Positions 1-64,000 of a DNA stretch of 64,000 nt are shown one piece after another; position 1 is the first letter of the stretch, and the number at the start of each line of letters is the position of its first letter. This DNA comes from Candidatus Poribacteria bacterium. GTDB lineage: Bacteria > Abyssobacteria > SURF-5. The position numbers and the translations under genes were made by a program. Below the pieces are notes generated by a model, which made no database searches, was not told where the DNA came from, and worked only from the letters and a program-made list of their open reading frames with translations. Location of the stretch: NCBI GenBank assembly GCA_016215705.1, contig JACRIR010000051.1, positions 7,771 through 71,770 on the forward strand, read 5' to 3'.

Positions 1-1
1 T

Positions 2-3000
2 ATGCCTGCCCTTGCAATCACGGACCATGGCAACATGTTCGGCGTCATCGATTTCTGCAACGCTGCAAAAAAACGGAACATAAAGCCGATCGTCGGGTCG
101 GAAATGTACGTGGCAAAGGGCAAACGCTCGGATCGGAAGTCGACGGAAAAGACCAGAGACTATCATCATCTCACACTGCTCGTCATGGACGAGGAGGGAT
201 ATAAGAACCTCATGTTCTTGTCCGCGGCCAGCTTCCGTGAAGGATTCTACTACAAACCTCGCATTGATAAAGAAATCTTGAAGGGCCACGCCCGCGGACT
301 ATTGGCTCTCAGTGGATGCCTTGAAGGCGAGCCGGCCAGTTTCCTGTTGCAGGGAAAAAAAGAAAAGGCGCTTGCAGCTGTGAGGGCCTTCCAGGACATA
401 TTCGGTCCGGAAAACTATTACCTCGAGCTGCAGGACAACGGCCTGAATGAACAGAAGACGATCTTCCGGGGAATGATCGAGTTGGCGCGGCAGACGGGCG
501 CCGGCCTGGTGGCGACCAACGACGTGCACTATGTGGACAGGGGCGATGCTCTTGCCCAGGACGTGCTCATGTGTATTCAGACCAACACTACAATCAAGGA
601 CCCCAACAGGCTCCGGTTCAGCACGCAGGAATTCTACCTGAAATCGCCGGAGGAGATGGCAGCCCTCTTTGCCGAAGTCCCTGATGCCATCTCGAACACC
701 TTACAGGTGGCTGAGCGATGCAACTACAAATTCGGCCACGCTGAAGCGCATCTTCCTCATTTCGACGTGCCTAAAGGCTACACTGCGGACGGCTACCTGC
801 GCGAGTTGTGCGAGGAAGGTCTGAAACAGCGTTACCCCCACGTGACGCCTGATATTCGCAAGCGCCTCGACATGGAGATGGAAGTCATCGCCAAGATGGG
901 CTATTCCGGCTATTTCCTTATCGTGTCGGATTTCGTCAGGTTTGCGCGTTCCAAAAAAATACCCGTCGGCCCCGGCCGCGGTTCGGCCGCCGGAAGCTTG
1001 GCCGCATACCTTCTCGGAATCACAAACCTCGATCCACTCAAACACGGCCTCCTCTTCGAGCGATTCCTCAACCCCGAACGGGTTACTCTTCCCGACATTG
1101 ACATCGACTTCTGTTACGAGCGCCGGGGCGAAATAATCAATTACGTCATCGAGAAATATCATAAGGACAATGTCGCCCAGATAATAACATTCGGCACAAT
1201 GGCGGCCAAGGCGGCGATTCGTGACGTGGGGCGCGCTCTCGGGCTCCCCTATGGGAGAGTCGACCAGATAGCCAAGCTCGTGCCGAACGAATTGAACATA
1301 ACACTTAAAGACGCCATTGCTCGAGTTCCTGAGATGCAAACGATCATGAAGGAAGACCCTGAAGTGGCTCAATTGCTCGAGATAGCGCAGTCGCTCGAAG
1401 GAATTTCGCGGCACACGTCAACGCACGCTGCCGGCGTTGTCATCTCGCCGAGGCCCATATACGAATTCGCCCCTCTCTACCAAAGCAGCAACGGCGATGT
1501 TACCACCCAGTACTCAATGACGAATCTGGAAGCAATCGGCCTCCTGAAGATGGATTTCCTGGGGCTCAAGACATTAACGGTCATCGATCAAACGTTGCAG
1601 ATGGTGAAACACCTGCACGGAAAACAGATCGACATCGACAACCTTCCGCTCGACGATCCGGCCACGTTCAGGCTTCTCAACAATGCCCAGACACTCGGAG
1701 TGTTCCAACTTGAAAGTGCGGGCATGCGAGACCTCGCGCGGAAAGTCGGCATTGACCGCTTCGATGAGCTTGTCGCCGTCGTGGCCTTGTTCCGACCCGG
1801 TCCGATGAATATGTTGCCCGATTACATCAAGCGCAAACATGGAGAGATACCTATCGAGTATGAGACGCCCGAATTGGAGCCGATCCTGAAAGAGACCTAT
1901 GGTGTGATGCTGTACCAGGAACAGGTCATGAAGATAGCCAGTGATCTGGCCGGTTTCTCGCTGAGTGAAGCCGATATCCTGCGCAAGGCCATGGGAAAGA
2001 AAGAGCCGGCTATCATGGAGCGCAACCGTGAAGCGTTTGTGAACGGCGCCCTCCGCAACGGGATCGCGAAAGGTGTGGCGGAAGAGATTTTCAAGAAAAT
2101 GGCTCAATTCGCAGGCTACGGATTCAATAAGTCCCATAGCGCGGCCTACGCGCTTATCGCGTATCAAACGGCGTATCTGAAAGCGAATTATCCTATCGAG
2201 TACATGGCGGCCTTGCTCAGCAGCGAAATGGGGAACACGCCAAAGCTGGCGTCGTACATCGAAGAGTGCCGCAAAATGAACATATCGGTGCTGCCACCCG
2301 ACGTCAATATCAGCCATCTCAGGTTCACGGTGGCTGAGAACGAAATTCGTTTTGGCCTGGCAGCCGTGAAGAACGTAGGCGAAAACGCAATCAAAGCCAT
2401 AATCGAGGAAAGGCGCAAGGGCGGACCTTTTAAATCACTGTTCGATTTCTGTGCGCGCATAGATAGCCACCTTGTGAACAAGCGTGTTATCGAAAGCCTC
2501 GTGAAATGCGGGGCCTTTGACACACCTGTCGCAAAACGGAGCCGGATTTTCGGAGCGATAGACTCAGCCTTGGAACAGGGTCAATCCGTTCAGCACGACA
2601 AGGAGATTGGCCAGACACAACTGTTCGATCTCGCAGCCGCAGAGAGTTCGCCGGCGACCGTCCGCTATCCGGCGGTGGAGGAATGGCCGGACTTCAAGCA
2701 ACTGAAACATGAAAAGGAAGTGCTCGGCCTCTTCATTTCCGGGCACCCGCTGGCAAAGTTCGCCGATAGATTGCACTCACTCGCAACGACGGATTCCGTG
2801 CGGCTTCCCCAAACCAAAGACGGTGAGGCCGTCATTCTGGGCGGAATGGTTTCCAAGATCAAAACGCACGTGCCCAAGCAGAAACAAGAACGCATGGGGT
2901 TCGTTACTCTTGAGGATATGGACGGTTTTGTTGAAGTGGTTGTGTTCTCTGATCTGTTCAGCCGCGCCTCGAGTTTGCTCGAGGAGGATGCCATCATCAT

Positions 3001-3364
3001 GGTTTCGGGCAGGGCGAGCTACCGGGACGGAGAAGCAAAGGTCGTAGCTGAAGACATCGTGCCGCTCGAGAAGGCGGAAGAACAGTTCGCGCGCGCTGCC
3101 CACGTCAAGCTGATGACTGCGGGAATGGAGGAAAGCACGCTCGAGCAACTCGCAAATATAGTGAACGGCGCATCAGGTGGCTGCAAACTTTTCATTCACT
3201 GCGTCACGCCCGAGAACCAGGAGGTGATAGTTCAATGCTCTGTTGTCAAGGGTCTCAAGCCGGGCCCTCAGACCAGAGAACAGATCGAGAACCTCATGGG
3301 GCCCGGTTCAGTATGGTTCAGCATCAGCGCCGACCCCGTTCCCTCGTGCGCCCCCACGGAATGA
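2..3364 (+). CDS. dnaE: DNA polymerase III alpha subunit, 5'-truncated at window start (about 30 aa missing)
   Basis: 1120-aa ORF. PHP-domain motif AITDHGNMFG sits at the N-terminus. The polymerase core (GYSGYFLIV, FNKSHSAAY) and an OB-fold C-terminus are present. The ORF has no start codon inside the window. Confidence 0.95.
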   Translation: MPALAITDHGNMFGVIDFCNAAKKRNIKPIVGSEMYVAKGKRSDRKSTEKTRDYHHLTLLVMDEEGYKNLMFLSAASFREGFYYKPRIDKEILKGHARGLLALSGCLEGEPASFLLQGKKEKALAAVRAFQDIFGPENYYLELQDNGLNEQKTIFRGMIELARQTGAGLVATNDVHYVDRGDALAQDVLMCIQTNTTIKDPNRLRFSTQEFYLKSPEEMAALFAEVPDAISNTLQVAERCNYKFGHAEAHLPHFDVPKGYTADGYLRELCEEGLKQRYPHVTPDIRKRLDMEMEVIAKMGYSGYFLIVSDFVRFARSKKIPVGPGRGSAAGSLAAYLLGITNLDPLKHGLLFERFLNPERVTLPDIDIDFCYERRGEIINYVIEKYHKDNVAQIITFGTMAAKAAIRDVGRALGLPYGRVDQIAKLVPNELNITLKDAIARVPEMQTIMKEDPEVAQLLEIAQSLEGISRHTSTHAAGVVISPRPIYEFAPLYQSSNGDVTTQYSMTNLEAIGLLKMDFLGLKTLTVIDQTLQMVKHLHGKQIDIDNLPLDDPATFRLLNNAQTLGVFQLESAGMRDLARKVGIDRFDELVAVVALFRPGPMNMLPDYIKRKHGEIPIEYETPELEPILKETYGVMLYQEQVMKIASDLAGFSLSEADILRKAMGKKEPAIMERNREAFVNGALRNGIAKGVAEEIFKKMAQFAGYGFNKSHSAAYALIAYQTAYLKANYPIEYMAALLSSEMGNTPKLASYIEECRKMNISVLPPDVNISHLRFTVAENEIRFGLAAVKNVGENAIKAIIEERRKGGPFKSLFDFCARIDSHLVNKRVIESLVKCGAFDTPVAKRSRIFGAIDSALEQGQSVQHDKEIGQTQLFDLAAAESSPATVRYPAVEEWPDFKQLKHEKEVLGLFISGHPLAKFADRLHSLATTDSVRLPQTKDGEAVILGGMVSKIKTHVPKQKQERMGFVTLEDMDGFVEVVVFSDLFSRASSLLEEDAIIMVSGRASYRDGEAKVVAEDIVPLEKAEEQFARAAHVKLMTAGMEESTLEQLANIVNGASGGCKLFIHCVTPENQEVIVQCSVVKGLKPGPQTREQIENLMGPGSVWFSISADPVPSCAPTE

Positions 3365-3459
3365 TACAATTGTTGCGGACTTGAAACCAGCAAATAAACA
3401 GAGATGACGAGCGCGTTGGGAAAGGCCTAGTCAAATTCTATTTTGACGCCGCAGAAAAT

Positions 3460-3486
3460 GGGGACACAATGCTGCATCGTGTCCCC
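3460..3486. repeat. REP-like palindrome family A (GGGGACAC-ATGC-GCAT-GTGTCCCC), copy 1
   Basis: ggggacacaatgctgcatcgtgtcccc sits about 100 bp after the dnaE stop. The same palindrome recurs at least five more times in the window. Confidence 0.7.
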
Positions 3487-3679
3487 TATTTTCTTCCTCC
3501 AGTCCCCGACTTGTTTTGTAAGTCACAGGAAGACATGCTATAGTAGTGTCTCGTTGCATGGACTCGTGTCACAATACTTCCGCTGCAAAATCCCCCACCC
3601 ACCCTTTAGCGTAGGGGGGTTGCAAAACGATCTCTCGGGGTACGATCCGAGAGGGATTGCCTAACGAAAGGATGCGAGG

Positions 3680-5362
3680 ATGCGCACACTGTTCTACGGG
3701 TCTTGCCTGTCTCTCCTGCTGGTGCTTTTACCCTTACGCAATTCCACGGCGCAGGAATATCATATGCTCGACACCGAAGAAGCCTTCACGGTGGGCCAAG
3801 GGAATATTAGAACAGAAGTCGAGTTCGGTATCACCAAACAGCCCGATGCATCGGAATTATACAATATACCGCGTCTTCGGCTGACCTACGGATTGAGCGA
3901 GTGGGCCGACTTGGAATTGGAATATGAAGTTCTCGCCGTCAACGACACCGACTTCACTGAGTTTAGTGAAGGGACCACCAATGTGGACCATGACGACGCG
4001 GGTACAGGAGACCTGAGGATCAAACTCAAGGTCATTCCCTACGAATTTGGTCGGCATGACATGGGCTTTCAATTCATAACAAAACTTCCAAATGCTGATC
4101 AGCACGAAGGGCTTGGCACAAACGAGACCGATCTCACAGGGCAGGTTCTATTCTCCAGTGATTGGGGCCGACTCAAGACTCATGTTAACGCCGGCTTGGC
4201 TGTTCTCGGAGACCCGGCGAGGAATGGAAACCAAAACGACTTCTTGATATGGGGAGCGGGAGGGGAATACACTCTCACCGATTCTCTGACGCTGATGGGC
4301 GAAGTCGAAGGATCAACAGCGGCCGAACACGGCACGGAAGGCTTCACCGAGAATATCACCGAGGGCTCCGAAGGGAACGCGCGCGCAAGGGTGCGCTTTG
4401 CTCTCACCGGGCCGATTGGGCGATGGAGATGGGGAATCAGCGGATTCAAGGGCATCAATAGTCACACGGAAGACTGGGGAGCTCAGTTCGGCCTCAGCCG
4501 AACGTGGGGCATCGGCAGCTCAAGAGAGACCGCAAAGCCGCCGCTGGCGCGAGGAACCATCCCTGAATCCTACTTCAACCCTCTGAAGACAGAAGAAGCT
4601 TACACTATCGGCGAACATGACTTCCGCACTGAAATAGGCACCGCCTATGTCAGGCAACCAGACGAATCTGACCTCTATGTAATCCCGGATTTGACCGTGG
4701 GATGGGGGATTGGACCCTGGGCTGACCTGCAATTCGAGTTCCAGTATTTGAAAGTGAAAGATACCGTCCGGCTCGACGTGAACGAAGGTGTTCTCGAAGA
4801 TAACATCGATGCGAATGGGAGGGGCGACGTCAGAATGAAGTTCAAGGCGTCTCCTTTTGAATGTAAATACGGCAGACTGGGAATCCAATTCATCACGAAG
4901 GCGCCAAGCGCAAGTGACGACGACGCCCTCGGCACGGATGAAGTCGATTTTATAGCCAAGGGTCTTTTTTCTACCGATTGGTCGCAGTTCTTCGCAGACG
5001 GTCCATTCAGTCGTCTGAGAACACATCTCAATGCGGGTTTATCAGTACAGGGGGACCGAAACAGGTTGGGAATACAACGTGACTACCTGCTGTGGGGAGT
5101 CGCAGCCGATTACGACATCATGCCTTCGCTTACTCTCTGGGCGGAAGCAGAAGGTTCCGAATCCGGAAAAGACAGCGCCAACATATCCGAAGGTGACTTC
5201 GGTAAAGCATATGCGGAAGCGCGTGTCGGGCTCACAGGCCCTCTCCCCAAAATGGCTTTTCTCGAAGATTGGAAATGGGGCGTCACCGCTTCGGCAGGCC
5301 TCAGCAATCGCTCACGAGATTGGACTGCAAGCGTGGGTCTCAGCCACACGTGGGGATTATGA
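3680..5362 (+). CDS. hypothetical secreted or outer-membrane protein with internal tandem duplication of a ~270-aa module
   Basis: N-terminal signal peptide (MRTLFYGSCLSLLLVLLPLRNSTAQE). The two halves align, for example LDTEEAFTVGQGNIRTEVEFG against LKTEEAYTIGEHDFRTEIGTA. Both halves end with GLSRTWGI or GLSHTWGL. Alternating polar and aromatic stretches suggest beta strands. Confidence 0.6.
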   Translation: MRTLFYGSCLSLLLVLLPLRNSTAQEYHMLDTEEAFTVGQGNIRTEVEFGITKQPDASELYNIPRLRLTYGLSEWADLELEYEVLAVNDTDFTEFSEGTTNVDHDDAGTGDLRIKLKVIPYEFGRHDMGFQFITKLPNADQHEGLGTNETDLTGQVLFSSDWGRLKTHVNAGLAVLGDPARNGNQNDFLIWGAGGEYTLTDSLTLMGEVEGSTAAEHGTEGFTENITEGSEGNARARVRFALTGPIGRWRWGISGFKGINSHTEDWGAQFGLSRTWGIGSSRETAKPPLARGTIPESYFNPLKTEEAYTIGEHDFRTEIGTAYVRQPDESDLYVIPDLTVGWGIGPWADLQFEFQYLKVKDTVRLDVNEGVLEDNIDANGRGDVRMKFKASPFECKYGRLGIQFITKAPSASDDDALGTDEVDFIAKGLFSTDWSQFFADGPFSRLRTHLNAGLSVQGDRNRLGIQRDYLLWGVAADYDIMPSLTLWAEAEGSESGKDSANISEGDFGKAYAEARVGLTGPLPKMAFLEDWKWGVTASAGLSNRSRDWTASVGLSHTWGL

Positions 5363-5501
5363 TGCCGCGGGTGTAGCGGCCATGGTTCTTGAGACTGTCC
5401 CGTAATCACTCCTGTCCGAGACAATTAAGAACCATATCATGAATCTTGTGACCCGTGGGGTTTTTCGGTATATCTTGTAAGAGCAGACCTCTTTACTAAT
5501 T

Positions 5502-5550
5502 GGCGACCCTTTCGCCTTGGTTCGCCTTCCGCTTGGCTCCTCCCGCCTTT
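5502..5550. repeat. CTTTCGCC-motif repeat (family F), copy 1
   Basis: ctttcgccttggttcgccttccgcttgg. Related CTTTCGCC clusters lie at 43171-43215 and 60108-60135, and a reverse-complement copy at 60291-60312. Confidence 0.5.
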
Positions 5551-5680
5551 ACTGCGCTTGCCGCGCGTCCAGTGGCTGTAACTCGCTTGAGTTTTAGACC
5601 TCATATCCCCTATAATAAAAGCCAAACTAGTAGTCCTTTACATACAACGAGTTATAACTGGGAGGTATTGCCGGCGAGAG

Positions 5681-6577
5681 ATGAAAGGGGTAGTTTTGAG
5701 GTGGGTTGCAGGCGTCCTGAGATGGATATTCGCCCGATTGTCACCCGAGGTTGCGGGTTCTGTCGGGATAATCCTCGGAGATGTCGTGCGTGTTCTTGAC
5801 GCCAGGCATCGGCGAATAGCGCGCTTCAACCTCCGAATGGCCTTCGGCGCCTCAAAGTCAGAAAAAGAAGTAAAACAAATAGTACGGGACGTTTTCCGCA
5901 ATATTGGGCAGACAGCCGTAGAATTCATGCAAATCCCGTCTCTCACCTATGAAAAAGCCCTCAGCATGATTACTCCGGAACACCGTGAGAGACTGGACGA
6001 ATGCTTGCGGGCGGGAAGAGGCGTCGTACTGCTTGGCTCGCATTTCGGCAACTGGGAGCTCATGGCTGCCGCAGGCGCTATTGCCGGATATAGACTGTCG
6101 GCTGTGGCCAGGCCGCTTGACGATCCGGACCTGGAGAGAATAGTCCGCGGAATCAGGGAATCGTCCGGACTTTGCATAATCCCGCGGCGCACGTCGGCGC
6201 TCGCAATAGTGAGGAAATTCAAGCGAAACGAGATCGTAGGCGTTCTCGCCGACCAGAATACAAGAAAACAGAACGTCTTTGTGGATTTCTTCGGGGTGAA
6301 GGCCGCAACGACACCCGGACCGGCGCTGCTCGCCATGAAAACCGGCGCCATTCTTGTGCCCGCATTCATGCTGCGTGAAGCGCGCGGCAAACACAAGCTC
6401 ATAATCGAGAAACCGATTGAAGTGATACGGACGGGTGATGAGGAGGCGGATGTGGTCGCCATGACTCAGAAATGCGCTGCCATTCTGGAAGAGTATGTCA
6501 GAAGATATCCGGAGCAATGGTTTTGGGTCCACAGGCGCTGGAGGACCCGGCCTCCCGGAGAACCGCCCCTTTATTAG
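5681..6577 (+). CDS. lipid A biosynthesis late acyltransferase (LpxL/HtrB family, lysophospholipid acyltransferase superfamily)
   Basis: 298 aa. Carries the GSHFGNWE motif characteristic of Kdo2-lipid IVA acyltransferases and sits adjacent to the heptose-pathway genes. Confidence 0.75.
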   Translation: MKGVVLRWVAGVLRWIFARLSPEVAGSVGIILGDVVRVLDARHRRIARFNLRMAFGASKSEKEVKQIVRDVFRNIGQTAVEFMQIPSLTYEKALSMITPEHRERLDECLRAGRGVVLLGSHFGNWELMAAAGAIAGYRLSAVARPLDDPDLERIVRGIRESSGLCIIPRRTSALAIVRKFKRNEIVGVLADQNTRKQNVFVDFFGVKAATTPGPALLAMKTGAILVPAFMLREARGKHKLIIEKPIEVIRTGDEEADVVAMTQKCAAILEEYVRRYPEQWFWVHRRWRTRPPGEPPLY

Positions 6578-6659
6578 TGATGAGCTTCTTGAGTACAGGA
6601 AGAGCGGCAGTGAAGGGCTCAGGTAGCAAGGCGCCGCGTGGCAGGCGCGTGAGGGAAAA

Positions 6660-7616
6660 ATGGCAAGAACAAGGCGATACAAACCCGCGAATCTCACGAA
6701 AGTGAGAACACATAGCATCAAGAGCCGGAAAACCAAAGTGTCGCTGCGGCAGTTTGCATCGCTGCCGGAGCCCGACGCAAGTTTCACCGAGTTTCTGGCT
6801 TCACTCCCGGATGTCCTCGCCGTCACTCGCCTCAGGAACTTAATCAACGATATTCTTTCCGCCCGAAAAGCCGACAGGCCCGTCGTGGCCGCGTTCGGTG
6901 GACATGTCGTAAAGTGCGGGCTTGGACCCATTATCATAGATTTGATGCGAAGAGGATTCATAACCGCCATCGCGATGCATGGGGCGACGGCTATTCATGA
7001 CTATGAGATCTCGCTCATAGGTCAGACCTCCGAGGACGTGGAGGCAGTCTTGAAGGATGGCTCGTTCGGCATGGCGCGTGAGACTCCTCATGCGTTCGGG
7101 CGCGCCGCGAAGCTGGCATCTAGAAAGCGAGTGGGCCTCGGGCGCGCACTCGGCGATCTGATATTATCGGAGAAGAATCCGTATTCGCCGTTCAGTATTC
7201 TCGGCGCTGCCGCTGATCTCGATACTCCCGCCGCCGTAATGCTTGCGCTTGGGACCGACACCGTTTGCATGCATCCGGACTTCAATGCTGAAAAGCTGGC
7301 TGCCGCCAGCTACGTTGATTTCCGCACTCTTGTGTCGATTGCCGCCGATCTCGAAGGGGGAGTCTGGATGAATATCGGTTCCGCTGTAATTCTGCCCGAA
7401 GTATTCCTGAAGGTATTGAGCGTTGCTCGAAACATGGGCAACCGGGTCGAAAAGTTCACCACCGCCAACCTCGACATGAATCAGCACTATCGTCCGAATA
7501 CCAATGTTGTGGGCAGGCCCACGAAGCGCGGGTATTCAATAACAGGCCACCACGAGATCATGACGCCGCTGCTGCGCATGGGAATTATTTCCGCGGCCAA
7601 AGGAAAGATTCTGTGA
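6660..7616 (+). CDS. deoxyhypusine synthase (DHS)-like family protein, function unknown
   Basis: 318 aa. VVAAFGGHVVKCGLGPIIIDLMRRGFITAIAMHGATAIHD resembles the DHS GG-x-TTGGG-EED NAD-binding segment. EKNPYSPFSILGAAADLDT resembles the DHS motif KN-x-x-x-FSPALTDGSLGD. The start is uncertain because the basic N-terminus may be an extension. There is a 4-bp overlap with hldE. Confidence 0.4.
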   Translation: MARTRRYKPANLTKVRTHSIKSRKTKVSLRQFASLPEPDASFTEFLASLPDVLAVTRLRNLINDILSARKADRPVVAAFGGHVVKCGLGPIIIDLMRRGFITAIAMHGATAIHDYEISLIGQTSEDVEAVLKDGSFGMARETPHAFGRAAKLASRKRVGLGRALGDLILSEKNPYSPFSILGAAADLDTPAAVMLALGTDTVCMHPDFNAEKLAAASYVDFRTLVSIAADLEGGVWMNIGSAVILPEVFLKVLSVARNMGNRVEKFTTANLDMNQHYRPNTNVVGRPTKRGYSITGHHEIMTPLLRMGIISAAKGKIL

Positions 7617-9094
7617 GGGAAGGGCTAATCTCTCGTCTGGAAACGACACAGAACCCGGCCATTCTTGTGACCGGCGACATCATGCTCGATATGTACGTGT
7701 GGGGGAACGTTGAACGGATTTCTCCGGAGGCGCCGGTCCAGGTGCTAAAGATAGAGTCCGAGGAGCCGCGTCCGGGCGGAGCCGGCAACGTGGCGGCGAA
7801 CCTCTCCGCACTCGGCGCAAGGGTCTCCTGCTGCGGCATTGTCGGTGACGATGCTAATGGCCGCCTGCTTTGCCGGCTGCTCGGAAAGCTCCGAGTCGAC
7901 ACATCCGGAATGCTGCGGGATAAGGAGCGCCCCACTACGGTAAAGACGCGAATGATCGCCCACGGTCAACAGTTGCTGCGGGTGGACAAAGAAGAGACAC
8001 GACCTCCCACGGAAACAATTGAGAAGAAGTTGCTTGAGCGCATAAACGCTTTGCTGCCCTCGTGCGACGCCGTGCTGCTATCAGACTATGGGAAGGGCAC
8101 TCTGTCTGACGACGCAATCAGGAAGATTGTGGCGGCCTCCAATAAGAACCATAAGCCTGTCCTTGTCGATCCCGCCAGGCATCGCTCTGTCGAGTCTTAC
8201 AGACAGTGCACCGTATTGAAACCGAATCGCACCGAAGCCGCTCTGGCCGCCGGCATGCAGATAACGGACGAGGTTTCGCTGGAAGCTGCGGCAACGAGAT
8301 TGCTCGACGTCTCCAAAGCCATGTGCGTTCTTGTAACCGAGGGAAGCAATGGGATGACGGTTTTCAGGAAGTCATCCGAACCGCTGCACGTCGGCGGTCT
8401 GAGTCGCCCCGTTTATGACATTACCGGCGCGGGTGACACCGTTCTGAGCCTCCTGGGATACGTTCTCGCCGGCGGGGGAACTATTGAGGAAGCCGCCGAG
8501 ATCGCAAATGTCGCGGGGAGCATCGTCGTAGGCAAGCTCGGCGCCGCGCCGGTCACGAAGCAGGAAATCATCCGAGAATTGATGAGTTTTCAGCACGTTG
8601 CGTCCCACAAAATCAAGACAAGCGACGAAATTGCGGCGGTCTGTAGGGAACACAGGCGGCGAAAAGAAAAAATCGTATTTACGAATGGCTGCTTTGACTT
8701 GCTCCACGTCGGCCACATAAAGCTTTTTCAGTTCGCCAAAAACAATGGGGAGGTTCTTGTCGTCGGACTGAACTCGGATGCCTCGGTGAGAAAGCTCAAG
8801 GGGCCCTCAAGGCCGCTGCTGAAACAGACCGAGCGGGCATACATCCTGTCGGCGCTCGAACAGATTGATTACATTGTCGTGTTCGAGGAGACTACTCCGC
8901 TGAAACTCATCAAGGTGGTCAAGCCCGATGTTCTTGTGAAAGGCGCTGATTATACCAGGGACACGGTCGTCGGCAGGGATTTTGTGGAGTCTTACGGCGG
9001 ACGTGTTGAACTTGCTCCACTCGTGGAAGGCGCATCTAGTTCCGGCATCATGTCGCGGATTGTCAATAACAAAAACATCCCTCAGAAATCGTGA
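7613..9094 (+). CDS. hldE: bifunctional D-glycero-beta-D-manno-heptose-7-phosphate kinase / heptose-1-phosphate adenylyltransferase
   Basis: 493 aa. N-terminal pfkB-type sugar kinase domain, and a C-terminal cytidylyltransferase domain with FTNGCFDLLHVGHIKLF. Uses a GTG start. Confidence 0.9.
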   Translation: MREGLISRLETTQNPAILVTGDIMLDMYVWGNVERISPEAPVQVLKIESEEPRPGGAGNVAANLSALGARVSCCGIVGDDANGRLLCRLLGKLRVDTSGMLRDKERPTTVKTRMIAHGQQLLRVDKEETRPPTETIEKKLLERINALLPSCDAVLLSDYGKGTLSDDAIRKIVAASNKNHKPVLVDPARHRSVESYRQCTVLKPNRTEAALAAGMQITDEVSLEAAATRLLDVSKAMCVLVTEGSNGMTVFRKSSEPLHVGGLSRPVYDITGAGDTVLSLLGYVLAGGGTIEEAAEIANVAGSIVVGKLGAAPVTKQEIIRELMSFQHVASHKIKTSDEIAAVCREHRRRKEKIVFTNGCFDLLHVGHIKLFQFAKNNGEVLVVGLNSDASVRKLKGPSRPLLKQTERAYILSALEQIDYIVVFEETTPLKLIKVVKPDVLVKGADYTRDTVVGRDFVESYGGRVELAPLVEGASSSGIMSRIVNNKNIPQKS

Positions 9095-9103
9095 AAGGTC
9101 TCC

Positions 9104-9706
9104 ATGACTTTGGCAAATCGAGCAGTGTTCCTCGACCGCGACGGAACCATCAACGAAGAATGCGGCTACCTGAACCATCCGGACCGGCTGAGGCTGATCG
9201 AAGGAGCCCCCGAGGCTGTCGCGCTGCTTAATCGTCACGGATTCAAGACGATCGTGGTGTCGAATCAGTCCGGGGTCGCCCGGGGGTATTTCCCCGAAAA
9301 ACTCCTGGGAGCCCTTCACGACAAGATTCAGGCCCTTCTCAAGGCGCATGGCGCAGCCCTGGACGCGATATATTACTGCCCTCATCACTCCAGCGTCGGC
9401 GAGCCGCCTTACAGGCAGGATTGCGAATGCCGGAAACCGAAACTCGGAATGATTCACAGGGCTGAAATAGAATTTGCGGTCGATGCGCGACGCTCCTATA
9501 TGGTCGGCGATAAACTGAGCGACGTCGAGTTCGGAAAGCGCGCGGGCTGCAAGACTATTCTGGTTCTGACGGGCTATGGCAAGGGCGAATGGGAATACAA
9601 TCGGGAGAAATGCCCCGTGAAACCGGACTACGTTGCGGCGGATGTCCTCGGCGCCGCAAGGTGGATTGTCAATGACCTGAAAAACCGGGAACAGAGTCCA
9701 CGATGA
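9104..9706 (+). CDS. gmhB: D,D-heptose 1,7-bisphosphate phosphatase (HAD family)
   Basis: 200 aa with the HAD motif FLDRDGTIN and a Cys-rich zinc site (CPHH...CECRKP), typical of GmhB. Confidence 0.85.
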   Translation: MTLANRAVFLDRDGTINEECGYLNHPDRLRLIEGAPEAVALLNRHGFKTIVVSNQSGVARGYFPEKLLGALHDKIQALLKAHGAALDAIYYCPHHSSVGEPPYRQDCECRKPKLGMIHRAEIEFAVDARRSYMVGDKLSDVEFGKRAGCKTILVLTGYGKGEWEYNREKCPVKPDYVAADVLGAARWIVNDLKNREQSPR

Positions 9707-11202
9707 AGGTTCTTTTTATATACCCGAACTTGAATGCTCAGGTTGGCTTCAATTACGGAGTCGCCTTCCTGTCTGCTTGCCTGAAGGAAAGCGGCCATTC
9801 TACGGCCCTCCTTAACATCAACGAACAACTCGGATTCGATTTTGACGTTGCAAGGATCAGACGCGAGGTAACCGCGTTCGCGCCGGACCTGATCGGTTTC
9901 TCGGTCGTGAGCAATCAATATCGCTTCGCCCGCGAGATCGCGCGCGACATAAAAACGTATTGCAAAGCGCCCATTGTCTGCGGCGGCATTCATCCGACAA
10001 TGGACCCCGAAAGCGTGCTGCGGGATGGATGCTTCGATTACGTGTGTGTTGGAGAAGGCGAGCGCGCAATAGTCGAGCTTGCGGACGCATTGGAAAACGG
10101 TAGCCCCACAACCGGTATCGAGAATATTTGGCTCAAAGTTGAGGGGGATATTATCCGGAACCACGTGCGGCCGTTTGTGCCACTCGAATCTCTCCCCCGA
10201 AAGGACTACGAGATTTTCGAGTTTCAGAAGATGATCGACGCGAAGGACGGCTGGGTCGGAATCATGAGTTCGAGGGGTTGCCCTTTCAGTTGCTCATATT
10301 GCTTCAATCATCGTTTGCGCGAGCTCTATGAGCGTGACCTTGGCTGCTCCGCAGCCGCGCTGCGCTACATCAGGTATCATCCCGTGACCGCCGTGATTGA
10401 CGAAATAGAGACGCTGCTGTCATCGTACAAGAATATAAAAACCATCATCTTCGACGATGATCTGTTCACACTGAACAAGAACTACTTGAGAGAGTTTTGC
10501 AGGGAATACGGCCGGCGCGTCGGCCTGCCTTTTGTGTGCAATGCGCATGTGAAAGTGTTTGACGAGGAGGCGGCAGGATGTCTGAAGGAAGCAGGCTGCC
10601 GGATTGTGAAATTCGGGCTCGAAAGCGGGAGCGACCGGGTCAGGCGCGAAATACTGAACCGGCGTATGTCCAATGACGACATCATTCGCGCGTTTGCGAC
10701 CGCCGAACGCTTCGGATTCCACACGTCTGCATTTGTGATTATCGGCTTCCCTCGCGAAACCATAGCCGAAATCCACGAAACAATAGAACTGCTCGCGCGC
10801 ATAAGGCCCGGCCGATTTCGCTGGTCGGTCTTTTTCCCGTTCGTTAACACGCGCGCATATGACATTGCGCGCGAAGGGGGGTTCATCGACTTCGAGAAGC
10901 TCGAGAGCCTTACCAATTTCACGGATGAATCCGCTCTCGACTTCGGGCCCACGCACAACCTGCTCCTCCGAAAACTGAGGACAACGTTTCCCTGGTACGT
11001 CAATGCCCGCGCAAATTTCAAGTGCTCCCCCCTCTATTCCGAACTCATCGAGCGCGTCGAGAAGATCACGCCGGAGGAATGGCCCAAAGTGGAGGAGTCC
11101 GTCACCCGGATTGATACCGACATCTCGCGAATGCTGGACCTCTCGGAAGAGCCGCATTACGGCTATAAGTACAATATGTTCACGGCGGTGAGAAGCTATT
11201 AA
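9703..11202 (+). CDS. B12-binding domain radical SAM protein
   Basis: 499 aa. N-terminal Rossmann-like B12-binding region and the radical SAM cluster motif GCPFSCSYC. Overlaps gmhB by 4 bp, so it is in the same operon. Confidence 0.85.
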   Translation: MKVLFIYPNLNAQVGFNYGVAFLSACLKESGHSTALLNINEQLGFDFDVARIRREVTAFAPDLIGFSVVSNQYRFAREIARDIKTYCKAPIVCGGIHPTMDPESVLRDGCFDYVCVGEGERAIVELADALENGSPTTGIENIWLKVEGDIIRNHVRPFVPLESLPRKDYEIFEFQKMIDAKDGWVGIMSSRGCPFSCSYCFNHRLRELYERDLGCSAAALRYIRYHPVTAVIDEIETLLSSYKNIKTIIFDDDLFTLNKNYLREFCREYGRRVGLPFVCNAHVKVFDEEAAGCLKEAGCRIVKFGLESGSDRVRREILNRRMSNDDIIRAFATAERFGFHTSAFVIIGFPRETIAEIHETIELLARIRPGRFRWSVFFPFVNTRAYDIAREGGFIDFEKLESLTNFTDESALDFGPTHNLLLRKLRTTFPWYVNARANFKCSPLYSELIERVEKITPEEWPKVEESVTRIDTDISRMLDLSEEPHYGYKYNMFTAVRSY

Positions 11203-11248
11203 GACCTCCACTGATTACAATCGAATCCTTGTTCGCCTGCCCAATTGG

Positions 11249-12271
11249 GTGGGAGACGTGGTCATGGCTACGCCGGCGCTGAGATGTCTCCGCCTCAATT
11301 TCCCCAAAGCTCAGATTGATCTGACGTTGATTCCATACGTGCGCAAAATTCTCGAAGGCGCGCCGTGGTTCGACGCAATCATCGAATACTCGCCCAAAGG
11401 CGAACACAAAGGGATCGTGGGCCACCGGCGATATCTTCGCGGCCTGCGGAAGAACGAGTACGACCTGATTCTCGTTTTTCCGAACTCCTTCATTTCGGCG
11501 CTCCTCGCATATCTTTCCGGCGCGAAACTGCGTGTCGGGTACAATCGCGAAGGTCGCAGGATTCTGTTGACCAATGCCCTCCCGCGTCCGGCTGAAAGCG
11601 GCAGGTTTGCGCCACAGCCAATGGTGGATTATTACCTGAAGCTTTGCGAAGAGGTCGGAGCGACGGCGGGCTCAAAGAAAACCGAACTCTTTGTGGACCA
11701 TGCCTCCGAGAAACGGGCGGAAGAGTTGTTCGCGAAATACGAGATAGGGCGGAGGAGGCCCGTCATCGCCATCAATCCGGGCGCTGCCTATGGCTCTTCC
11801 AAGCTGTGGGCTCCCGAGAATTTCTCCGAAGTCTGCGACACTCTTCTCGAACACGCAGATTGCGACGTGGTGCTCCTGGGTGGACCAAATGAGCAGAATA
11901 CCGTGTGTGAAATAGTGCACGCCGCGCGTGTGAAACCAACGAATCTTGCAGAAGAGAATGTGCCTCTTGATCTGCTTAAATCGGTCATCAAACGGTGCGA
12001 CCTGCTTATTACAGTCGATTCCGGTCCTCGACACATTGCGGTCGCGTTCGATAAGCCGGTGGTCGTGCTGATGGGTCCAACCGATCCTCGCTATACGAAC
12101 TGCAATCTCGAAAAGTCGGCGATCCTGAGAGTCAGCGACCTCGACTGCGCTCCGTGTCACATCAAGAAATGTCCGACCGACCACGAATGCATGACAAGGA
12201 TTACGCCCGATATGGTCATCCGGGCTGCCTCCGAGCTTCTCAGGAAATACGTGCGGGCGAGTCAGCTTTGA
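11249..12271 (+). CDS. ADP-heptose:LPS heptosyltransferase (glycosyltransferase family 9)
   Basis: 340 aa with GT9 hallmarks (VGDVVMATPALRCL, GPTDPRYT, CAPCHIKKC). The ORF starts at GTG 11249, but the upstream in-frame peptide NRILVRLPNWVGD suggests the true start lies a few codons upstream (about 11198). Confidence 0.8.
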   Translation: MGDVVMATPALRCLRLNFPKAQIDLTLIPYVRKILEGAPWFDAIIEYSPKGEHKGIVGHRRYLRGLRKNEYDLILVFPNSFISALLAYLSGAKLRVGYNREGRRILLTNALPRPAESGRFAPQPMVDYYLKLCEEVGATAGSKKTELFVDHASEKRAEELFAKYEIGRRRPVIAINPGAAYGSSKLWAPENFSEVCDTLLEHADCDVVLLGGPNEQNTVCEIVHAARVKPTNLAEENVPLDLLKSVIKRCDLLITVDSGPRHIAVAFDKPVVVLMGPTDPRYTNCNLEKSAILRVSDLDCAPCHIKKCPTDHECMTRITPDMVIRAASELLRKYVRASQL

Positions 12272-12388
12272 GCGGCGCAGAACGAATCTGTCGGGAGTTT
12301 GCAGAGTCTAAGTACGCGCCCTTCCGGGAACCGGTCGAGCCCTTCAGCAAACAGGCGAACACGTTCAAAATGGGTCTCAAGGTGAGGA

Positions 12389-14110
12389 ATGGAATCTCCT
12401 TTGAATAGGTCCGCAGATTCATCACGTGTGACGGCCCTGGATGTGACCTTCATATTCTGCTTGTGTCTGATTGTATATGCGAACTCATTCGGTGTTGGTT
12501 GGATTTCGGATGATGTTCGCTTTATCAAATCCAATCCGGGCATAAGGAGTCTATCAAATACGGGCGAATTCTTTACAAACCCTGCCGATACAGCGGCGTC
12601 AACCGGCCGCGAAGGGATTTATCGGCCCTTGCGAACATTGTCATTCGCGATTGACTATGCCATTTGGGGAGCCAACCCCTTCGGCTTCCATGTCACCAGC
12701 TTTGTCTTGCATTTTGTATCCTCGGTGCTTGTGTTTCTCTTGTGCATGTCCCTGGATGCGGGAAGGCGGTCAGCGCTTGTTGCGTCGGCGTTGTTTGCAG
12801 CGCATCCGGCGCAAGTGGAGGCCATTACCTGGATTTCCAGCCGTGCAGATTGTATGGCGACAGTCTTTCTGCTCATCTCATTCTTGCTTTTTGTCAGGGC
12901 GAGGAAGGAGAAAGGATCTGTTCCTGTCTTGCTTGGCGGTTCATGGCTTTGTTTTCTGCTCGCTCTTTTGAGCAAGGAGACGGCCATTGTTCTTCCTGCC
13001 CTTCTCATAACATACGATATTTTTGCCGGTAAGATGCGCGTAAAGGCTCTCCGCTCGCGGCTCGTTGAGTATTGCCTGTTCATTGGACTCGCAGTAACCT
13101 ATTTCGCCGCGCGCGCCCGCCTCCTTCAAATGGTATCGCAAGGCGGGTATTGGGGTGGAAGCCTGGTGGCCACAATGCTGACTATGGCGAAATGCTTCCT
13201 CATTTATCTGCGGATCGTTTTTCTTCCGCGCGCAAGCAGTTGCCTCGAATACATGGTTCCGCTTGCAGGATTTCCGCTGACCTTTGCGATTGTGTGGCCT
13301 TTGATACTCGTCGCGATTTTTGTGACGGCGACGATCGCCGTGTGGCGGCTTTCACCGCGCGCCGGATTCGGCCTGTCATGGTATCTCATAGCGCTGGCGC
13401 CGGTTTCGAATGTCCTGCCGATGTCAATGCTGATGGCGGAACGCTTCTTGTACTTTCCTATGGTCGGCATATGTATTGCCGCGCTTCCTATCATGGAAAC
13501 CGCCACGCGCAAGAGGAGTCGGCGGGTCCATCTCATGGCAAACGCATCCTTTTGCGCGCTCTTGTTCCTGCTCGGAGTTACCAGCGTTGTGAAAAACTCG
13601 GCATGGCGAGACCCTGTCGTTCTCTGGAATCAGTCGCTGCACGATTATCCCGATAGCTACCGGGCCCGAATGGGTCTGGCCGGCGAGTACTACGACCGCG
13701 GCGAAAACCTCGAAGCAATCAAGCAGTACGGTATTGCGCTCCGACTTTTCCCGAATGTGCAGGTAATGCATGACATCGGGAATGCTTATCGGCAGGTGGG
13801 CGATATCGCTTCAGCAATCGCGGCATACAGGGCTGCGCTCGCAATGGACCCCAATTCGTCTTGGACACTGACGAGTCTGGGAATCGCTTACATGAAGCAG
13901 GGCAAGATGGATCAGGCAATCGAGGTTTTACAGCGCGCGACAGAAATCGACAAGAGCTATGCCGCAGCTCATTTCTTTCTTGGGAATGCCCTGGCGGAAG
14001 AAGGCGACCTTGAAACGGCGCTGAAGGAATACAGAACCGCCCTCGTCTATGCTCCGGACGCCGAAGAGGTGCGCCGCCGGATTGCTGATATCGAACGCAG
14101 ACAGAAGTGA
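12389..14110 (+). CDS. polytopic membrane glycosyltransferase-like protein (PMT/ArnT-like fold) with C-terminal TPR repeats
   Basis: 573 aa with about 11 predicted TM helices and an SDDVRF acidic loop motif. C-terminal TPR repeats include YDRGENLEAIKQYGIALRL and AIAAYRAALAMDP. Confidence 0.6.
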   Translation: MESPLNRSADSSRVTALDVTFIFCLCLIVYANSFGVGWISDDVRFIKSNPGIRSLSNTGEFFTNPADTAASTGREGIYRPLRTLSFAIDYAIWGANPFGFHVTSFVLHFVSSVLVFLLCMSLDAGRRSALVASALFAAHPAQVEAITWISSRADCMATVFLLISFLLFVRARKEKGSVPVLLGGSWLCFLLALLSKETAIVLPALLITYDIFAGKMRVKALRSRLVEYCLFIGLAVTYFAARARLLQMVSQGGYWGGSLVATMLTMAKCFLIYLRIVFLPRASSCLEYMVPLAGFPLTFAIVWPLILVAIFVTATIAVWRLSPRAGFGLSWYLIALAPVSNVLPMSMLMAERFLYFPMVGICIAALPIMETATRKRSRRVHLMANASFCALLFLLGVTSVVKNSAWRDPVVLWNQSLHDYPDSYRARMGLAGEYYDRGENLEAIKQYGIALRLFPNVQVMHDIGNAYRQVGDIASAIAAYRAALAMDPNSSWTLTSLGIAYMKQGKMDQAIEVLQRATEIDKSYAAAHFFLGNALAEEGDLETALKEYRTALVYAPDAEEVRRRIADIERRQK

Positions 14111-14144
14111 TTCAACTCATCATCGCTCAAAGCTGTCGATGCGA

Positions 14145-14828
14145 TCAGCCGCCGTCTTCCCTCTTGCTCGGCGCGCCACGAGATGATTTACCAATCAATA
14201 TCCACGAGATATGATGATGGGTTTCTCCTGTCGCGCGCGGCTCATCATACTCACGCTCGCGAAGCTCTTCGATATCAAGAAATGCAAAATCCTCCGCTAA
14301 TTCTTCTTTCGTGCATAAATGCAAGTAGACCCTGTCTTGGAACGAATTGGGTTCTCCGGGAATTGCGACCCCCTTGCCGCGATGTTCCGGATCGCTCACG
14401 GAGAGAGTACTGAGGAAAAACAGCCCGCCCGGTTTCAGGGCTTCGCGCGCCGCCTGGCGCAAATCGTTTCGCCCTTCCTTGTTGAGCAACTGGTAAAGGT
14501 TTGAGACGAAGACGATATCATAGACGTTTTGAGTCAGCTCCCTGAAATCACGAAGCTCGAATTCAACGCCTTGCTTACGGTTATCCACGACGGTTTTCGA
14601 GGCTATTTCTATTGCCTTCTTGGAGATGTCTATGCCGCGGACTGAGCATTTACAGTTGTCGAGGAGGTAGAACGCATCCCGGCCATAACCACAGCCTATG
14701 TCCAATATGCTAAACGACTCGCCTGGCGGCCGATGTGACCGTAAATACTCAAGCGCGGCGACTGCCAGGATGCTCGGTCCCTCGCCCCAGATACGCTCCT
14801 GGCTCTTATATTGGTCATCCCAAAACAT
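14145..14828 (-). CDS. class I SAM-dependent methyltransferase
   Basis: 227 aa with SAM-binding motif I, ILDIGCGYGRDAFYL. Confidence 0.8.
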   Translation of the reverse strand: MFWDDQYKSQERIWGEGPSILAVAALEYLRSHRPPGESFSILDIGCGYGRDAFYLLDNCKCSVRGIDISKKAIEIASKTVVDNRKQGVEFELRDFRELTQNVYDIVFVSNLYQLLNKEGRNDLRQAAREALKPGGLFFLSTLSVSDPEHRGKGVAIPGEPNSFQDRVYLHLCTKEELAEDFAFLDIEELREREYDEPRATGETHHHISWILIGKSSRGAPSKREDGG

Positions 14829-14908
14829 ATCTCGATGTCCCTCCCGTTATTTCATAACTGAATTTCGGTGGCACGAGGTCTGTAATCAAGTGAGCGCCTT
14901 GATTTGGA

Positions 14909-15148
14909 TCATGGCTTGAAAGTCTTTCTTATCCGCTCTGCTGCATAGCCGACTCTCGGGAAACGCCGCTTGATCCATGCCCACATTCTTTGAAGGAACG
15001 GCAAATCCCGATAGAGCAATAATGTCCCTAACGCGATGAACAGCCACCCCTGCAGAATCGGGAGCAGAAAGCCGATGAGACCAACAAAAATGAGGATACA
15101 GCCCAGGACGATTCGTATATATCGTCCATATTCTCTCGGCCACGCCAT
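14909..15148 (-). CDS. small two-TM membrane protein, hypothetical
   Basis: 79 aa, two hydrophobic helices and a basic C-tail. An overlapping alternative-frame ORF (14886-15152) was judged less likely. Confidence 0.4.
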   Translation of the reverse strand: MAWPREYGRYIRIVLGCILIFVGLIGFLLPILQGWLFIALGTLLLYRDLPFLQRMWAWIKRRFPRVGYAAERIRKTFKP

Positions 15149-15273
15149 GCAATAGTATCCAATCGTTTCAGTGAATTAGGACGCTTGAAACAGGATATCT
15201 TCGTTTCACTTCTGCGAAACGGTTTCCGGTTTCGAGTGTTGGGTTTCTGAGGACTTGCACTCCGTAGATGCGA

Positions 15274-16404
15274 CTATCGCGATCTCAACGGCCTTTCCTG
15301 TTTGAATAGTTCACTTGCAGCTTCGAGAACATCCTCCGGTTTGACCGCTTCCATGCACTTCGCGTAGACGCAATCCTCATCGCATGGGTGGCACGGGACT
15401 TCGCTCCTTACGATTCTGTTCGGCTTCCAGTAGGGCGCGTTTATTCGCTCATCCGTCGGCCCGAAAATCGCCACCACCGGCGTTCCCATCGCGGAGCCTA
15501 TGTGCATGGGGCCCGAGTCCACAGTGACCATCATCTCGCACAATTCCAACAAAGCGGCCAGCTCGAGCAGACTATCGGTCTGCATTCCGATCAGAGGGCG
15601 TGTTCTTGTCAAGGAGCGTATTTGCTCGACCTCTTCACGCTCACCCGGTCCCCACGTGAGAATTACCCTTGCCCCGAGCTTCTGTGTCAAGAGATCGCAG
15701 AGAGCGGCAAACGACTGCAAAGGCCACTTTTTCAGGGGGCGGCTGGTCCCCGGATGAACGGCTACCAGTGGATGGCAATCTCCAAGCTTGTCATGGATGA
15801 ATTTGTGTGCTTTCGCGCGATGTTTATCCGTCACACCCAACGCCGGCCTTTGCGTCAGATTTCCAGGCAGTACGAACTGTTTTATCAATTCGAGATTCCT
15901 GACTACACGGGGCAAGCCTGCGTCAGAAGGCCTTATTCGGAGATTCGTGAAGAAATAGCTGAATTCCTTGACATAGCCTTCCTTGAAGCCGATCCTCTTC
16001 GGAGAATGGGACAAGTATGCGATGAGGCCGCTCTTGAGTATTCCGTGGAAGTCGAACGCAAGGTCATATTTGACACTTCGCAAGCGGGATAAGAATCGAA
16101 TGAGCAACGCAACGGCTTCGGGAAAACGCAAAGGGTTCTTCAATGACCGCACAATTCTTTTTCTCTCAAACACCAATACCTCATCGAGATACGGATGCCC
16201 CTCTAATATGCCGCTCGATTTGTCTTCGACGACCCAAGTGATGTGAGCTTTGGGATAGTTCTGCCTGAGAGAAGTGAGCGCCGGCAGCGTTCGGACCACG
16301 TCGCCGATTGAGCTGAGCCTTATGATCAGGATACTACTGGGCGTGACAGTGCCAACCATGCGTGGATTATAACTTAGCCGGTCTGCTGTGTCAAAAGTAG
16401 ACAC
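15274..16404 (-). CDS. ADP-heptose:LPS heptosyltransferase (GT9; WaaF/WaaC-like)
   Basis: 376 aa with ILIIRLSSIGDVV, GPTDERINAPY and CHPCDEDC motifs. The true start is possibly the internal Met (MVGTVTPSS) near 16359. Confidence 0.85.
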   Translation of the reverse strand: MSTFDTADRLSYNPRMVGTVTPSSILIIRLSSIGDVVRTLPALTSLRQNYPKAHITWVVEDKSSGILEGHPYLDEVLVFERKRIVRSLKNPLRFPEAVALLIRFLSRLRSVKYDLAFDFHGILKSGLIAYLSHSPKRIGFKEGYVKEFSYFFTNLRIRPSDAGLPRVVRNLELIKQFVLPGNLTQRPALGVTDKHRAKAHKFIHDKLGDCHPLVAVHPGTSRPLKKWPLQSFAALCDLLTQKLGARVILTWGPGEREEVEQIRSLTRTRPLIGMQTDSLLELAALLELCEMMVTVDSGPMHIGSAMGTPVVAIFGPTDERINAPYWKPNRIVRSEVPCHPCDEDCVYAKCMEAVKPEDVLEAASELFKQERPLRSR

Positions 16405-16515
16405 GGAAGCGCCAGAGGCGCCTGAGACGGCCGAAGATTCACTCGGAGAAGCTTCCGGAATACCTAAAGTGAGTCAAAGTGACCAGAGCTTCAATCAAGT
16501 GTGTTTGTCCGCCAC

Positions 16516-16962
16516 CTAATTCTTCTTTTTCAGGAGTTGGTTAAACAAGAACCGTCTGAACGGGGCGTTTCGGCATTCGTTGAAGCATGCTTCCAGGTCA
16601 TCTATAGACGTACAATGGCCCGGACAATCCTTCGTGCCCGCCAGCAGGAAAAAAGGAAGTGGCTCTTGAATGAGGTCGACGAACTCACTCACAGATGTGG
16701 CGAGCGTAGTCCCGCACGCGGCATGGTTGAAGAAATAGTATGTGTCAAGAAAACTTTCGGGTGTCAGAAACGTTAACCCGATGGGGCGAACATCGGGGTC
16801 GACAAGAAAAGAGTCGCGATCTGCCCACGAAACCCCACAACTGCAATGTTTGAAATCACTCGCCATATGTTTCACCCTCTCCGCGGCCTTATCCTTCGCT
16901 CTCCGACAACGAATTCCTCCGACACCTCGAATGTCAACTGCACTTATATTCTGCCCCGTCAA
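16516..16962 (-). CDS. Cys-rich hypothetical protein (possible extension through an in-frame TGA at 17026-17028)
   Basis: Contains motifs HCSCG, AACGTT, DCPGHC and CFNEC. The TTG start is called by the ORF track. Upstream in frame lies TGA, followed further upstream by ATG (MTILTAL-TGA-STVSFGQHAGTCAGTAIADALL...). Coding status is uncertain. Confidence 0.3.
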   Translation of the reverse strand: MTGQNISAVDIRGVGGIRCRRAKDKAAERVKHMASDFKHCSCGVSWADRDSFLVDPDVRPIGLTFLTPESFLDTYYFFNHAACGTTLATSVSEFVDLIQEPLPFFLLAGTKDCPGHCTSIDDLEACFNECRNAPFRRFLFNQLLKKKN

Positions 16963-17043
16963 AAGCGCGTCCGCAATAGCTGTGCCTGCGCACGTACCGG
17001 CGTGTTGCCCGAATGAAACTGTGCTTCATAGTGCTGTCAGAAT

Positions 17044-17163
17044 TGTCATTCTGAGGAGCGAAGCGACGAAGAATCTCTCGTTTTTCTTGCAGATTTGCGA
17101 CCCATAGACAGAGATTCTTCGCTTCGCTCAGAATGACAAAGACCTCGCTCAGAATGACAAAGG
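17044..17163. repeat. inverted pair of family D repeats (GTCATTCTGAGCGAAGCGAAGAATCT) plus a tandem partial copy
   Basis: gtcattctgaggagcgaagcgacgaagaatctct (17044-17077) and its reverse complement agagattcttcgcttcgctcagaatgacaaag (17110-17141). Then cctcgctcagaatgacaaag follows. Confidence 0.7.
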
Positions 17164-17311
17164 GCTATTACCATTTGGGCAACACGCCGGTACGACAAGA
17201 CTCTGCGCACGACACCCCGTCTATACTGCAATTCTTATGGCAGCCGCTGGCGCATACGCCATTCCGAGCAAAGCGAGGAATCTCGTTTCGTGCGCCGGCA
17301 CGGCTTTCTGC

Positions 17312-17340
17312 GAGAGATTCTTCGCCTCGCTCAGAATGCC
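17312..17340. repeat. family D repeat, additional copy
   Basis: gagagattcttcgcctcgctcagaatgcc. Confidence 0.6.
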
Positions 17341-17493
17341 GGGGAAGAGAGCAGAACAGAGCGGAAAGTCTCAGGATGGCGCGTTTTCACCCACTATATC
17401 GCAGGCCCCCTCATTCAGCCTTGATATTTTCCCGCCATTGGTATATTTTATTTCAGCCATTATCCATAAAATGGGCCGATTGAGGGAGGAAAT

Positions 17494-18642
17494 ATGCGCA
17501 GATACTTCGTGCTCGGGCTCTGCTTTCTGGTGGGCGGGTTCTTTTGCGCCTGCCAGCGCGGCGCTCAAGAGAAGGTCCTTACTCTGGGGGCTGTAGTGCC
17601 TTTGAGTGGGCCGGCGGCGGCGCCCGGCAACGAGATGAACAACGCAGTGTTGCTTGCCGTTGATGAGTGGAATGCCGCCAATAAGATGGGTGGCTATCGA
17701 ATAGCTCTGGAGTCCAAGGACGACGCATCGGACCCAAAGCAGGCGGTATCAGCGGCGCATGCTCTCATGTCCGACTCGCAAGTCGTCGCAGTAGTGGCTC
17801 ATCTGAACAGCGGTTGCTTTCTGCCGGCCTCCAAAATATATCATGATGCGGGCGTGGTTGCGATGAGCGGCGCGACAACGAATCCACAAATTACGCTCCA
17901 GGGATTCCCTGAGATATTCCGGATATGCACCACCGATCTCGTTCAGGGGGAGCTTACCGCGCCTTTCATACAGCAGCTTGGCCTCAAGCGCATCGCCATC
18001 ATCCACGACAAGACGCAGTACGGCCAAGGTTTGGCCGAGGTGGTCCGCGATGCAGGGCCCCGAAGCGGTTCAGAGATTCTGAGCTTCGACGGCATCGACA
18101 TCGGCGACAAGGATTTCAGAGCGCTTCTTACGAAGATCAAGGACGCGCACCCTGATGTCATCTATTTCGGCGGCATGTATGACGAAGCCGGTCTGCTCGT
18201 CAAACAGATGCGGGATTTGGGCATGCAGCAGCAATTCATCAGTGATGACGGAGCCTTCGGGCAGGATTTTATTGACGCTGGCGGCGACGGCACCGAGGGG
18301 GCGATCGTCAGCATGGTGGGCGCGCCTCTGACAGATCTCAAGAAGGCCGAGGATTTCATGCGCAAATATGAGCAGCGGTTCGGCGTCAAGATTCAGAACT
18401 ACGGTCCCTATGCATATGACGTTGCGAACATCCTTCTCACGGCCATCTCGAGTGTGATTGAGCAGAAGGGTGTGCCTGACAAGAAAGCTCTCATCGAGGA
18501 AGCGCGCAAGACGGAATACGACGGCGTCATTGGGCATACTTCATTCGACGAGCACGGTGACACGAAGAACAAAGTGATTACCTTTTATAGGGTGGAAAAG
18601 GGAAAGTTTACGCCGGTGAAGACCGTGAGCATGAACAAATAG
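17494..18642 (+). CDS. branched-chain amino acid ABC transporter substrate-binding protein (LivJ/LivK family), lipoprotein
   Basis: 382 aa. Lipobox-like signal peptide (LCFLVGGFFCAC) and type I periplasmic-binding fold. First gene of the liv operon, preceded by a strong RBS (gagggagg). Confidence 0.9.
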   Translation: MRRYFVLGLCFLVGGFFCACQRGAQEKVLTLGAVVPLSGPAAAPGNEMNNAVLLAVDEWNAANKMGGYRIALESKDDASDPKQAVSAAHALMSDSQVVAVVAHLNSGCFLPASKIYHDAGVVAMSGATTNPQITLQGFPEIFRICTTDLVQGELTAPFIQQLGLKRIAIIHDKTQYGQGLAEVVRDAGPRSGSEILSFDGIDIGDKDFRALLTKIKDAHPDVIYFGGMYDEAGLLVKQMRDLGMQQQFISDDGAFGQDFIDAGGDGTEGAIVSMVGAPLTDLKKAEDFMRKYEQRFGVKIQNYGPYAYDVANILLTAISSVIEQKGVPDKKALIEEARKTEYDGVIGHTSFDEHGDTKNKVITFYRVEKGKFTPVKTVSMNK

Positions 18643-18643
18643 C

Positions 18644-19570
18644 ATGAGCCCGACCGCATTTTTCCAGCAACTGGTGAATGGACTGACGTTGGGAGGCATG
18701 TACGCTCTTGTGGCCTTAGGCTATACGATGGTCTATGGCATTATTCAGCTCATCAATTTCGCACACGGCGAAGTATTCATGGTTGGCGCATTCCTCGGCC
18801 TGCTTGCGTTGAGTTTCGCGGCGCAGTTGGGTCTGGAGGGAGTTGCTTTCACCCTCTGCCTGGCCTTCCTGGTTTCGATGGTGTTGACGAGCCTGGTAGG
18901 AATGGCCATCGAACACGTCGCCTACAGGCCGTTGCGTCAATCCCCTCGAATAACTCTCCTCCTCTCGGCCGTCGGAATGTCCATATTCCTTCAAAACCTG
19001 GTTATGCTCATCCGCAGCCGCGACCTCCAGCCGTTTCCCCGTATTATCACCGGCGGAGTGAACATCCAGGGCGTGATTCTGGATTATATCCAGATTCTCA
19101 TAGCCGTCGCCAGCCTGGTCCTGATGCTCGCACTGGATTTGTTTGTCAACAGGACGCGGCTCGGCCAGGCCATGCGGGCAATTGCGCAAGACATGGAAGC
19201 CGCCCAAATGATGGGTATTGACATAAGCCACGTTATTCGTTTGACGTTTATGGTCGGCTCAGGTCTCGCCGCCGCCGGCGGCATAATGAGCGGGTTATAT
19301 TATGGAGGCATAAAGTTTGACATGGGATTCATCGTGGGCATCAAAGCCTTCAGCGCAGCGGTCCTGGGCGGCATCGGGAGCATCCGGGGAGCGATGCTGG
19401 GCGGGTTTGTCCTCGGATTATGCGAAACATTGCTGGTTGCCTTTCTCTCGGCGGCCGGAGTCACGGAGGCGTTTGCATACAAAGATGTCATCGCGTTTGC
19501 CATCCTGATTCTGGTTCTCATCCTCAAGCCTTCGGGTCTGATGGGTGAGCGCATCGTCGAAAAGGTGTAG
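18644..19570 (+). CDS. livH: branched-chain amino acid ABC transporter permease
   Basis: 308 aa polytopic permease of the LivH type (GLTLGGMYALVALGYTMVYG). Confidence 0.9.
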   Translation: MSPTAFFQQLVNGLTLGGMYALVALGYTMVYGIIQLINFAHGEVFMVGAFLGLLALSFAAQLGLEGVAFTLCLAFLVSMVLTSLVGMAIEHVAYRPLRQSPRITLLLSAVGMSIFLQNLVMLIRSRDLQPFPRIITGGVNIQGVILDYIQILIAVASLVLMLALDLFVNRTRLGQAMRAIAQDMEAAQMMGIDISHVIRLTFMVGSGLAAAGGIMSGLYYGGIKFDMGFIVGIKAFSAAVLGGIGSIRGAMLGGFVLGLCETLLVAFLSAAGVTEAFAYKDVIAFAILILVLILKPSGLMGERIVEKV

Positions 19571-19576
19571 CATGCG

Positions 19577-19615
19577 TTATTCGGGGACACCGTGCCGCAT
19601 GATGTCCCCAAATAA
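19577..19615. repeat. REP-like palindrome family A, copy 2 (inside the liv operon between livH and livM)
   Basis: ttattcggggacaccgtgccgcatgatgtccccaaataa. Confidence 0.7.
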
Positions 19616-19694
19616 ACAATGACTGCGTCCGGGAAATCACGACGGGATTCTACAAATTGAGCGTGAGTACCGCAATGTGACCTAGTGGAGAAGA

Positions 19695-20858
19695 ATGGAC
19701 GTTATATACACAATCCTCCTTGTATTCTGCGGCTTCGCAATAATTGTGATCGGCCTGTCGCTTCAGCATGTGGGCCCGTTTCTGGTTTTTCTCGCATTTG
19801 TGACTGCCGGAGCGATCTTCCTTTCGCGTCTCGGCTGGCTCAGGAATTTTCGGCAAATTACGAATCGCAACCCGCGTTCTCTCTACTTTGCTCTTGCTCT
19901 CTGCATTGTCGCTTACCCATTCATATTCACCTTGTTGAAGAGCGCTTATTGGATACATGTCGCCGCCATTGCCGGAATATACGCATGCCTTGCGCTCGGC
20001 TTGAATATCACCGTCGGGTTTGCCGGACTTCTCGATCTGGGATATGTCGCATTCTATGCAATCGGAGCATATTCGTCCGCCATCTTCTTCCGGCATTATC
20101 CTGATGCCCGATGGATGTTCTGGGTCATACTGCCCGCAGCGGCTCTACTCGCGGGCATATTCGGACTGCTCCTGGGCAGTCCCACATTGAGGCTGCGCGG
20201 AGATTATCTTGCCATTGTCACTCTCGGATTCGGACAGATAGTCCGCATTATCGCGACCAATTGGGAATCGGTCACCAACGGCCCAAAAGGTATTGCCGAC
20301 ATCCCGGGCCCCACAATCGGGCGCTATTCCTTCGAGACAGGAATTCCGGTGGGGAGCCTCGTCCTGCCGCGAGTTGCCAACTACTATTTTCTCATAGTTC
20401 TGCTTGCCCTCGGAATAGGAGTTGCCGCCAACCGGCTGAATCATTCGCGCATCGGGCGCGCATGGATAGCCATACGTGAAGACGAACTGGCTGCGAGTTG
20501 TTCGGGCGTCAACGTAACGGCAATCAAACTGCTGGCCTTCGCAATCGGCGCGAGTTTCGCAGGCATAGCAGGTGTCGTTTACTCGAGCCTGATAGGTTTC
20601 GTCGACCCGATGAGCTTCACTTTCATGGAATCGGCAATGATCGTTTGCATGGTGGTCCTCGGCGGCATGGGAAGCATCCCGGGCGTAATCGTCGGCGCCA
20701 TCGTGCTGGCGATACTGCCGGAAAAATTGCGCGAGTTCGAACAGATTCGGATGCTCCTGTTCGGGGCTGCGTTGATAGCTATGATGGCGTTCCGACCTGA
20801 AGGCCTGATCCCGAGTAAGCGAAGGGAACAGGAACTGCTCGAGACGACAGATGAATGA
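19695..20858 (+). CDS. livM: branched-chain amino acid ABC transporter permease
   Basis: 387 aa LivM-type permease. Confidence 0.9.
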   Translation: MDVIYTILLVFCGFAIIVIGLSLQHVGPFLVFLAFVTAGAIFLSRLGWLRNFRQITNRNPRSLYFALALCIVAYPFIFTLLKSAYWIHVAAIAGIYACLALGLNITVGFAGLLDLGYVAFYAIGAYSSAIFFRHYPDARWMFWVILPAAALLAGIFGLLLGSPTLRLRGDYLAIVTLGFGQIVRIIATNWESVTNGPKGIADIPGPTIGRYSFETGIPVGSLVLPRVANYYFLIVLLALGIGVAANRLNHSRIGRAWIAIREDELAASCSGVNVTAIKLLAFAIGASFAGIAGVVYSSLIGFVDPMSFTFMESAMIVCMVVLGGMGSIPGVIVGAIVLAILPEKLREFEQIRMLLFGAALIAMMAFRPEGLIPSKRREQELLETTDE

Positions 20859-21654
20859 GAACACTCCGCTTCTGCAAATCCGACGATTGAGCAAATCTTT
20901 CGGCGGCCTGAAAGCCGTGGACGCCGTCGATCTCGGAGTGCAGCCCGGCGAAATCCTGAGCATCATCGGCCCAAACGGCTCAGGCAAAACAACGCTCTTC
21001 AACGTTATCTCCGGTATCTACCTGCCCGACGAAGGAGAAATCCTGCTTCGATCGCCGGACCAGCCTGAGATAAACCTGGTAGGTCTCAGGCCGCATCAAG
21101 TCACAGCCAAAGGCGTTGGCCGCACTTTTCAGAACATCCGCCTCTTCGCCAACATGACCGTGCTCGAAAACGTAATGGTCGGCATGCACTGCAGGTCGTC
21201 CTCAGGAGCATTGGGCGCTGTCCTGCAAGCCAAATCCGCGCGGAGGGAGGAGCGCAGGGTTGTCCAGGAGTCGCAACGACTTCTCGCCCTGTTCCACAGT
21301 CAACTGATTCCGGTCATGAACCAACCTGCGAAAGCCCTGCCTTTCGCCGACCGGAAGCGGTTGGAGATTATTCGCGCGATCGCATCCGAACCCAGGCTGC
21401 TCTTGCTTGATGAGCCCGCCGCAGGCATGAATCCGCACGAGACAAGGGCTTTCATGGATGACCTGAAACGCCTTCGCGACAGGGGACACACACTCATGGT
21501 TATCGAGCACGACATGATGATGGTCAAAGGGCTGTCTGACCGCGTGATTGCATTTGACTACGGCCGCAAGATTGCCGAAGGCGTCTTCGAGCAAGTGCGC
21601 CGAAATGAGATGGTGATCGAGGCTTACCTGGGAAGAAAGCATGGCATTGCTTGA
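20851..21654 (+). CDS. livG: branched-chain amino acid ABC transporter ATP-binding protein
   Basis: 267 aa with Walker A GPNGSGKTT, signature motif and LivG-type insertion. Confidence 0.9.
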   Translation: MNENTPLLQIRRLSKSFGGLKAVDAVDLGVQPGEILSIIGPNGSGKTTLFNVISGIYLPDEGEILLRSPDQPEINLVGLRPHQVTAKGVGRTFQNIRLFANMTVLENVMVGMHCRSSSGALGAVLQAKSARREERRVVQESQRLLALFHSQLIPVMNQPAKALPFADRKRLEIIRAIASEPRLLLLDEPAAGMNPHETRAFMDDLKRLRDRGHTLMVIEHDMMMVKGLSDRVIAFDYGRKIAEGVFEQVRRNEMVIEAYLGRKHGIA

Positions 21655-22354
21655 GATGACAAATGTGGTCAGTTTTTATGGCCTCATCCAAGTGCTCAGG
21701 GGCGTGAGCCTCAGAGTCGAAAACGGAGAGATTGTCTGCCTCCTCGGAAGCAATGGCGCGGGCAAGAGCACAACTATGAAGACTATTTTGGGCATTGTGC
21801 GCCCGCGCGAGGGCGCCATAAGCTTCAAGGGGGAACTGATTGATCGCTTGCCCACCTCCGCTGTCGTGTCGCGAGGAATATCGACCGTACCCGAATCCCG
21901 CCGCATATTCCCGCGTCTCTCCGTCGAGGAAAACCTTGAAATAGGAGCATATGTTCGCGGAGTCGGGCTTCACAGGTTGCGGCCTCAACTGGATCACGTA
22001 TATTCGCTTTTCCCTCGATTGAAAGAACGCCGCCGTCAGGCCGGTGGAACCCTCAGCGGCGGCGAGCAACAAATGCTCGCAATCGGACGCGCGCTCATGG
22101 TGCAGCCTAAACTGGTGCTCATGGACGAGCCCTCAATGGGGCTTTCACCCGTCCTTGTCGATCAGATATTCGAAATCATCCAGTCCATAAACCAGGGAGG
22201 AACCTCGATCTTGCTCGTCGAACAGAACGCTCGGATGGCCCTGTCCATCGCCGGGCGCGGCTATGTGATGCAAACGGGGCGAATCGTTGCTGAAGGCACG
22301 GGCCAGGAACTCCTACACAGCGAGGAAATCCGAACCGCTTATTTGGGAGAGTAA
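21641..22354 (+). CDS. livF: branched-chain amino acid ABC transporter ATP-binding protein
   Basis: 237 aa with Walker A GSNGAGKST, signature LSGGEQQ, Walker B LVLMDEPS. Confidence 0.9.
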   Translation: MALLEMTNVVSFYGLIQVLRGVSLRVENGEIVCLLGSNGAGKSTTMKTILGIVRPREGAISFKGELIDRLPTSAVVSRGISTVPESRRIFPRLSVEENLEIGAYVRGVGLHRLRPQLDHVYSLFPRLKERRRQAGGTLSGGEQQMLAIGRALMVQPKLVLMDEPSMGLSPVLVDQIFEIIQSINQGGTSILLVEQNARMALSIAGRGYVMQTGRIVAEGTGQELLHSEEIRTAYLGE

Positions 22355-22390
22355 GCCGTTTGTGTCGCACGCTCTGTATCGAATTTTAGC

Positions 22391-22420
22391 TTGACAAACC
22401 TTTTTTTTGAGCGGTATAAT
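22391..22420 (+). promoter_or_regulatory. sigma70-like promoter upstream of the subtilase gene
   Basis: TTGACA (22391-22396), an 18-nt spacer, then TATAAT (22415-22420). Predicts a 5' leader of about 300 nt. Confidence 0.55.
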
Positions 22421-22635
22421 CAACCAGTCCCTCAGCTTGTGAAGTGGCTGCGTTATACATAATTGAGTCAGTCACACGAGGGACTATTTGAATCAGATCG
22501 CTACGGGTGCGAATTCATTTGCACAATCAGACGCATTTTGGCAAGACCCCGGGAAGCTTGAGTTCATTCATACAATATTTTCCTGCTTGCAGAGCCAGAG
22601 AAGAGGTTTGCAGTCGCCCTATGTGATTATTCTCG

Positions 22636-22678
22636 AACCGGAAAGGCGCGGCGCAAGAGCATTGCGCCGGTTTCCGGT
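22636..22678 (+). other. stable near-perfect hairpin in the subtilase 5' leader
   Basis: aaccggaaaggcgcggcgcaagagcattgcgccggtttccggtt. The arms accggaaa/tttccggt and ggcgc/gcgcc pair. Confidence 0.45.
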
Positions 22679-22736
22679 TTAATGAGTTTGACAAGGTTAT
22701 AACTGAAGTTTGGGATGGAAGCTTTGGGAGGAACAC

Positions 22737-25229
22737 ATGAAGAAGCGCTTGGGTTGGATTGCGGTCTTGTCGGCTCTGCCGGTCCTTTTCTTTCTCGCGC
22801 TGTCGCTCAGAAAAGAAGGAACGTCTGAAGCCGCGTCGGGAATGAGAAGGGTTGGAGTGCCCCTGGAGAGTCCCCTCTACAAAGAGGGCGAAATACTCGT
22901 GCAAATGAAGCCGGGGATATCAAAAAGCGCCTCCCTCAGTGTTCATTCGGCTTTTGGCGCAGCAAAGATCGAGGATCTAGGTGGCGGGGCTGAGCTTGTG
23001 AAGTTACCGGCCGGTATGTCGGTGAATGAAGCAGTTGCGCTCTATTCCGCCAATGCCAATGTCTCGGAAGCATCTCCCAACTACTATCAGCGTGTCAGGC
23101 AAACATTCCCCAATGATCCGTCGTTCGGATTCCTCTGGGGAATGAATAACACCGGGCAAACCGGGGGAACTCCGGACGCTGACATCGATGCCCCCGAGGC
23201 ATGGGAGCTCACAACCGGTGACCCGGGTGTGGTGATCGCTGTCGTGGATACGGGCGTGGACTATAATCACCCCGACCTTGTCGCTAACATGTGGATTAAT
23301 CCGGGCGAGGTTGCTGGAAACGGAATCGACGACGATCTTAACGGTTACATCGATGACGTTCATGGGATAAATGCAATCGACGGAGTTACAAGCCCGGGAG
23401 ATCCGCTTGATGACAATGGGCATGGCACGCACGTAGCCGGCACTATCGGAGCCGTAGGCAACAACAGCGCCGGTGTCACCGGCATCAATTGGAACGTGAA
23501 AATAATGGCGCTGAAGTTTCTGACATCCGAAGGTTTTGGCGCAGTTAGCGACGAAGTCGAGTGCCTCAATTACATAGCCGACCAGGCTGATCGTGGCCAG
23601 AAGATCGTCGCCGTAAACGCCTCATTCGGCAGCTACTCGCCATTGTTCAGTTTCGAGCAGAATGCCATAGACAATCTGCGGCAGCGCGGTATCCTTTTCG
23701 TGGCCGCAGCCGGCAATGGGGATGTGAATGGCAATGGAGTGGAGAATGATGAATTGTTGCATATTCCCTCGAGCTACGACCTGCCAAATCTGATTTCTGT
23801 CGCCGCCACCAATGACACGGACAATCTGTCGGGCTTCTCGAATTTCGGCCGAAGGACAGTCCACGTTGGAGCGCCCGGAGAGAGTATTTTCAGCACTCTC
23901 TTAGGTGGAACATATGGACCTTTCGATACGGGATTTTCCGGCACGTCAATGGGAACTCCGCACGTGGTCGGCACAATCGGTTTGCTCTATGCCCGATTCC
24001 CGGTTCTGAATCCGGTGACGGATTGGCCTCTCGTAAGAAATCGGATTCTTACCGGTGGCGACATCGATCAATTCCTCGCCGGCAGAACAGTCACCGGCAG
24101 ACGATTGAACGCGTTTGGCGCTTTGACATGTTCCGGGACTACCGTCCTCGCCAGAATCAGACCCCTCACAAGCTTGACAAAATCCTGGCTATCCGGTGGT
24201 ATCACATTTTACATACCAGATCCTCTACCTGAGCGGAATGAGGCCACTGTTTTCTTCGGGCAAGACATCTTCGGCAATGCGTTCAGCATTCCTCTTAAGC
24301 TCTCAGCGCTTCACATCAACTGCGAGCAGCCCAACGGCAATGTCGTTGTTAATGTCGGCGGGCAGGCTGTCACCCTGCTCGATGGCGGCGTTTCGCCCGA
24401 CCGTGTTGCCGGCGACGGCGTCTATACTTCCGCGTGGAATCCCCCTCTTGCTGAAACAGACCTTGTTGCCACTTTTCCCAACACCGGCACTTCTATCGCT
24501 CCTTTTACCGACAGCTTTGTAGTTCACGTGCGCAGAACCGACGACCGGAACGGATTCGTTGTGGCGGACGCCGGAGTTTCTCAGACAGTCGAAGGAGGAA
24601 GTGTCGTGGATCTGGACGGCAGAATAAGCACGAGACGTCCCGAGATGTCGCCGGTGCTCACTTATACATGGACGCAAACGAGGGGGACGAATGTAACTCT
24701 TAATTTTGACGATACTCCATTCCCATTCTTCACGGCTCCGAGCGCAACAGGTGGCCCGGATGATACCTTGGTATTCGAATTGGAGGTGTCGGATCTTGAT
24801 GGAAACACGGCCACTGATACGACTGCGGTTACTGTAGCAGCCCCGGCGGCGGCGGGTGGCGGCGGCGGGGGTGGCGGAAGCTCGTGCTTCATCGCGACTG
24901 CGGCCTACGGTTCGGAAAATGCGCGAGACGTTGTGGTTCTCCGGCAGTTCCGGGACCGATACCTGATTACGAACGCGCCAGGCGCTGCATTTACGAACCT
25001 ATACTACAAGCTGTCACCTCCCGTAGCTTCGCTGATCGCAAACCGTCCCGCCCTTAAGAAAACTGTAAGGATTGGTCTGACTCCTGCGGTAGGGTTTGCA
25101 CAAGTCATGCTTGAAACAACAGGGGCCGAAAAACTTGTCATGAGCCTCCTGCTCGTTTCACTTGCCATCTCGCTTGTTATTTTCAGACAGCGGCACAAGA
25201 GGCTTGTTCACAGCGGAGATTCGATATAG
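22737..25229 (+). CDS. S8 family serine peptidase (subtilisin-like), secreted, with C-terminal Ig/PKD-like region, Gly8 linker and CFIATAAYGS-type C-terminal anchor module
   Basis: Catalytic triad motifs VVDTGVDYNHPDL, HGTHVAGTIG and GTSMGTPHV. Signal peptide MKKRLGWIAVLSALPVLFFLALS, preceded by the RBS gggagg. The ORF track starts 27 nt earlier at 22710. The C-terminus has GGGGGGGGSSCFIATAAYGS, then about 100 aa, a terminal TM helix and a basic tail. Confidence 0.85.
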   Translation: MKKRLGWIAVLSALPVLFFLALSLRKEGTSEAASGMRRVGVPLESPLYKEGEILVQMKPGISKSASLSVHSAFGAAKIEDLGGGAELVKLPAGMSVNEAVALYSANANVSEASPNYYQRVRQTFPNDPSFGFLWGMNNTGQTGGTPDADIDAPEAWELTTGDPGVVIAVVDTGVDYNHPDLVANMWINPGEVAGNGIDDDLNGYIDDVHGINAIDGVTSPGDPLDDNGHGTHVAGTIGAVGNNSAGVTGINWNVKIMALKFLTSEGFGAVSDEVECLNYIADQADRGQKIVAVNASFGSYSPLFSFEQNAIDNLRQRGILFVAAAGNGDVNGNGVENDELLHIPSSYDLPNLISVAATNDTDNLSGFSNFGRRTVHVGAPGESIFSTLLGGTYGPFDTGFSGTSMGTPHVVGTIGLLYARFPVLNPVTDWPLVRNRILTGGDIDQFLAGRTVTGRRLNAFGALTCSGTTVLARIRPLTSLTKSWLSGGITFYIPDPLPERNEATVFFGQDIFGNAFSIPLKLSALHINCEQPNGNVVVNVGGQAVTLLDGGVSPDRVAGDGVYTSAWNPPLAETDLVATFPNTGTSIAPFTDSFVVHVRRTDDRNGFVVADAGVSQTVEGGSVVDLDGRISTRRPEMSPVLTYTWTQTRGTNVTLNFDDTPFPFFTAPSATGGPDDTLVFELEVSDLDGNTATDTTAVTVAAPAAAGGGGGGGGSSCFIATAAYGSENARDVVVLRQFRDRYLITNAPGAAFTNLYYKLSPPVASLIANRPALKKTVRIGLTPAVGFAQVMLETTGAEKLVMSLLLVSLAISLVIFRQRHKRLVHSGDSI

Positions 25230-25276
25230 TCATGCAGAGTGAATAGAAATTTCTGCCTTGTTGTCACTAACAATCA

Positions 25277-25312
25277 GACCCCGGGGCTTTCCAGCCTCGG
25301 GGTCTTTCTTCT
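25277..25312. terminator. bidirectional Rho-independent terminator between convergent genes
   Basis: gaccccggggctttccagcctcggggtc followed by tttcttctc. Confidence 0.55.
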
Positions 25313-25373
25313 CGGACCTGCCCCAAATCGCCCTGAGCTCCTCTGCGTCCTCCACGGTGAATCATTTACTTGA

Positions 25374-26534
25374 TTAGGCTCGCCCGCGCATCGTGCGCCG
25401 CCCGAGGTAGACGCCGGCCAGGAATATCACGAGCAGAACGGCCCCCGCTCCGATTGCGGCTGTCTTCAGGTTGTCAGGGTTGATGAACATGTCGAGTCTT
25501 TCGAGGAGCTTGTTCCTCTCAGCTTCGAGAGTGTTGAGTTGCGCTGTCAAATCCTCATTCTTCTTTTCCGCTGCCTGCAAGCTGTTTTGGAGCCCCTTGA
25601 CTTTTTCAAAGCCGGCGGTCAGATCGCTCTCGTATTTCGTTTGTTTCTCCGTCGAGACCTTGAGGTTGCCCTCGAGGTCCTTCACTTGTGAACGAAGGCC
25701 AAAGAGGCTTCGATCACGCTCCAGTTCAGTTTCGCCTGCGGCTGCCAAGCGCTCAAACACGGTCTTCACCCATTTCGCATTCTGATAAGCGTCGATGCAT
25801 GCGTTGCTCAGCATGGTCCGGTCGCTCTTCACAAAGAGTACACCCCGCCCGACATAAGCTACGGCGGCTACGGGAGGAAATGACCCGATGCTATATAAGC
25901 CATTGTCGGAATAACAATCCTCGTCCCCCGTCGCAACCTCGACGGCATCCCGCGACAGAACAAGCGGTGCGCCGCCGTAGAAGCCTATGTTTTTGATTTC
26001 GGCGAGTTCAAAGCCTGAACGGGGTGGAAAACGCGTCAGTACGAATTTGCGGCCGGCGGGTGACTCTTTCATCGCAGAAGTAATATCCACGAGATCGCTC
26101 GCATCCATCGATACGCCGAAAATCTCGATGAACGGATTGACGATCTTGGCGGTTCCGCCATGAACGAAAACCGCGCCCCCCTTCTGCACTACAAACCAAA
26201 CAAGCGCAGACACCTCATCTTCTCTGAGAGGCCTCTCCGGGCTGGGATGCAGAACCACGATGTCATAAGGCGCCAGCTTCTGTTGAGTGATATCTCCCGA
26301 CGTCATCGAGGCGACCAGCGTACCGGCGGCGCGCAGCATCGCCGTCAGCTTTGAGTACCCGGCCGGCTCGGCGCTGAATGTTGTGTCGGCAGGAGCGAGA
26401 GCGGCCTCAAAGAACAATACTTTCTTCGGTTGGGCAGACGCTTCGGAACAGAGCAACAGCAGAAATGAGACGGCAACAAGTCCGATTCTCTTCAAGATAT
26501 TGTCCTCCTCCCAATGAGCGGGTCCACGGTTCAA
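25374..26534 (-). CDS. hypothetical exported protein with N-terminal DUF4350-like domain, coiled-coil segment and C-terminal TM anchor
   Basis: 386 aa. Signal peptide and heptad-rich region (EKVKGLQNSLQAAEKKNEDLTAQLNTLEAERNKLLERL). Terminal helix AAIGAGAVLLVIFLAGVYLG with a basic tail. Confidence 0.5.
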   Translation of the reverse strand: MNRGPAHWEEDNILKRIGLVAVSFLLLLCSEASAQPKKVLFFEAALAPADTTFSAEPAGYSKLTAMLRAAGTLVASMTSGDITQQKLAPYDIVVLHPSPERPLREDEVSALVWFVVQKGGAVFVHGGTAKIVNPFIEIFGVSMDASDLVDITSAMKESPAGRKFVLTRFPPRSGFELAEIKNIGFYGGAPLVLSRDAVEVATGDEDCYSDNGLYSIGSFPPVAAVAYVGRGVLFVKSDRTMLSNACIDAYQNAKWVKTVFERLAAAGETELERDRSLFGLRSQVKDLEGNLKVSTEKQTKYESDLTAGFEKVKGLQNSLQAAEKKNEDLTAQLNTLEAERNKLLERLDMFINPDNLKTAAIGAGAVLLVIFLAGVYLGRRTMRGRA

Positions 26535-26592
26535 AGTTCACGGTTCACGTTGAATCACGAAGAATCTGAGCGCCTAACGTCATTCTCACTTC
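26521..26592. repeat. composite repeat: family E (GTTCACGGTT/TGAATC) plus a family D fragment
   Basis: ggtccacggttcaaagttcacggttcacgttgaatcacgaagaatctgagcgcctaacgtcattctcac. Confidence 0.6.
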
Positions 26593-26914
26593 AGGAAATG
26601 ATTACAGCACGTACCACGCAATACGCACGACGCGCCACGTTTTTCGGGAATGACCAATGGTATTCTATTTTGTGTAGTTACGTTTGTCAAACAATCTTGA
26701 GAAGGCAGTCGAGACAAATGGAGTCTGCCACGACTAAGCACGTTCAACGTCTTCTGAACAAAGCGAAGAATCCCGTGCCTTCTGAGACCATTCTAACCCT
26801 GCACCCGCTCAACTCCACAAGGAGCGCCTGAGGCGTCGAACCCTTTCGCAATGATGTGCACGCTGGCGCGTACACCTTTAGCAAACGTCAATATGAATTA
26901 ATCTCCCCGCTACC

Positions 26915-26955
26915 TTGACAAACCATCTTCACTTTGATACATTGAGAATGTATTC
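26915..26955 (+). promoter_or_regulatory. candidate tetR promoter with overlapping palindromic operator
   Basis: TTGACA (26915-26920), a 17-nt spacer, then TACATT. The inverted repeat ATACATT-gag-AATGTAT (26936-26955) overlaps the -10 element. Confidence 0.4.
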
Positions 26956-27035
26956 GATGAATGTGCATTGCCCCTCTCATAGATCCCGATCCGTTGTGGT
27001 TCCGCCAGGGAAACCAATCGTGAGCAGAGGAATGT

Positions 27036-27659
27036 TTGCGAATGACGAGTGACCCCACCTTTGAACCTCTTGTCTCCGAAACGCGCGAGCGCATACTGCG
27101 AGCCGCGATGGAGCTCTTCCGCAAACACGGATTCAATAACACCTCCATAGCTCAGATTCTGCAGCACGCAAAGATCACCAAGGGCGGATTCTACTTCCAC
27201 TTCAAGAGCAAGGAAGAACTCGGATTCATAGTCCTCGAGCGCACCCGGGATTTCTGGATGGAGAATGTCATCGACGTAATCGCCCAGGAAGCCGGCGTCA
27301 GGCGCCGCATAAGCCGCATGGTTGAGATTATGACCGAGATGTATCGCGGCGACATCTTTCACGGTTGCGCGCTGCTTGCCGTGCTGACCGCCGAGATGAT
27401 GGAACATCCGACGGAATTCGCCGACCGCATAAGAAGCATAATAGCCGAATGGCAAAAGAGCATCATTGACATCCTTGAACAGGGCAAGACCGAAGGCATC
27501 TTCCGCAAGGATATGGATTCAAGCGCCTTGGCTCTGATTCTGATCGGATGCTGCCAGGGCACGACCATGATGGGACACCTTGACCCCGAAAACGTCAACT
27601 ACGACCTGCTTCTTCATGACCTCGAGAAATGGATTCTCGAGGGCTGCGCCCGACGCTGA
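27036..27659 (+). CDS. TetR/AcrR family transcriptional regulator
   Basis: 207 aa with the N-terminal HTH RILRAAMELFRKHGFNNTSIAQILQHAKITKGGFYFHF. Confidence 0.9.
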   Translation: MRMTSDPTFEPLVSETRERILRAAMELFRKHGFNNTSIAQILQHAKITKGGFYFHFKSKEELGFIVLERTRDFWMENVIDVIAQEAGVRRRISRMVEIMTEMYRGDIFHGCALLAVLTAEMMEHPTEFADRIRSIIAEWQKSIIDILEQGKTEGIFRKDMDSSALALILIGCCQGTTMMGHLDPENVNYDLLLHDLEKWILEGCARR

Positions 27660-27743
27660 AATGGCCATCTGACTGCGTCCTTGTCTGTCGTTCCGACACG
27701 GTCGGCATTCGTGCGCGCATGCTGGTGCCTGGTGGCCGCCTAC

Positions 27744-27786
27744 TTGACAACGAATGTTCATGTCCTGTATAATTCATCTTGTGAAT
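27744..27786 (+). promoter_or_regulatory. sigma70-like promoter plus candidate MarR operator
   Basis: TTGACA (27744-27749), an 18-nt spacer, then TATAAT (27768-27773). The inverted repeat ATTCA-N5-TGAAT (27772-27786) overlaps the -10 element. Confidence 0.5.
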
Positions 27787-27834
27787 AATTCGGGCCATGA
27801 AATACATAATCTCTCTCACTACCTTTGAGCAACT

Positions 27835-28284
27835 ATGATAACGCAAGACGCAGCCACAAGTTTTTGGAAAGCGTTCGACAAACTCATTCGTTCCTTCTCC
27901 TCGATGAACAACGTTTCCGGAATCATTGTCCTCGGCAAGCCGGATATCATTGCGCTTGAGGCTGTCTCCAGGAATGAGGGGCTCATTATGAGCGAGATGG
28001 CGCGGCTTCTGGAGATCAGGTTCAATACCGCAACGGGAATTGCTGACCGACTTGTTGAAAAGAAACTGTTAAAGCGCGAAGGAAAACATGGGGACAGGCG
28101 AGTAATTCGACTGTGTTTGACTGAAAAGGGCAGGAAAACCGTTACGGCTTATCAAAGGCATAGGGGAAAGTTTTTCAGGGAAATGATGGTCGCTCTTACG
28201 AAAAGTGAACAGGAAGCTTTTGTTTCTGTCCTCGTGAAAATCGCCGGCGTAATGGACAAGAAAAAAGGGGAAATGGCGAGGTGA
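27835..28284 (+). CDS. MarR family transcriptional regulator
   Basis: 149 aa winged HTH (MSEMARLLEIRFNTATGIADRLVEKKLLKREGKHGDRRVIRL). A 4-bp overlap with the downstream mutase gene indicates an operon. Confidence 0.85.
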   Translation: MITQDAATSFWKAFDKLIRSFSSMNNVSGIIVLGKPDIIALEAVSRNEGLIMSEMARLLEIRFNTATGIADRLVEKKLLKREGKHGDRRVIRLCLTEKGRKTVTAYQRHRGKFFREMMVALTKSEQEAFVSVLVKIAGVMDKKKGEMAR

Positions 28285-29957
28285 TGTCGATGTTCAGCGA
28301 AAAGTTTCTGGAAAGCCTCAAAGCGGAATACGGACGATGGGAGCAGAGTACTCTCAAGAAGATCCTTGATAAATATGGCATGACTTCGGATTCTATTCCC
28401 CGGCAGACATATACGCCGCTCGACATTGAGACGACCGACTTCTCGAATTGTGTCGGATTTCCGGGCGAGTTCCCGTTCACACGCGGAATCTACCCCACCA
28501 TGATAGTCGGAACAGGCATCGGAGGGCGGGCGTATTCCGGTTTCGGGAACCCGGAGGATACCCGCGACAGGCTCAGATTCTTGCTGTCGCAGGGACAGTT
28601 CGGCTTCAGCCTGGCCTTCGATCTGCCGACGCAGATAGGTCTCGATTCGGACCATCCGCTGGCGACCGGCGAGGTCGGCAGGGTAGGGGTGGCCCTCAGC
28701 TCACTGCAGGACATGGAGACTATTCTGTCGGCGTTCGACGGCGGCGCGCCTCTTGACAGAATTCGCTCCTCCTTTACGACCAACGCCCAGGCGGTTGTCG
28801 TCCTGTCGATGTACATCGCGATGGCGGAGAAACTGGGCATTCCCCTGAACCAGCTTACCGGCACGATTCAAAACGATATCTTGAAGGAATACATCGCGCG
28901 GGGCACATATATCTTCCCGCCAACACCCTCGATGCGTCTTACAGGGGACATCTTCGAGTTTTGCTCCAGGAATATGCCGCGGTTCAACATGATAAGCATT
29001 TGCGGGTATCACATACGCGAGGCGGGCGCTACCGCCTCGCAGGAATTGGCATTCATGTTGTGCAACGCCATCGCTTATTCGGAAGTGGCGCTCAAACGCG
29101 GACTCGGCCCGGACGACTTCCTCCCGAGATTCAGCTTCCTGTTCAGCAGCCACAGCAATTTCTTCGAGGAGGTTGCCAAATTCCGCGCTGCCCGCAGAAT
29201 GTGGGCAAAGATAGCGCGTGACCGGCTGGGCGCAAAGAAGACTGATTCGATGCGTTTCCGCGTTGCCTCCGGTTACGCGGGTTCCACGTTCACGGCGCAG
29301 AAACCTCTTAATAATATCGCGCGCGGCACGCTCGAATGTTTTGCGTCAATCATAGGCGGGAACATGGGGAGCGCCTCGGCGCCGTATGATGAAGCATTGG
29401 GATTGCCGACCGAAGAGGCCACCATAGTGGCGCTTGATACGCCTCGCATAATCCACTTCGAGGCGCGCGGCGCCGACGTGATAGACCCGCTCGGCGGCTC
29501 ATACTATGTCGAACATCTGACCGACGCCCTGGAAGCGCGCGCCACCGATCTCATCAACAAGGTCGACGCCCTGGGCGGAGCAGTCGCTGCAATTGAAAAG
29601 GGATTCATTCAGGCGGAGGTTGAAAGCAGTTCGTACAAGATGCAAAAGGAAATTGAGGAAGGGATGCGCCGGATTGTCGGAGTGAACGAGTTTGTAGGTG
29701 AGACGCCGCCATTGCATCCGATGGAATTGGCGTCAGACATCGAGGATCGCAGAATCCGTGCGCTCAGGCAGTTGCGTGCTGAACGCAACAACGCAGCGGT
29801 CGAGAAATGTTTGAACCGGGTTCGCGTCGCAGCCGAAGGAACAGAAAATCTTATTCCGTCTGTCATGGATGCGGTCAAGGCTATGGCCACCAACGGCGAG
29901 ATATGCGGCGTCCTAAGAGAAGTTTTCGGCGAAGCGCAACCGTTTACTTCGTACTAG
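28281..29957 (+). CDS. B12-dependent acyl-CoA mutase large (catalytic, CoA-binding) subunit, divergent methylmalonyl-CoA-mutase-like paralog lacking a fused B12 domain
   Basis: 558 aa. Substrate-barrel motifs [33 protein letters not shown] and [12 protein letters not shown] are conserved. GGRAYSGF replaces the canonical MCM motif RQYAGF. The MCM segment TQSLHTNS is replaced by NMGSASAPY. Confidence 0.85.
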   Translation: MMSMFSEKFLESLKAEYGRWEQSTLKKILDKYGMTSDSIPRQTYTPLDIETTDFSNCVGFPGEFPFTRGIYPTMIVGTGIGGRAYSGFGNPEDTRDRLRFLLSQGQFGFSLAFDLPTQIGLDSDHPLATGEVGRVGVALSSLQDMETILSAFDGGAPLDRIRSSFTTNAQAVVVLSMYIAMAEKLGIPLNQLTGTIQNDILKEYIARGTYIFPPTPSMRLTGDIFEFCSRNMPRFNMISICGYHIREAGATASQELAFMLCNAIAYSEVALKRGLGPDDFLPRFSFLFSSHSNFFEEVAKFRAARRMWAKIARDRLGAKKTDSMRFRVASGYAGSTFTAQKPLNNIARGTLECFASIIGGNMGSASAPYDEALGLPTEEATIVALDTPRIIHFEARGADVIDPLGGSYYVEHLTDALEARATDLINKVDALGGAVAAIEKGFIQAEVESSSYKMQKEIEEGMRRIVGVNEFVGETPPLHPMELASDIEDRRIRALRQLRAERNNAAVEKCLNRVRVAAEGTENLIPSVMDAVKAMATNGEICGVLREVFGEAQPFTSY

Positions 29958-29975
29958 TAGAGTGCTTCCTAAATA
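29955..29975. repeat. short repeat TAGT(A/G)GAGTGCTTCCTAAAT immediately after a stop codon
   Basis: Also found at 46325-46345, after the DUF374 gene. Confidence 0.5.
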
Positions 29976-30046
29976 AGATGCATTGATTCGGCTACGGTCT
30001 CCCCCTTCGCCTTCTCAATGTACACCCTGTATCCCGGGAGAATATT

Positions 30047-30850
30047 ATGAACGACAACCACATGCTGCTTGAAAAAGACGGCTACGTCGCCACCATAACC
30101 ATCAATCGACCCGATCAGCGCAACGCCATGCTGTCAATCATGTGGAAATGGCTCGGCGAAACGATGGATAAGCTAAGCGAAGACAACGACGTCAGGTGTG
30201 TTATCATCCGTGGCGCGGGCGACAAGGCGTTTGCGTCGGGAGCTGACATCTCAGAATTTGAGGTGTGGACCAGCCAGGAGAAAGCGCGGGAATATGGCGG
30301 CCGCATCGAATACGCCCTCCAGAGCATCGAGAAGCACAGAAACCCGGTGATTGCGATGATTCAGGGCTATGCCCTTGGCGCGGGCTGCGAGCTCGCGGTC
30401 GCCTGCGACCTCCGGATTCTCGCCGACGGCTCAAAAATCGGCATCCCGTCGGCAAAACTCGGCGTAATGCTGAATTACGAGAATTATCATAGAGTTGTCG
30501 ACCTGGTAGGCATCTCGATTGCGCGAGAAATATTCTTCCTGGGCCATCCCCTTGATGCGCAGCGCGCGAAAGAAGTCGGATTGGCCAATTTCGTTGTGCC
30601 CAAACCGGAACTGCAAACGTTCACTTGCGAGATCGCACGCGAGATTTCGGAAAATGCTCCGCTATCGGTGAGGGGAAGCAAGCGTGTTCTGCACGCATGC
30701 GCCGTGCACGGAATGCTTGATCGCGACCGCGACGCCGATGCGCTCGCGCAGCTCGATGACTTGAGCGCAGCTTGCTTCTTGAGCGAGGACGTGAAGGAGG
30801 GCGTAAGCGCCTTCTTCGGCCGCCGCAAGGCCGATTTCAAAGGGGAATGA
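30047..30850 (+). CDS. enoyl-CoA hydratase/isomerase (crotonase) family protein
   Basis: 267 aa with crotonase oxyanion and active-site segments (RGAGDKAFASGADI; GYALGAGCELAVACD). Confidence 0.85.
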   Translation: MNDNHMLLEKDGYVATITINRPDQRNAMLSIMWKWLGETMDKLSEDNDVRCVIIRGAGDKAFASGADISEFEVWTSQEKAREYGGRIEYALQSIEKHRNPVIAMIQGYALGAGCELAVACDLRILADGSKIGIPSAKLGVMLNYENYHRVVDLVGISIAREIFFLGHPLDAQRAKEVGLANFVVPKPELQTFTCEIAREISENAPLSVRGSKRVLHACAVHGMLDRDRDADALAQLDDLSAACFLSEDVKEGVSAFFGRRKADFKGE

Positions 30851-30894
30851 ACCAGGTTCACGGTTTACAGCCTACAGTTTACGGTTGAATCGAG
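30847..30894. repeat. family E repeat copy
   Basis: tgaaccaggttcacggtttacagcctacagtttacggttgaatcgagg. Confidence 0.5.
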
Positions 30895-31019
30895 GAGAAG
30901 CTGACAACTTTACCTTATTCCCTCGAAAGCGGGAATCCACGTTCGTGATGTCTCAGCGCACAAATCTGGATTCCTGCTTTCGCGGGAATGACGGTGAGGG
31001 TGTGGTAGGGAGATTACCG

Positions 31020-32348
31020 ATGAACATGACACGTGAACTCTGTGACGCAATTGAAAGGACTACTTTCGAGCAGATTCCGACTGACGCCATTGCGGAAGCG
31101 AAGCTCTGCCTGCTCGACTGGCTGGGCGTAACGCTAGGCGGCGCCCATGAGCCGCTCACGAAGATTCTTATGGAGATTGGCGACCTCGTCGGGGGCGAGA
31201 AGCAGTCCAGCATTGTCGGCCATGCGCGCAAGACCTCGATTCTGAACGCGGCCTTGATTAACGGCTCCGCGTCGCATGCGCTCGATTTCGATGACGTACA
31301 CTTCCAGATGATGGGTCATCCGACCGTGCCGGTCATGCCCGCGCTACTCTCATTGGCCGAAGTTCGAAAGAGCAGCGGGCGTGATGTTCTCACTGCATTT
31401 TTGCTCGGATTCGAGGCGGAGTGCAGAATCGGATCCTCAGTCTTCCCGTTTCATTACCAGCAAGGCTGGCATGCGACCTCGACAATCGGACGCTTCGGAG
31501 CAGCGGCCGCATGTTCAAAGTTGCTCGGCCTCGACGCGGCGCGCATGAGTTTCGGCCTTGGCGTGGCCGGCACACAAGCGGCCGGCCTCAAGCAGGTCTT
31601 CGGTACAATGTCCAAGCCGTTCCACGCCGGAAAAGCCGCGATGGATGGGCTTCTTGCGGCTTTGCTCGCCGAAAAAGGCTTCACTTGCTCCGAGGATATC
31701 ATTGCAGGCGAGGGCGGTTTCTGCAAAGTGCTCTCGCCGGACGCGAATCCTGAATTGATCATGCAGGACTTTGGCAAGACATACGCCATCGGGAACGTTA
31801 TGTTCAAGCGGCATGCCTCTTGTTTTGAGACGCATCCGACCATCGACGCGGCCCTCGATATTCGCAGTAAGGTGCGCGCGGACGATATCGCGGAAGTGCG
31901 AGTCTCCGCGGTTCCGGTCGCTCTCGAGATCGCCGGAAAAACTGAACCTAGCACCGGTCTCGAAGGCAAGTTCAGCCTTGCCTATTGCGCTGCGCTTGCA
32001 CTCGTCGACGGCGAGACGGGTGAAGACCGTTTCTCGGATGAAAATGTTCTGAGCGATCAACTGGTCGCAATGCGCAAGAAGATAACAGTGACCCCTGACG
32101 AACAACTCGGCTTGACACAAGCGGAAATCACCGTGCGGATGCGCGACGGTCGCCAATTGAAGAGCAGCGCCGACACGCTCGAGTCCGGCTCAAACAAAGA
32201 AAAGCGAAAAGCCGACCTTGTTCGGAAGTTCCGCTCTTTCGCCGAACGGCTCCTTCCGCCAGGCAGGGCGGATGCCATAATTAGATTTGTCGAGAACATG
32301 GAAGCGCAGAAGAACGTGGCAAAACTCTTAGCCCTCTGCCGTCCATGA
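31020..32348 (+). CDS. MmgE/PrpD family protein (2-methylcitrate dehydratase / cis-aconitate decarboxylase superfamily)
   Basis: The ORF extends to 30885, but ATG 31020 has a GGGAG RBS 6 nt upstream, and the extension covers a repeat or hairpin region. PrpD-family motifs are present throughout (GSASHALDFDD, HPTVPV). Confidence 0.8.
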   Translation: MNMTRELCDAIERTTFEQIPTDAIAEAKLCLLDWLGVTLGGAHEPLTKILMEIGDLVGGEKQSSIVGHARKTSILNAALINGSASHALDFDDVHFQMMGHPTVPVMPALLSLAEVRKSSGRDVLTAFLLGFEAECRIGSSVFPFHYQQGWHATSTIGRFGAAAACSKLLGLDAARMSFGLGVAGTQAAGLKQVFGTMSKPFHAGKAAMDGLLAALLAEKGFTCSEDIIAGEGGFCKVLSPDANPELIMQDFGKTYAIGNVMFKRHASCFETHPTIDAALDIRSKVRADDIAEVRVSAVPVALEIAGKTEPSTGLEGKFSLAYCAALALVDGETGEDRFSDENVLSDQLVAMRKKITVTPDEQLGLTQAEITVRMRDGRQLKSSADTLESGSNKEKRKADLVRKFRSFAERLLPPGRADAIIRFVENMEAQKNVAKLLALCRP

Positions 32349-32373
32349 TATTGGACGGCGTGCTGTGGAGGCG

Positions 32374-32414
32374 CTTATTCGGGGACATCATGCCGCATGG
32401 TGTTGCCGAATGAG
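32374..32414. repeat. REP-like palindrome family A, copy 3
   Basis: cttattcggggacatcatgccgcatggtgttgccgaatgag. Confidence 0.7.
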
Positions 32415-32460
32415 CGGCTGCGGCGCGGTCCCCGCTTAGCAACCAAACAAAGGAGCCAAA

Positions 32461-33654
32461 ATGCAGAAAATTCTCGAAGGCGTCAGGATACTCGACCTCT
32501 CACGCATGCTCGCGGGCCCATATGGCTCCATGCTTCTCGGAGACCTCGGCGCAGAAGTCATTAAAATCGAAGAACCCGGCAGCGGTGACCTCACCCGGAC
32601 AACTTCCGCTCAGGCCGCTCTTCGGGGCATCAGCGCATACTTTCTGAGCATCAATCGAAGCAAGAAGAGCGTTACGCTGAATATGAAGACCGAAAAAGGG
32701 CGCGCCATCTTCTACGAACTCGTCAAGAAGGCTGATGTTGTCTACGACAACTTCCGGCCGGATGCTCTCGAGAGGCTCGGATGCACATATGAGATTCTTT
32801 CAAAACACAACCCCGGAATTATTTGCTGTTCGGTATCGGCATTCGGACACGACGGTCCCTATCGCGACCTGCCCGCATACGATGTCATTCTTCAGGCAAT
32901 CGGCGGCACAATGGGCCTTACAGGACCCGAAGGCGGCGACCCGGTTCTGATGGGAGTGCCGATGGGCGACCTTGGCGGCGGCATTTTCGGGGCGCTCGCG
33001 ATATCAGCGGCGCTTTACAATCGTGAGAAAACCGGCTGCGGCCAGAAGCTGGATATCAGTCTGCTCGACAGCCAGATATCGTTGCTGGTCTACATGGCGC
33101 AAACTTACATAGCCAACGGACAGGTTCCTAAGCCCCGCGGCACAATGCACCCGCTGATCGCCCCTTTCCGTGCGTTCAAAACAAGGGACGGCCACATTGC
33201 GGTGGTCGCTTTCCAGGATAAATTCTTTGAGAGCTTTTGCCGGATAATCGAACGCGAAGACCTCCTGACCGATGAACGGTTTGACAACTTGATTAATCGC
33301 GCTTTGAACAAGACTGAGTTGTATGCTATATTGGATACGATTTTCCCGAGAAAAACGACCGCTGAGTGGCTTGCGCCGTTGCGTGAAGCTCAAATTCCCT
33401 CGGGTCCCGTGAACGACATCAAGGATGCCTTGAATGATATCCAGGTGCGACACAGAAAGATGGTTGTCGAGATTGACCACCCCGAAATCGGGCGCTACGA
33501 GGCTCTGGGGAATCCTATAAAATCGTCGGCGATGCACGATGGCGAATTCATGCCGCCGCCTGCGCTTGGCCAACATACGGACGAAGTGCTCGGCGCGCTG
33601 GCCGGTCTTTCGGCCGATGAGATCAAGTCTTTGCGCAATGAAGGCGTGATCTGA
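32461..33654 (+). CDS. CoA transferase family III (CaiB/BaiF family)
   Basis: 397 aa. The N-terminus ILEGVRILDLSRMLAGPYGSMLLGDLGAEVIKIE is the hallmark of family III CoA-transferases. Confidence 0.85.
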   Translation: MQKILEGVRILDLSRMLAGPYGSMLLGDLGAEVIKIEEPGSGDLTRTTSAQAALRGISAYFLSINRSKKSVTLNMKTEKGRAIFYELVKKADVVYDNFRPDALERLGCTYEILSKHNPGIICCSVSAFGHDGPYRDLPAYDVILQAIGGTMGLTGPEGGDPVLMGVPMGDLGGGIFGALAISAALYNREKTGCGQKLDISLLDSQISLLVYMAQTYIANGQVPKPRGTMHPLIAPFRAFKTRDGHIAVVAFQDKFFESFCRIIEREDLLTDERFDNLINRALNKTELYAILDTIFPRKTTAEWLAPLREAQIPSGPVNDIKDALNDIQVRHRKMVVEIDHPEIGRYEALGNPIKSSAMHDGEFMPPPALGQHTDEVLGALAGLSADEIKSLRNEGVI

Positions 33655-33665
33655 TATCCCCTAGG

Positions 33666-33686
33666 TCGGGGACATCACGCCGATCT
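33666..33686. repeat. REP-like palindrome family A, partial copy 4
   Basis: gtcggggacatcacgccgatc. Confidence 0.45.
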
Positions 33687-33753
33687 CTTAGCACACTTTT
33701 TCATAAATACGGTGACGAATAAACTCTAAGCTCTGAACCCCAAACCAGATATC

Positions 33754-34170
33754 TTGGGAGGACATGAGGGTATGCCTGAAAAGAAAATACGAGTGTTGGT
33801 TGCCAAGCCCGGTCTTGACGGCCACGACCGCGGCGCAAAAGTCATTGCGCGCGCGCTCCGCGACGCCGGAATGGAAGTCATTTACACTGGTCTTCGTCAA
33901 ACCCCTGAGCAGATCGTTTCTGCGGCTTTGCAGGAGGACGTGGACGTGATAGGTCTGAGCGTCCTTTCGGGCGCTCATATGGGACTGACTCAGAAAATCA
34001 TAGCCAGGCTCAAAGAGCAAAATGCCGGCGACAAAATGGTGCTGGTGGGGGGAACCATCCTCGCAAAAGATATCCCTAAGTTGAAAGATATGGGTGTTGC
34101 CGAAGTCTTTCCGACGGGCAGTCGCCTCGAAGAACCGATCAAATTTATCAAAGAACGACTCGGAAACTGA
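33754..34170 (+). CDS. cobalamin B12-binding domain protein (acyl-CoA mutase small subunit)
   Basis: 138 aa. The DxHxxG motif is present in [22 protein letters not shown]. SxL and GG motifs are also present, giving the classic MCM C-terminal domain. Confidence 0.85.
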
Positions 34171-34233
34171 TGGGCAGTGGCGCAGGTCTTTCCATGTGAC
34201 GGCACTCAGTCGCGTATACCATGCAGCGTGGCG

Positions 34234-34277
34234 TTTATTCGGGTACACCATGTCGCATGGGGTGTCCCCGAATAGAC
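34234..34277. repeat. REP-like palindrome family A, copy 5
   Basis: tttattcgggtacaccatgtcgcatggggtgtccccgaataga. Confidence 0.7.
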
Positions 34278-34377
34278 GCTCATCGTGTCCCAGAGTAAAT
34301 GTGGTTTCTCAGGAGCGCCTGACCGCACATAACGTGGTTAATTGTAGAGGAAAGGTGGAGCGAGGGGAATTAACGTG

Positions 34378-34550
34378 ATTTCATGCTGAGCGAAGCGAAG
34401 AATCTCTTTTCTTGGCTTCCTTCCCTTTCGCCATTCGTCTCTTTCTTAAGGAGGCATAACCCGTGCCTGAACACAGTCGAAGTCACCTGAATCCTAAACC
34501 ATGAACCGTGAACTATGAACCATGAACCCTAAACCCTAAACCCTGAACCA
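34378..34550. repeat. composite repeat: family D copy (tcatgctgagcgaagcgaagaatctc) plus family E (tgaaccgtgaac, ctaaaccc x3)
   Basis: gatttcatgctgagcgaagcgaagaatctcttttcttgg, then cctgaatcctaaaccatgaaccgtgaactatgaaccatgaaccctaaaccctaaaccctgaacc. Confidence 0.6.
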
Positions 34551-34567
34551 ACCAAAGGTGCGAACAC

Positions 34568-35644
34568 ATGCCTGAAATAAGAAAACTTGATATCGACACC
34601 CCCGCTCTTCTCATTGACCTCGACAGAATGGAACATAACATCAAGAAGATGGCAAGTTTCTTCGATATGCAGTTCTCCAACTTGAGGCCGCACACAAAGA
34701 CCCATAAATGTCCCGTCCTGGCGCACAAACAGCTTCAGGCAGGCGCTCAAGGGATAACGTGCGCAAAATTGGGCGAAGCAGAGGTAATGGCCGCCGCAGG
34801 CATACGGGATATCCTTATCGCCAACCAGATAGTGGGCCCCGACAAAATCGCGCGTCTGGCAAATCTCGCCCGACATTGCGACATCATGGTGGCCGTCGAA
34901 TCTCGCCACAATGTCGCAGACCTCTCCATGGCGGCGAGGCATGCGGGCTCCACTATTCGCATTCTCATCGAGGTCGATGTCGGAATGCACCGGTGCGGCG
35001 TGAAGAGCCCGGAAGAAGCGGTCTCGCTTGCTCAAAAGATTCTGGAAAGCCCGGGGCTGCAATTCGAGGGCATCATGGGTTACGAGGGCCACGCGGTAAT
35101 GATTCCGGAACTCGACGACCGGCGACAGGCCTGTCTCAAGTCGATGCAAGTCCTGATAGGCGCCAGAGATGCCCTGCTGAAGAGCGGAATCGAAGTGAAG
35201 ATTGTAAGCGCAGGCGGAACCGGAACGTACAACATCGCAGGTTCGTACCCGGGAGTAACGGAAATCCAGGCGGGCTCCTACATACTCATGGATGCAAAAT
35301 ATCGAAGCGTGCTGCAGGATTTTGAATCGGCCCTCACAATCCTTTCTACGGTCACGAGTCGGCCCGACAAGGAAACAGCGATCCTCGACGCGGGCATGAA
35401 GGCGATGACGTTTGAATTCGGGATGCCGGAGCTTGTCGGAGTCGCCGGCGCCGCCGTCTCTTTCCTCTCCGAGGAACACGGCCACCTGTATCTTGAGGAT
35501 GCGGACCCCCAGGTGGGTGAAAAAGTCGAGCTCATTCCCAGTCATTGCTGCACAACCATCAATCTCCATGACCGCTTTTACGCCGTTCGCGGAGATCGTC
35601 TGGAGGCCGTCTGGTCTGTTGCCGGCCGCGGCAAATTCGCGTAG
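34568..35644 (+). CDS. alanine racemase N-terminal domain protein, DSD1 family PLP-dependent enzyme (D-serine dehydratase / D-threonine aldolase / D-3-hydroxyaspartate dehydratase-like)
   Basis: 358 aa. PLP-lysine segment LRPHTKTHKCPVLAHKQ. Fold-type III barrel plus a C-terminal domain. Confidence 0.75.
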   Translation: MPEIRKLDIDTPALLIDLDRMEHNIKKMASFFDMQFSNLRPHTKTHKCPVLAHKQLQAGAQGITCAKLGEAEVMAAAGIRDILIANQIVGPDKIARLANLARHCDIMVAVESRHNVADLSMAARHAGSTIRILIEVDVGMHRCGVKSPEEAVSLAQKILESPGLQFEGIMGYEGHAVMIPELDDRRQACLKSMQVLIGARDALLKSGIEVKIVSAGGTGTYNIAGSYPGVTEIQAGSYILMDAKYRSVLQDFESALTILSTVTSRPDKETAILDAGMKAMTFEFGMPELVGVAGAAVSFLSEEHGHLYLEDADPQVGEKVELIPSHCCTTINLHDRFYAVRGDRLEAVWSVAGRGKFA

Positions 35645-35729
35645 GCCAGTTCCACACGTGTAGGAGATGCCAACTTGTGTCCTGGAGGCGGAAAAGGCAA
35701 GGTTATCTTGGTCTCAGCGTTTATGTCTG

Positions 35730-35758
35730 TTGACAAACATAGATATGTGTGGTATAAT
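35730..35758 (+). promoter_or_regulatory. consensus sigma70 promoter with no downstream protein-coding gene on its strand
   Basis: TTGACA (35730-35735), a 17-nt spacer, then TATAAT (35753-35758). Confidence 0.55.
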
Positions 35759-35764
35759 TCCATT

Positions 35765-35835
35765 GTTCCAATTTCCCAACCCCCATGCACGAAGAGGGGG
35801 AAGTGCGAAAGCCTTCCCCCTCTTATGCTTTAATG
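35765..35835 (+). ncRNA. candidate small RNA (promoter to intrinsic terminator), unknown family
   Basis: Predicted TSS about 35765. The GC-rich hairpin gaagagggggaag-tgcgaaagc-cttccccctctt (35791-35824) is followed by atgctttaat. It lies in the convergent gap between the DSD1-like gene and selB. Confidence 0.3.
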
Positions 35836-35942
35836 TCCTCAGCACAAAAACGCCGTTGAAAACCCCACGGTGCTTCCAGAGAAGAACGAACTCCTTTTCA
35901 CCGCAAAGCCGCAAGTGGTGCAAGGGAAAAGCAAGAGTGTTG

Positions 35943-37877
35943 CTATGAGTTCTTGCTCTTCAACACACGGTAGTCCCCGACTCTCGCCGTCAACCCAATC
36001 TTGTCAAAGTACTCAAGCAGCGGGACCGCATGCTTGCGGCTTACGCCAAGGACGGTCTTCAGGTCGCCAACGCCAAGCTTGTCGGCCTTTTGGAAATGCT
36101 CTTTGATTCTGCGTATCGCGGGCTCGAGGAAATCCTTGTGGTAGGCCATCGTGGGACTGATCTTTATGATCATCCCCTCCTCCAGCAGCAACGAAATCAT
36201 CTGCTTTGCGCTTTTGGAATCACCAATCTGTTCTTCAACCTGGCTGAATGTCGGCGGCGAGTAACCGGCATCTCGAAAGATTGATTCCATTCTGTGTCTT
36301 GCCGCTTTCTGGGCTTCGGTTATCTGAGCTTTTCTGCCTTTGAATCTAATCCCTTCGGCGGCAGCCTCGATCACATCAGATTGGATGAGTTCAATCATGA
36401 TTCTGTCAAAAATGTGCGCATCGATCTCGCCCAACCGGCTCCGCAATTCCTCCCTTGGCATGAACAGGCGGTGCGGCTGAGACGCAAAGAATCCTTTCAT
36501 CTCCTCAGTGGCGCGTTTTCTTATCTGCTCGAAGCGATCCCGAAAGACGATAAGCATGTCATCGCCGCCGGCGAACGATAGGATGGTTCCCTTCTTGATG
36601 TGCGCGTCCACCACCGCGCGCACCTTTTCTATTGGCTCCCCCACGCGTGAAGCAAGGGCGCGTAGCCTTTCGCCCGTATCCTTTTGGGCAAGGAACGCGA
36701 GAGCAACTTCTCCCGAGGTGGCTTTCTCAAGCTTCTTGAGACAATCTGACCTATCCGTCTCTTTTCGTCTCAATTTGGCCGGCCCCACGTCGATAACAAC
36801 CCCTCCGCCAATCGTGAATTCAGGCGATTCTCCCCTGAGCACAAAACGGTCGCCCCGAAACGCGCACAGCGCATGCGCTGGATGAATCTGCACGTAAGCC
36901 TCTTCGCCCGGGTTGAGCTTAAGCGTATCGATGAGATTCATGCGCGCAAGCCGCTGGCTTGTAGCGAGATAGAGCTTGACACTCGAGGTCCTTGGAATCG
37001 CTCGAGGCGCAGAAGCCAACAACTGAATCCTCGCGTCGAGAATGCTCGTTGCTTCTGCCGTACCCTGTCTCACAAGGGTATCGCCGCGCTCGATTTGCTG
37101 AACGGAAATATTGGCCAGGTTCATCGCAGCCCGCATCCCGGCGGAAATCCTCTCCTGCTTGACGCCATGGCTCTGCAATTGACGCGCTCGTGTCGATAAT
37201 CCGGAAGGGAGAACAACCACAGGCTCATCCTCGGAAAGATGGCCCGAGAACACGGTTCCCGTGACCACCGTTCCAAAACCCTTCATGGTGAAAACGCGAT
37301 CTATGGGGAATCGGAACAGCCCCTCTTCGTCCTTTTGCCGCTGTTCCTCCACGGCCTGCCTGATCAATTCCCTGATTCGATCAAGTCCTTCACCTGTCTT
37401 CGCCGACACTCTTTCAATGGGCGCCCCCTCGAGGAATGTGCCTTTCACAATCTCCTCGATTTCCGCCTCGACGATCGCCACCATTTCGCTGTCGGCCGCG
37501 TCGATCTTATTAATCGCTACGATTCCCCGAGGAATAGCAAGGAGTTTCATGATCTCGAGGTGCTCGCGCGTTTGTGGCATCACACTCTCCGTGGCGTCCA
37601 CCACGAGGATGACAATATCCATGCCTGCCGCCCCTGCAAGCATGTTCTTTACGAATTTTTCGTGTCCGGGAACGTCCACGAACGCAACGCGAGTGCCGTC
37701 AGGAAGATCGAAATGCGCAAAACCGAGATCTATTGTCATCCCGCGCTCTTGTTCCTCCTTGAGGCGGTCCGGATCAATGCCCGTGAGAGCTTTTACCAGC
37801 GCGGATTTTCCGTGATCTATGTGGCCGGCAGTGCCGACAATGAGGTGTTTCATTGGGAACCGTATCCCCTTCACCAA
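35943..37877 (-). CDS. selB: selenocysteine-specific translation elongation factor
   Basis: 644 aa. GTPase domain with G1 motif GHIDHGKS, followed by domains II to IV and C-terminal winged-helix (SECIS-binding) repeats. Confidence 0.9.
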
Positions 37878-37920
37878 AAGGAATGCTGATGCTCCCCCTG
37901 TTGAATTTGTCCAACAATCG

Positions 37921-37953
37921 TTGTAGGGGCACGGCGCGCCGTGCCCCTACAGG
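37921..37953. repeat. palindrome family C (TGTAGGGGC...GCCCCTACA), copy 1
   Basis: ttgtaggggcacggcgcgccgtgcccctacagg, immediately upstream of the selB start. Confidence 0.6.
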
Positions 37954-38022
37954 CGATACTGCCTCGAAATAGCAATTGCAGAGCAGTCTCTCCTAACTTT
38001 TTGTCAAAAGGCGGTTCTTCTT

Positions 38023-38082
38023 CCCCCCTTTGAAAAAGGACCATCTTTCTTCACCCCCCTTTGATAAAGGGGGAAGGGGGGA
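38023..38082. repeat. hairpin family B (CCCCCCTTTGAAAAAGGGGG), two tandem copies
   Basis: cccccctttgaaaaagg...cccccctttgataaagggggaagggggg. Confidence 0.6.
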
Positions 38083-38178
38083 TTTTACAGTCCGGGTGTG
38101 TGTGCCGCGTTTACCGGTGGAGCACTACCACACGTTCACATACGAAGCACTAAGTAGGTCGCTTCATAAATCCTGTAT

Positions 38179-38214
38179 CGTATTTTGTAGGGGCGACTCG
38201 GTGAGCCGCCCTCG
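38179..38214. repeat. repeat family C variant (CGTATTTTGTAGGGGCGACTCGG)
   Basis: cgtattttgtaggggcgactcggtgagccgccctcg. A reverse-complement copy lies at 60187-60218. Confidence 0.6.
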
Positions 38215-38257
38215 CTAAATCCAGGCGCCTACGTCACCGTATTTATGAAAACATGCG

Positions 38258-39667
38258 CTAAGCCCCGGCGGCAATCTCCCGAAACGCTGCCACTATCTCA
38301 GACAATTCATCCGCCTGCACCGTTCTGAAATCGAGGCAAAAAGAATCGTTTCGGATTATCCCTATGATGGGAGGCGAATTTCGCCTCAAGCGGCTCGCAA
38401 TCTGCTCGGGTGAGAGCTTCTCCGGCTTGATGATTAGCAACTTTGTGGGGAGCGTCTGCCCCGGACACGAACCGCCGCCAATCTGCGATTCTCCGTCAGC
38501 GATATCGGCGCGCAGGATCCTTCGCAACTGACTACCCATCTCATCAAGAACTCTTCCTGCCATCTTGCCGATATCATCCGGCGTGCGAGAGATTATTCCA
38601 AGCGTCGGTATCTCTTTTTCCGGCGCGCGCGATGATTGCAGAATCTGGAAAAGCACGCCGAGCGCAGAAAGCGTCATCTTGTCGACACGCAGGGCCCGCA
38701 TCAGAGGGTTCTTGCGAATTGCCCGCACGTATTCAGCCTTTCCCACGACTATGCCCGCCTGCGGGCCACCCAACAGCTTGTCGCCACTGAATGTTACGAT
38801 ATCGGCGCCGGTCTTGACGCTGGCCTGGGGCGTTGGCTCACCGCTGATTCCGAACTTCGTCATATCCACGATTGCGCCGCTGCCGAGGTCTTCCATCACG
38901 GGAACGCCGTGTTTTCGGCCGAGTTCAACCAACTCTGACAGTGGCGTCTGATTCGTGAATCCGACGATGCGGTAATTGCTCGGGTGAACTTTGAGCAGTA
39001 GAGCAGTTTCAGGCGAGAGCGCTCGCTCATAGTCATATATATATGTTCGGTTTGTGGCGCCTACCTCCACGAGTTTCGCGCCGCTCTTGGCCATTACCTC
39101 CGGTATCCGGAACGAGCCGCCTATTTCCACAAGCTCACCACGTGACACGATAACCTCGCGCCCCTTGGCAAATGTGTCCAGCGCAAGCATGACCGCTGCC
39201 GCATTGTTGTTTACGACGGTCGCAGCCTCGGCCCCCGTAACCGAGCAGATGACCGGCTCGATGACAGAATCGCGGTGGCCTCGCTCGCCTGTCGAAAGGT
39301 CAATCTCGAGGTTGCAGTAGCGAGCTGCCACGTCCGCCATTGCTGCGATAACCTTGGGCCCGACGAGAGAACGGCCCAAATTTGTATGAATCACCACCCC
39401 CGTGCCGTTTATCACTCGGCGCAGAGCAGGGGAGAGGCGAGCCGATGCTCTGCCCACCACTTCATCCTCGATGGCGCCCAACTCAAGGGGCGGTGAGTTC
39501 TTACGAGCTTTCTTTTGGCCGGACCGGATTTCCTCGAGCACCTCGCGAACGACCTCCGTCACAAACGCATCTGTCAGCCCCTGAAGGAGACCCATCACTT
39601 TGGGAGTCTGCTTCACCTTCTCCACGCTGGGAATGCGGCTCAGATTTGTCCGGGATTCTTGTGCCAT
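38258..39667 (-). CDS. selA: L-seryl-tRNA(Sec) selenium transferase
   Basis: PLP-lysine region FSGDKLLGGPQAGIVVGK and conserved SelA core. The ORF track extends to 39760, but the Met at 39667 gives the typical ~469 aa length. Confidence 0.88.
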   Translation of the reverse strand: MAQESRTNLSRIPSVEKVKQTPKVMGLLQGLTDAFVTEVVREVLEEIRSGQKKARKNSPPLELGAIEDEVVGRASARLSPALRRVINGTGVVIHTNLGRSLVGPKVIAAMADVAARYCNLEIDLSTGERGHRDSVIEPVICSVTGAEAATVVNNNAAAVMLALDTFAKGREVIVSRGELVEIGGSFRIPEVMAKSGAKLVEVGATNRTYIYDYERALSPETALLLKVHPSNYRIVGFTNQTPLSELVELGRKHGVPVMEDLGSGAIVDMTKFGISGEPTPQASVKTGADIVTFSGDKLLGGPQAGIVVGKAEYVRAIRKNPLMRALRVDKMTLSALGVLFQILQSSRAPEKEIPTLGIISRTPDDIGKMAGRVLDEMGSQLRRILRADIADGESQIGGGSCPGQTLPTKLLIIKPEKLSPEQIASRLRRNSPPIIGIIRNDSFCLDFRTVQADELSEIVAAFREIAAGA

Positions 39668-39906
39668 AAGTAGTTGTATCCAATTGTCAAAATCCCTGCA
39701 ATTCTTACACAATACGCAACCAATTGTCAACCGCCCCTTGAGGTTCGGTGCTTGCCGCATTCAGCGATGCCTGCCGGGCGCATATACGGGCGCATATAGG
39801 CGCAAATACTTGAACAGTTGCTCATTCTTGCTAACATCGGCGAAGCATGACATATTAGTTAAAGTAAGAAGCAACCAGACCAAAACTATGGAAAGGAGAG
39901 ACTACA

Positions 39907-40575
39907 ATGATGAAAGCCTTTTCTAGTCTTTTGGCTTTGTTAACGATTCTGTGTATTCCATCTCTCGGATACGGACAGGTGCTTGGTTTTCAGGCGAACC
40001 TTACGGGGGCGCAAGAAGTGCCTCCAGTGGCGACTATCTCAACTGGCAGCGCAGATGTGACCTTCGACGCGGGCCTTACTACGGCGATGGTCAATCTCAC
40101 GGTATTTGACGGCATCGGCGTAACCCAGGCGCACATGCATTGCGCAGCGGCCGGAGCAAATGGCCCTGTTGTGGCATTCCTTTTCGGGTTTGTTCCCGCT
40201 GGCGTTGACGTCGACGGTCTCCTCGCACAACTCGTTCTGACAGACGCCGACATTATCCCGCAGAATCCGCCCGCGCCGACCTGCGGCATGGTCATAACTG
40301 ATGTCGCATCTCTTCAGGCGGCAATGATGGCCGGCAAAATCTACGCGAATGTCCATACTCTTTTCTTTCCCGGCGGAGAAATCAGAGGGCAACTGTTACC
40401 CAGGCTGTCGTCATCTGAAGAGCTAGACGAAGCAGAAATCGAGGAACCGGAAGAGCCGGAAGTTGAAGAGCCGGAGGTCGAAGAACCGGATGTTGATGAA
40501 CCTGAAATCGAGGAACCGGATGTCAGCGATTCTGATTTCGGTCAGATCGTGATCGGCAATCCAACCATCAATTGA
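39907..40575 (+). CDS. CHRD domain-containing secreted protein with acidic EEPEV-type C-terminal repeats
   Basis: Signal peptide. CHRD signature (LTGAQEVPPV...AHMHCAAAGANGPV...ANVHTLFFPGGEIRGQL). C-terminal EEPEEPEVEEPEVEEPDVDEPEIEEPDV. Confidence 0.7.
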   Translation: MMKAFSSLLALLTILCIPSLGYGQVLGFQANLTGAQEVPPVATISTGSADVTFDAGLTTAMVNLTVFDGIGVTQAHMHCAAAGANGPVVAFLFGFVPAGVDVDGLLAQLVLTDADIIPQNPPAPTCGMVITDVASLQAAMMAGKIYANVHTLFFPGGEIRGQLLPRLSSSEELDEAEIEEPEEPEVEEPEVEEPDVDEPEIEEPDVSDSDFGQIVIGNPTIN

Positions 40576-40980
40576 GTCCGATGGGGATACGGATGAACCC
40601 ACACATAGAGAGTGAAGGAGGTTTCGCCCAAAGCGGTTTCGCGACATATCGTACTGATTCAAGCGCCTGAATCAAATTCTGCTCGGCATCGGCGAGGAGG
40701 GGATTGAATCCCGACAAGAGCCGACGCGAGCAGAAAGGCGCTTTTTTCGTCTTTCAACCGCCTTGACATCATTTGGGGTATATGATAGACTACGCCCGCT
40801 TTTGACAGAGCCAATAAGAACTCACCTGATCTGGCTGTTATTTCTTCAATTATCTCCCGGTGCGAACAAGCGAATATTGAAGAAAGGTGTACGCATCTTT
40901 GGCCCTGACATCGTAAATTTATAGCATTCAAGGACTTAAGATAAGCAATCTTTTGTGAGAACCCATTTCGGGATAATAGC

Positions 40981-42531
40981 ATGTCGACTTTCGAGCAGAT
41001 CGATAAACTTAAGAAACTCCAGGAGCAGGCGCTCATGGGGGGTGGTGAGGAACGCATCAAGGAGCAACATGAAAAGGGTAAACTCACTGCCCGCGAAAGA
41101 ATTGATATGCTCTTAGATAAGGGTTCTTTCACAGAGTTGGGCGCATTTGTTACACATAAATGCGCACACTTCGGAATGGAGAAAAGAAAATATCTCGGCG
41201 ACGGAATCGTTACCGGCTATGGCGCTATTGCCGGACGGCAGGTGTATGTCTTTGCGCATGATTTCACCGTCGTCGGAGGCACTCTCGGCCACGCATTTGC
41301 AGAAAAAACGTGCAGACTAATGGAATTGGCGATGCGCAACGGCGCACCCGTCATCGGCCTGAACGACTCCGGTGGAGCGCGCATCCAGGAAGGCGTCGAA
41401 AGCCTTGCCGGATATGCAGACATATTCTTGCGCAATACGCTGGCCTCGGGCGTCATCCCGCAAATATCGGTCATTCTGGGTCCGTGCGCGGGCGGCTCGG
41501 TGTATTCTCCCGCGCTGACGGATTTCATCTTCATGGTCGACAACACGAGTTACATGTTCATAACCGGTCCCGAAGTGATCAAAGCGACCACCTACGAGGA
41601 AGTCACCAAGGAAGACCTTGGGGGGTCGCATACCCATTCGACCCGGAGCGGTGTTTGCCATTTCGCGATGCCCGATGAGACCAGTTGCTTTGACGCCATA
41701 CGCGAGCTCTTGTCATACGTTCCTCAGAACAACATCGAGGAACCTCCGTTCGTGCCGACTGCCGATCCGCCTGACCGCGCGGACGAATCGTTGAACTCAA
41801 TCATTCCTGACAATCCAAAGGAATCATATGACATGTACAAAGTCATTCGCTCGGTTGCGGATGACGGCCGTTTCTTGGAAGTCCATGCCGGGTTCGCGCG
41901 CAACATAATCGTGGGTTTCGCTCGACTTGGAGGACGGTCCGTCGGCATTGTGGCAAATCAGCCGATGGCGCTGGCCGGCTGCCTCGACATAAATGCGTCC
42001 GTTAAAGCAGCCCGGTTCGTACGGTTCTGCGATGCGTTCAACATCCCGATAGTTACCTTCGAGGATGTGCCGGGGTTCCTGCCGGGCACAGCCCAGGAAT
42101 TCGGCGGGATAATCGTTCATGGCGCGAAACTCTTGTACGCTTACTGCGAAGCTACCGTGCCCCGTGTTACCGTTATCACCCGCAAGGCCTATGGCGGCGC
42201 ATACTGCGTGATGTCGTCTAAACATGTGCGGTGCGACATCAATTATGCATGGCCCTCAGCCGAGATCGCCGTAATGGGTCCTGACGGAGCCATCAATATC
42301 GTCTTTCGGAAAGAACTCGCCGAGGCAAAAGACCGCGAAGAGGCCCGCAAAAAGCTGCTCGAGGACTATAAGGAGAAGTTTGCGAGTCCGTACATCGCCG
42401 CCGAACTCGGATATGTGGACGAAGTAATCGAACCCGGGATGACGCGGGTGAAGCTAATAAGAGCGCTTGAGTCGCTCCGGAATAAACGCGATACAAATCC
42501 ACCCAAGAAACACGGGAATATTCCCCTGTGA
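40981..42531 (+). CDS. acyl-CoA carboxylase carboxyltransferase subunit (propionyl-CoA carboxylase beta / methylmalonyl-CoA decarboxylase alpha / transcarboxylase 12S family)
   Basis: 516 aa with both CT half-domains ([14 protein letters not shown]; [16 protein letters not shown]; [17 protein letters not shown]). Confidence 0.9.
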
Positions 42532-42593
42532 CTTTCGACCTTCGACCGTGCGATGACATGGGTTTTGGCTGCGGCTACACCGCGTCGTGAGAT

Positions 42594-43082
42594 GTGAGGC
42601 CTTTCGTTGTGAAGAAACTGGAGTTGCTGGTCAACGGGAAATCGTATAATGTGGAAGTAATCCGGACCGGCGGCGAAGTCGCTCGTGTGATCGTAAATGG
42701 CTCGCCATACGACGTCGTCATCAAGGACCTGCCGGAAGGGCATTTCCCGCAGGTGAGGACCACGGCCGAGAAGGCTGCGCAAGCCGCTGCTGTCGGTTTT
42801 CCACCCGCGCAGATGAAACATGAGTTCGCGGCCGCCGAAGGCGTTACCGTCGTAAAGTCGCCTCTCCCCGGCCTCATCCTCGACGTCAAGACGGGCGTAG
42901 GAGACTCAGTAAATGCCGGTGACACACTTGTCGTCATCGAAACCATGAAAATGGAGAATAATGTCGTATCGCCTGTTTCGGGTGTGGTCAAAGAAATCAA
43001 AGTCTCGAAAGACCAAACCGTGAACGAAGGGGTTCCTCTCATAGTCATCGGTCCCCTTTCCCCCTTTATTGTGAACGACTGA
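42594..43082 (+). CDS. biotin carboxyl carrier / biotin-requiring subunit (MmdC/OadG-like N-terminus plus biotinyl domain)
   Basis: Biotinyl-lysine motif IETMKMEN within LVVIETMKMENNVVSPVSGVVKEIKV. Confidence 0.8.
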   Translation: MRPFVVKKLELLVNGKSYNVEVIRTGGEVARVIVNGSPYDVVIKDLPEGHFPQVRTTAEKAAQAAAVGFPPAQMKHEFAAAEGVTVVKSPLPGLILDVKTGVGDSVNAGDTLVVIETMKMENNVVSPVSGVVKEIKVSKDQTVNEGVPLIVIGPLSPFIVND

Positions 43083-43170
43083 CCACGCCTTTGGTGTGAT
43101 TAACTGTGAAAGGAAGGCTCGTTGCGCTATGGTCATGCGGGTGGAGAGTAGCAATCTCTTCATCTTTGCT

Positions 43171-43215
43171 TTTCCCCTTTCGCCTTTGACCTTTCGCCTT
43201 TCGCCTTCCTTGGGA
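43171..43215. repeat. CTTTCGCC-motif repeat (family F), copy 2, directly upstream of the mutase RBS
   Basis: ttttcccctttcgcctttgacctttcgcctttcgccttccttggg. Confidence 0.5.
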
Positions 43216-43222
43216 GACGACT

Positions 43223-44887
43223 ATGAACATGGAAGAGCTTGGAAAACTACACAAGCAGTGGGAAGAAAAAACTCTGGGCAAGGTTTTGAGCAAGTTCCCC
43301 GAGCGATCAAACAAGTTCCAAACCGACTCCGGCATCGAACTTCGCCGCGTGTACTCACCCCTCGATCTTGACGACGTCGACTACCAGAGGGAACTGGCCT
43401 TTCCGGGCGAGTATCCCTATACGCGCGGAATTCAGCCGACCATGTATCGCGGCCGCCTTTGGACAATGCGCCAATATGCCGGCTTTGCCAACGCGCGGGA
43501 ATCGAATCGTCGTTACCGCTTCCTGCTTGAGCACGGACAAACGGGCCTGAGCATCGCGTTCGATCTGCCCACTCAGATAGGCTACGATTCCGATCATCCC
43601 CTGGCCGATGGGGAAGTCGGCAAGGTCGGCGTCGTCATCGATTCTTTGAGAGACGTCGAAATCCTTTTCGACCAGATTCCTCTCGATAAGGTGACGACCT
43701 CGATGACAATCAATTCGACTGCCGCGATCTTGCTTGCCATGTATGTGGCGCTTGCGAAGAAACGGGGGACCCCGCTCGACAAACTCGGTGGCACGATACA
43801 GAACGATATCCTCAAGGAATACGTTGCTCGCGGGACACACAGGTTTCCGATAAATCCCTCGATGCGCCTAGTAACCGACACTTTTAAATACTGCACGAAG
43901 AATCTGCCCCGTTGGAACATGATCAGCATCAGCGGGTATCACATACGCGAGGCGGGCTCCACGGCAGTCCAGGAAGTAGCCTTCACCCTTGCGAATGCGA
44001 TTGCCTACGTGCAAGCCGCAGTTGACGCCGGCCTCGATGTCGACGACTTTGCCGGACGCCTTTCGTTCTTCTTCAATTCGCATAACAACTTTTTTGAAGA
44101 AATTGCGAAATTCCGGGCCGCGAGGCGACTGTGGGCTCGCATTGTGAGAGACCGTTTCCATGCGAAGAAACCCGGCTCGGAAATGCTTCGCTTTCATACG
44201 CAGACCGCCGGATGCACGCTCACCGTTCAGCAATATGAGAACAACGTCGTGCGCGTGGCTTTCCAGGCGTTGGCAGCCGTGCTGGGCGGAACGCAATCGC
44301 TTCATACCAACTCGAGGGATGAGGCTCTGTGCCTGCCGACCGAGGAATCCGTCCGGTTGGCGCTGCGCACCCAGCAGCTGATTGGTTACGAGAGCGGTGT
44401 CGCCGATGTCGTCGACCCGCTGGGCGGCTCCTACTTCATTGAGCGTCTTACATCCGAGATCGAAAAGGCCGCAGCCGACTACATTCAAAAGATCGACTCG
44501 ATGGGCGGTTCGATCTCTGCGATCAAAAACGCCTATCTGCAAAAGGAAATCCAGGATAGTTCATACAGGTATCAGCAAGCAATCGAGAGCGGCGAAAAAG
44601 TAATTGTGGGAGTCAATAAGTTCCAGACCGAAGAGCCGCCTCCGGAGAAACTGCTCGAGGTCGATCCGAAAACACAGGCCGAGCAAATCGAAGGGCTGAA
44701 AAAAGTGCGCGCCGAGCGAGACAACGCTTCCGCGCAAGCATCGCTCGAGCGCCTGCGGGAAGCCGCATCGGGCGACGTTAACCTCATGGAGCCCATAATC
44801 GAGTGCGTCGAGAGATATGTAACCCTTGGTGAGATATGCTCAACGCTGGCGCAGGTTTTTGGAGAAGCGGCCGAAACCAATCCGTAG
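43223..44887 (+). CDS. methylmalonyl-CoA mutase large subunit (catalytic domain only, canonical)
   Basis: 554 aa. The canonical MCM substrate residues are present (RQYAGF Tyr, VARGTH Arg, [16 protein letters not shown]). No fused B12 domain. Confidence 0.9.
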
Positions 44888-44942
44888 AAGGGCTTATTTC
44901 AGGAGAGCCTACTTTCCCCTTTTATCCATCAAAGGATACGCA

Positions 44943-45455
44943 ATGATACATAACTACGGCGACCGCAAACCCTCCATCTCTCCGACCGCCTTTCTCGCCG
45001 ACGGCGTCCAAATCATCGGCGCCGTCGAAATCCGCGACAACGCGAGCATCTGGTTCAACACGGTGCTTCGCGGCGACATCAACGACGTGCGTGTGGGCGC
45101 TTGCAGCAACATTCAGGATAATTCCACCCTTCACGTCGCGGACGAATGGCCGTGCATAGTTGGGGATTACGTGACCGTCGGGCATGGCGCCAATCTGCAT
45201 GGATGCGTCATCGAAAATGAGGTCGTTGTAGGAATGGGCGCCGTCATATTGAACGGCGCAGTGGTTGGATATCAGTCGGTCATCGGCGCAGGATCTGTCA
45301 TCCCGCCGAATACCAAAATTCCTCCTCGCAGCATGGTAATAGGTGTGCCTGCGAAAGTAACGAAACAACTTTCGGAAACTGAGGCGGCTGGCAACAAATA
45401 CTGGGCCGAGAAGTACGTGCGCGTGAGCCGCGCGTATCTCGGCGCTGCGGTCTAG
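44943..45455 (+). CDS. gamma-class carbonic anhydrase family protein (left-handed beta-helix, hexapeptide repeats)
   Basis: Start at MIHNYG. The ORF-track start at 44826 overlaps the mutase gene. Gamma-CA/PaaY-like motifs NASIWFNTVLRGD and HGANLHGC. Confidence 0.8.
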   Translation: MIHNYGDRKPSISPTAFLADGVQIIGAVEIRDNASIWFNTVLRGDINDVRVGACSNIQDNSTLHVADEWPCIVGDYVTVGHGANLHGCVIENEVVVGMGAVILNGAVVGYQSVIGAGSVIPPNTKIPPRSMVIGVPAKVTKQLSETEAAGNKYWAEKYVRVSRAYLGAAV

Positions 45456-45489
45456 CACGCGTCCACAATCTTATTTGTGGGTATAGGTG

Positions 45490-45529
45490 TATAGCTTCGT
45501 AGGGGCGTCACGCCTCGGCGTGACTGTGC
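45490..45529. repeat. palindrome family C, copy 2
   Basis: cgtaggggcgtcacgcctcggcgtgactgtgcccctacag. Confidence 0.6.
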
Positions 45530-45577
45530 CCCTACAGAAACTGGCAAAAACAAAATTTACCAAGCATTAGGCTACAC

Positions 45578-46327
45578 ATGGAGAAACAAACAAAATCTCG
45601 AAGAGTGCATCCGCTGGTTCGAGCCATCCTTTGGATGCTCCCGCCTGTCTACAAGGCCTACATGGGCCTTGTTTTCCTCACCAGTAAGCGGACGTTCTAT
45701 AATTTCGGTGCTATGAAGAAACTGCGCGATGAGGGGGCAAGCATACTGGGCGCAATTTGGCACCAGAATGTCGTACTTGTGCCATTTACGTTCCGTAGCT
45801 ACAACGTCGTCACAATGGTGAGCCACAGCGACCAGGGGGCGGTCATGGCGCCCATCGCCAAAAGGCTTGGCTTCATTCCCATCCGCGGAGGCAGCTCGAT
45901 GGGAGGCAGCGAAGCGCTCGCCACCGTCATCGACTATGTCCGCACACACGATAGAATCTTCTGCGGACTTACAGTTGACGGCTCGCGCGGGCCGAATCGA
46001 AAAGTGAAGAAAGGCATAATTGTCATTGCGAAGGAATCCGGAGCACCCATCTACCCCGTGATGGCTTGGGCCAAACGCAAAATACTGCTTCCCACTTGGG
46101 ACCACACTTTGGTTCCCCTTCCGTTCAACGAATTCGTGTACTTTTGCGGAACACCGGTTACTGTGTCTCGCGAAGCTGCCCTCGAGGGAATTGAGGCCAA
46201 AAGGAAAGAACTCGAAGACAACCTTCTAAAATTGGCGGAAAGAGCCGAGAACCATTTCACCTCCGACCGGCCAAAGGAATATCCGAACGACTCGAAAGCC
46301 GTTCACTACGGCACCCGCACTGTCTAG
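45578..46327 (+). CDS. DUF374-like lysophospholipid-acyltransferase-superfamily protein
   Basis: 249 aa. ILGAIWHQNVVLVPF...MVSHSDQGAVMA...GGSSMGG pattern, typical of DUF374/LPLAT. Confidence 0.55.
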   Translation: MEKQTKSRRVHPLVRAILWMLPPVYKAYMGLVFLTSKRTFYNFGAMKKLRDEGASILGAIWHQNVVLVPFTFRSYNVVTMVSHSDQGAVMAPIAKRLGFIPIRGGSSMGGSEALATVIDYVRTHDRIFCGLTVDGSRGPNRKVKKGIIVIAKESGAPIYPVMAWAKRKILLPTWDHTLVPLPFNEFVYFCGTPVTVSREAALEGIEAKRKELEDNLLKLAERAENHFTSDRPKEYPNDSKAVHYGTRTV

Positions 46328-46357
46328 TGGAGTGCTTCCTAAATTTTGTTGCAACAC

Positions 46358-46467
46358 TCCCCCTTTGAAAAAGGGGGACAAAAAGGAATTTAAGAAGTCG
46401 CAGAAGTCTTTGGGAACGAAAGTATTAAATCCCTCCCTACCCCCCTTTGCAAAGGGGGGTAGGGGGA
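46358..46467. repeat. hairpin family B, two copies
   Basis: ctccccctttgaaaaagggggac (46358-46379) and ccctaccccccctttgcaaaggggggtagggggac (46433-46467). Confidence 0.6.
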
Positions 46468-46532
46468 CTTAGACTCTTGTGTCGCAAGGCCCCCCGTGCT
46501 CCCCATGGCATGAAAAGTTAGAATTTGTTTCC

Positions 46533-47234
46533 CTATTCTGAGAAGTAGCTCTCATTGCGATCATTTGAAGATACTGGGGACTTGCCAAACAGGTAGCTTA
46601 CGTATCGTTTTGCCTTTGTTAACCCTGGAAGATCGTTGTCATTTACGGTGGCAAGAAACCTGGCCTCTTCCTCTTTAGCTAATGAGGCCGAGACAAAGAT
46701 TTCGGGATGTCCGGTAACTAATTGTTCATATCCCGTTCCGTTCAAATGCGTTCCGTCTCCCATCCTTTGTGCGAGTTCATGGACTTCGAAAGGCGAAATC
46801 ACATAAACCTTTTCAGGGCGCAATGACTTCCTAATCGTCTCAGTGAATTCGCGAAGGTTCCTGTCCACTATCTCCCGTGGGTCTCCACGAATGATGTCAA
46901 ACGTACCGGCAATCACGATCAGTCTCTTGCCGGTCCATCCCGACGGGCGCTTGAATTTCGTCTTCTTCATTTCATCTAAACCGGTCGCCACCTGGAAAAG
47001 ACGATGGGCGCAGTATACCTCCTGTTTCCACGTTCCGACGTTGCAGTCCCCAATAATCAACGTGTCATGATCCATCGGCAAGCTGGATAACTCCTGTCGG
47101 CTGATAATGATAGGCTTCCGAAATATCCTCTGTTCCGGAAGCATCCAGACAACTGCGACATACAATAGAATTATGTATATGTAACATGTTACAAGTATCA
47201 CTAGTTTTCTATCTTTGCCTGTCAGAAAACTCAT
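46533..47234 (-). CDS. membrane-anchored SGNH/GDSL-hydrolase-like protein with Cys at the nucleophile position
   Basis: N-terminal TM helix. Block I reads IIGDCNVG, where the usual motif is GDS. Block V reads DGTHLNGTGY (DxxH). Confidence 0.45.
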   Translation of the reverse strand: MSFLTGKDRKLVILVTCYIYIILLYVAVVWMLPEQRIFRKPIIISRQELSSLPMDHDTLIIGDCNVGTWKQEVYCAHRLFQVATGLDEMKKTKFKRPSGWTGKRLIVIAGTFDIIRGDPREIVDRNLREFTETIRKSLRPEKVYVISPFEVHELAQRMGDGTHLNGTGYEQLVTGHPEIFVSASLAKEEEARFLATVNDNDLPGLTKAKRYVSYLFGKSPVSSNDRNESYFSE

Positions 47235-47437
47235 TGTCCGCTCGCAGTACTACAACATTATCCCTATGTAGCGTTGGCGTTCCTATTCTATCATATCACA
47301 AAGATACATTGGTTTTGCCGCGAACGACCTCACCGGAACAGAGACAAAGAAATCGGCTGTCACAGTCTATCTTCTCATCTCCGTTTCGGGAGCGGTTACC
47401 GATGTGGACACGGCCTTGAGAATCGAGAACCCGCTGA

Positions 47438-47470
47438 CCTTGAATCTTGAACCCTAAACCATAAACCGAG
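47438..47470. repeat. family E repeat copy
   Basis: ccttgaatcttgaaccctaaaccataaaccgag. Confidence 0.5.
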
Positions 47471-47545
47471 TTTATTGGCCGGTTGCATGATATCTCGTTT
47501 CCTGATAGAATCCATTCACGCAAAATGACGGGTGATGAACGATGA

Positions 47546-49690
47546 ATGCGGAATGAAGAGGAGTGGGTAATGAGAAGAGGAATTGCGATAGTATCTGCCA
47601 TATGCGTTGCAATTGGCGCCGTCATAATAATTCATCTATTTGGCGAAAAGGGAAATGCGGAGGCGGTTCCCACCGGCAAGACTTATGACGTTCGCATCTT
47701 GCGAGACACATGGGGTGTGCCCCACATTTTCGGCCGCACCGATGCAGATGTTGCATATGGGCTTGCTTATGCCCATGCCGAGGATGACTTCAAAACCATT
47801 CAAGATTCATTGCTTGCCGCACGCGGACAACTGGCTTCTGTTTACGGCCGGAAGTCAGCGCCCATGGACTATTTGGTTCACCTGCTGCGCATCTGGGACG
47901 TAGTTGACTCAAAATACGAGGCCGACCTCAGCCCCGAAACAAAGGCGATCTGCGAAGCCTATGCCGCAGGTCTGACACGCTATGCCGAACAGCATCCGCG
48001 CGAGGTTGCGCCCGGTCTCCTTCCATTTAGGGGCAAAGACATCGTTGCCGGATTTGTCCAGAAAGTGCCTCTGTTTTTCGGACTCGATTCGACTCTTTCC
48101 AAGTTGTATGCCTCAAAACCGGCGCAATCGGCCCCGGCGCGATCATCGACTCACGCGCTTCTGTGGACTCCGACACCGGACGCGATGACGGGCTCCAACA
48201 CGTTCGCGGTTAGCCCCGCGCGTTCAGCCGACGGCAAGACGCGGCTTGCCATCAATTCGCACCAGCCATGGACCGGGCCGGTCGCATGGTACGAAACTCA
48301 CCTCCACAGCGAAGAAGGATGGGACATGGTCGGCGGCGTTTTTCCAGGCTCGCCGACAATTCTTCACGGACACAACCGGAATCTCGGATGGGCGCATACA
48401 GTGAACAGGCCCGATCTTATCGATGTCTACGTTCTCGAGATCAATCCCGAAAATCCAACCCGGTACAAGTTTGACGGCAGTTGGCGTGACCTCGAGGTCA
48501 GGTCCGCGCCAATCAAGGTGAAATTGCTAGGTCCGATCTCGTGGACATTCAAGAAAGAGGTTCTCTGGTCGGTGTACGGTCCGGTCATTCGGTTACCCCA
48601 CGGGACCTATGCCCTCCGCTACGCGGGCATGGGAGACGTACGTCAGGTCGAGCAATGGTACCGCATGAACAAGGCGCGCAATCTCGATGAATGGCTGGAC
48701 GCCATGCGCATTCAGGGCATTCCTTCATTCAATTGTGGCTACGCTGACCGCGAAGGAAACATATACTATATCTATAATGCTCGATTGCCCTTACGCGCAG
48801 AAGGCTACGATTGGTCGGGCTATTTGCCCGGAAACACTTCGGAAACCCTTTGGACAGAGTATCTGCCGTTCGATAAGTTGCCCCAAGTCAAGAACCCGGC
48901 TTCCGGCTTCTTCCAGAACTGCAATAGCTGCCCCTTTCAAACGACCATTGGTTCAGATAATCCAAAGCCCGAGAGTTTCTCGCCGACGTTTGGAATCGAG
49001 ACCCGCATGACGAACCGGGCCCTTAGGGCGCTCGAGCTGTTCGGCTCGGATGAATCCATTACGGAAGAGGAGTTTTATACGTACAAGTACGATGTAACTT
49101 ACTCGAAGAAGTCACAGGTCGCTCAGCTTGTTGGAACAGTCCTCTCAGCGCCTCGTTCCGACGACCCCGTTGTCCGGGAGGCGGTCGAGGTTCTGCGGGC
49201 GTGGGACCTTCGGACAAACCCCGAGAACACCAATGCCGCCATCGCAGCATTGACAGTGGACCCTATTCTCAGGGCACAATACCGCGACAAACAGCCACCG
49301 GATGTCATGACGACCTTCGTTGATGCCGCTCACGGGTTGAAACGGTTCTATGGCCGAATAGATGTTCCTTGGAATCAGGTCAACCGCCTGCGGCGTGGCA
49401 AGCTCGACCTCGGCCTCGGTGGTGGTCCGGACGTTCTTCACGCCATTCATGGCAAGTTCAAGGACGGCCACATGATCGGCGATTCCGGCGAGTGTTACGT
49501 ACTCATGGTCACATTTGACAAAAAGGGAGTTGCCTCACGCAGTATCCATCAGTACGGTAGCGCGACGCTCGACTCGAAATCGCCACACTATGCCGATCAG
49601 TCGCTGTTGTTCGTGAAGTGTGAGATGAAGCCGGTGTGGCTCGACGAATCCGAGATACGCGCCCATCTCGAACGAGAATACAGACCGTAA
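47546..49690 (+). CDS. penicillin acylase family protein (Ntn-hydrolase, S45; penicillin amidase / acyl-homoserine-lactone acylase-like)
   Basis: 714 aa. The N-terminal alpha region has DTWGVPHIFGRTDADVAYGLAYAHAEDDF. Predicted autoprocessing site and Ser nucleophile at GSNTFAVSP. Confidence 0.85.
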   Translation: MRNEEEWVMRRGIAIVSAICVAIGAVIIIHLFGEKGNAEAVPTGKTYDVRILRDTWGVPHIFGRTDADVAYGLAYAHAEDDFKTIQDSLLAARGQLASVYGRKSAPMDYLVHLLRIWDVVDSKYEADLSPETKAICEAYAAGLTRYAEQHPREVAPGLLPFRGKDIVAGFVQKVPLFFGLDSTLSKLYASKPAQSAPARSSTHALLWTPTPDAMTGSNTFAVSPARSADGKTRLAINSHQPWTGPVAWYETHLHSEEGWDMVGGVFPGSPTILHGHNRNLGWAHTVNRPDLIDVYVLEINPENPTRYKFDGSWRDLEVRSAPIKVKLLGPISWTFKKEVLWSVYGPVIRLPHGTYALRYAGMGDVRQVEQWYRMNKARNLDEWLDAMRIQGIPSFNCGYADREGNIYYIYNARLPLRAEGYDWSGYLPGNTSETLWTEYLPFDKLPQVKNPASGFFQNCNSCPFQTTIGSDNPKPESFSPTFGIETRMTNRALRALELFGSDESITEEEFYTYKYDVTYSKKSQVAQLVGTVLSAPRSDDPVVREAVEVLRAWDLRTNPENTNAAIAALTVDPILRAQYRDKQPPDVMTTFVDAAHGLKRFYGRIDVPWNQVNRLRRGKLDLGLGGGPDVLHAIHGKFKDGHMIGDSGECYVLMVTFDKKGVASRSIHQYGSATLDSKSPHYADQSLLFVKCEMKPVWLDESEIRAHLEREYRP

Positions 49691-49763
49691 GAATTGGTTC
49701 CTGGTTTGGATGGCGAGTGGGCGTGCGTGTTCAACCTTCGACTTTCTTGGGAGGGAATGATTC

Positions 49764-52004
49764 ATGACTGACTGGAAGAAGACGACATGCGTTCTGTGCG
49801 CGGTTAATTGCGGCCTTGAGGTGCAGACCCAGGGCAACCGCATAACGAATGTTCGGGGTGACAAAGATTCGCCTCGAAGTCAGGGTTATGCCTGTCGCAA
49901 AGGTCTTTCGATAGCGTATTTTCAGGACAATGCGCAACGACTCAAGCATCCGCTCAAGAGAGTCGGCAAAACATTCGAGAAAATATCGTGGGAGCAGGCG
50001 ACAAGCGAGATCGCTGCAAAGCTTAAAGAGTTGGTGGGAACGTATGGACCTAAGTGTCTCGCATATATGGGAGGCGGCGGACAGGGCTGTCATTTCGAGG
50101 CTGCGTTCGGCGTTCGCCTGTTGAGGGCCCTTGGCTCGAGGTACCACTACTCCGCGCTCGCGCAGGAGTTGACCGGCTTCTTTTACGTGCAGGGAGAGGC
50201 GTATGGCCGTCAATACCTGCATGCGGTTCCCGACACTGACCGCACGGAGGTTCTCGTATTTTGGGGCAGCAACGCATGGCGGAGTCATGGGATGCTTCGG
50301 GCTCGACCCGAGATCACGAGGCTGTGGAAGGACAGAAAGAAATACGTGGTTGTGATCGACCCTTGCCAGACCGACACCGCCTTACGCGCAGACATCCATC
50401 TCTCGCCAAGACCGGGGACGGACACCCTGCTCCTGAAAGCGATGATATGTATTCTGCTCGACGAAATGCTTTACGACGAGGAATACGTGAGGCAACATAC
50501 AACAGGCTTCGGGGATGTATTGAAACTCTTCGAGGGCTTCGACATCAGCGCCGCATTGAAAGTCTGTGAGCTTGAAGAGAAGGAGGTCGTCAACCTCGTC
50601 CACTTGCTCGCGGCCGGCAGATGTAGTTTTCGCTCCGACCTGGGATTACTCATGGGGCGGAACAGCACGCTGAATTCGTACCTCGAGATGATATTCATAA
50701 ACCTGCTCGGCCGCGTCGGCGCCGAGGGGGGAAACGTCTTCCTGGGTCATCTAGTTCCCCTGGGCAGCCACACTCCTGTTGACGATCCTGCAAACTGGCG
50801 AACCGTCGAGACTGGCTTTCCGGCAATAATGGGGGTGTATCCGCCGAACGTGATGCCCGAGGAAATCCTGAGCGAGAAGCCGGATCGCCTCCGCGCGGTG
50901 ATTGCCAGCGGCTCGAATCCGCTTCGCTCGTACGCTGACACATCGGCTTATGAGCGCGCGTTCAAGGAACTCGATCTGCTGGTGACCGTCGAGGTCGCAA
51001 TGACCGAGACCGCTGCGCTTTCTCATTATGTCCTTCCCGCGAAATCCGCATACGAAAAATGGGACGGCTCATTCTTTTCCTGGAAATATCCCGAGTATTA
51101 CTTCCATATGCGCAGGCCTTTATGCGAAGCGCTCGGCGAGCCAAAGGAAGAAGCTGAAATATTCACTGATATCGCCGATGCTCTCGGCCTTATTCCGCGA
51201 TATCCGGCGGAGCTCGAGGAACTTGCCTCGGGCGATCGGCTCCGGTACGGAATGGCTCTGATGAGCTACGTGAGCGAGAACCCGGCATGCGCCGACATGC
51301 TGCCGTTCATCGTTGCCCGAACTCTTGGTAAGGCGCTTGGCTCGCACGCTCTGTCGCTCCTGTGGGCGATACTGGCGCGATACTGCCAATCCGCCGGAAG
51401 TCGCCTGGAGCGGGCAGGGTATACACTCTCGCCGGCGCTCGGTGACCAGCTTTTTGAGAAGGTAAAGAATACCCCTGGAGACGTCTTGATCTCCGTCGAA
51501 AACAAGGAAGAAAACCTTCGCGAGAATATCAAGACCCCCGACGGCAAGGTTCACCTTAATATCCCGGCGCTCGACAAATGGGTGGCAGAGATTAAGCCGG
51601 CCGACGAACTCAAGAAACTGGAAAGCACGGGTTATCCGATGGTCTTGGTCGCGGGAGAGCGCACTGACTTCAATGCGAATACGCTCATGCGCAATCCAGA
51701 GTGGACGGGCGGAGTGCGCGCCGGCACGATGAAAATTCACCCCGACGATGCAAAAGGCCTCGGCCTTGTGACGGGTGGAAAAGCGCTCATCGAAACCGAG
51801 GCCGGTTCACTCGAGGTCGACGTCGAAGTGAGCAACAGACCACGACGCGGAATGGTGATTATTCCTCACGGGTTTGGCCTCAACTACGGCGGACAGATCG
51901 ACGGCGTAAACGTCAACTACCTTGCGCCCGCTCGCAATCGTGATCACTTCGCGGCGACTCCATTGCATCGGTTCGTGCCTTGCCGCGTCTCAGCGATTCG
52001 CTGA
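49764..52004 (+). CDS. molybdopterin-dependent oxidoreductase (MopB/DMSO-reductase superfamily), substrate unknown
   Basis: 746 aa. N-terminal 4Fe-4S motif CVLCAVNCG...C. C-terminal molybdopterin-dinucleotide-binding domain. No Cys or in-frame TGA at the position aligning to the FdhF Sec. Confidence 0.8.
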   Translation: MTDWKKTTCVLCAVNCGLEVQTQGNRITNVRGDKDSPRSQGYACRKGLSIAYFQDNAQRLKHPLKRVGKTFEKISWEQATSEIAAKLKELVGTYGPKCLAYMGGGGQGCHFEAAFGVRLLRALGSRYHYSALAQELTGFFYVQGEAYGRQYLHAVPDTDRTEVLVFWGSNAWRSHGMLRARPEITRLWKDRKKYVVVIDPCQTDTALRADIHLSPRPGTDTLLLKAMICILLDEMLYDEEYVRQHTTGFGDVLKLFEGFDISAALKVCELEEKEVVNLVHLLAAGRCSFRSDLGLLMGRNSTLNSYLEMIFINLLGRVGAEGGNVFLGHLVPLGSHTPVDDPANWRTVETGFPAIMGVYPPNVMPEEILSEKPDRLRAVIASGSNPLRSYADTSAYERAFKELDLLVTVEVAMTETAALSHYVLPAKSAYEKWDGSFFSWKYPEYYFHMRRPLCEALGEPKEEAEIFTDIADALGLIPRYPAELEELASGDRLRYGMALMSYVSENPACADMLPFIVARTLGKALGSHALSLLWAILARYCQSAGSRLERAGYTLSPALGDQLFEKVKNTPGDVLISVENKEENLRENIKTPDGKVHLNIPALDKWVAEIKPADELKKLESTGYPMVLVAGERTDFNANTLMRNPEWTGGVRAGTMKIHPDDAKGLGLVTGGKALIETEAGSLEVDVEVSNRPRRGMVIIPHGFGLNYGGQIDGVNVNYLAPARNRDHFAATPLHRFVPCRVSAIR

Positions 52005-52042
52005 CATGCGAGAAACGACTCTATGCGGTAATCGTTCACAAG

Positions 52043-52112
52043 AAACCGGGGATACGATGCGACATCGTGTCCCCGGTTTCTTGATGAAGCATCGTGCCCC
52101 CGGTTTTCTTGC
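52043..52112. repeat. REP-like palindrome family A, copy 6 plus a partial tandem copy
   Basis: gaaaccggggatacgatgcgacatcgtgtccccggtttcttg, then gaagcatcgtgcccccggttttcttg. Confidence 0.65.
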
Positions 52113-52205
52113 GGAACTCTCTCGCAATTCTGATTCAAACGGCAATTCCTTCGTAGGAGCCCGCGGCCGTGCGCCTCTACGGGCAATTACAGGACTCAGT
52201 TGGCT

Positions 52206-53354
52206 CTACTGACTCTTCGCCATCTCTGAAATGGCGTCCCACGCATTGTCTATCTCTTCATTCGTTCTCAGAATCTTGAACAAGAAATCGCGGGTCATGG
52301 CGCCCGCTTTCTGCTCCTCCTGCAAGAGGCTCCACGCACTCGTGTTCTTCATGGCTTCTACGCACCGTCGCATCGCTGCGTCGCCTACAACAGCTTTGTT
52401 ATCCGATGCATACGCGCCAAGGAATTGCCCGGCGGCATACCCCATACTCATTCCTGTGAGGATGCCCGAGGCGCCTTTTGCGCCAACATGGCCGCCGGCG
52501 TCTCCGACGAGCACAAGCCCGGGCCGCGCAAAGTCATCGGGCAATCCTCCAAAGACGAGCTTGTCGACGCTGGTCAGCGTGTAGGAGGCGTTTCTCAGCC
52601 TCTGATTCAGTATCGGGTGCTCGCTCCTGTGCTTTTCCCAAACGTCTGCTATGTCAACTCCCTGCGCCTCGCGGGTTTGTTCCCATATGGTCATACCGCA
52701 TTCCGCGCTCTTATCCGCACGCGGGAAAATCCACAGCGCTCCGGCCGGATTGTTGAGCAGAAAAAATTCCAGCATGTCAGAGTCCGGAATATCTGCGCTC
52801 TCCACAATCACCTTGTAGGCCGCGCAAATGTTTGGCGCGGGCAATCCCGCTTGTTCCCTCAGAAACGAACTATGGCCATCGGCCCCGACTACAGCTTTGC
52901 ATCTCAGGTTGAAAGACCTGTTTGACGACAATCCTTCAATGCCGCAGACTTCGCCGGAGTCGTTCTGCATCAGTTCTGTAATCGCCGTATTCAGAAGCAG
53001 TGTGGCGCCGGACTCTACACAGGCTTTTGCAATTTCATGTGTTAATAGACGATAGTCGATCACCAGCGATGCGACTCGAGGCGCCAGTATCATATGCTTC
53101 TTGCATGACGGGCTGAATATCCTTCGCCGCTTGCTCGTTCCCTTGATGACGCAATCCGGCAGCGGTTTACGTAAAATCTCCGCGACGATTGTGTTGTCGC
53201 GCTTGATCACCTCGCCCTTCACCTTCAAGGCGATCTCGGGAGATCGGTCAAGCACGAGTGTTTTTGCCCCGGCTCTTGCAGAGCCGGTTGCGGCGGCCAA
53301 TCCCGCAACGCCGGCTCCGACAACAATCACGTCATATTCGGATTGAAGGTCCAT
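52206..53354 (-). CDS. FAD-dependent oxidoreductase (geranylgeranyl-reductase / FixC-like family)
   Basis: Dinucleotide-binding motif DVIVVGAGVAGLAAA at the N-terminus when started at Met 53354. The ORF track extends to 53561 with no supporting features. Confidence 0.7.
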   Translation of the reverse strand: MDLQSEYDVIVVGAGVAGLAAATGSARAGAKTLVLDRSPEIALKVKGEVIKRDNTIVAEILRKPLPDCVIKGTSKRRRIFSPSCKKHMILAPRVASLVIDYRLLTHEIAKACVESGATLLLNTAITELMQNDSGEVCGIEGLSSNRSFNLRCKAVVGADGHSSFLREQAGLPAPNICAAYKVIVESADIPDSDMLEFFLLNNPAGALWIFPRADKSAECGMTIWEQTREAQGVDIADVWEKHRSEHPILNQRLRNASYTLTSVDKLVFGGLPDDFARPGLVLVGDAGGHVGAKGASGILTGMSMGYAAGQFLGAYASDNKAVVGDAAMRRCVEAMKNTSAWSLLQEEQKAGAMTRDFLFKILRTNEEIDNAWDAISEMAKSQ

Positions 53355-53545
53355 ATGATTCGCCGCCTTTATTGCTGAACATAACTTCAATGGATTTGTC
53401 AGATTATAAGTTGTCGCAGCATGCGAAGTCAAAAAGGCTGATGTCAAGTGGAGTATAGGGACTGCCCCGCAATTGGACATCGGGAGTAGTCCCTGTAAAT
53501 GCGAATTTATTTGCATGGTTTTTCCGCGTTGTTTTTGCCTCGTGA

Positions 53546-53563
53546 GTGTGAATATATTCACAC
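53546..53563. promoter_or_regulatory. perfect 18-bp palindrome matching the CRP/FNR-family consensus TGTGA-N6-TCACA
   Basis: GTGTGAATATATTCACAC, about 130 bp upstream of the alpha-glucan phosphorylase start, in a divergent intergenic region. Confidence 0.5.
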
Positions 53564-53693
53564 CTACAGAATTGGAAAACAGTCTCTATAGGGCGCTCGC
53601 GTCACGATTTTGATTATCAAGGCGTGAGATGATAGTATTATGCGGTTAAAGTTCGCAGGAAAACTCGAGGGACCCAAATGAGGAGAGCCACTT

Positions 53694-55832
53694 ATGACGA
53701 ATCCGGGCAATCGTCTTCACGAACGACTACATGCGTTGGCCCAAAATCTCTGGTGGACATGGCATCCCGAAGTAATCAGCATTTTCACTGATCTTGACCC
53801 ACAGTTGTGGCGTCGGGCTGATCACAATCCGATTGCCTTCCTGAACCAGATTGGTCCGGAGGAGGTTGAGGAGCGCGCCGCTGAACTTGTGCTGCACAGC
53901 CGCATCAATTATGCATTCCGCCGCCTTAGCGAGTATCTTGGCAAAAGCGAGACATGGGGATCGGTTCATTGTGGCAATCTTAAGGGCAGGCCGGTCGTCT
54001 ATTTTTCTGCGGAATTCGGGTTGCACGAATCCATGCCGATTTACTCCGGCGGTCTCGGCATCCTGGCCGGTGACCATCTGAAGAGCGCATCCGACCTCGG
54101 AATCCCGCTGATAGGGATCGGACTTCTCTATCATCAAGGCTACTTCAGCCAGCGCATCAACAAGGATGGTTGGCAAGAGGAAGAGTACGTAAATCTGGAC
54201 ATACGGCAGCTTCCGCTGCAGCAAGTCGCAGACTTGAACAACAATCCTCTCATTGTCAAAGTTGAAACTCGGAGCGGGATGCTTCAGGCCCGTGTGTGGC
54301 GATTGCAAGTGGGGCGAATCAACTTGTTGCTGCTTGATTCTAATGTAGAGGGGAATTCAGCCGAGGACCGTGAGCTCACGTCGCGCCTGTATGGCGGCAA
54401 TAACCGTGTTCGAATCCGACAGGAGCTCCTGTTGGGTGTTGGTGGCGCGCGCATTCTTCAAGCCCTGAACATATACCCCGGGGTCTTGCACCTGAACGAA
54501 GGACATAGCGCCTTTGCCATCCTGGAGGAAATCCGCCGCGTGATGGTGGATGACGCGCTTCCGTTCTCAAGGTCGCGGCGCCGTGTCTCGCTCTATACCG
54601 TCTTCACCACGCATACTCCCGTGGAAGCCGGACATGATCGTTTCTCGCCCGATCTCGTCGAGGAACATCTCGGAGTGCTGCGCGAAAGAATGGGATTGTC
54701 TCACGAAGACTTCATGGCCCAGGGCCGTGTCAATCCGGGCGACAGGTCTGAACCTTTCTGTATGACCGTTCTGGCGCTGAAGAATTCGCGCCAGGCAAAC
54801 GCGGTGTCGGCGATTCATGCTGATATCAGCCGTCGTATGTGGCATCGTCTCTGGCCTGAGCGCCCGGAGGTGGAAGTTCCCATAGGGCACATAACGAATG
54901 GCGTGCACGTGCCTTCGTGGCTGGCGCCGCAAATGCACCAACTGTTCGAGACCCGCCTTGCGCAGGATTGGCCTACCCGCATGGTTCACCCCGACGTATG
55001 GGAGAAAGTGGCTGAGATCGATGACGGAGAATTGTGGGAGACGCACCAAAGCTTGAAGATGCGGCTCATTCGCTTCGTGAGACGCCGCCTTCAGGTGCAG
55101 GCGAAGCGAGTCGGGAACCAGGAAATCATTCAGCAAATCGACCACATCCTGGATCCGGAAATTCTTACAATCGGCTCCGCACGCCGGTTTGCAACTTACA
55201 AACGCGGAGATATCATTCTCTCGCAACCCGATCGGCTCGCCAAATTGATTGGCGATACGCAGCGGCCGGTCCAGATTATATTCGCCGGCAAAGCCCATCC
55301 GCACGACGAGGACGGCAAACGGATGTTACAGCGAATCTTTCGCGAATCCGGTCACCCGGCCTACAGGTTCCGGATTGTGTTTGTGGAGGACTACGACTAT
55401 AATGTTGCGCGCCATCTTGTCCAGGGTGTAGACGTGTGGCTGAACACTCCACGACGGCCTCTGGAGGCATGTGGCACAAGCGGCCAGAAAGTGGTCTTGA
55501 ACGGAGTCCTCAACCTGTCTGTGCTCGACGGCTGGTGGAATGAAGCATACAATGGCGATAATGGTTTTGCAGTCGGACATGGCGGCATGCACAATGACCC
55601 GAACGTACAGTACCAACGCGATGCCGAATTCCTTTATCAAACCCTGGAACGAGAAGTTATACCGCTCTACTATGAGCGTAACACGAGCGGAATTCCGCAC
55701 AAGTGGTTGCAGCGGATGAAGGCCGGATTCCAGACCCTCGGCTGGCGGTTCAACGCCGACCGAATGGTCAAGGACTACGTTGAACGACTCTATCTTCCGG
55801 CGGCGAGCGCTACCTCTGCCGAGATGCTGTAG
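53694..55832 (+). CDS. alpha-glucan phosphorylase (GT35, DUF3417-type maltodextrin/glycogen phosphorylase)
   Basis: 712 aa. N-terminal NLWWTWHPE motif. PLP-lysine region ARRFATYKRGD. GT35 core. Confidence 0.9.
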   Translation: MTNPGNRLHERLHALAQNLWWTWHPEVISIFTDLDPQLWRRADHNPIAFLNQIGPEEVEERAAELVLHSRINYAFRRLSEYLGKSETWGSVHCGNLKGRPVVYFSAEFGLHESMPIYSGGLGILAGDHLKSASDLGIPLIGIGLLYHQGYFSQRINKDGWQEEEYVNLDIRQLPLQQVADLNNNPLIVKVETRSGMLQARVWRLQVGRINLLLLDSNVEGNSAEDRELTSRLYGGNNRVRIRQELLLGVGGARILQALNIYPGVLHLNEGHSAFAILEEIRRVMVDDALPFSRSRRRVSLYTVFTTHTPVEAGHDRFSPDLVEEHLGVLRERMGLSHEDFMAQGRVNPGDRSEPFCMTVLALKNSRQANAVSAIHADISRRMWHRLWPERPEVEVPIGHITNGVHVPSWLAPQMHQLFETRLAQDWPTRMVHPDVWEKVAEIDDGELWETHQSLKMRLIRFVRRRLQVQAKRVGNQEIIQQIDHILDPEILTIGSARRFATYKRGDIILSQPDRLAKLIGDTQRPVQIIFAGKAHPHDEDGKRMLQRIFRESGHPAYRFRIVFVEDYDYNVARHLVQGVDVWLNTPRRPLEACGTSGQKVVLNGVLNLSVLDGWWNEAYNGDNGFAVGHGGMHNDPNVQYQRDAEFLYQTLEREVIPLYYERNTSGIPHKWLQRMKAGFQTLGWRFNADRMVKDYVERLYLPAASATSAEML

Positions 55833-55888
55833 GTCATGGAACTTCAATGCCGGATTCTGTCTGAATAGCACGGGAGGCGAAGAGAATT

Positions 55889-56617
55889 ATGAAACTGAAG
55901 GGCAAGGTGGCAATTGTTACGGGGAGTGGCCGGGGAATCGGGCGCGAGATAGCTGAGCTTTTTGCAAGTGAAGGCGCTCGCGTTGTTGTCTCAGCTCGAA
56001 GCTCGGAGCAGATCGCCGGAGTTGTCGAAAAAATTGTCGGCGATGGCGGCGAAGCCATAGGCGTGAGCATCGACGTGTCGCGCGAGCAAGACGCCAATCG
56101 ATTGGTGGAAGAGACGATGGCCAGGTTCGGGCGCGTAGACATTCTCGTGAACAACGCCGGCATCCTTCGAAGCAGCCCGCTTGTCGCGTTCGACCCGGCT
56201 GAATGGCGACAGGTGATCGAGATCAATCTCATGGGCACGTTCTATTGCACGAGAGCCGTGGCGCCGATTATGGTCGAGCGCCAATGGGGTCGTATTATCA
56301 ATATGGCTTCGCGAAGCGGCAAGATAGGCCATCCCTATTTGACTCCCTATTGCGCCTCGAAACACGGCGTTGTCGGATTCACAAAGTCGCTCGCGGAGGA
56401 GTTGGCGCCGTTCAACATAACGGTAAACGCGATCTGTCCCGGCCTCGTCGAAACCGACATGGTCCCGGACACGATCAGACAGCAGGCGGGTGGCGGAATC
56501 ATAAAGCCGCGCCAGATCGCCGACCTTGCTCTCTATCTTGCAAGCGATTCGGCGAGTGCGGTCAATGGAGAATCGATCAACATCTTCGGCAGTACGAAGC
56601 TGAACCTGAGTTTTTAG
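55889..56617 (+). CDS. SDR family oxidoreductase (3-oxoacyl-ACP-reductase-like)
   Basis: 242 aa with GKVAIVTGSGRGIGREIA, NNAG, and catalytic YCASKHG. Confidence 0.85.
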   Translation: MKLKGKVAIVTGSGRGIGREIAELFASEGARVVVSARSSEQIAGVVEKIVGDGGEAIGVSIDVSREQDANRLVEETMARFGRVDILVNNAGILRSSPLVAFDPAEWRQVIEINLMGTFYCTRAVAPIMVERQWGRIINMASRSGKIGHPYLTPYCASKHGVVGFTKSLAEELAPFNITVNAICPGLVETDMVPDTIRQQAGGGIIKPRQIADLALYLASDSASAVNGESINIFGSTKLNLSF

Positions 56618-56711
56618 CTCATGCCCGCGCCGCAATCATGGATAAGTGCGCGGACTAACAAGCTGCCCGTGGCGCATCATGTCTCTCTGACGATAAAGGA
56701 GAACGGACCCG

Positions 56712-58004
56712 GTGGGAGAATCTTTCAAGAGAACGATGGACGTCGTTGACGGTATCCTCAGGCCGATGGCCCAGGTTTGGAAGCAGAGCCCCATGCCGCC
56801 TTACGAGGATTACGGACACCTTTTCACCGAGTTGATTGACACTAACGCCGAGCATTTCGGGGACATTGCCGGCGCGATGGCGAACAAAGACCGCAGAGTC
56901 GCTCTGTTTGAATTCGGACTTGTCCCTCAACTCTTCTTTGCCTTCGACTGCGCGCCGCTTTGTCTCGAGTTCTACCCATCGTTTTTTACCCGGACCAATA
57001 TGAGTGTGGTTTACGAATTCCTCGATGCCGCTGAAGAAGCGGGAGTCCCGACGGATGTTTGCTCGACCGACCGGTTTATCCTGGGCGCGGCGTTGAGCGG
57101 AGAGCTGCCCCATAATTCGTTCTTCGTCACCTCGTCCGCGCCGTGTGACGGAACGCGAATAGCGTATCCGATCCTGCACAGAATATTGGATTGTCCCATA
57201 CTCTTCCTCGATGCCCCTTTCAGATACGATAGGGAGGCTGTGCAATATTACGCAAAGCAGTTGAGGGACGACCTTATCCCGTTCCTGGAGAAGAACACGG
57301 GAAAGAAGTTTGATCTCGACAGGTTTCGACAAGTTGTCACCGAGTCGAACACTGCCTATGAGTATCTGGTCGACACGCACGACGCATACACGGTGATGCC
57401 GGCCCCGCATCCCGGCATTCTGCGAATGTTCCCCTTTTCGAGCTTCATCATGGACGCGGGACACGCGCGACTCACAAAGACTTTGAGAATCCTGAGTGAG
57501 GACGCCGGCCGGAGAGTAAAGGAGGGCCGCACACAAGGGCCGTTCAAGGAGAAGCACCGTGTGCTCTGGGTGCATGTGCCTCCGACATACGATATGGATC
57601 TCTTTGCCTGGATGGAGGAGCAGTTTGGAGCGATGGTCGTGTCGAACTCGCTCTCAAGCACAACGATTCTTGAGCCCGTCGACACCACGAGCTTGGACTC
57701 TATGCTTGAGGGCGTGGCATGGCAGGGGCTCGATATGACAATGTCGCTTATGCGATTCGAAACGGAGAAACTCATTAACTTTTCGCTCGACGCATATGCC
57801 CGATATAATTGTGACTGCATGTTCGTCACTCAACACGTCGGGTGCAAGAGCATCTGCGGAGCCAGCGGCATGCTTGCCAAAATATGCCGCAAGAAAGATA
57901 TCCCCGTGCTTTTCATCGAGTTCGACTACAACGACGACAGGGTGCTGCCGCCGCAGTTGATGCGAAATCAGATCGAAGAGTTCTTCACAACCGTCATGGA
58001 TTGA
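56712..58004 (+). CDS. 2-hydroxyacyl-CoA dehydratase / benzoyl-CoA reductase B/C family protein (HGD-D component)
   Basis: 430 aa with the family Cys pattern (CSTDRF...SSAPCDGTR). Confidence 0.75.
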   Translation: MGESFKRTMDVVDGILRPMAQVWKQSPMPPYEDYGHLFTELIDTNAEHFGDIAGAMANKDRRVALFEFGLVPQLFFAFDCAPLCLEFYPSFFTRTNMSVVYEFLDAAEEAGVPTDVCSTDRFILGAALSGELPHNSFFVTSSAPCDGTRIAYPILHRILDCPILFLDAPFRYDREAVQYYAKQLRDDLIPFLEKNTGKKFDLDRFRQVVTESNTAYEYLVDTHDAYTVMPAPHPGILRMFPFSSFIMDAGHARLTKTLRILSEDAGRRVKEGRTQGPFKEKHRVLWVHVPPTYDMDLFAWMEEQFGAMVVSNSLSSTTILEPVDTTSLDSMLEGVAWQGLDMTMSLMRFETEKLINFSLDAYARYNCDCMFVTQHVGCKSICGASGMLAKICRKKDIPVLFIEFDYNDDRVLPPQLMRNQIEEFFTTVMD

Positions 58005-58015
58005 GGAGTGCCGAC

Positions 58016-59137
58016 TTGGAATGGCTGCGCTACTTTACTGAGACAGCTTCCCCTCTGAAAAACCCGGAAATCATCGCGTGGAAAGAAGCGGGGAAGCGCA
58101 TCATCGGAACCGTGTGCTCGAACATACCGGAGGAAGTGCTGCACGCAGCCGGCCTCCTGCCGGTTCGCCTTCGCGCGCCGGGTTTGCACGACACATCGAA
58201 TGCTGATTCTCAACTTCACAGGATTAACTGCTCCTATACGCGGTCGATTCTCGAAGAACTGCTGCGTGGCGACTTGGAGTTCCTCGATGGAATTATCACT
58301 ACCAACACGTGTGACCACATGCTGAGACTTGCCGGCGAGATTCAGGATCAGGCAGGCGTGTTTGTTCATTACTTCTCTATGTATCACACGCTCGGGAATG
58401 CAGCGGCCGAATGGTTTGTTCGCGAAATGGAAAGACTGATTGCCAGGGTCGAAGAATCATTCGGCGTCGAGGTCGCTGAGCGGAATCTCAGACAATCAAT
58501 AGCGGTCTATAATCGCACCCGCGAGCTCATGGCCGGGATAAACGAATTGAGAAAGAAAGACCCGCCCGCCGTGAGCGGCGCTGAATATCTCCGGATTGTC
58601 CTCAGCGGGATGTCAGGCCCCAAAGAGCGGTTCAACGACAGAATCGAGGCGCTGCTGCCGGAGCTTCGGAACAGGCGCGCAGGTGAGGCCGGCTTGCCGC
58701 GTCTTATGATTGTCGGAGGCGCTTGCGACTGTCCTGAGTTCATAGACTTTATCGAGCGCAAAGGCGCATCCATAGTAGCCGACGCCCTATGCTTTGGAGC
58801 GCGGCACTATCTCGGGACAATCAAAGAGGATTCCGCTTCTCCTTTGCGCGCAATCGCAGATCGCTACATCAGCCGGCCCGCTTGCCCCTCGATCATCGAC
58901 GGCTTTGAGCATAGCTACCGAATCCTCAGGCAATTCATCCAGGATTGGCGTGTTCAGGGTATCATCTGCGCCAGGCTCAAGTTCTGCGACCACTGGGGCG
59001 GCGCTCGAAAGATGCTGGCCGACGAATTGCGCAAGGAGGGAATTCCCCTTCTCGACCTCGAGCGCGAGTATGCCGCAACCGGCTCGGGCCAGATCAATAC
59101 GAGGGTACAGGCGTTCCTGGAAATGCTCAGGGGATAG
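58016..59137 (+). CDS. 2-hydroxyacyl-CoA dehydratase family protein (second HGD-D component subunit)
   Basis: TTG start with GAGGAG RBS 7 nt upstream. The ORF track extends to 57842, overlapping the previous gene. RIIGTVCSNIPEEVLHAAG and TTNTCDHMLR motifs. Confidence 0.75.
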   Translation: MEWLRYFTETASPLKNPEIIAWKEAGKRIIGTVCSNIPEEVLHAAGLLPVRLRAPGLHDTSNADSQLHRINCSYTRSILEELLRGDLEFLDGIITTNTCDHMLRLAGEIQDQAGVFVHYFSMYHTLGNAAAEWFVREMERLIARVEESFGVEVAERNLRQSIAVYNRTRELMAGINELRKKDPPAVSGAEYLRIVLSGMSGPKERFNDRIEALLPELRNRRAGEAGLPRLMIVGGACDCPEFIDFIERKGASIVADALCFGARHYLGTIKEDSASPLRAIADRYISRPACPSIIDGFEHSYRILRQFIQDWRVQGIICARLKFCDHWGGARKMLADELRKEGIPLLDLEREYAATGSGQINTRVQAFLEMLRG

Positions 59138-59191
59138 AATTCGAAGCCTGTTCCCTTGAGGCGAATAAAAAGCGAAAGTCATACCCACAAA

Positions 59192-59347
59192 TTAATCGCT
59201 GTTGTAAATTCGCGAATAATCGCCGGAAAGAACGTCTTGGTCCGCCTCGAAAGCTGACGCGGAGCAGCATGGGCTCCATCCGCAATTGATGCAAAGTTCG
59301 CAACCCTCAAGTATCGCCACGATTCCCCCACAATCCGGACAACTCAT
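59192..59347 (-). CDS. unannotated small Cys-rich (zinc-ribbon-like) protein, 51 aa
   Basis: MSCPDCGGIVAILEGCELCINCGWSPCCSASAFEADQDVLSGDYSRIYNSD. It has an ATG start with a GGGAG RBS. It lies downstream of and co-directional with lexA. It is below the 60-aa cutoff of the supplied ORF track. Confidence 0.35.
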   Translation of the reverse strand: MSCPDCGGIVAILEGCELCINCGWSPCCSASAFEADQDVLSGDYSRIYNSD

Positions 59348-59485
59348 GTTTACGTCTCCCTTCTTGAACAACGTTTACCGCAATCTCTTCGCAACATATG
59401 CCCATTCGGAAACACCGTGCCGACTGATATTCCCGGATAGGCTTCCATTCTCACGGTGACGATCTAAGTGCTTTCAAGATAGAAT

Positions 59486-60103
59486 TCAGTATCTGCGCAT
59501 CAAGCCTACGACTATTCCCTGGATGCGAATGTCGCGGTCCTTGACGATTATCGGCTGCAGAGATTCGTTGGCAGGCTGCAATCGAACCGAATCCTTTTCG
59601 CGATAGTACCTCTTGAGCGTCGCGTTCTCATTGTCGAGCAGAGCGACGACCGTTTGTCCGTTGTCCGCAGAGCGTCCTTCGACTACGATCACATAGTCGC
59701 CGTCCAAAATGTGATCGTCGACCATCGAATCTCCCTTCACCTTGAGAACAAACATCCTCCTCCCGCGCCTCGGCGCGAGTTCAGCCGGTACGGCTATCGA
59801 GTCTTTGTTCTCGACGGCCTGGATGGGCTCACCGGCGGCTATCGTCCCGAGCAGGGGAAGGTCAACCATTGGCGACATTTCCGGCAAATGTGACTCCACT
59901 ACTTCCACGGAACGTTTCCGATTGGGTTCGTGCCGGATGAATCCCTTTTGCCTCAAATGAGTAAGATGTTTATGGACCGTCGCAACCGAGGACATTCCAA
60001 ATCCCGCGCCGATTTCCTCGAGACTTGGAGAATAGCCTTTTTCCGCAACAAAATCTCTGACGAAATCGAGCACTTCCTTCTGCCTCCTGGTAAGTGTCGC
60101 CAT
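59486..60103 (-). CDS. lexA: SOS transcriptional repressor LexA
   Basis: 205 aa. N-terminal winged HTH. C-terminal S24 autopeptidase with Ser (VKGDSM) and Lys (NATLKRY) dyad. The Ala-Gly cleavage site is present (EPIQAVE...). Confidence 0.9.
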   Translation of the reverse strand: MATLTRRQKEVLDFVRDFVAEKGYSPSLEEIGAGFGMSSVATVHKHLTHLRQKGFIRHEPNRKRSVEVVESHLPEMSPMVDLPLLGTIAAGEPIQAVENKDSIAVPAELAPRRGRRMFVLKVKGDSMVDDHILDGDYVIVVEGRSADNGQTVVALLDNENATLKRYYREKDSVRLQPANESLQPIIVKDRDIRIQGIVVGLMRRY

Positions 60104-60186
60104 CTACAGGGATCTCCTTTCGCCTTCCTTAGTGCTCATTTTCAGAAATACGATGACGTATCCGTGCAACCTCCATAGGGATGACC

Positions 60187-60218
60187 CGCCGGGTCGCTCC
60201 TACAAAATACGTCGTAGG
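60187..60218. repeat. repeat family C variant, reverse-complement copy
   Basis: cgccgggtcgctcctacaaaatacgtcgtagg, upstream of lexA. Confidence 0.55.
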
Positions 60219-60366
60219 ATTTAGGAAACTGACTACTTGGGAGCGCCTGATCGCGCCCGCAGCCCATTCATTCTTCAAGCTTTAATTATAGGCGAAAGTT
60301 AGGCGAAAGTCAAGTCCAAAGTCAATCCCGCGAATACGACATAGGCGGAACTCACAACAAACGTAT

Positions 60367-61836
60367 TCACTTCGACAGCAACAGCGTGGTGAGGTTCTGT
60401 TTGGCCTTATCCGGATAGGTGATCACAATATCGGTGCGACCGTCGGAATTGAGGTCCATGGTCGTCATATCGCCATATGCCGGAACCCTAAGTTGAGAAT
60501 CAGGCTCATTAGGGAGGATTTCCACATGATTGGCGAAATAGAAGGAAAGCTGATCCTCCGATGTGCCGACTGCAAGGTCTTCCAGACCGTCACCGTTGAA
60601 GTCACCCGTGCCCCGCGCCGGTTCGCTTCCCGAATCGCTCACACTGATATAAATTGTGCGGCTGACCGAGGGTGAGTCCTCGTATCGCCCGTCCGACCCT
60701 AGTTTCCTGAGTTCGGCTTCGACGGCGATCCGGTTGGCAATAAAGTAATTGATGAAGAAACTGAATCCGACGCTGATATCCTGCAGAAGCATTTCCATCT
60801 TGCCGTCACCGGTGGCGTCGAGGAAGACAGGGAGAACTAGACGCGCTTTGCCGCCGTATGTATGGGCGGGCCGGCTGCCATATGAGAAATCACGATTCCC
60901 TAAGTAAATTCTGACTTCGCTCTCCAGGTCCTTTTTCTGCGACATCAGAGCAATGACGGCATCCGGAACCCCGTCGGCATTGAGGTCACGAAAATCAGTA
61001 GCCGCAATAAAGTCTTTCGTGAACTCCCTGATCAGTGGCGCACTGACGTGTCGCGTCGGCGAATCCGAGCCGCCGGTCAGGATAAAATCCATCCGTTCGA
61101 TGTCGAACATCCCGACGTCTGTCTTTTTATCCTTGTCGAAATCATTAAACTCGATCATGGGAAGTCGATAGCTCAAATGATCCTGTCCGCCCTCTTCCGC
61201 AACCGACGCAATCAGAGGGAATTCAAATTCTCGTGATTCAAGAAAGCCGGACTTTCCGTTACTGAGGAACAGTCTGAATCCGTCGACTACGGGCAGTATT
61301 ACATCCACTTTGTTGTCCGAGTTGAGATCTGCGGTCCAATTCACTTCAACAAGACGCCGGCTGGAGCGGGGGAGGAGCGTTTGATGCTGAACTCGTCTGC
61401 TGATCTTGGCGGCAGAGTCGGTTGTTGGCTTAAACACGACCATTCCCTCCGAATCAAATCCGCATAGCTCGTCCATGCCGTTGGAATCGACATCATCAAT
61501 GTCCACTGCGCTTATGTTCTTGCCCAGCCGGATTTCGGCTTGCGGCTCAGACGCGAATATGCCGCCCTGCTGGAAATAGATGGAACACGTTTTCTCGAAG
61601 GATTCCCTCGAAGGCTTATGGAACAGCAGCAGGTCGGTTGTGCCGTCACCGTTCAGGTCGCCGCTGGATGCCAGGAGCACCACTGTCGGCCGCTTCAAAG
61701 ATATAATATTGAAGTGAGAACCCCTTGCCGCATGGGCATGTCCGCCATCATCGGATTCGGCATCGGAAGTCATCGCCCCAAGAAGCAAAAGGGAAGAGAG
61801 AAGTAGTCGGTAAGCAGGCAAACGTGGGATGCTCAT
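60367..61836 (-). CDS. secreted FG-GAP / VCBS repeat beta-propeller protein
   Basis: Signal peptide. About 8 Ca-binding D-x-N/D-x-D-G repeats (DLNGDGTTDLLLF, DLNSDNKVDVIL, DLNADGVPDAVIA, DFNGDGLEDLAVG, DLNSDGRTDIVI). The start codon overlaps the recN stop (ATGA). Confidence 0.7.
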   Translation of the reverse strand: MSIPRLPAYRLLLSSLLLLGAMTSDAESDDGGHAHAARGSHFNIISLKRPTVVLLASSGDLNGDGTTDLLLFHKPSRESFEKTCSIYFQQGGIFASEPQAEIRLGKNISAVDIDDVDSNGMDELCGFDSEGMVVFKPTTDSAAKISRRVQHQTLLPRSSRRLVEVNWTADLNSDNKVDVILPVVDGFRLFLSNGKSGFLESREFEFPLIASVAEEGGQDHLSYRLPMIEFNDFDKDKKTDVGMFDIERMDFILTGGSDSPTRHVSAPLIREFTKDFIAATDFRDLNADGVPDAVIALMSQKKDLESEVRIYLGNRDFSYGSRPAHTYGGKARLVLPVFLDATGDGKMEMLLQDISVGFSFFINYFIANRIAVEAELRKLGSDGRYEDSPSVSRTIYISVSDSGSEPARGTGDFNGDGLEDLAVGTSEDQLSFYFANHVEILPNEPDSQLRVPAYGDMTTMDLNSDGRTDIVITYPDKAKQNLTTLLLSK

Positions 61837-63557
61837 CTGTTTCTTCGCGAGAGCGCCAGAAGCTCCTGGGCATGCTTGAGCGAGATTTGGCCGGTTGCCC
61901 CGCCGCCGAGCATTCTCGCAATTTCTTGCACACGTTCGCGGCCCGCGGGAAACGTGATCTCGGTGCGAGTGCGTCCGCCGCTCACAATCTTGTCAACGAC
62001 GATGTGGTTATCGGCCATGGCGGCTATTTGTGGCAGATGTGTTACGCAGATGACTTGATGCGAACCCGCCACGGAGAGCAGCTTTTCCCCGATGGGCATT
62101 CCCATGCTTGCGCCGACGCCGGCGTCTATCTCGTCGAATATGATCACCGGGACCTTGTCGGTTTCAGCCAGTATTGTTCGGATTGCAAGCATGATGCGCG
62201 ATATTTCGCCTCCGGACGCGATTGCCCGCAGCGGTCGGGGAGGCTCGCCCACGTTGGCCGACAGAAAGAATTCGACTCTGTCCACCCCCGTGCTCCAGAG
62301 TCTCCAGCGTTTTTCTTTATACTGCACGAGTCCTTCCGCGTCATGCTCCTGCCGGACGGAAACCAGGAATCTCGCTTTTCCCATGCCGAGGTCTCGCAGG
62401 TGCATTTCTATCTTTTTCTCAAGCAGCGCCGCGGCCTCGCTCCGCTTCTGAGATAACACAAATGCCACCTTGCCGGTTTCCTCTCGAAGATGCTCCATCT
62501 CCTGTTCAAGCCTGGTTCTTTCTCCGGATGAGTCGGCGAGCTGATTATACTCCTCATGCATGGTTCGTTTCAGTTCAATCAGTTCCCGGAGAGAATTGCA
62601 GCCGTGGCGTCGTTTCAATCTTGATATTGTCTCGAGGCGCCGCTCGAGAGTTTCCAATTCGGCCGGGTCATACTCGAGTTTCGATGAATAGACCCGAAGC
62701 ATTTCCGCCAGTTCGGAGAACCTGAACTTCAGTTCCTCATACTGCGCGAGAGATTGCCGAAATGGGAGGTCGATATCGGCTATCTCCTTGAGCGCTTGCA
62801 TTATGTTTTCCCACATATTGACCAGAGGTTGAGAGTGAGTCTCGCCCCCATAGAGCGTGTCATATGCGTCGGTAGCCAGACGGAAAAGTTTCTCCGAGTT
62901 TGCGATGACATCGCGCCGCGACTTGATCTCCTCGTCCTCGCCTTCCTTGAGTTCCGCACGGTCGAGCAATTCGAGTTCTTGCTGTAGTTCTGCAACACGT
63001 TGGCCGAGTGATGCTTCTCTTGCGAGGAAGCGCTCCAAAGACGATACGAGATGTTTCAGTTCCTGGTAACGTTGGCGGACAACGGCGGCGTCCGCCCCTA
63101 ATCCCGCAAAATCATCGAGAAGAGAGAGATGCCTTTCCGGGCTCATGAGTGATTGGTGTTCGTGCTGGCCGTGCATATCAACAAGCAGGCTTCCGACTTT
63201 GGATAGCAGGCTCAACGTCGCGACGGTCCCATTTAGGAAACATCTGCTCTTGCCTTCTATGCTGATAATTCGTCGGAGGACCAACTCATCGTGTGTCCCG
63301 TCGAGTTCCATCGAGTCCAGCAAATCCTTTACATGTATGCAATTGCTGATATCGAAGAGCGCCTGAATGTCCGCCATCTCGGCGCCCTTTCGGATGAAGA
63401 CACCGGCTGCCCTTTCGCCGAGCAGAAGGCTCATCGCGTCCACTATTATGGATTTCCCGGCGCCGGTCTCACCAGTCAATACGTTGAGACCTGTTTTCCA
63501 GGGAATGACAAGATCGTCGATCAACGCGAAGTTTCGGATGTGTAGGGTCTCGAGCAT
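61833..63557 (-). CDS. recN: DNA repair protein RecN
   Basis: 574 aa SMC-like protein. Walker A GETGAGKS and a coiled-coil middle. C-terminal signature and Walker B. Confidence 0.9.
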   Translation of the reverse strand: MLETLHIRNFALIDDLVIPWKTGLNVLTGETGAGKSIIVDAMSLLLGERAAGVFIRKGAEMADIQALFDISNCIHVKDLLDSMELDGTHDELVLRRIISIEGKSRCFLNGTVATLSLLSKVGSLLVDMHGQHEHQSLMSPERHLSLLDDFAGLGADAAVVRQRYQELKHLVSSLERFLAREASLGQRVAELQQELELLDRAELKEGEDEEIKSRRDVIANSEKLFRLATDAYDTLYGGETHSQPLVNMWENIMQALKEIADIDLPFRQSLAQYEELKFRFSELAEMLRVYSSKLEYDPAELETLERRLETISRLKRRHGCNSLRELIELKRTMHEEYNQLADSSGERTRLEQEMEHLREETGKVAFVLSQKRSEAAALLEKKIEMHLRDLGMGKARFLVSVRQEHDAEGLVQYKEKRWRLWSTGVDRVEFFLSANVGEPPRPLRAIASGGEISRIMLAIRTILAETDKVPVIIFDEIDAGVGASMGMPIGEKLLSVAGSHQVICVTHLPQIAAMADNHIVVDKIVSGGRTRTEITFPAGRERVQEIARMLGGGATGQISLKHAQELLALSRRNR

Positions 63558-63560
63558 ATG

Positions 63561-64000
63561 TTATCTGCGTCCCCAATTGAGTTTTGTGCGCAGGACCTCG
63601 AAGTAACTCTTGTTCGGAGAGGCGGCAAGATTAAGAGAGGAAGGAGACTTCCTCACAATGATATTGTCCCATTGATGAACCCGGATGGCGATCTGTCCGT
63701 CGATCATCAACCCTGTAGACACTCCCTCCGACACAACGATAACACGCAGCGTCTGCTCGGATGAAAGCACCAGCGGTCTGTTAGTGAGCATGTGGGGGCA
63801 TATTGGCGTAAGAACTATTACCTGCGCCTCCGGATAGACTATCGGTCCTCCTGCGGAGAGAGAGTGGGCCGTCGATCCGGTGGGGGTAGACACGATCAAA
63901 CCGTCGCAAGCGTAGGACGCAAGGAACTCATTGTCTACGTACGTTTCAAGAGTGAGCATCCGCTCCAGCGAGTCTCGCTGCACAACGACGTCATTCAGCG
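63561..64000 (-). CDS. nadK: NAD+ kinase, C-terminal part (gene continues beyond window end)
   Basis: DGLIVSTPTGSTAHSLSAGGPIV motif. 3 nt upstream of the recN start. Confidence 0.8.
   Translation of the reverse strand, partial: LNDVVVQRDSLERMLTLETYVDNEFLASYACDGLIVSTPTGSTAHSLSAGGPIVYPEAQVIVLTPICPHMLTNRPLVLSSEQTLRVIVVSEGVSTGLMIDGQIAIRVHQWDNIIVRKSPSSLNLAASPNKSYFEVLRTKLNWGRR

Follow-up and report, generated by a model that had tools for sequence, protein, structure and literature searches.

A GSU2086-family protein with a deoxyhypusine-synthase-like fold, linked by gene context to ADP-heptose synthesis

ORF 6660-7616, from a 64,000-nucleotide stretch of Candidatus Poribacteria DNA (hereafter the window), encodes a member of the GSU2086 family (NF052581), a large, named bacterial family without an assigned function, and conserved synteny links this family to ADP-heptose synthesis across many phyla. 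There is good support for the view that the family is a catalytic part of nucleotide-heptose synthesis that has gone unrecognised. The best overall explanation, to which we assign a probability of roughly 0.4, is that the protein is a cytoplasmic Rossmann-type protein with a fold like that of deoxyhypusine synthase (DHS), which would act in ADP-D-glycero-beta-D-manno-heptose biosynthesis by inverting C6. Textbooks treat ADP-heptose synthesis as a closed five-enzyme pathway, and its product serves both as a building block of the LPS core and as the molecule recognised by the innate immune sensor ALPK1. The presence of a conserved extra gene in heptose operons, together with natural fusions of that gene to pathway enzymes, means that, outside the Proteobacteria, the described pathway is either incomplete or different.

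The ORF is a genuine gene beyond chance, with 7987 of the 8000 scored candidates being significant. Its immediate locus comprises the following features.

5681..6577, + strand: LpxL-type lipid A late acyltransferase, the upstream neighbour (PF03279, 189 bits)
6651..6655, + strand: Shine-Dalgarno-like GAGGG, 4 nt 5' of the ATG of the ORF, from reading of the sequence
6660..7616, + strand: GSU2086-family protein of 318 aa with a DHS-like fold (ATG start, from the ORF list)
7613..9094, + strand: hldE, bifunctional heptose-7-phosphate kinase and heptose-1-phosphate adenylyltransferase
9104..9706, + strand: gmhB, heptose 1,7-bisphosphate 7-phosphatase of the HAD-IIIA type
11249..12271, + strand: heptosyltransferase II (WaaF-like), a consumer of ADP-heptose (TIGR02195, 174.1 bits, cutoff 134.6)
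15274..16404, - strand: second GT9 heptosyltransferase, WaaC-like (TIGR02193, 166.6 bits, cutoff 185.3; other GT9 models match too)

As the initial annotation had it, the ORF lies between the lipid A late acyltransferase gene and hldE, overlapping the latter by 4 bp: the GTGA sequence holds both the TGA stop of the ORF (7614-7616) and the GTG start of hldE (7613-7615), and hldE is translationally coupled to the ORF. Both halves of HldE exceed their model cutoffs (TIGR02198, rfaE_dom_I, 358.8 bits against 345; TIGR02199, rfaE_dom_II, 193.2 bits against 181.5), and GmhB scores 174.8 bits with NF006506 (cutoff 178) and 144.7 bits with TIGR00213 (cutoff 149.6). Writing X for the GSU2086-family gene or protein, the gene order in the window is X-hldE-gmhB-...-waaF, in which a gene for a B12-binding radical-SAM protein separates gmhB from waaF, and X would be co-transcribed with hldE and gmhB. 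A tblastn search of the 64 kb using the E. coli proteins gave no homologue of gmhA (best E 0.4), in agreement with the absence of GmhA remarked on earlier, and none of hldD (best E 1.1).

Membership of the GSU2086 family rests on a match to NF052581 of 353.4 bits (cutoff 250, E 1.2e-105), in which residues 10-306 of the ORF align to positions 2-299 of the 301 in the model. The namesake, GSU2086 of Geobacter sulfurreducens, belongs to the same family, and it has the same operon context. At least 435 clusters at 50% identity fall within the family at E<=1e-30, and at least 587 of 600 pattern matches among GTDB species genomes encode a relative. The profile checks that had been proposed for the DHS (PF01916) and SIS domains gave no match at E<=0.01 for the former and none for the SIS domain of GmhA, the assignment coming from NF052581 instead; nor was there a match at E<=0.01 to SDR models or to TIGR02197 (HldD).

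Models for DHS, the ArgZ C-domain and TIGR00300 match the ORF weakly, at residues ~56-122. The DHS model NF002630 reaches 18.8 bits against a cutoff of 364 (E 7e-4, residues 74-122 only), confirming that the protein is not a canonical DHS; PF21570 reaches 20 bits against 27, covering only profile positions 4-64 of 213; TIGR00300 reaches 18.1 bits against 410.8; and PF01916 scores 19-26 bits in some relatives. When a family profile was compared with PDB sequences, it matched ArgZ (E 1.4e-5), AgrE (7e-5), 3c2q (3e-4) and the DHS entry 8put (6e-3), all within profile positions 56-119, the segment matching ArgZ being GxHVIKxG...AIHDxE. Judged from such sequence matches, the family is nearer to the ornithine-cyclodeaminase (OCD) branch than to DHS.

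An AlphaFold (AF2) model of the ORF (pLDDT 81, pTM 0.82) gave 92 Foldseek matches against the PDB at E<=1e-3, and the best 50 of these 92 are all ArgZ/AgrE, 3c2q or DHS (probability 1.00, TM 0.49-0.60), the top match being the ArgZ/AgrE C-domain (1.5e-7). Identity across these structural matches is 10-16%. With TM values of 0.5-0.6, this level of identity and the weak model matches, we regard the DHS-like fold suggested by the initial annotation as confirmed in the predicted structure, and DHS membership as not. The nearest relatives by both structure and sequence are the OCD domain of ArgZ/AgrE (PF21570; 6juy, 6lrf-6lrh) and the archaeal LOR/SDH-type OCD (TIGR00300; 3c2q), which use NAD+ or a nickel-pincer adenine dinucleotide and have in common with the ORF the fold and a GxxVIxxG...AxAxHDxE strand-loop-helix, but share only 12-15% identity with it, score below family cutoffs, and belong to arginine and ornithine catabolism, whereas the context of the GSU2086 family is heptose synthesis. 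DHS and homospermidine synthase (PF01916) likewise have the same fold (TM 0.5-0.6) and a weak likeness in the first nucleotide-binding segment, and a dinucleotide is probably bound and used catalytically in DHS and the ORF product alike; unlike DHS, the ORF (10-16% identical to it) has no counterpart of K329 and no eIF5A-type substrate context.

Invariant residues were taken from family alignments of 46 and 63 sequences, the latter at 33-54% identity; four segments are described here.

6894..7007, + strand: residues 79-116 (FGGHVVKCG...AIAMHGATAIHDYE), a putative dinucleotide-binding strand-loop-helix pair
7026..7079, + strand: residues 123-140, a low-confidence loop (pLDDT about 59 for residues 121-140) and candidate substrate lid
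7173..7226, + strand: residues 172-189 (KNPYSPFSILGAAADLDT), a family-specific conserved block in the family alignment
7371..7556, + strand: residues 238-299, second Gly-rich loop to C-terminal strand/helix, from invariant columns and model secondary structure

The first segment is the only one significantly similar to the ArgZ/AgrE OCD domain, 3c2q and DHS, and within it G80, H82, K85, G87, H113, D114 and E116 are invariant or nearly so. The candidate lid holds invariant T123, S124, E125, G134, F136 and G137. The region of the third segment contains the family-conserved residues N173, S179, L181, L187 and P190. The fourth opens with a second Gly-rich loop, N238-x-G240-S241, followed by a helix with E247, K251, R257 and N258, and continues through D272, the loop Q275-H276-Y277-R278...R286-P287, and a strand/helix with T295-G296-H297-H298-E299. 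About 25-40 positions hold an invariant or nearly invariant polar residue (His, Asp, Glu, Arg, Lys, Thr) across the 63 sequences, and in the AF2 model the invariant residues cluster at the C-terminal ends of the strands, the presumed active site, an arrangement typical of such a site.

Two peptides had been quoted as DHS-family signatures, and both are present in the ORF (G80-G81...I101-D114 and K172-T189). Only the first, in residues ~56-122, is detectably similar to proteins of the DHS type; the second, the KNPYSPFSIL... block of residues 172-189, is family-specific and could not be aligned to DHS by any tool used. The remark that a catalytic Lys is missing also requires some revision. Using a human DHS sequence checked against the PDB, hhalign gives a marginal alignment of 36 columns (E 0.12) between residues 277-309 and residues 319-354 of human DHS, which span the K329 loop and YADAS strand. 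This alignment places P287/R286 opposite K329, and neither the 46- nor the 63-sequence alignment has an invariant or near-invariant Lys in residues 273-289. The absence of a conserved Lys therefore stands for the K329-equivalent loop, and not for the GGGVVKHH block where it had been placed; in human DHS the catalytic Lys is K329, and GGGVVKHH holds K287 and H288. These observations bear on the suggestion that the protein is a DHS-type transferase decorating LPS with a spermidine-derived aminobutyl group. The DHS-like fold and the weak DHS matches of the N-terminal segment are what can be said for it. Against it are the score of 18.8 bits where 364 is required, the lack of a conserved Lys in the nucleophile loop, the closer sequence relationship to the OCD branch, and the gene's partners, all of them cytoplasmic enzymes of precursor synthesis and none a late modifier of LPS. 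Neither polyamine nor eIF5A genes recur among its neighbours in the loci surveyed. We consider an amine modification of LPS highly improbable and abandon this part of the initial annotation.

Gene neighbourhoods were compared for 77 loci of the family from about 9 phyla. The same-strand upstream neighbour is gmhA in 34 of the 77; the next gene downstream encodes HldE in 13 and GmhB in 4; gmhA, hldE or gmhB directly adjoins X in 49, and another LPS gene does so in 5 further loci. The synteny with hldE and gmhB is thus conserved far beyond the source genome. Desulfobacterales carry gmhA-X as a two-gene island between SelA/TPR and HemC/HemD, and plasmid modules have the orders HldE-X-GmhA (Solidesulfovibrio) and HAD-X-HldA-GmhA (Chloroflexota). 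About a third of the loci have no heptose gene within 10 kb, examples being LpxK-ferredoxin-X-Nth in Brocadiales, LptE-HolA-X in Nitrospirota, and loci in Poribacteria. The tabulated material of a Geobacter Tn-seq study (PMC5585712) gives the operon as gmhA(GSU2087)-GSU2086-hldE-gmhB (GSU2084-GSU2087), with matching phenotypes, namely log2 changes of -3.7 for gmhA, -3.2 for GSU2086 and -3.1 for hldE; the phenotype of GSU2086 may be a polar effect on hldE. On function, our literature searches for GSU2086, or for DHS-like proteins with heptose, yielded only this Tn-seq table.

Fusions of X to heptose enzymes occur in both orders: X+HldC (P0123, P0126, P0142), HldC+X (P0167, P0265), GmhA+X (P0162), X+GmhA (P0239), X with whole HldE (P0168), X+HldA (P0256), a GmhB-like HAD+X (P0158) and a triple fusion of DUF89 phosphatase, HldC and X (P0218), the top scores of the partners being to heptose-specific NCBIfam models. 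Tandem X-X proteins are also found (P0127, P0263). Frameshifts in overlapping neighbouring genes could have produced some of these metagenomic fusions artificially, in which case the adjacency stands regardless.

The absence of GmhA had been read as a clue to function, and the ORF product might accordingly substitute for this sedoheptulose-7-phosphate isomerase, there being no gmhA in the 64-kb window or within 10 kb of X in an Abyssubacteria relative. However, 34 of the 77 loci have gmhA next to X, and P0162 and P0239 are fusions of the two, from which we conclude that the protein is no replacement for GmhA. Geobacter, moreover, has both gmhA and GSU2086, with a phenotype for each, and the ORF has no similarity to the SIS domain; substitution for GmhA is hardly credible.

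Another possibility is that the protein is a non-catalytic regulatory or scaffolding subunit, which would bind ADP-heptose or NAD in the dinucleotide pocket and control or organise GmhA and HldE. Its tightest partner, GmhA, is the first committed enzyme, as would suit feedback control; ADP-heptose is an ADP-sugar resembling NAD, and pockets of the DHS/sirtuin type bind ligands containing ADP-ribose; and the tandem X-X fusions suggest an oligomer. Yet the active-site-like placing of invariant polar residues across 63 sequences argues for catalysis, and fusion to four different enzymes in both orders would be unusual for a regulator of one step, making us sceptical of a purely regulatory role.

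If the protein is an enzyme, the question becomes which step it would catalyse, and the canonical heptose step without a gene in these clusters is the HldD epimerase. HldD (RfaD/GmhD) is ADP-L-glycero-D-manno-heptose 6-epimerase, an extended SDR that oxidises its substrate transiently by means of a tightly bound nicotinamide cofactor. The operon position that X has in heptose operons is taken by hldD in, for instance, the gmhA-hldE-hldD-gmhB cluster of Helicobacter. No HldD equivalog was found in the about 100 related loci examined. Nearby SDRs were considered as divergent HldD proteins and rejected, scoring 54-112 bits with TIGR02197 against a cutoff of 274.6 and as well or better with GalE, RmlB, TviC or Fcl models. 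The entries listed in the supplementary tables of the Geobacter Tn-seq study include no hldD, rfaD or gmhD symbol. An hldD gene could lie in other parts of these genomes, and organisms with X might simply use D,D-heptose; the literature found does not give the heptose stereochemistry of Geobacter or anammox LPS.

C6 epimerisation, the step performed elsewhere by HldD, is in our view the most likely reaction of the family, held at rather less than even odds; HldD would be a functional analogue only, sharing neither sequence nor fold kinship. The protein probably performs a redox-neutral step with a bound NAD-type cofactor. This dinucleotide would be held as a prosthetic group, like that of DHS, AgrE/ArgZ and archaeal OCD, the only structural relatives so far characterised, and would be cycled by transient oxidation and then re-reduction, inverting C6 of ADP-D,D-heptose, or possibly of heptose 7-phosphate, to give L-glycero-D-manno-heptose in lineages without the SDR epimerase. 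Candidate residues for binding the cofactor and phosphorylated sugar and for acid/base chemistry are H82, H113-D114-x-E116, T123-x-E125, D220, E247, K251, D272, R278, R286 and H298. In DHS and OCD the cofactor is regenerated each turnover, as it is in HldD. About 65 aligned residues and the fold match, at 10-16% identity, lead us to infer cofactor binding. AgrE has been crystallised with NAD+ and ornithine (title of PDB 6lrg), and PMC13524815, citing Desguin 2025, describes the archaeal OCD cofactor as a nickel-pincer adenine dinucleotide. The epimerase reading is weakened by the loci without heptose genes, by the phage branch of the family, and by the fact that all the characterised enzymes with a DHS-like fold, to our knowledge, oxidise C-N bonds, and none sugar hydroxyls.

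A different cofactor-dependent tailoring of a heptose intermediate, additional to the canonical pathway and not a replacement for HldD, would draw on the same synteny and fusions; another epimerisation, an oxidation whose keto-heptose product is modified further, or a reaction specific to non-LPS heptoglycans can all be imagined. The gene does occur in modules clearly making non-core glycans: with NeuB/PseF-type genes, radical-SAM enzymes and methyltransferases on Solidesulfovibrio pDCAR1, with a TylF-type O-methyltransferase and a sulfotransferase at locus L088, and with an RmlB-type dehydratase and an Fcl-like reductase at L092. The plasmid from Chloroflexota, a phylum not known to make LPS, and the radical-SAM gene of the window fit this reading also. 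Tailoring genes vary between loci, however, and none is recurrent, the most constant partners being the four core enzymes in ordinary LPS-core operons; and it would be surprising if at least 9 phyla shared an extra modification that characterised heptose chemistry has never shown. We thus judge tailoring unlikely, and a non-canonical step on the sugar-nucleotide, as the initial annotation first proposed, remains the best general reading.

Taken jointly, and more tentatively, the family may be a non-homologous, DHS-fold heptose 6-epimerase with a permanently bound NAD-type (conceivably nickel-pincer) cofactor, which would be the first sugar-directed enzyme on this fold and would have a diverged branch recruited into the head-morphogenesis modules of phages. 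Its replacement of HldD, an equally tentative part of this proposal, would span Thermodesulfobacteriota, Nitrospirota, Planctomycetota, Poribacteria, Omnitrophota and other phyla. If the family is indeed the missing epimerase, this would close a gap in the pathway as annotated and modelled for thousands of environmental genomes, widen the known chemistry of the DHS-like fold from amines to sugars, and allow better prediction of which bacteria produce D,D- or L,D-heptose.

The phage branch, whose protein has no match among GenBank phages, lies inside head-morphogenesis modules, in a terminase-X-portal arrangement, that carry no heptose genes, and thus the scaffold is not restricted to heptose chemistry.

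The open reading frame reported by the initial annotation is present and overlaps the start of hldE: its TGA stop and the GTG start of hldE share the tetranucleotide GTGA, while a GAGGG motif lies 4 nt 5' of its own ATG. The neighbouring genes named in that annotation are all borne out at this locus. X denotes the encoded GSU2086-family protein, and residue numbers refer to it.

5681-6577, + strand, LpxL-type acyltransferase, upstream of X
6660-7616, + strand, X, 318 aa, ATG start
7613-9094, + strand, bifunctional HldE
9104-9706, + strand, GmhB
9703-11202, + strand, B12-binding radical-SAM protein, between gmhB and waaF, 4-bp overlap with gmhB
11249-12271, + strand, heptosyltransferase II
15274-16404, - strand (opposite), second GT9 heptosyltransferase

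Searches of the 64-kb window by tblastn with the E. coli proteins (NC_000913) detected neither GmhA (best E 0.4) nor HldD, the SDR-type ADP-heptose 6-epimerase (best E 1.1). A protein identical to X is recorded from a 'Candidatus Poribacteria' MAG. The radical-SAM gene at 9703-11202, which may encode a core-sugar or lipid methylase, is not at the same position in the Abyssubacteria locus L005 and does not recur in the other loci that we fetched.

X belongs, as an ordinary member, to a family already catalogued: from end to end it matches the NCBIfam model NF052581 ('GSU2086 family protein'), with 353 bits (curated cutoff 250). Its matches to the models of deoxyhypusine synthase (DHS; 18.8 bits, cutoff 364), of nickel-pincer-dependent ornithine cyclodeaminase (OCD; TIGR00300, 18.1 bits, cutoff 410.8) and of Pfam ArgZ-like_C_2nd (20 bits, cutoff 27) are weak, and cover residues ~58-122 only. 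The family is large: a word-indexed search scored 8000 candidates, of which 7987 were significant; exhaustively searching 1.84 billion cluster representatives gave 435 clusters with E<=1e-30; and of 600 pattern matches in GTDB species genomes, at least 587 proved to encode a relative. The sole publication that our literature search found to mention GSU2086 is a Geobacter Tn-seq study.

An AlphaFold2 model of X built from 46 homologues (mean pLDDT 81, pTM 0.82) has a six-stranded alpha/beta fold. The 50 matches listed by Foldseek against the PDB comprise only three kinds of protein, namely the C-terminal OCD domain of ArgZ/AgrE (E 1.5e-7), the LOR/SDH-type protein 3c2q (E 3e-7) and DHS structures (E 1e-6 to 4e-5), all with TM 0.5-0.6 and identity of 10-16%. 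Built from 63 diverse members, the family profile finds ArgZ (1.4e-5), AgrE (7e-5), 3c2q (3e-4) and an archaeal DHS (6e-3), with similarity limited to the segment GxHVIKxG...AxAIHDxE. Thus the DHS-like fold initially proposed is correct at the superfamily level; of the two motifs offered for it, the first is shared with DHS-type relatives, while the second, KNPYSPFSIL..., is family-specific.

Against human DHS (sequence verified against the PDB) the family profile gives a marginal alignment (E 0.12), which sets residues 277-309 of X opposite DHS 319-354. The X family has no conserved lysine in the loop corresponding to that of K329, which we take to be the nucleophilic lysine of human DHS, in agreement with the earlier description of X as non-canonical and without an evident catalytic lysine. 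As far as sequence can tell, X is not a DHS. The absence of this lysine contradicts the suggestion that X transfers spermidine to give an amine-modified LPS, to which we attach next to no weight. In the model, the invariant residues lie at C-terminal strand ends and in two mobile loops, as expected if a cofactor and a phosphorylated sugar substrate are bound there; they include G80, H82, G87, H113, D114, E116, T123, E125, G198, D200, D220, N238, G240, E247, K251, D272, R278, R286, H298 and E299. Many invariant residues fall in the loops modelled with lowest confidence (about 121-140 and 273-289).

Gene order was compared in 80 loci fetched from GTDB species genomes of Planctomycetota (including Brocadiales), Nitrospirota, Thermodesulfobacteriota, Poribacteria, Omnitrophota, Methylomirabilota, Verrucomicrobiota and others. 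Neighbours were labelled by phmmer against two sets of reference proteins, the LPS proteins of the window and GmhA and HldD of E. coli. Neighbour counts use the 77 loci in which the X gene was called. The same-strand upstream neighbour is gmhA in 34 of these and LpxK in 10, and downstream lies HldE in 13 or GmhB in 4. A heptose-pathway gene directly adjoins X in 49/77 loci, and another LPS gene in 5 more; synteny with LPS genes is kept far beyond the genome of the window. The Abyssubacteria arrangement is that of the window, and the Omnitrophota order is X-HldA-KdsB-...-KdsD-KdsC. In Desulfobacterales, gmhA-X is a two-gene island with unrelated genes on either side, those for SelA and a TPR protein before it and those for a Zn-ribbon protein, HemC and HemD/CobA after it. 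The Geobacter order, as given in the Tn-seq study, is gmhA (GSU2087), GSU2086, hldE (GSU2085), gmhB (GSU2084), and the same study reports that insertions in gmhA, GSU2086 and hldE cause similar defects on electrodes (log2 -3.7, -3.2 and -3.1, respectively; PMC5585712). The GSU2086 phenotype may be a polar effect on hldE.

No heptose genes were found within 10 kb of X in the Brocadiales loci, in many Nitrospirota loci or in the Poribacteria loci. Many Nitrospirota have LptE-HolA-X. The order in Brocadiales (anammox Planctomycetes) is LpxK, a small ferredoxin, X, Nth, with the endonuclease III gene directly after X; the ferredoxin has 56 aa and 2x[4Fe-4S], and its gene lies between lpxK and X (9803-9973 in L003/L004; also in L006, L008 and L010). 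The sole NCBIfam match of the upstream neighbour in Poribacteria is a weak one to the IctB model (61-75 bits, cutoff 366).

L017, 5-1450, IctB-matching gene upstream of X
L018, 8258-9904, IctB-matching gene upstream of X
L057, 8473-10011, IctB-matching gene upstream of X

IctB proteins resemble O-antigen ligases/polymerases and, if this likeness holds, the neighbour would place X in an LPS context without heptose genes.

Fusions were sought with Pfam and NCBIfam among the 150 best cluster representatives (P numbers), several of which are long.

P0123, P0126, P0142: X + heptose-1-phosphate adenylyltransferase
P0167, P0265: adenylyltransferase + X
P0158: GmhB-type HAD + X
P0162: GmhA + X
P0239: X + GmhA
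P0168: X + whole HldE
P0256: X + HldA kinase
P0218: DUF89 phosphatase + adenylyltransferase + X, 826 aa, metagenomic representative
P0127 (679 aa), P0263 (582 aa): tandem X-X

The fusion partners score best with heptose-specific models, not with NMN adenylyltransferase or other sugar kinases, and TIGR02199 is above cutoff in P0123 and P0142. Frameshifts between overlapping neighbours may account for some of the metagenomic fusions, in which case adjacency is still attested. That partners and their orders vary so much argues for several being genuine. The tandem proteins are consistent with a dimer or higher oligomer, as with DHS. The DUF89 domain of P0218 is a DUF89/ARMT1-type damage-control phosphatase; it may replace GmhB, and one polypeptide would then carry three consecutive steps. 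Gene order and fusions thus agree with the initial annotation in linking X to the heptose / LPS pathway. Its reasoning from the missing GmhA does not stand, given that X is elsewhere adjacent to and fused with GmhA, and the same observation contradicts the idea that X replaces GmhA, which we consider highly improbable.

Two annotated plasmids are independent cases of heptose-gene linkage.

L104, 10309-17914, NZ_CP026539.1, Solidesulfovibrio carbinolicus pDCAR1: HldE-like, X, GmhA-like, inside a large glycan cluster
L105, 9047-14108, CP069395.1, Chloroflexota ZRK35 plasmid: HAD, X, HldA-like kinase, GmhA-like SIS, 508-aa membrane protein

In pDCAR1, three radical-SAM genes follow the module and face a cluster of NeuB/PseF/CMP-transferase, methyltransferase, split-transketolase and ATP-grasp genes. 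The arrangement resembles a pathway, carried by the plasmid, to an unusual higher-carbon sugar. The Chloroflexota module lies directly 3' of a GntR / ABC sugar transporter / Gfo-Idh-MocA / DeoC locus. To our knowledge this phylum is without LPS, and the module could serve to put heptose into a glycan other than LPS, or to salvage or catabolise heptose.

All canonical steps to ADP-L,D-heptose except the last, that of HldD, are seen as neighbours or fusion partners of X, and no HldD equivalog was found in the window, the 80 genome loci, 18 IMG/VR loci or the two plasmid modules. The few SDRs near X score 54-112 bits on TIGR02197 (cutoff 274.6), and were rejected as HldD, given that GalE, RmlB, TviC or Fcl models match them equally or better. 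DHS binds NAD. DHS and OCD enzymes use their cofactor catalytically, by oxidation and then re-reduction within one turnover, and HldD follows the same logic in inverting C6'' of ADP-heptose. AgrE has been crystallised with NAD+ and ornithine (PDB entry 6lrg), and the archaeal OCD cofactor is a nickel-pincer adenine dinucleotide (Desguin 2025, cited in PMC13524815); the characterised relatives of X (DHS, AgrE, archaeal OCD) all hold an NAD-type dinucleotide.

We consider X to be a catalytic component of nucleotide-heptose synthesis, with a probability of about 0.8-0.9, and the GSU2086 family, which is uncharacterised, seems integral to heptose biosynthesis across many phyla. The simplest reading, which we hold tentatively and at somewhat below even odds, is that X supplies the epimerase step; the family could credibly take the place of HldD, to which it is not homologous. 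X would then act on ADP-D,D-heptose, which the frequent adenylyltransferase fusions and the phosphatase-adenylyltransferase-X order of P0218 fit, or alternatively on heptose 7-phosphate, which the tight pairing with GmhA fits. The presence of X in non-core glycan clusters speaks for a different tailoring reaction on heptose, a reading that we think unlikely; less likely again is that X is a non-catalytic sensor of ADP-heptose or NAD, or a scaffold.

An IMG/VR scan yielded 18 loci. The phage branch in five of them (L093-L097) comprises proteins of 289-304 aa that are without the N-terminal ~57 residues and score about 240 bits with the family profile. They keep most invariant residues but carry E125Q and D220S/T and differ in the GHH motif. 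More distant relatives of 210 aa (L098-L103; about 25% identity, about 60 bits) keep G198, D200, D220, G240, S241, E247, K251, D272, Y277 and R278. Gene order in the phage branch was examined in L094 and L097.

L094, 5862-6731, phage branch, between large terminase and lambda-type portal, reading frames overlapping
L097, 9875-10789, phage branch, directly after large terminase
L100, 10007-10639, 210-aa relative, phage contig, between portal-MuF fusion protein and prohead protease
L101, 7370-8002, 210-aa relative, phage contig, between portal-MuF fusion protein and prohead protease

The phage relatives had no match among PHROG families, BFVD structures or GenBank phages. Their occurrence in phage loci shows that the scaffold of X is not confined to heptose operons.

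Elsewhere in the window, 3680-5362 (+) encodes a 560-aa predicted outer-membrane protein whose halves resemble a tandem duplication (MLDTEEAFTVGQGNIRTEVEF... vs LKTEEAYTIGEHDFRTEIGT...), and Abyssubacteria L005 has a 564-aa gene at the equivalent position, between dnaE and lpxL. The gene at 22710-25229 (+) encodes a subtilisin-like protease of 839 aa, which has a choice-of-anchor X domain as well as a CFI-box-CTERM sorting domain (NF041770, 95 bits).

What the first reader, a model, noticed from the sequence alone, without database searches (positions are those of the whole stretch)
9703..11202. B12-binding radical SAM enzyme translationally coupled to gmhB inside the heptose cluster
Class-B (cobalamin-dependent) radical SAM enzymes typically catalyse methylation or other rearrangements at unactivated carbons. 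This one overlaps gmhB by 4 bp and precedes a GT9 heptosyltransferase. A SAM methyltransferase and a second heptosyltransferase lie just downstream on the other strand. This suggests a modified (C-methylated or epimerised) heptose, or another unusual core sugar.
Basis: partly seen in the sequence, partly recalled or inferred. Interest (0 to 1): 0.55.

Follow-up and report, generated by a model that had tools for sequence, protein, structure and literature searches.

The report
Radical SAM enzyme in LPS heptose operon
A vitamin-B12-type radical enzyme of unknown reaction is encoded inside the genes that build the heptose part of the bacterial outer-membrane lipopolysaccharide, and the same pairing recurs in several phyla of uncultured, probably anaerobic bacteria, which points to an undescribed step in making the lipopolysaccharide core.

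Summary
ORF 9703-11202 (+) encodes a 499-aa soluble protein with a B12-binding domain, a radical SAM core with CxxxCxxC, and a family-specific C-terminal domain. It overlaps gmhB by 4 bp and is followed by a WaaF-type GT9 gene.

The protein reaches no curated family cut-off. Its nearest solved relatives are TsrM, AprD4, QCMT, OxsB, CysS and TokK at about 14-21% identity.

It defines a tight orthologous family: 47-89% identity in MAGs labelled Abyssobacteria, Thermodesulfobacteriota, Syntrophorhabdaceae, Auribacterota and Planctomycetota. In 50 of 54 dereplicated loci a GT9 gene lies directly downstream. ADP-heptose genes (hldE or split hldA/hldC) are usually adjacent. In one sub-lineage the order is GT9-I, rSAM, GT9-II, hldA, hldC. 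The gmhB coupling and the nearby SAM methyltransferase are lineage-specific.

Most likely this is a dedicated radical modifier of the inner-core heptose, acting on ADP-heptose or on Hep-Kdo2-lipid A. The chemistry is unresolved: C-methylation is favoured by the record of characterised B12-domain enzymes, and epimerisation or dehydration is not excluded.

I found no paper linking a radical SAM enzyme to the LPS core. Verdict: a real gene and a new variant of a known enzyme kind in an unreported pathway context; interest is moderately high.

The parts
5587..5616 (+). Sigma-70-like promoter match (TTGAGT-18-TATAAT) upstream of lpxL; a possible start of the operon
   Evidence: Consensus scan, 10 of 12 positions matched. 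This is a consensus match only, not evidence of function.
5681..6577 (+). LpxL-like lipid A late acyltransferase; the first gene of the co-directional cluster
   Evidence: PF03279, 189 bits. NCBIfam lauroyl acyltransferase models all score below their cut-offs. Linked to the rSAM only in the window's lineage, L003 and a few other loci.
6660..7616 (+). GSU2086-family protein with a deoxyhypusine-synthase/LOR-SDH-like fold and unknown function; overlaps the hldE start by 4 bp
   Evidence: NF052581, 353 bits against a cut-off of 250. AF2 model pLDDT 75; Foldseek hits to DHS, ArgZ C-terminal domain and LOR/SDH proteins, E about 1e-6, TM about 0.5. In G. sulfurreducens it sits between gmhA and hldE and has the same Tn-seq phenotype as both (PMC5585712).
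7613..9094 (+). hldE: bifunctional heptose-7-phosphate kinase / heptose-1-phosphate adenylyltransferase
   Evidence: TIGR02198, 359 bits (cut-off 345) and TIGR02199, 193 bits (cut-off 181.5).
9104..9706 (+). gmhB-like heptose 1,7-bisphosphate phosphatase (HAD-IIIA); its stop codon overlaps the rSAM start as ATGA
   Evidence: NF006506, 174.8 bits against a cut-off of 178; TIGR01662, 124.6 bits against 44.6. Overlap read directly from the sequence.
9703..11202 (+). B12-binding-domain radical SAM enzyme, 499 aa, soluble: the finding itself
   Evidence: No hydrophobic segment above the transmembrane threshold.
9745..10080 (+). Cobalamin-binding-type Rossmann domain (aa 15-126), containing the invariant G94-G95-x-H97-x-T99
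   Evidence: PF02310, 81 bits. The family profile aligns this region to the cobalamin-binding enzymes OxsB, TokK, CysS and TsrM, but not to AprD4. Invariant residues listed.
10279..10311 (+). Radical SAM cluster motif C193-x3-C197-x2-C200, followed by the invariant F-N202-H203
   Evidence: Translation. Invariant across 29 orthologues. N202 aligns with TokK W215 and TsrM E236.
10900..11199 (+). Family-specific C-terminal domain (aa about 400-499: helical bundle plus beta-hairpin), with no Pfam match
   Evidence: AF2 secondary structure. Orthologues at 42% identity and above align across the full length, whereas paralogues at 36-40% align only to about aa 1-413.
11198..12271 (+). WaaF-type GT9 heptosyltransferase. 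The conserved N-terminus lies upstream of the first canonical start (GTG 11249). The likely start is near-cognate ATT 11198, which overlaps the rSAM stop, or ATC 11225.
   Evidence: TIGR02195, 174 bits against a cut-off of 134.6. E. coli WaaF aligns from 11222. Reading-frame analysis. A GT9 gene lies directly downstream of the rSAM in 69 of 73 loci.
12389..14110 (+). Polytopic membrane protein (about 8 TM segments) with C-terminal TPR repeats; context only, not conserved next to the rSAM
   Evidence: Pfam TPR hits at aa 414-572; hydropathy profile; no tblastn hit in related loci.
14145..14828 (-). Class I SAM methyltransferase; context only, not conserved next to the rSAM
   Evidence: Pfam Methyltransf_25/11/31; no tblastn hit in any related locus.
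15274..16404 (-). Second GT9, WaaC-like (heptosyltransferase I type)
   Evidence: PF01075, 146 bits. TIGR02193, 166.6 bits against a cut-off of 185.3. A 62%-identical counterpart sits at a similar distance in L010.

Best explanation
The ORF encodes an intact, cytoplasmic radical SAM enzyme with an N-terminal cobalamin-binding-type domain. It belongs to an unnamed, tightly conserved orthologous family whose gene is a fixed part of the LPS inner-core heptose operon in several lineages known only from metagenomes (MAGs labelled Abyssobacteria, Thermodesulfobacteriota including Syntrophorhabdaceae, Auribacterota and Planctomycetota).

Shown: the domain architecture, the cluster motif, a class-B fold, absence from every curated family, and conserved same-strand adjacency to a WaaF-type GT9 and to ADP-heptose synthesis genes.

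Inferred mechanism: the [4Fe-4S] cluster reductively cleaves SAM. The 5'-deoxyadenosyl radical abstracts a hydrogen from an unactivated carbon of the heptose. The substrate is either the donor ADP-glycero-manno-heptose or the first heptose already on Kdo2-lipid A. The substrate radical is then resolved with the help of cobalamin. The modified heptose is what the co-translated WaaF-type transferase uses.

My estimates are as follows. The function is tied to inner-core heptose: about 0.75-0.8. Given that, the chemistry is methyl transfer from methylcobalamin giving a C-methyl-heptose: about 0.35. It is a non-methylating reaction (dehydration, deoxygenation, rearrangement or oxidation): about 0.3. 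It is C6'' epimerisation standing in for HldD: about 0.2.
For: Architecture and fold. PF02310 plus PF04055 with CxxxCxxC. AF2 model pLDDT 90. The 17 best Foldseek PDB matches are all enzymes with a cobalamin-binding-type N-terminal domain: TsrM 4e-22, AprD4 3e-20, QCMT 9e-20, then OxsB, CysS and TokK. The N-terminal domain aligns by profile to enzymes that truly bind cobalamin (OxsB aa 22-208, TokK 59-231, CysS, TsrM), while AprD4, which lacks cobalamin, aligns only over aa 221-409. The N-terminal domain is as invariant as the radical SAM core.

Operon linkage. There is a 4-bp overlap with gmhB. The GT9 reading frame opens before the rSAM stop codon and has no canonical start ahead of its conserved N-terminus. 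No intergenic terminator-like site lies between lpxL and the GT9 gene.

Conservation of context. A GT9 gene lies directly downstream in 69 of 73 loci, in 50 of 54 clusters dereplicated at 90% identity, and in 19 of 23 at 70%. hldE-type genes lie within 4 kb in 52 of 61 loci. GT9 and hldE are the only neighbour families conserved across lineages. The Syntrophorhabdaceae-type operon reads GT9-I, rSAM, GT9-II, hldA, hldC. The same linkage appears in loci labelled Thermodesulfobacteriota, Auribacterota and Planctomycetota.

Other points. The rSAM is better conserved (55-57% identity to the window protein) than its partners GT9 (36-42%) and HldE (34-46%) in the same loci. The organism uses B12, since a methylmalonyl-CoA mutase gene is in the window. 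Most characterised B12-domain radical SAM enzymes are methyltransferases, and some act on sugar carbons, for example GenK (own knowledge).
Against: No biochemical or genetic data exist for any member. No cultured carrier was identified, so no LPS structure can be matched to the gene. Gene adjacency does not identify the substrate. Cobalamin binding is inferred from homology only, and AprD4 shows that such a domain can be cobalamin-free.

The residue two positions after the third cluster cysteine is an invariant Asn (N202), followed by an invariant His. The radical methylase TokK has Trp at the aligned position, and the review reports a hydrophobic residue at this site in Mmp10 and the DUF512 proteins as well. 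This argues mildly against a canonical radical methylase.

The best PDB sequence match is a dehydratase, AprD4. Four loci lack an adjacent GT9, and one of them is a solitary gene among housekeeping genes. I know of no LPS core reported to contain a C-methyl-heptose.
Confidence: 0.6

Rival explanations
1. Non-orthologous replacement of HldD. The enzyme would be a radical C6'' epimerase that converts ADP-D-glycero-D-manno-heptose into the L-glycero form used by WaaC and WaaF. It would abstract H6'' and return a hydrogen atom from the opposite face.
For: In E. coli the epimerase gene rfaD/hldD sits directly upstream of waaF-waaC, which is the position the rSAM holds here. No HldD homologue was found in the 64-kb window. 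None was convincing in about 95 related loci that carry nearly every other inner-core gene. The SDR genes present in some of these operons score as 4,6-dehydratase/GalE-like: 106 and 136 bits against the heptose_epim cut-off of 274.6. Radical SAM sugar epimerases exist, including AbmJ, which acts on a heptofuranose (PMC9978623).
Against: A strictly conserved cobalamin-type domain has no obvious role in epimerisation. As far as I know, the known radical SAM epimerases are not of the B12-domain class. HldD does not need oxygen, so anaerobes have no evident reason to replace it. hldD is often unlinked to other core genes, so its absence from flanks of about 8 kb is weak evidence. In this window the operon also holds a GSU2086-family protein with a deoxyhypusine-synthase-like fold; the solved proteins of that fold are NAD-dependent, which makes it another candidate for a transient-oxidation epimerase. 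The only extra invariant cysteines are C115 and C299. C299 lies in an 'AGC' motif shared with AprD4 and TsrM, so it is not a specific H-atom donor signature.
Confidence: 0.15
2. A non-methylating radical enzyme acting on a core sugar. One version is an AprD4-like 1,2-diol dehydratase working on the C6-C7 diol of heptose or on Kdo, giving a keto- or deoxy-sugar. Another is an OxsB/HpnJ/BchE-like rearrangement or oxidation in which cobalamin acts as an electron sink rather than a methyl carrier.
For: The best PDB sequence match is AprD4, a radical SAM diol dehydratase acting on an aminoglycoside sugar (1e-19 by single sequence, 5e-23 by profile). One of the two best NCBIfam hits is HpnJ, at 112 bits. 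At the position between cobalamin and the cluster, this family has the polar invariant pair N202/H203, where the radical methylase TokK has Trp; non-radical-methylating TsrM has Glu there. TokK's lower-axial Trp76 aligns with the invariant N71. Related paralogues are fused to class I SAM methyltransferase and APH-type kinase domains, as if the radical step creates a group that is then methylated or phosphorylated. One orthologue (L091) is followed by a Zn-dependent alcohol dehydrogenase and a DeoC-type aldolase.
Against: Similarity to AprD4 is confined to the radical SAM core, and all family scores are far below their cut-offs (72 against 500 for AprD4; 112 against 577.6 for HpnJ). No reductase or other partner is conserved next to the gene. 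The mapping of the lower-axial residue is ambiguous, because OxsB N186 aligns with V69 instead. At the Cys3+2 position the radical methylase QCMT has Val, so the residue rule is loose.
Confidence: 0.2
3. The enzyme does not act on a sugar. It would modify lipid A acyl chains or another envelope lipid, or serve an unrelated pathway, and merely share a transcription unit with core genes.
For: lpxL heads the cluster in the window and in some other loci. Many B12-domain radical SAM enzymes modify lipids; the ladderane-associated family TIGR04072 scores 101 bits and HpnJ 112 bits. A small second radical SAM gene and a thioesterase precede the operon in Syntrophorhabdaceae-type loci. One orthologue is solitary among housekeeping genes, and a 38%-identical full-length relative sits on a phage- or plasmid-like contig.
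Against: lpxL adjacency is sporadic, while GT9 and hldE adjacency is near-universal. The gene is wedged between the two heptosyltransferases or overlaps them. The protein has no membrane segment.
Confidence: 0.08

Closest known systems
AprD4 (radical SAM 1,2-diol dehydratase of apramycin biosynthesis, PDB 6FD2)
   Same: It is the best PDB sequence match (1e-19 by single sequence, 5e-23 by profile) and a top structural match (Foldseek 3e-20, TM about 0.63). It is a radical SAM enzyme with an N-terminal Rossmann domain, and it acts on a sugar.
   Different: Only aa 221-409 align by profile. The NF033070 score is 72 against a cut-off of 500. AprD4 does not use cobalamin (own knowledge), whereas this family's N-terminal domain aligns to true cobalamin binders. 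AprD4 works in an aminoglycoside pathway and partners with the reductase AprD3; no such partner is conserved here.
Class B (cobalamin-dependent) radical SAM C-methyltransferases: TokK, CysS, QCMT/MgmA, and GenK and Fom3 (the last two from own knowledge)
   Same: Same domain order (B12-type domain, radical SAM core, C-terminal domain) and same fold (Foldseek 1e-14 to 9e-20). GenK methylates an unactivated sugar carbon (C6'), which is the closest chemical precedent for a C-methyl-heptose (own knowledge).
   Different: Sequence identity is 14-18%. No curated methylase family is reached. An invariant Asn-His follows the cluster motif where TokK has Trp and QCMT has Val. The C-terminal domain is unrelated. 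The context is primary envelope biosynthesis rather than secondary metabolism or MCR modification.
OxsB and HpnJ (B12-domain radical SAM enzymes proposed or shown to contract sugar or nucleoside rings)
   Same: The B12 domain and the linker up to the cluster motif align to OxsB (profile E 1.4e-12, aa 22-208). HpnJ is one of the two best NCBIfam hits, at 112 bits. Both act on carbohydrate-type substrates.
   Different: HpnJ's cut-off is 577.6, so this protein is not a member. OxsB has extra N- and C-terminal domains (744 aa). No hopanoid or oxetanocin genes lie nearby.
HldD/RfaD (ADP-L-glycero-D-manno-heptose 6-epimerase)
   Same: It occupies the same operon position, directly upstream of waaF, as in E. 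coli rfaD-waaF-waaC. It is the one canonical ADP-heptose step for which no gene was found in the window or in the related loci.
   Different: HldD is an NADP-dependent SDR with no sequence or fold relationship to radical SAM enzymes. Any equivalence would be functional analogy only, and it is untested.
AbmJ (radical SAM heptofuranose C3 epimerase of albomycin biosynthesis)
   Same: It is a radical SAM enzyme acting on a seven-carbon sugar (PMC9978623).
   Different: It belongs to a natural-product pathway. It is not a B12-domain enzyme (own knowledge).

Membership tests
Radical SAM superfamily | CxxxCxxC cluster motif within a partial TIM-barrel radical SAM core | tested here: met
   C193/C197/C200, invariant in 29 orthologues. 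PF04055, 73 bits against a cut-off of 29.5. Fold matches to radical SAM structures.
Class B (cobalamin-binding-domain) radical SAM enzymes | N-terminal Rossmann-type B12-binding domain preceding the radical SAM core | tested here: met
   PF02310, 81 bits against a cut-off of 32.1. Profile alignment to the B12 domains of OxsB, TokK, CysS and TsrM. The 17 best Foldseek PDB matches are all enzymes with this type of N-terminal domain.
Class B (cobalamin-binding-domain) radical SAM enzymes | Cobalamin actually bound and required for turnover | not testable with these tools
   AprD4 carries a similar domain without cobalamin (own knowledge). UV-visible or EPR spectroscopy of purified protein is needed.
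B12-dependent radical SAM methyltransferases | Membership of a curated methylase family (PhpK, HpnR, KedN5, Trp 2-C-methyltransferase, QCMT, RiPP C-methyltransferases) | tested here: not met
   Best scores are 101.7 against 600 (PhpK), 67.5 against 360 (QCMT family) and 33 against 650 (HpnR).
B12-dependent radical SAM methyltransferases | Hydrophobic residue between cobalamin and the cluster, and a hydrophobic lower-axial residue (review PMC12931638) | tested here: inconclusive
   The Cys3+2 position is an invariant Asn202, against TokK W215, TsrM E236 and QCMT Val. TokK W76 aligns to invariant N71, but OxsB N186 aligns to V69. These are sequence alignments only, with no cofactor-bound model.
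AprD4-family radical SAM diol dehydratases (NF033070) | Score above the family cut-off over the full length | tested here: not met
   72 bits against a cut-off of 500, covering aa 180-399 only.
HpnJ (TIGR03471) / BchE (TIGR02026) / ladderane-associated B12 rSAM (TIGR04072) / ApyD (NF050148) | Score above the family cut-off | tested here: not met
   112 against 577.6; 97.7 against 481; 101 against 360; 115 against 750.
LPS inner-core heptose gene module (functional association, not homology) | Same-strand adjacency to GT9 heptosyltransferase and ADP-heptose synthesis genes, conserved across divergent lineages | tested here: met
   69 of 73 loci and 50 of 54 dereplicated clusters have a GT9 gene directly downstream. 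52 of 61 loci have hldE-type genes within 4 kb. MAG labels span several phyla.
LPS inner-core heptose gene module (functional association, not homology) | Loss or gain of the gene changes LPS core structure | not testable with these tools
   Genetics and MS/NMR of LPS are required. No cultured carrier was identified.
HldD (TIGR02197) functional analogue | Genomes carrying the rSAM lack a true HldD | tested here: inconclusive
   No HldD in the window or in flanks of about 8 kb. The SDRs found score 106-136 bits against a cut-off of 274.6. Whole genomes could not be searched.

The most novel reading that the evidence does not exclude
This would be the first radical SAM enzyme of LPS core biosynthesis. 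In this reading, a cobalamin-dependent enzyme builds a previously unknown heptose derivative (C-alkylated, deoxygenated or rearranged), and that derivative is a constitutive inner-core building block in several phyla of uncultured, probably anaerobic diderm bacteria. The conserved inner-core chemistry of these lineages would then differ from the Proteobacterial Kdo-Hep-Hep paradigm. A related copy on a phage- or plasmid-like contig hints that mobile elements may also use the reaction.
Probability: 0.35. Interest if true: 0.8.

Novelty: new variant of a known kind. Interest (0 to 1): 0.62.

Why it matters
LPS inner-core assembly (Kdo, heptoses, phosphates) is regarded as well understood. It is a target for antibiotic adjuvants and, through ADP-heptose, a trigger of innate immunity. 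That model rests almost entirely on aerobic or facultative Proteobacteria.

A highly conserved radical enzyme wedged between the two heptosyltransferases in several phyla implies a missing step or a missing sugar derivative in the envelopes of many environmental bacteria. If ADP-heptose itself is the substrate, the product would be a new nucleotide-heptose, which could be tested for recognition by the ADP-heptose sensor ALPK1.

For radical SAM enzymology, this would give the B12-domain class a member in primary envelope metabolism with a cheap, defined candidate substrate. The hypothesis is directly testable in vitro and in E. coli heptose mutants.

Tried and rejected
An alignment query would have reached further. 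The metagenome scan made up for this.

2. Membership of a characterised B12-rSAM clade is rejected. Every NCBIfam score is far below its cut-off, and PDB sequence identity is at most about 21%.

3. I looked for HldD and GmhA in the window and in all loci using the E. coli proteins. GmhA appeared only in L003. The SDR hits proved to be 4,6-dehydratase/GalE-like. The HldD-replacement idea could therefore be neither confirmed nor excluded.

4. The SAM methyltransferase at 14145-14828 is rejected as a partner. It has no counterpart in any related locus.

5. I tried to infer methylase versus non-methylase from the residues around cobalamin. The alignments are ambiguous: TokK W76 maps to N71, and OxsB N186 maps to V69. 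This is treated as a weak hint only.

6. Literature searches combined radical SAM with heptosyltransferase, ADP-heptose, waaF, waaC, hldE and LPS core. I also checked two 2026 reviews. Nothing links a radical SAM enzyme to the LPS core.

7. I looked for a cultured carrier with a known LPS structure. All named relatives are MAGs.

8. A PHROGs scan of the protein, its phage-contig relative and that relative's neighbour gave no hits.

9. The afdb50 fold library was unavailable.

10. Two frames guessed for the L003 gmhA-like regions gave no NCBIfam hits, probably because the frame was wrong. The tblastn result stands.


Full report
OBSERVATION

The ORF at 9703-11202 (+) is present exactly as described: ATG start, 499 codons. 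Pfam finds a B12-binding domain (PF02310, aa 15-126, 81 bits, E 8e-23) and a Radical_SAM domain (PF04055, aa 189-364, 73 bits, E 4e-20), both well above gathering scores. The cluster motif is C193-x3-C197-x2-C200.

The upstream ORF 9104-9706 is a HAD-IIIA phosphatase of the GmhB type (NF006506, 174.8 bits against a cut-off of 178). Its TGA stop overlaps the rSAM ATG as ATGA.

Upstream of that lie hldE (7613-9094; both equivalog domains above cut-off), a GSU2086-family protein gene (6660-7616, overlapping the hldE start by 4 bp) and an LpxL-like acyltransferase gene (5681-6577).

Downstream lies a GT9 gene that passes the heptosyltransferase II model (TIGR02195, 174 bits against 134.6). Next comes a membrane/TPR protein gene (12389-14110). 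On the other strand are a class I SAM methyltransferase (14145-14828) and a WaaC-like GT9 (15274-16404).

A sigma-70-like site lies upstream of lpxL, and no intergenic terminator-like site occurs between lpxL and the GT9 gene. The exact protein is NCBI MBI5115569.1, annotated only as 'B12-binding domain-containing radical SAM protein [Candidatus Poribacteria bacterium]'.

WHAT THE PROTEIN IS

No NCBIfam model comes near its cut-off. The best scores are ApyD 115 against 750, HpnJ 112 against 577.6, PhpK 102 against 600, the ladderane-associated family 101 against 360, BchE 98 against 481 and AprD4 72 against 500.

Against PDB sequences the best matches are AprD4 (1e-19, radical SAM core only), QCMT/MgmA (1e-11; identified through the review PMC12931638), TsrM and OxsB.

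An AlphaFold2 model built on 29 orthologues is confident (pLDDT 90, pTM 0.87). Its 17 best Foldseek matches in the PDB are all enzymes with a cobalamin-binding-type N-terminal domain: TsrM 4e-22, AprD4 3e-20, QCMT 9e-20, then OxsB, CysS and TokK, with TM about 0.6 and 14-21% identity.

A profile of the family aligns its N-terminal domain to the B12 domains of enzymes that truly bind cobalamin: OxsB (aa 22-208), TokK (59-231), CysS and TsrM. AprD4, which does not use cobalamin, aligns only over aa 221-409. The N-terminal domain is as invariant as the core, including G94-G95-x-H97-x-T99. The protein has no hydrophobic segment above the transmembrane threshold.

It is therefore a soluble class-B-type radical SAM enzyme of an uncharacterised family. 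Cobalamin use is inferred, not shown.

THE FAMILY AND ITS CONTEXT

Homologues fall into two bands. One band has 89-71% identity (relatives labelled Abyssobacteria). The other is a broad plateau at 54-60% (labels include Thermodesulfobacteriota, 'Deltaproteobacteria' and Auribacterota). A sub-lineage at 49-53% identity carries the labels Syntrophorhabdaceae, Syntrophus and Syntrophobacterales.

In a library clustered at 50% identity, the whole group collapses to one representative scoring 691 bits. Scores then drop to 456 bits (42% identity). Below about 40% identity, relatives align only to aa 1-413 and lack the C-terminal domain.

Gene neighbourhoods from long contigs show rSAM, GT9, heptose kinase and adenylyltransferase in that order in Thermodesulfobacteriota, Auribacterota and other loci. 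The SURF_17 Abyssobacteria relative has lpxL, GSU2086, hldE, rSAM and GT9, without gmhB.

I ran tblastn with the window's proteins against all fetched loci (4 genomic, 80 metagenomic and those from contig look-ups). Among the 73 loci with at least 45% identity and at least 1.2 kb of downstream sequence, 69 have a GT9 gene directly downstream on the same strand. Of 61 loci with enough flank, 52 have hldE-type genes within 4 kb. Of 65 loci, 28 also have a WaaC-like GT9 directly upstream.

After dereplication, the downstream GT9 is present in 50 of 54 clusters at 90% identity and in 19 of 23 at 70%.

An all-against-all clustering of neighbouring ORFs shows that GT9 and hldE are the only families conserved across lineages.

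In the Syntrophorhabdaceae-type operon the order is GT9-I, rSAM, GT9-II, hldA, hldC. A Planctomycetota locus at 47% identity has lpxL, GSU2086, two gmhA-like genes, then further on gmhB, rSAM and GT9.

There are exceptions. One copy is solitary among housekeeping genes (L096). One is followed by a Zn-dependent alcohol dehydrogenase and a DeoC-type aldolase, with a GT9 gene 4 kb away (L091). Two short loci (L052, L065) had no GT9 hit within about 1.3 kb of downstream sequence.

The SAM methyltransferase has no counterpart in any related locus.

In the window and its relative L002, the conserved N-terminus of the GT9 protein (RILVRLPNWVGD) precedes any canonical start codon. The reading frame opens just before the rSAM stop, so a near-cognate ATT overlapping that stop, or ATC 11225, probably initiates translation.

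HOW IT MOST LIKELY WORKS

The following are shown:
- An intact radical SAM core and cobalamin-type domain.
- High conservation. The rSAM is 55-57% identical to the window protein in loci where GT9 is 36-42% and HldE 34-46% identical.
- A near-fixed position next to the WaaF-type transferase and the ADP-heptose activation genes.

The following are inferred. The enzyme abstracts a hydrogen from an unactivated carbon of the inner-core heptose. The substrate is either ADP-heptose or HepI on Kdo2-lipid A. Cobalamin helps resolve the radical, and the product is used by the adjacent transferase.

Two weak hints bear on the substrate level, and they point in different directions:
- The GT9-I, rSAM, GT9-II gene order mirrors the assembly order, which favours a lipid-linked intermediate.
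- The protein is soluble, and the 42%-identical relative P0121 sits between a nucleotidyltransferase-like gene and a BadF/BcrA-type ATPase gene, a family that includes sugar kinases. This favours a sugar-phosphate or nucleotide-sugar substrate.

Chemistry: most characterised B12-domain radical SAM enzymes are methyltransferases (own knowledge; review PMC12931638). GenK methylates a sugar carbon (own knowledge). C-methylation is therefore my single most likely guess, at about 0.35 given a heptose role.

Some evidence points away from a canonical radical methylase. The residue two positions after the third cluster cysteine is an invariant Asn followed by an invariant His; TokK has Trp at the aligned position, TsrM has Glu and QCMT has Val. 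TokK's lower-axial Trp76 aligns with invariant N71, although OxsB's N186 aligns with V69. The best sequence match is also a sugar diol dehydratase. I therefore give non-methylating chemistry about 0.3 and HldD-like epimerisation about 0.2.

RIVAL EXPLANATIONS

(a) HldD replacement. In E. coli, rfaD sits directly upstream of waaF-waaC. No convincing HldD was found in the window or in any locus. Against this, a conserved B12 domain has no role in epimerisation, HldD does not need oxygen, and absence from 8-kb flanks is weak evidence. The operon here also carries a GSU2086-family protein whose model has a deoxyhypusine-synthase/LOR-SDH-like fold. The solved members of that fold are NAD-dependent, which makes it another candidate for a transient-oxidation epimerase. 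In Geobacter that gene lies between gmhA and hldE, with gmhB next, and shares their Tn-seq phenotype (PMC5585712; PMC3495685).

(b) AprD4-, OxsB- or HpnJ-like non-methylating chemistry, as discussed above.

(c) A lipid A or unrelated role. This is disfavoured because lpxL linkage is sporadic while GT9 and hldE linkage is near-universal.

COMPARISON WITH WHAT IS KNOWN, AND NOVELTY

The protein is a member of the radical SAM superfamily and of its B12-domain class by architecture and fold. It is not a member of any curated functional family. I found no publication connecting a radical SAM enzyme with heptosyltransferases, ADP-heptose or the LPS core. Seven papers mention both 'radical SAM' and 'heptosyltransferase'; I read two, and the titles of the other five are unrelated to LPS-core enzymology. 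Two 2026 reviews, one on B12-dependent radical SAM enzymes and one on radical SAM lipid enzymes, do not mention LPS or heptose. The library is limited to open-access papers and preprints.

I rate it a new variant of a known kind: a familiar enzyme class in an unreported, conserved role in primary envelope biosynthesis. Interest is 0.62. The genomic association is strong, broad and directly testable, but the reaction is unknown and every carrier identified is uncultured.

LIMITS

- Whole genomes could not be searched, so the presence of HldD elsewhere is unknown.
- Taxon labels come from MAG records.
The family's full range of contexts is therefore undersampled.
- The residue-level arguments rest on sequence alignments without a cofactor-bound structure.

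Noticed in passing
window 6660-7616 (+): A GSU2086-family protein (NF052581, 353 bits) overlaps the hldE start by 4 bp. Its AF2 model (pLDDT 75) matches deoxyhypusine synthase, LOR/SDH proteins and the ArgZ C-terminal domain (Foldseek E about 1e-6). In Geobacter sulfurreducens the order is gmhA, GSU2086, hldE, gmhB, and the gene shares the Tn-seq phenotype of gmhA and hldE. Homologues occur in anammox Planctomycetes, Abyssobacteria and relatives. It looks like a second unassigned component of ADP-heptose synthesis, possibly an HldD-like epimerase analogue.
   Followed up: partly
window 11192-11260 (+); L002 9490-9560: The conserved N-terminus of the WaaF-type GT9 protein (RILVRLPNWVGD) lies upstream of the first canonical start codon (GTG 11249). 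The frame opens at 11192. Only the near-cognate codons ATT 11198 (overlapping the rSAM TAA stop as ATTAA) and ATC 11225 are available. The same holds in relative L002. This suggests a non-AUG start or termination-reinitiation coupling.
   Followed up: partly
L016 8001-9533 (protein P0130): A full-length relative (38% identity, only 2 gaps, including the C-terminal domain and the CSYCFN motif) lies on a 90-kb phage- or plasmid-like contig. That contig carries DnaB, primase-like, RNase HII and dCMP deaminase genes and many small same-strand ORFs. It has no GT9 or hldE genes nearby and no PHROG match.
   Followed up: partly
proteins P0224, P0188, P0269 (36-40% identity over aa 1-413): Paralogues that lack this family's C-terminal domain are fused instead to class I SAM methyltransferase domains. 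One of them (P0224, 1043 aa) also carries an APH-type kinase domain.
   Followed up: no
L064 5635-8000; L100 7633-10001: In Syntrophorhabdaceae-type loci the operon begins with a small radical SAM protein (291 aa, no B12 domain, HpnJ/BchE-like core) and a YbgC/4HBT thioesterase, ahead of GT9-I, B12-rSAM, GT9-II, hldA and hldC. These two families appear in about 18-21 loci.
   Followed up: no
window 3680-5362 (+): A 560-aa protein has a signal-peptide-like N-terminus and an internal duplication (the two halves are about 41% identical). It has no Pfam, NCBIfam or PDB match. It is conserved between dnaE and lpxL in relatives L002 and L010, and may be an outer-membrane protein.
   Followed up: no
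window 12389-14110 (+): The TPR protein has an N-terminal domain of about 400 aa with about 8 hydrophobic segments, like a GT-C-type membrane glycosyltransferase, and no Pfam match. It is not found next to the rSAM in any relative.
   Followed up: no
L091 9593-11428: One orthologue (49% identity) is followed by a Zn-dependent alcohol dehydrogenase and a DeoC/LacD-type aldolase rather than a GT9 gene; a GT9 gene lies 4 kb further on. This could hint at a keto- or aldehyde-sugar product.
   Followed up: no
whole window: The window matches a 72.85-kb contig of an NCBI MAG labelled 'Candidatus Poribacteria bacterium' (proteins MBI5115567-69). Its closest relatives, however, are labelled Abyssobacteria/Abyssubacteria, Lindowbacteria and Hydrogenedentota, so the taxon label may be unreliable.
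   Followed up: no

What the first reader, a model, noticed from the sequence alone, without database searches (positions are those of the whole stretch)
27036..35644. Regulator-linked operon built around a divergent B12-dependent acyl-CoA mutase
The cluster contains, in order:
- TetR and MarR regulators.
- A mutase large subunit (28281-29957).
- A crotonase.
- An MmgE/PrpD-family protein.
- A family-III (CaiB/BaiF) CoA-transferase.
- The stand-alone B12-binding subunit.
- A DSD1-type PLP enzyme.

All genes are on the + strand, and marR overlaps the mutase start by 4 bp. A canonical MCM with carboxyltransferase and biotin carrier lies elsewhere (40981-44887). This mutase therefore looks dedicated to a different, regulated catabolic route. 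The input may be a branched or hydroxy dicarboxylate, for example an itaconate, mesaconate, citramalate or methylsuccinate-type substrate activated by the CoA-transferase. The PLP enzyme hints at a D-amino or hydroxy-amino acid. I cannot map this combination onto a described pathway.
Basis: partly seen in the sequence, partly recalled or inferred. Interest (0 to 1): 0.7.

Follow-up and report, generated by a model that had tools for sequence, protein, structure and literature searches.

The report
Divergent B12 mutase, substituted-succinate operon
An uncultured subsurface bacterium carries a regulated gene cluster in which an unusual vitamin-B12 enzyme sits with an epimerase-type enzyme, a CoA-transferase and a decarboxylase-like enzyme. 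The same combination recurs in other phyla and probably forms an undescribed oxygen-free route for breaking down methylsuccinate-like acids.

Summary

**The mutase large subunit** keeps the carboxylate and radical residues of methylmalonyl-CoA mutase (MCM): Tyr89, Arg207, Tyr243 and His244. It replaces 26 positions that are invariant in canonical MCM, and nearly all of these are also kept in the HCM and ICM-like sequences compared. With Thermodesulfobacteriota and Bacillota relatives it forms a clade with 99% bootstrap support.

**Gene linkage.** MmgE/PrpD genes lie within 10 kb of 6 of 18 divergent mutases. They lie near 0 of 150 canonical MCM or ICM/HCM-like mutases.

**The partner enzymes:**
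- The PrpD protein has the full His/Tyr two-base set of iminodisuccinate epimerase and of the methylsuccinate isomerase characterised in 2025.
- The crotonase lacks the second hydratase glutamate, as does methylmalonyl-CoA decarboxylase.

**Best reading.** A chiral 2-substituted succinate, with methylsuccinate favoured, is epimerised, CoA-activated, rearranged by the mutase and then decarboxylated. No step has been tested by experiment.

**Caveats:**
- The PLP gene is conserved only among close relatives.
- The single B12 subunit in the window is probably shared with the canonical mutase.

I found no described pathway with this gene set.

The parts
26915..26952 (+). Promoter-like site (10/12 match) and a 7-3-7 palindrome, ATACATTgagAATGTAT, overlapping its -10 hexamer, upstream of tetR. 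Likely a TetR autoregulatory operator (inferred).
   Evidence: Promoter scan; sequence read directly.
27036..27659 (+). TetR-family regulator.
   Evidence: PF00440 and TetR_C_13. Conserved at this position in L001, L002 and L090.
27744..27773 (+). Perfect sigma-70 consensus promoter (TTGACA-18-TATAAT, 12/12) between tetR and marR. Candidate promoter of the marR-mutase transcription unit.
   Evidence: This is a consensus match only; function was not tested.
27835..28284 (+). MarR-family regulator, translationally coupled to the mutase gene.
   Evidence: PF01047. The MarR + mutase pair is present in the window, L001 and L002, and absent together in L090.
28281..29957 (+). Divergent AdoCbl acyl-CoA mutase large subunit ('group A'). 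The likely start is ATG 28290.
   Evidence: - PF01642, 591 bits.
- Motifs TMIVGTGIGGRAYSGF, RVASGYAGSTFT and GGNMGSASAPYD replace the canonical [16 protein letters not shown], [12 protein letters not shown] and [14 protein letters not shown].
- Only 8 clusters at 77-90% identity, then 57% or less.
30047..30850 (+). Crotonase-fold enzyme that lacks the second catalytic glutamate of enoyl-CoA hydratases. Proposed decarboxylase of the substituted malonyl-CoA.
   Evidence: - PF00378.
- GAGCEL is kept, but IPSAKLG stands where hydratases have PE(I/V)xLG.
- The same loss is seen in all seven mutase-linked crotonases compared.
30917..30988 (.). REP-like inverted repeat in the crotonase-PrpD spacer. 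It inflates the PrpD ORF at its 5' end.
   Evidence: Self-hit on the opposite strand; sequence.
31020..32348 (+). MmgE/PrpD-family protein of the epimerase (two-base) type. Proposed 2-substituted-succinate epimerase.
   Evidence: - PF03972 and PF19305.
- Best solved relatives are B. subtilis 'IRG1' and IDS epimerase.
- H85, D88, H99, Y145, H150, K198 and K266 (IDS-epimerase numbering) are all present.
32461..33654 (+). Family-III (CaiB/BaiF) CoA-transferase. Proposed to activate the dicarboxylate.
   Evidence: - PF02515, 428 bits.
- Best solved relative is succinate-hydroxymethylglutarate CoA-transferase, 309 bits.
- Below every NCBIfam equivalog cut-off.
- PrpD-CoAT adjacency is conserved in L001, L002, L089 and L090.
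33754..34170 (+). B12-binding small subunit of the mutase (DGHDRG = DxHxxG motif). The likely start is ATG 33772. It is the only such gene in the window and is probably shared with the canonical large subunit at 43223-44887.
   Evidence: PF02310 and TIGR00640, 161 bits; sequence; no second copy. It keeps this position in L089 and L090, which lack the group-A large subunit.
34568..35644 (+). DSD1/D-threonine-aldolase-type PLP enzyme. Its membership in the module is doubtful.
   Evidence: - PF01168 and PF14031.
- D-threonine aldolase 260 bits and D-3-hydroxyaspartate aldolase 229 bits.
- Conserved after the B12 gene only in close relatives L001, L002 and L090.
- Absent from L089, L091, L175, L176 and L177.
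- 397-bp gap upstream.
40981..44887 (+). Context: carboxyltransferase, biotin carrier and the canonical MCM large subunit. This locus has no small subunit, MeaB or epimerase in the window.

Best explanation
The cluster is a regulated catabolic module for a chiral 2-substituted succinate. Methylsuccinate is the favoured candidate; it is the product of anaerobic itaconate or mesaconate reduction.

Proposed steps:
1. The MmgE/PrpD protein epimerises the free acid to the stereoisomer that the next enzyme accepts.
2. The family-III CoA-transferase makes the CoA thioester.
3. The divergent AdoCbl mutase (large subunit plus the small B12 subunit) carries out the 1,2-shift of the thioester group. This turns the substituted succinyl-CoA into a substituted malonyl-CoA: ethylmalonyl-CoA or dimethylmalonyl-CoA, depending on which carboxyl carries the CoA.
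4. The crotonase-fold protein, which lacks the hydratase's second glutamate, decarboxylates that product to a plain acyl-CoA (butyryl- or isobutyryl-CoA). This acyl-CoA can return its CoA to the next substrate molecule or enter beta-oxidation.

TetR and MarR would keep the genes off until the acid appears. The logic is that of the E. coli Sbm (succinate to propionate) operon, extended by an epimerase.

Shown here: the gene set, its conservation across phyla, the remodelled mutase active-site motifs, the epimerase-type residues in PrpD, and the missing glutamate in the crotonase.

Inferred: every catalytic step, the substrate, the direction of flux, and co-transcription.
For: **Mutase**
- It keeps the Tyr89, Arg207, Tyr243 and His244 equivalents, so a carboxylated acyl-CoA is expected (established MCM knowledge).
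- It replaces 26 positions that are invariant in 11 canonical MCMs, and nearly all of these are also conserved in the HCM and ICM-like sequences. They include the HxQT and GGTQSLHTN motifs.
- Groups A, B and the L176 type form one clade with 99% bootstrap support, apart from canonical MCM, HCM (4r3u) and ICM-like sequences.

**Gene linkage**
- The same four genes co-occur in Thermodesulfobacteriota at 44-54% identity (L091-L093, L175).
- Variants occur in a Bacillota MAG, where a CoA ligase stands in place of the CoA-transferase, with PrpD, mutase, B12 subunit, MeaB, crotonase and carboxyltransferase (L176).
- A deltaproteobacterial three-gene operon reads mutase-PrpD-B12 (L177).
- L128 carries a family-I CoA-transferase, mutase, PrpD and a thioesterase.
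- In 160 loci chosen only by mutase similarity, a PrpD gene lies within 10 kb of 6/18 divergent mutases and 0/150 canonical or ICM/HCM-like ones. Fisher p = 6.5e-7, or 6e-5 when counted as four lineages.

**PrpD**
- The PrpD genes of all the mutase-linked clusters, including the window's, carry H85, D88, H99, Y145, H150, K198 and K266. A remote 23%-identical homologue at L049 does not.
- PMC12290011 shows that a PrpD-family protein next to a family-III CoA-transferase is an (S)-(R)-methylsuccinate isomerase. It acts on the free acid through this His/Tyr pair and feeds a stereoselective CoA-transferase.

**Crotonase**
- All seven mutase-linked crotonases keep the first glutamate and have lost the second, as has methylmalonyl-CoA decarboxylase.
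- The L091 orthologue scores 212 bits on the MMCD model, against a cut-off of 257.

**Regulation**
- A perfect sigma-70 consensus promoter precedes marR-mutase.
Against: - No enzyme here has been assayed, and the substrate is inferred from neighbours and residues only.
- The PrpD protein is only about 35% identical to an acyl-CoA-dehydrogenase-linked (methylsuccinate-isomerase-type) homologue. The published isomerases are always next to a methylsuccinyl-CoA dehydrogenase, which is absent here. It is therefore not an orthologue.
- The crotonase is below the MMCD cut-off (164 against 257 bits) and lacks MMCD's His66 and Tyr140 at the aligned positions. That alignment uses an MMCD sequence written from memory.
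- Close relatives L090 and L089 keep PrpD-CoAT-B12 without the divergent large subunit. The module may therefore also work with, or originally have worked with, the ordinary mutase.
- The Thermodesulfobacteriota clusters add TctABC transporters, two isocitrate/isopropylmalate-dehydrogenase-family genes, a flavoprotein and a CitE-like lyase. These could point to a tricarboxylate or another substrate.
- Intergenic gaps of 89-169 bp mean co-transcription is not shown.
- No ECM, PCM or IaaG reference sequence was available for comparison.
Confidence: 0.5

Rival explanations
1. It is simply a second methylmalonyl-CoA mutase isozyme in an Sbm-like succinate-to-propionate module. The CoA-transferase makes succinyl-CoA, the mutase makes methylmalonyl-CoA, and the crotonase decarboxylates it to propionyl-CoA. 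The PrpD protein would be unrelated, or tied to methylcitrate metabolism.
For: - The Tyr89, Arg207, Tyr243 and His244 equivalents are kept.
- The gene set resembles the E. coli sbm-ygfG-ygfH operon (established knowledge).
- L089 and L090 keep PrpD-CoAT-B12 without the divergent large subunit.
- There is only one small subunit for two large subunits in the window.
Against: - Twenty-six positions invariant in canonical MCM, and nearly all also conserved in the HCM and ICM-like sequences, are replaced.
- All 130 canonical MCM genes in the comparison set keep the HxQT and SLHTN-type motifs used to define the class, and none has a PrpD neighbour.
- The genome already has a canonical large subunit 13 kb away.
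- An epimerase-type PrpD has no role with achiral succinate.
- The NCBIfam MCM equivalog scores 494 bits against a cut-off of 876.
Confidence: 0.13
2. Same reaction logic, but the substrate is a tricarboxylate or another polar substituted succinate. Examples are tricarballylate or an aconitate-, citrate- or isocitrate-derived acid. The mutase would convert, for example, tricarballylyl-CoA to 2-carboxyglutaryl-CoA, and decarboxylation would give glutaryl-CoA.
For: - The Thermodesulfobacteriota clusters carry TctCBA tripartite tricarboxylate transporters, a TcuA-like or flavocytochrome-like flavoprotein with an Fe-S protein, two isocitrate/isopropylmalate-dehydrogenase-family genes and a CitE-like lyase.
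- The clade gains invariant Arg/Lys residues (N120R and G417R/K in human MCM UniProt numbering, the chain index + 10).
- Group B1 has further Arg residues in the remodelled motifs.
Against: - Tricarballylate is achiral, so an epimerase would be pointless.
- The window's own cluster has no Tct transporter, flavoprotein or dehydrogenase.
- Tct/Bug transporters also carry dicarboxylates (general knowledge).
- No literature precedent was found.
Confidence: 0.15
3. The module degrades hydrocarbon-derived alkylsuccinates, the fumarate-addition products. The steps would be CoA activation, epimerisation, carbon-skeleton rearrangement by a mutase, then decarboxylation, as proposed for anaerobic alkane degraders.
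For: - The four proposed steps of that pathway match the four enzyme types here (established pathway proposals).
- The IaaGH/IaaL phenylsuccinyl-CoA mutase and CoA-transferase pair is a precedent (PMC8360864).
- L176 adds a CoA ligase, an acyl-CoA dehydrogenase and a carboxyltransferase.
- Relatives of the host are reported from subsurface and hydrocarbon-affected sites.
Against: - No glycyl-radical alkylsuccinate synthase was found in the window or the related loci (and the gene tables).
- The only hydrocarbon marker reported for Abyssubacteria is AhyA, not fumarate addition.
- The best solved relative of the CoA-transferase acts on short dicarboxylates.
Confidence: 0.1
4. Itaconate-centred reading. 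The PrpD protein is a cis-aconitate decarboxylase that makes itaconate, and the divergent mutase is an MCM variant that tolerates itaconyl-CoA, a known suicide inactivator of MCM.
For: Cis-aconitate decarboxylases are among the solved relatives of the PrpD protein (121-131 bits). The CoA-transferase resembles SUGCT and mesaconate CoA-transferases. MCM inactivation by itaconyl-CoA is established knowledge.
Against: - The PrpD protein carries Tyr145. PMC12290011 assigns this residue to the epimerases and not to cis-aconitate decarboxylase.
- That paper also states that the B. subtilis 'IRG1' has no shown decarboxylase activity.
- The window cluster has no hydratase or lyase for itaconyl-CoA.
Confidence: 0.05
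5. The genes are merely neighbours without a shared pathway.
For: Intergenic gaps are 89-397 bp. Gene content varies among relatives.
Against: The PrpD-mutase linkage recurs in at least five lineages and is statistically strong.
Confidence: 0.03

Closest known systems
E. coli Sbm operon (scpA/sbm mutase, argK/meaB, scpB/ygfG methylmalonyl-CoA decarboxylase, scpC/ygfH CoA-transferase)
   Same: It uses the same reaction logic: a CoA-transferase, an AdoCbl acyl-CoA mutase and a crotonase-fold decarboxylase convert a succinate-type acid to a shorter acyl-CoA plus CO2. The crotonase here shares with MMCD the loss of the second hydratase glutamate.
   Different: - The mutase here is split into two subunits and remodelled in its active site.
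- The CoA-transferase is family III, not family I.
- No MeaB gene lies in the window.
- An epimerase-type PrpD gene and two regulators are added.
- The crotonase scores below the MMCD cut-off.
Itaconate/methylsuccinate cluster of Pseudomonas aeruginosa and Cupriavidus necator (PA0881 methylsuccinate isomerase + PA0882 itaconate CoA-transferase; PMC12290011)
   Same: An MmgE/PrpD protein with the His/Tyr two-base set lies next to a family-III CoA-transferase that acts on C5 dicarboxylates. In that system the epimerase works on the free acid to feed a stereoselective transferase.
   Different: - Downstream chemistry there is an acyl-CoA dehydrogenase, a hydratase and citramalyl-CoA lyase, a route that passes electrons to the respiratory chain. 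Here it is a B12 mutase plus a decarboxylase-like crotonase.
- The PrpD protein here is only about 35% identical to an ACAD-linked homologue.
- The hosts are different phyla.
Ethylmalonyl-CoA mutase (Ecm/MeaA) and the ECM-like MatB/ActD hexylmalonyl-CoA mutases
   Same: These are AdoCbl mutases that interconvert alkylmalonyl-CoA and alkylsuccinyl-CoA and keep a carboxylate-binding site (established knowledge; PMC5719088). This is the reaction type proposed here.
   Different: No ECM reference sequence could be obtained, so the relationship was not tested. As I recall (not checked here), Ecm/MeaA is a single fused polypeptide that works in acetate assimilation. The actinomycete enzymes lie in biosynthetic clusters with a crotonyl-CoA carboxylase/reductase, and none is reported with a PrpD-family partner.
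IaaGH phenylsuccinyl-CoA/benzylmalonyl-CoA mutase with IaaL CoA-transferase (Aromatoleum aromaticum; PMC8360864)
   Same: A mutase paired with a succinyl-CoA-dependent CoA-transferase acts on a 2-substituted succinate.
   Different: - The substituent there is aromatic.
- The product is oxidatively decarboxylated by an acyl-CoA dehydrogenase, not by a crotonase.
- There is no PrpD partner.
2-Hydroxyisobutyryl-CoA mutase (HcmAB, PDB 4r3u)
   Same: It is the best solved-structure match (445 bits, against 383 for human MCM) and has the same split large/small subunit architecture.
   Different: HCM has Ile and Gln where this protein keeps Tyr89 and Arg207. HCM keeps the HxQT and GGAQSLHTN motifs that this protein has lost. 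The two do not cluster together in the tree.

Membership tests
AdoCbl-dependent acyl-CoA mutase (large + small subunit) | Large-subunit TIM-barrel domain (PF01642 / TIGR00641) | tested here: met
   PF01642 scores 591 bits over residues 41-550. TIGR00641 scores 600 bits against a cut-off of 304.
AdoCbl-dependent acyl-CoA mutase (large + small subunit) | B12-binding domain with the DxHxxG base-off/His-on motif | tested here: met
   PF02310 scores 91 bits. TIGR00640 scores 161 bits against a cut-off of 57. The motif DGHDRG is in the sequence.
AdoCbl-dependent acyl-CoA mutase (large + small subunit) | AdoCbl-dependent 1,2-rearrangement activity | not testable with these tools
   Needs an enzyme assay.
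Methylmalonyl-CoA mutase in the strict sense | Carboxylate-binding Tyr89 and Arg207, plus Tyr243 and His244 (P. shermanii numbering) | tested here: met
   RAYSGF, ARGTY and GYHIRE are present.
Methylmalonyl-CoA mutase in the strict sense | Invariant motifs TMYxxRxWTxRQYAGF, RxHxQT and GGTQSLHTN, which line the CoA and substrate channel | tested here: not met
   All three motifs are replaced. Twenty-six canonical-invariant positions differ.
Methylmalonyl-CoA mutase in the strict sense | Score above the curated NCBIfam equivalog cut-off | tested here: not met
   NF006944 scores 494 bits against a cut-off of 876. The model describes the fused enzyme, so this test is weak on its own.
Isobutyryl-, 2-hydroxyisobutyryl- and pivalyl-CoA mutases | Phe or Ile at position 89 and Gln at position 207 | tested here: not met
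   Tyr and Arg are kept. ICM-like sequences in the comparison set show RMFAGF and AQKE. HCM shows RQIAGF and AQKE.
Ethylmalonyl-CoA mutase | Clustering with Ecm/MeaA reference sequences and their signature motifs | not tested
   No reference sequence or open paper could be retrieved.
MmgE/PrpD family, epimerase/isomerase type | Both family domains, the conserved carboxylate-binding residues, and the His99 + Tyr145 two-base pair | tested here: met
   PF03972 and PF19305. H85, D88, H99, Y145, H150, K198 and K266 are all present. The criteria come from PMC12290011.
(S)-(R)-Methylsuccinate isomerase (PA0881 orthologues) | The gene lies next to a methylsuccinyl-CoA dehydrogenase gene (stated as always the case in PMC12290011) | tested here: not met
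   There is no acyl-CoA dehydrogenase in the cluster. Identity to an ACAD-linked homologue is about 35%.
2-Methylcitrate dehydratase PrpD | Score above the NCBIfam equivalog cut-offs | tested here: not met
   Scores are 35-48 bits against cut-offs of 458-950.
Family-III CoA-transferase | CoA_transf_3 domain over the full length | tested here: met
   PF02515 scores 428 bits over residues 5-373. No substrate-specific equivalog cut-off is reached.
Enoyl-CoA hydratase (crotonase in the strict sense) | Both catalytic glutamates (Glu144 and Glu164, rat enzyme numbering) | tested here: not met
   The first glutamate is present (GAGCEL). The second is replaced by Ser (IPSAKLG where hydratases have PE(I/V)xLG).
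Methylmalonyl-CoA decarboxylase (ScpB/YgfG) | Score above the equivalog cut-off, and the His66 and Tyr140 carboxylate contacts | tested here: not met
   NF008506 scores 164 bits against a cut-off of 257. The aligned positions are Ala and Leu in the window protein (the MMCD sequence was written from memory). The shared feature is the loss of Glu164, so this is a resemblance, not membership.

The most novel reading that the evidence does not exclude
Groups A, B and the L176 type are a previously unrecognised specificity class of AdoCbl acyl-CoA mutases. They work together with MmgE/PrpD-type epimerases in an anaerobic, redox-neutral pathway that converts methylsuccinate, the reduction product of itaconate or mesaconate, to butyryl- or isobutyryl-CoA plus CO2. 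This would supply the missing anoxic sink for itaconate-derived C5 dicarboxylates. If the C4 thioester is the substrate, it would also add a new reaction to B12 chemistry: methylsuccinyl-CoA to dimethylmalonyl-CoA.
Probability: 0.25. Interest if true: 0.8.

Novelty: new variant of a known kind. Interest (0 to 1): 0.66.

Why it matters
**Enzymology.** Only a handful of acyl-CoA mutase specificities have been characterised: MCM, ICM/IcmF, HCM, ECM, PCM and a few secondary-metabolism cases. This clade keeps the carboxylate anchor but rewrites residues that are otherwise invariant, so it is a strong candidate for a new substrate.

**A search handle.** The repeated pairing with an epimerase-type MmgE/PrpD protein was not mentioned in any paper I could search. 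It gives a practical way to find such enzymes, and it assigns a probable role to part of the large uncharacterised MmgE/PrpD family.

**Ecology.** The 2025 study of methylsuccinate isomerase states that no itaconate-fermenting bacteria are known, and that reduction to methylsuccinate seems to be the main anaerobic fate of itaconate. A B12-dependent route in subsurface anaerobes would show where that carbon goes next.

**Application.** A mutase plus decarboxylase that turns branched C5 diacids into C4 acyl-CoAs would interest pathway engineers.

Tried and rejected
- **Metagenome scan.** I used an alignment of group A and B mutases. The tool chose generic patterns ([16 protein letters not shown]) and returned almost only canonical or ICM-like mutases. 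It still served as an unbiased control set and yielded the L110/L113/L128 type.
- **Genome-collection scan.** It found only one species representative with the group-A gene. This is the same contig as L001.
- **Exhaustive representative search.** When rerun, groups A and B appeared under a single 50%-identity representative (P0017). This indicates a narrow clade but gives no gene contexts.
- **Papers on mutase specificity residues.** They are not held in the library. P. shermanii and human residue numbering therefore rests on my own knowledge, checked only against the alignment.
- **ECM, PCM and IaaG reference sequences.** None could be obtained. The plasmid search gave only generic annotations.
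- **Rfam at gathering thresholds.** It found no cobalamin or other riboswitch in the window.
- **Inverted-repeat tool.** It found nothing in the regulatory spacers. The palindrome at the tetR promoter was seen by eye.
- **First tree script.** It timed out and was redone with numpy.
- **PrpD as cis-aconitate decarboxylase.** Rejected because Tyr145 is present.
- **PLP enzyme as part of the conserved module.** Rejected because it is absent outside close relatives.
- **Structure prediction.** Not run. The tools return no coordinates or ligand pockets, so it could not have settled the substrate.

Full report
**1. What is there**

- TetR, 27036-27659.
- MarR, 27835-28284.
- Acyl-CoA mutase large subunit, 28281-29957.
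- Crotonase, 30047-30850.
- MmgE/PrpD protein, within ORF 30885-32348.
- Family-III CoA-transferase, 32461-33654.
- MCM-type B12-binding small subunit, 33754-34170.
- Ala_racemase_N/D-ser_dehydrat PLP enzyme, 34568-35644.

Downstream lie selB and selA on the other strand, a CHRD protein, and then a carboxyltransferase, a biotin carrier and a second mutase large subunit at 40981-44887.

Homologue lengths and the local sequence suggest later starts for three genes:
- Mutase at ATG 28290.
- PrpD at ATG 31020.
- Small subunit at ATG 33772.

A perfect sigma-70 consensus promoter sits between tetR and marR. No riboswitch was found. The nearest relatives are MAGs labelled Candidatus Abyssubacteria, Hydrogenedentota, Lindowbacteria or Poribacteria. 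The host is therefore an uncultured lineage, probably anaerobic.

**2. The mutase is divergent**

The two large subunits in the window are 49% identical. The one at 43223 has every canonical MCM motif. The one at 28281 keeps the Tyr89, Arg207, Tyr243 and His244 equivalents, which in MCM hold the substrate carboxylate and handle the radical (established knowledge). Three canonical motifs are replaced:

| Canonical MCM | Window mutase at 28281 |
|---|---|
| [16 protein letters not shown] | TMIVGTGIGGRAYSGF |
| [12 protein letters not shown] | RVASGYAGSTFT |
| [14 protein letters not shown] | GGNMGSASAPYDEA |

A column-by-column comparison found 26 positions that are invariant in 11 canonical sequences. 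Nearly all of them are also conserved in the HCM and ICM-like sequences, yet they are replaced in the clade. They include human His350, Gln352, Gln383, His386, Thr387 and Asn388 (UniProt numbering, which is the chain index + 10). As I recall, several of these are sites of disease mutations in human MCM.

The Phe/Gln and Ile/Gln signatures of ICM and HCM are absent. The best solved match is HCM (445 bits), but the two do not group together in the tree.

**3. How widespread it is**

Only eight 90%-identity clusters are 77-90% identical to the window protein ('group A'). Identity then drops to 57% or less. The next relatives ('group B', mostly Thermodesulfobacteriota) share RARYSGF and ...PYDEA, but their other remodelled motifs differ.

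A neighbour-joining tree with 200 bootstraps gives these supports:
- Group A: 100%.
- Groups B1 + B2: 100%.
- Groups A + B + a Bacillota type (L176/P0253): 99%.

This clade lies apart from canonical MCM, HCM and ICM-like sequences. In a library clustered at 50% identity, groups A and B appear under a single representative (P0017). The same search shows many other unnamed divergent mutase lineages.

**4. The gene neighbourhood is conserved**

Among close relatives:
- L001 (90% identical) and L002 (82%) repeat the order TetR-MarR-mutase-crotonase-PrpD-CoAT-B12-PLP. L002 has a sirtuin and a third kind of mutase large subunit inserted before the B12 gene.
- L090 has TetR-crotonase-PrpD-CoAT-B12-PLP, without MarR and without the mutase.
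- L089 has only PrpD-CoAT-sirtuin-B12.

Two conclusions follow. MarR plus the large subunit behaves as a unit that is gained or lost together. The small-subunit gene stays in place regardless of the divergent large subunit. It is also the only one in the window, and the canonical large subunit has none of its own, so it is probably shared.

Across phyla:
- Thermodesulfobacteriota contigs L091-L093 and L175 carry GntR, Iso_dh, a group-B mutase, CoAT, TctCBA, crotonase, a flavoprotein, PrpD, an Fe-S protein, a CitE-like lyase and Iso_dh. Identity to the window proteins is 44-54%.
- A Bacillota MAG (L176) has a CoA ligase, PrpD, mutase, B12 subunit, MeaB, crotonase and carboxyltransferase.
- A deltaproteobacterial contig (L177) has a three-gene unit, mutase-PrpD-B12.
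- L128 has a family-I CoA-transferase, mutase, PrpD and a thioesterase.
- All of these mutases are non-canonical in the same motifs.

In 160 loci chosen only by mutase similarity, a PrpD gene lies within 10 kb of 6 of 18 divergent mutases. It lies near 0 of 130 canonical and 0 of 20 ICM/HCM-like ones. Fisher p is 6.5e-7, or 6e-5 when counted as four lineages.

**5. What the partners are**

*PrpD protein.* Its best solved relatives are IDS epimerase and the B. subtilis 'IRG1'. It is far below the 2-methylcitrate dehydratase cut-offs.

Gonner et al. 2025 (PMC12290011) showed that the PrpD-family protein next to the family-III itaconate CoA-transferase in Pseudomonas and Cupriavidus is an (S)-(R)-methylsuccinate isomerase. 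According to that paper:
- It acts on the free acid, not on the CoA ester.
- It uses a His/Tyr two-base mechanism shared with IDS epimerase.
- Cis-aconitate decarboxylase uses one base.

The PrpD genes of all the mutase-linked clusters, including the window's, carry H85, D88, H99, Y145, H150, K198 and K266. A remote 23%-identical homologue at L049 does not. The window protein is not an orthologue of the published isomerase. It is about 35% identical to an ACAD-linked homologue, and no acyl-CoA dehydrogenase lies next to it.

*CoA-transferase.* It most resembles succinate-hydroxymethylglutarate (glutarate), oxalate, formyl- and mesaconate CoA-transferases. It reaches no equivalog cut-off.

*Crotonase.* It keeps the first catalytic glutamate but has Ser where hydratases have the second one. 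The same loss occurs in all seven mutase-linked crotonases and in methylmalonyl-CoA decarboxylase. The MMCD sequence in that alignment was written from memory.

*PLP enzyme.* It is D-threonine-aldolase-like. It is conserved only in close relatives and sits behind a 397-bp gap.

**6. Most likely mechanism**

PrpD-family enzymes act on 1,4-dicarboxylates substituted at C2 (PMC12290011). The mutase keeps a carboxylate anchor. The crotonase looks like a decarboxylase. The simplest pathway that uses all four enzymes is therefore:

2-substituted succinate → (epimerase) → the correct stereoisomer → (CoA-transferase) → substituted succinyl-CoA → (mutase) → substituted malonyl-CoA → (crotonase) → acyl-CoA + CO2.

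This is the Sbm-operon logic with an epimerase added. It also mirrors the steps proposed for alkylsuccinates in anaerobic alkane degraders, and the IaaL/IaaGH pair.

Methylsuccinate is the favoured substrate for three reasons:
- The PrpD/CoA-transferase precedent.
- The short-chain affinities of the CoA-transferase.
- The paper's remark that methylsuccinate forms under anoxic conditions while no anaerobic degradation route is known.

The Thermodesulfobacteriota clusters add a fumarate-reductase-type flavoprotein and a CitE-like lyase. These would fit reduction and cleavage branches of itaconate-type acids. They would equally fit a tricarboxylate substrate.

My confidence is about 0.5 for the general mechanism and about 0.25 for methylsuccinate specifically. 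Every catalytic step is inferred.

**7. Comparison with what is known, and novelty**

The parts belong to known families, and each half of the scheme has a precedent: PA0881/PA0882 for the first two steps, and Sbm/YgfG or ECM for the last two. The following appear to be undescribed in the literature I could search:
- The combination of the four enzymes.
- This specific mutase clade, with its rewritten channel residues.
- The systematic PrpD-mutase linkage.

I rate it a new variant of a known kind.

The main gaps are that no ECM, PCM or IaaG sequences could be compared, and that nothing has been tested by experiment.

Noticed in passing
window 26521-26549 (- strand sense), 33734-33746, 34488-34550, 47441-47467: Tandem heptamer arrays (TGAACCN / TAAACCN) lie 0-80 bp upstream of the start codons of several unrelated genes: DUF4350, the B12 subunit, the PLP enzyme and a penicillin amidase. 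The two-unit pattern occurs 18 times, against 4.9 expected by chance. One copy in the opposite orientation follows the crotonase stop (30855-30867). Their function is unknown; they may be a leader or UTR element.
   Followed up: partly
window 43159-43207: A different heptamer array (TTTCGCC, about 5 copies) lies directly upstream of the canonical mutase large-subunit start at 43223.
   Followed up: no
window 30917-30988: A REP-like inverted repeat (CGAAAGCGGGAATCCA ... TGGATTCCTGCTTTCG) lies in the crotonase-PrpD spacer. It translates to the 'RKRES ... FRGNDG' type of pseudo-peptide and extends the PrpD ORF artificially by 45 codons.
   Followed up: partly
window 35730-35758 (+): A second perfect sigma-70 consensus promoter (TTGACA-17-TATAAT with an extended TG) lies between the PLP gene and the convergent selB gene. 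It falls inside a 93-codon ORF with no family match. It might drive a small RNA or an antisense transcript to selB.
   Followed up: no
window 40981-45455: The canonical MCM large subunit sits with a carboxyltransferase and a biotin carrier. It has no small subunit, MeaB chaperone or methylmalonyl-CoA epimerase anywhere in the 64 kb. Its motif ARGTHRFP also departs slightly from the usual ARGTYIFP.
   Followed up: partly
L002 15337-17852; L089 12615-13382: In relatives, a SIR2-family deacylase gene lies between the CoA-transferase and the B12 subunit. In L002 it is followed by a third kind of mutase large subunit in which Tyr243 is Cys (SIASCHIRDA) and HxQT is AAGV. A sirtuin next to enzymes that make reactive dicarboxylyl-CoAs might remove stray lysine acylation; this is speculation.
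   Followed up: no
window 55889-59137: A short-chain dehydrogenase is followed by two HGD-D genes (2-hydroxyacyl-CoA dehydratase or benzoyl-CoA-reductase type). A similar HGD-D pair plus an activator lies beside a group-B1 mutase in L006 and L007.
   Followed up: no
window 35943-39760 and 49764-52004: selB and selA (selenocysteine incorporation) lie right after the cluster. A molybdopterin oxidoreductase lies 10 kb further on and could be a selenoprotein. No tRNA-Sec or SECIS search was done.
   Followed up: no
proteins P0245-P0294; loci L014, L017, L037 and others: The 50%-identity library holds many further mutase lineages with altered active-site motifs. Examples are a Chloroflexota type (RTHxQTGG / GGVQSxALSC) and types that lack Tyr243 or His244. 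Most have no described function. Several lie near family-III CoA-transferases.
   Followed up: partly
window 9703-11202: A B12-binding radical-SAM protein is embedded in a lipopolysaccharide/heptose gene group: a lipid A acyltransferase, two heptosyltransferases and a PfkB/cytidylyltransferase.
   Followed up: no
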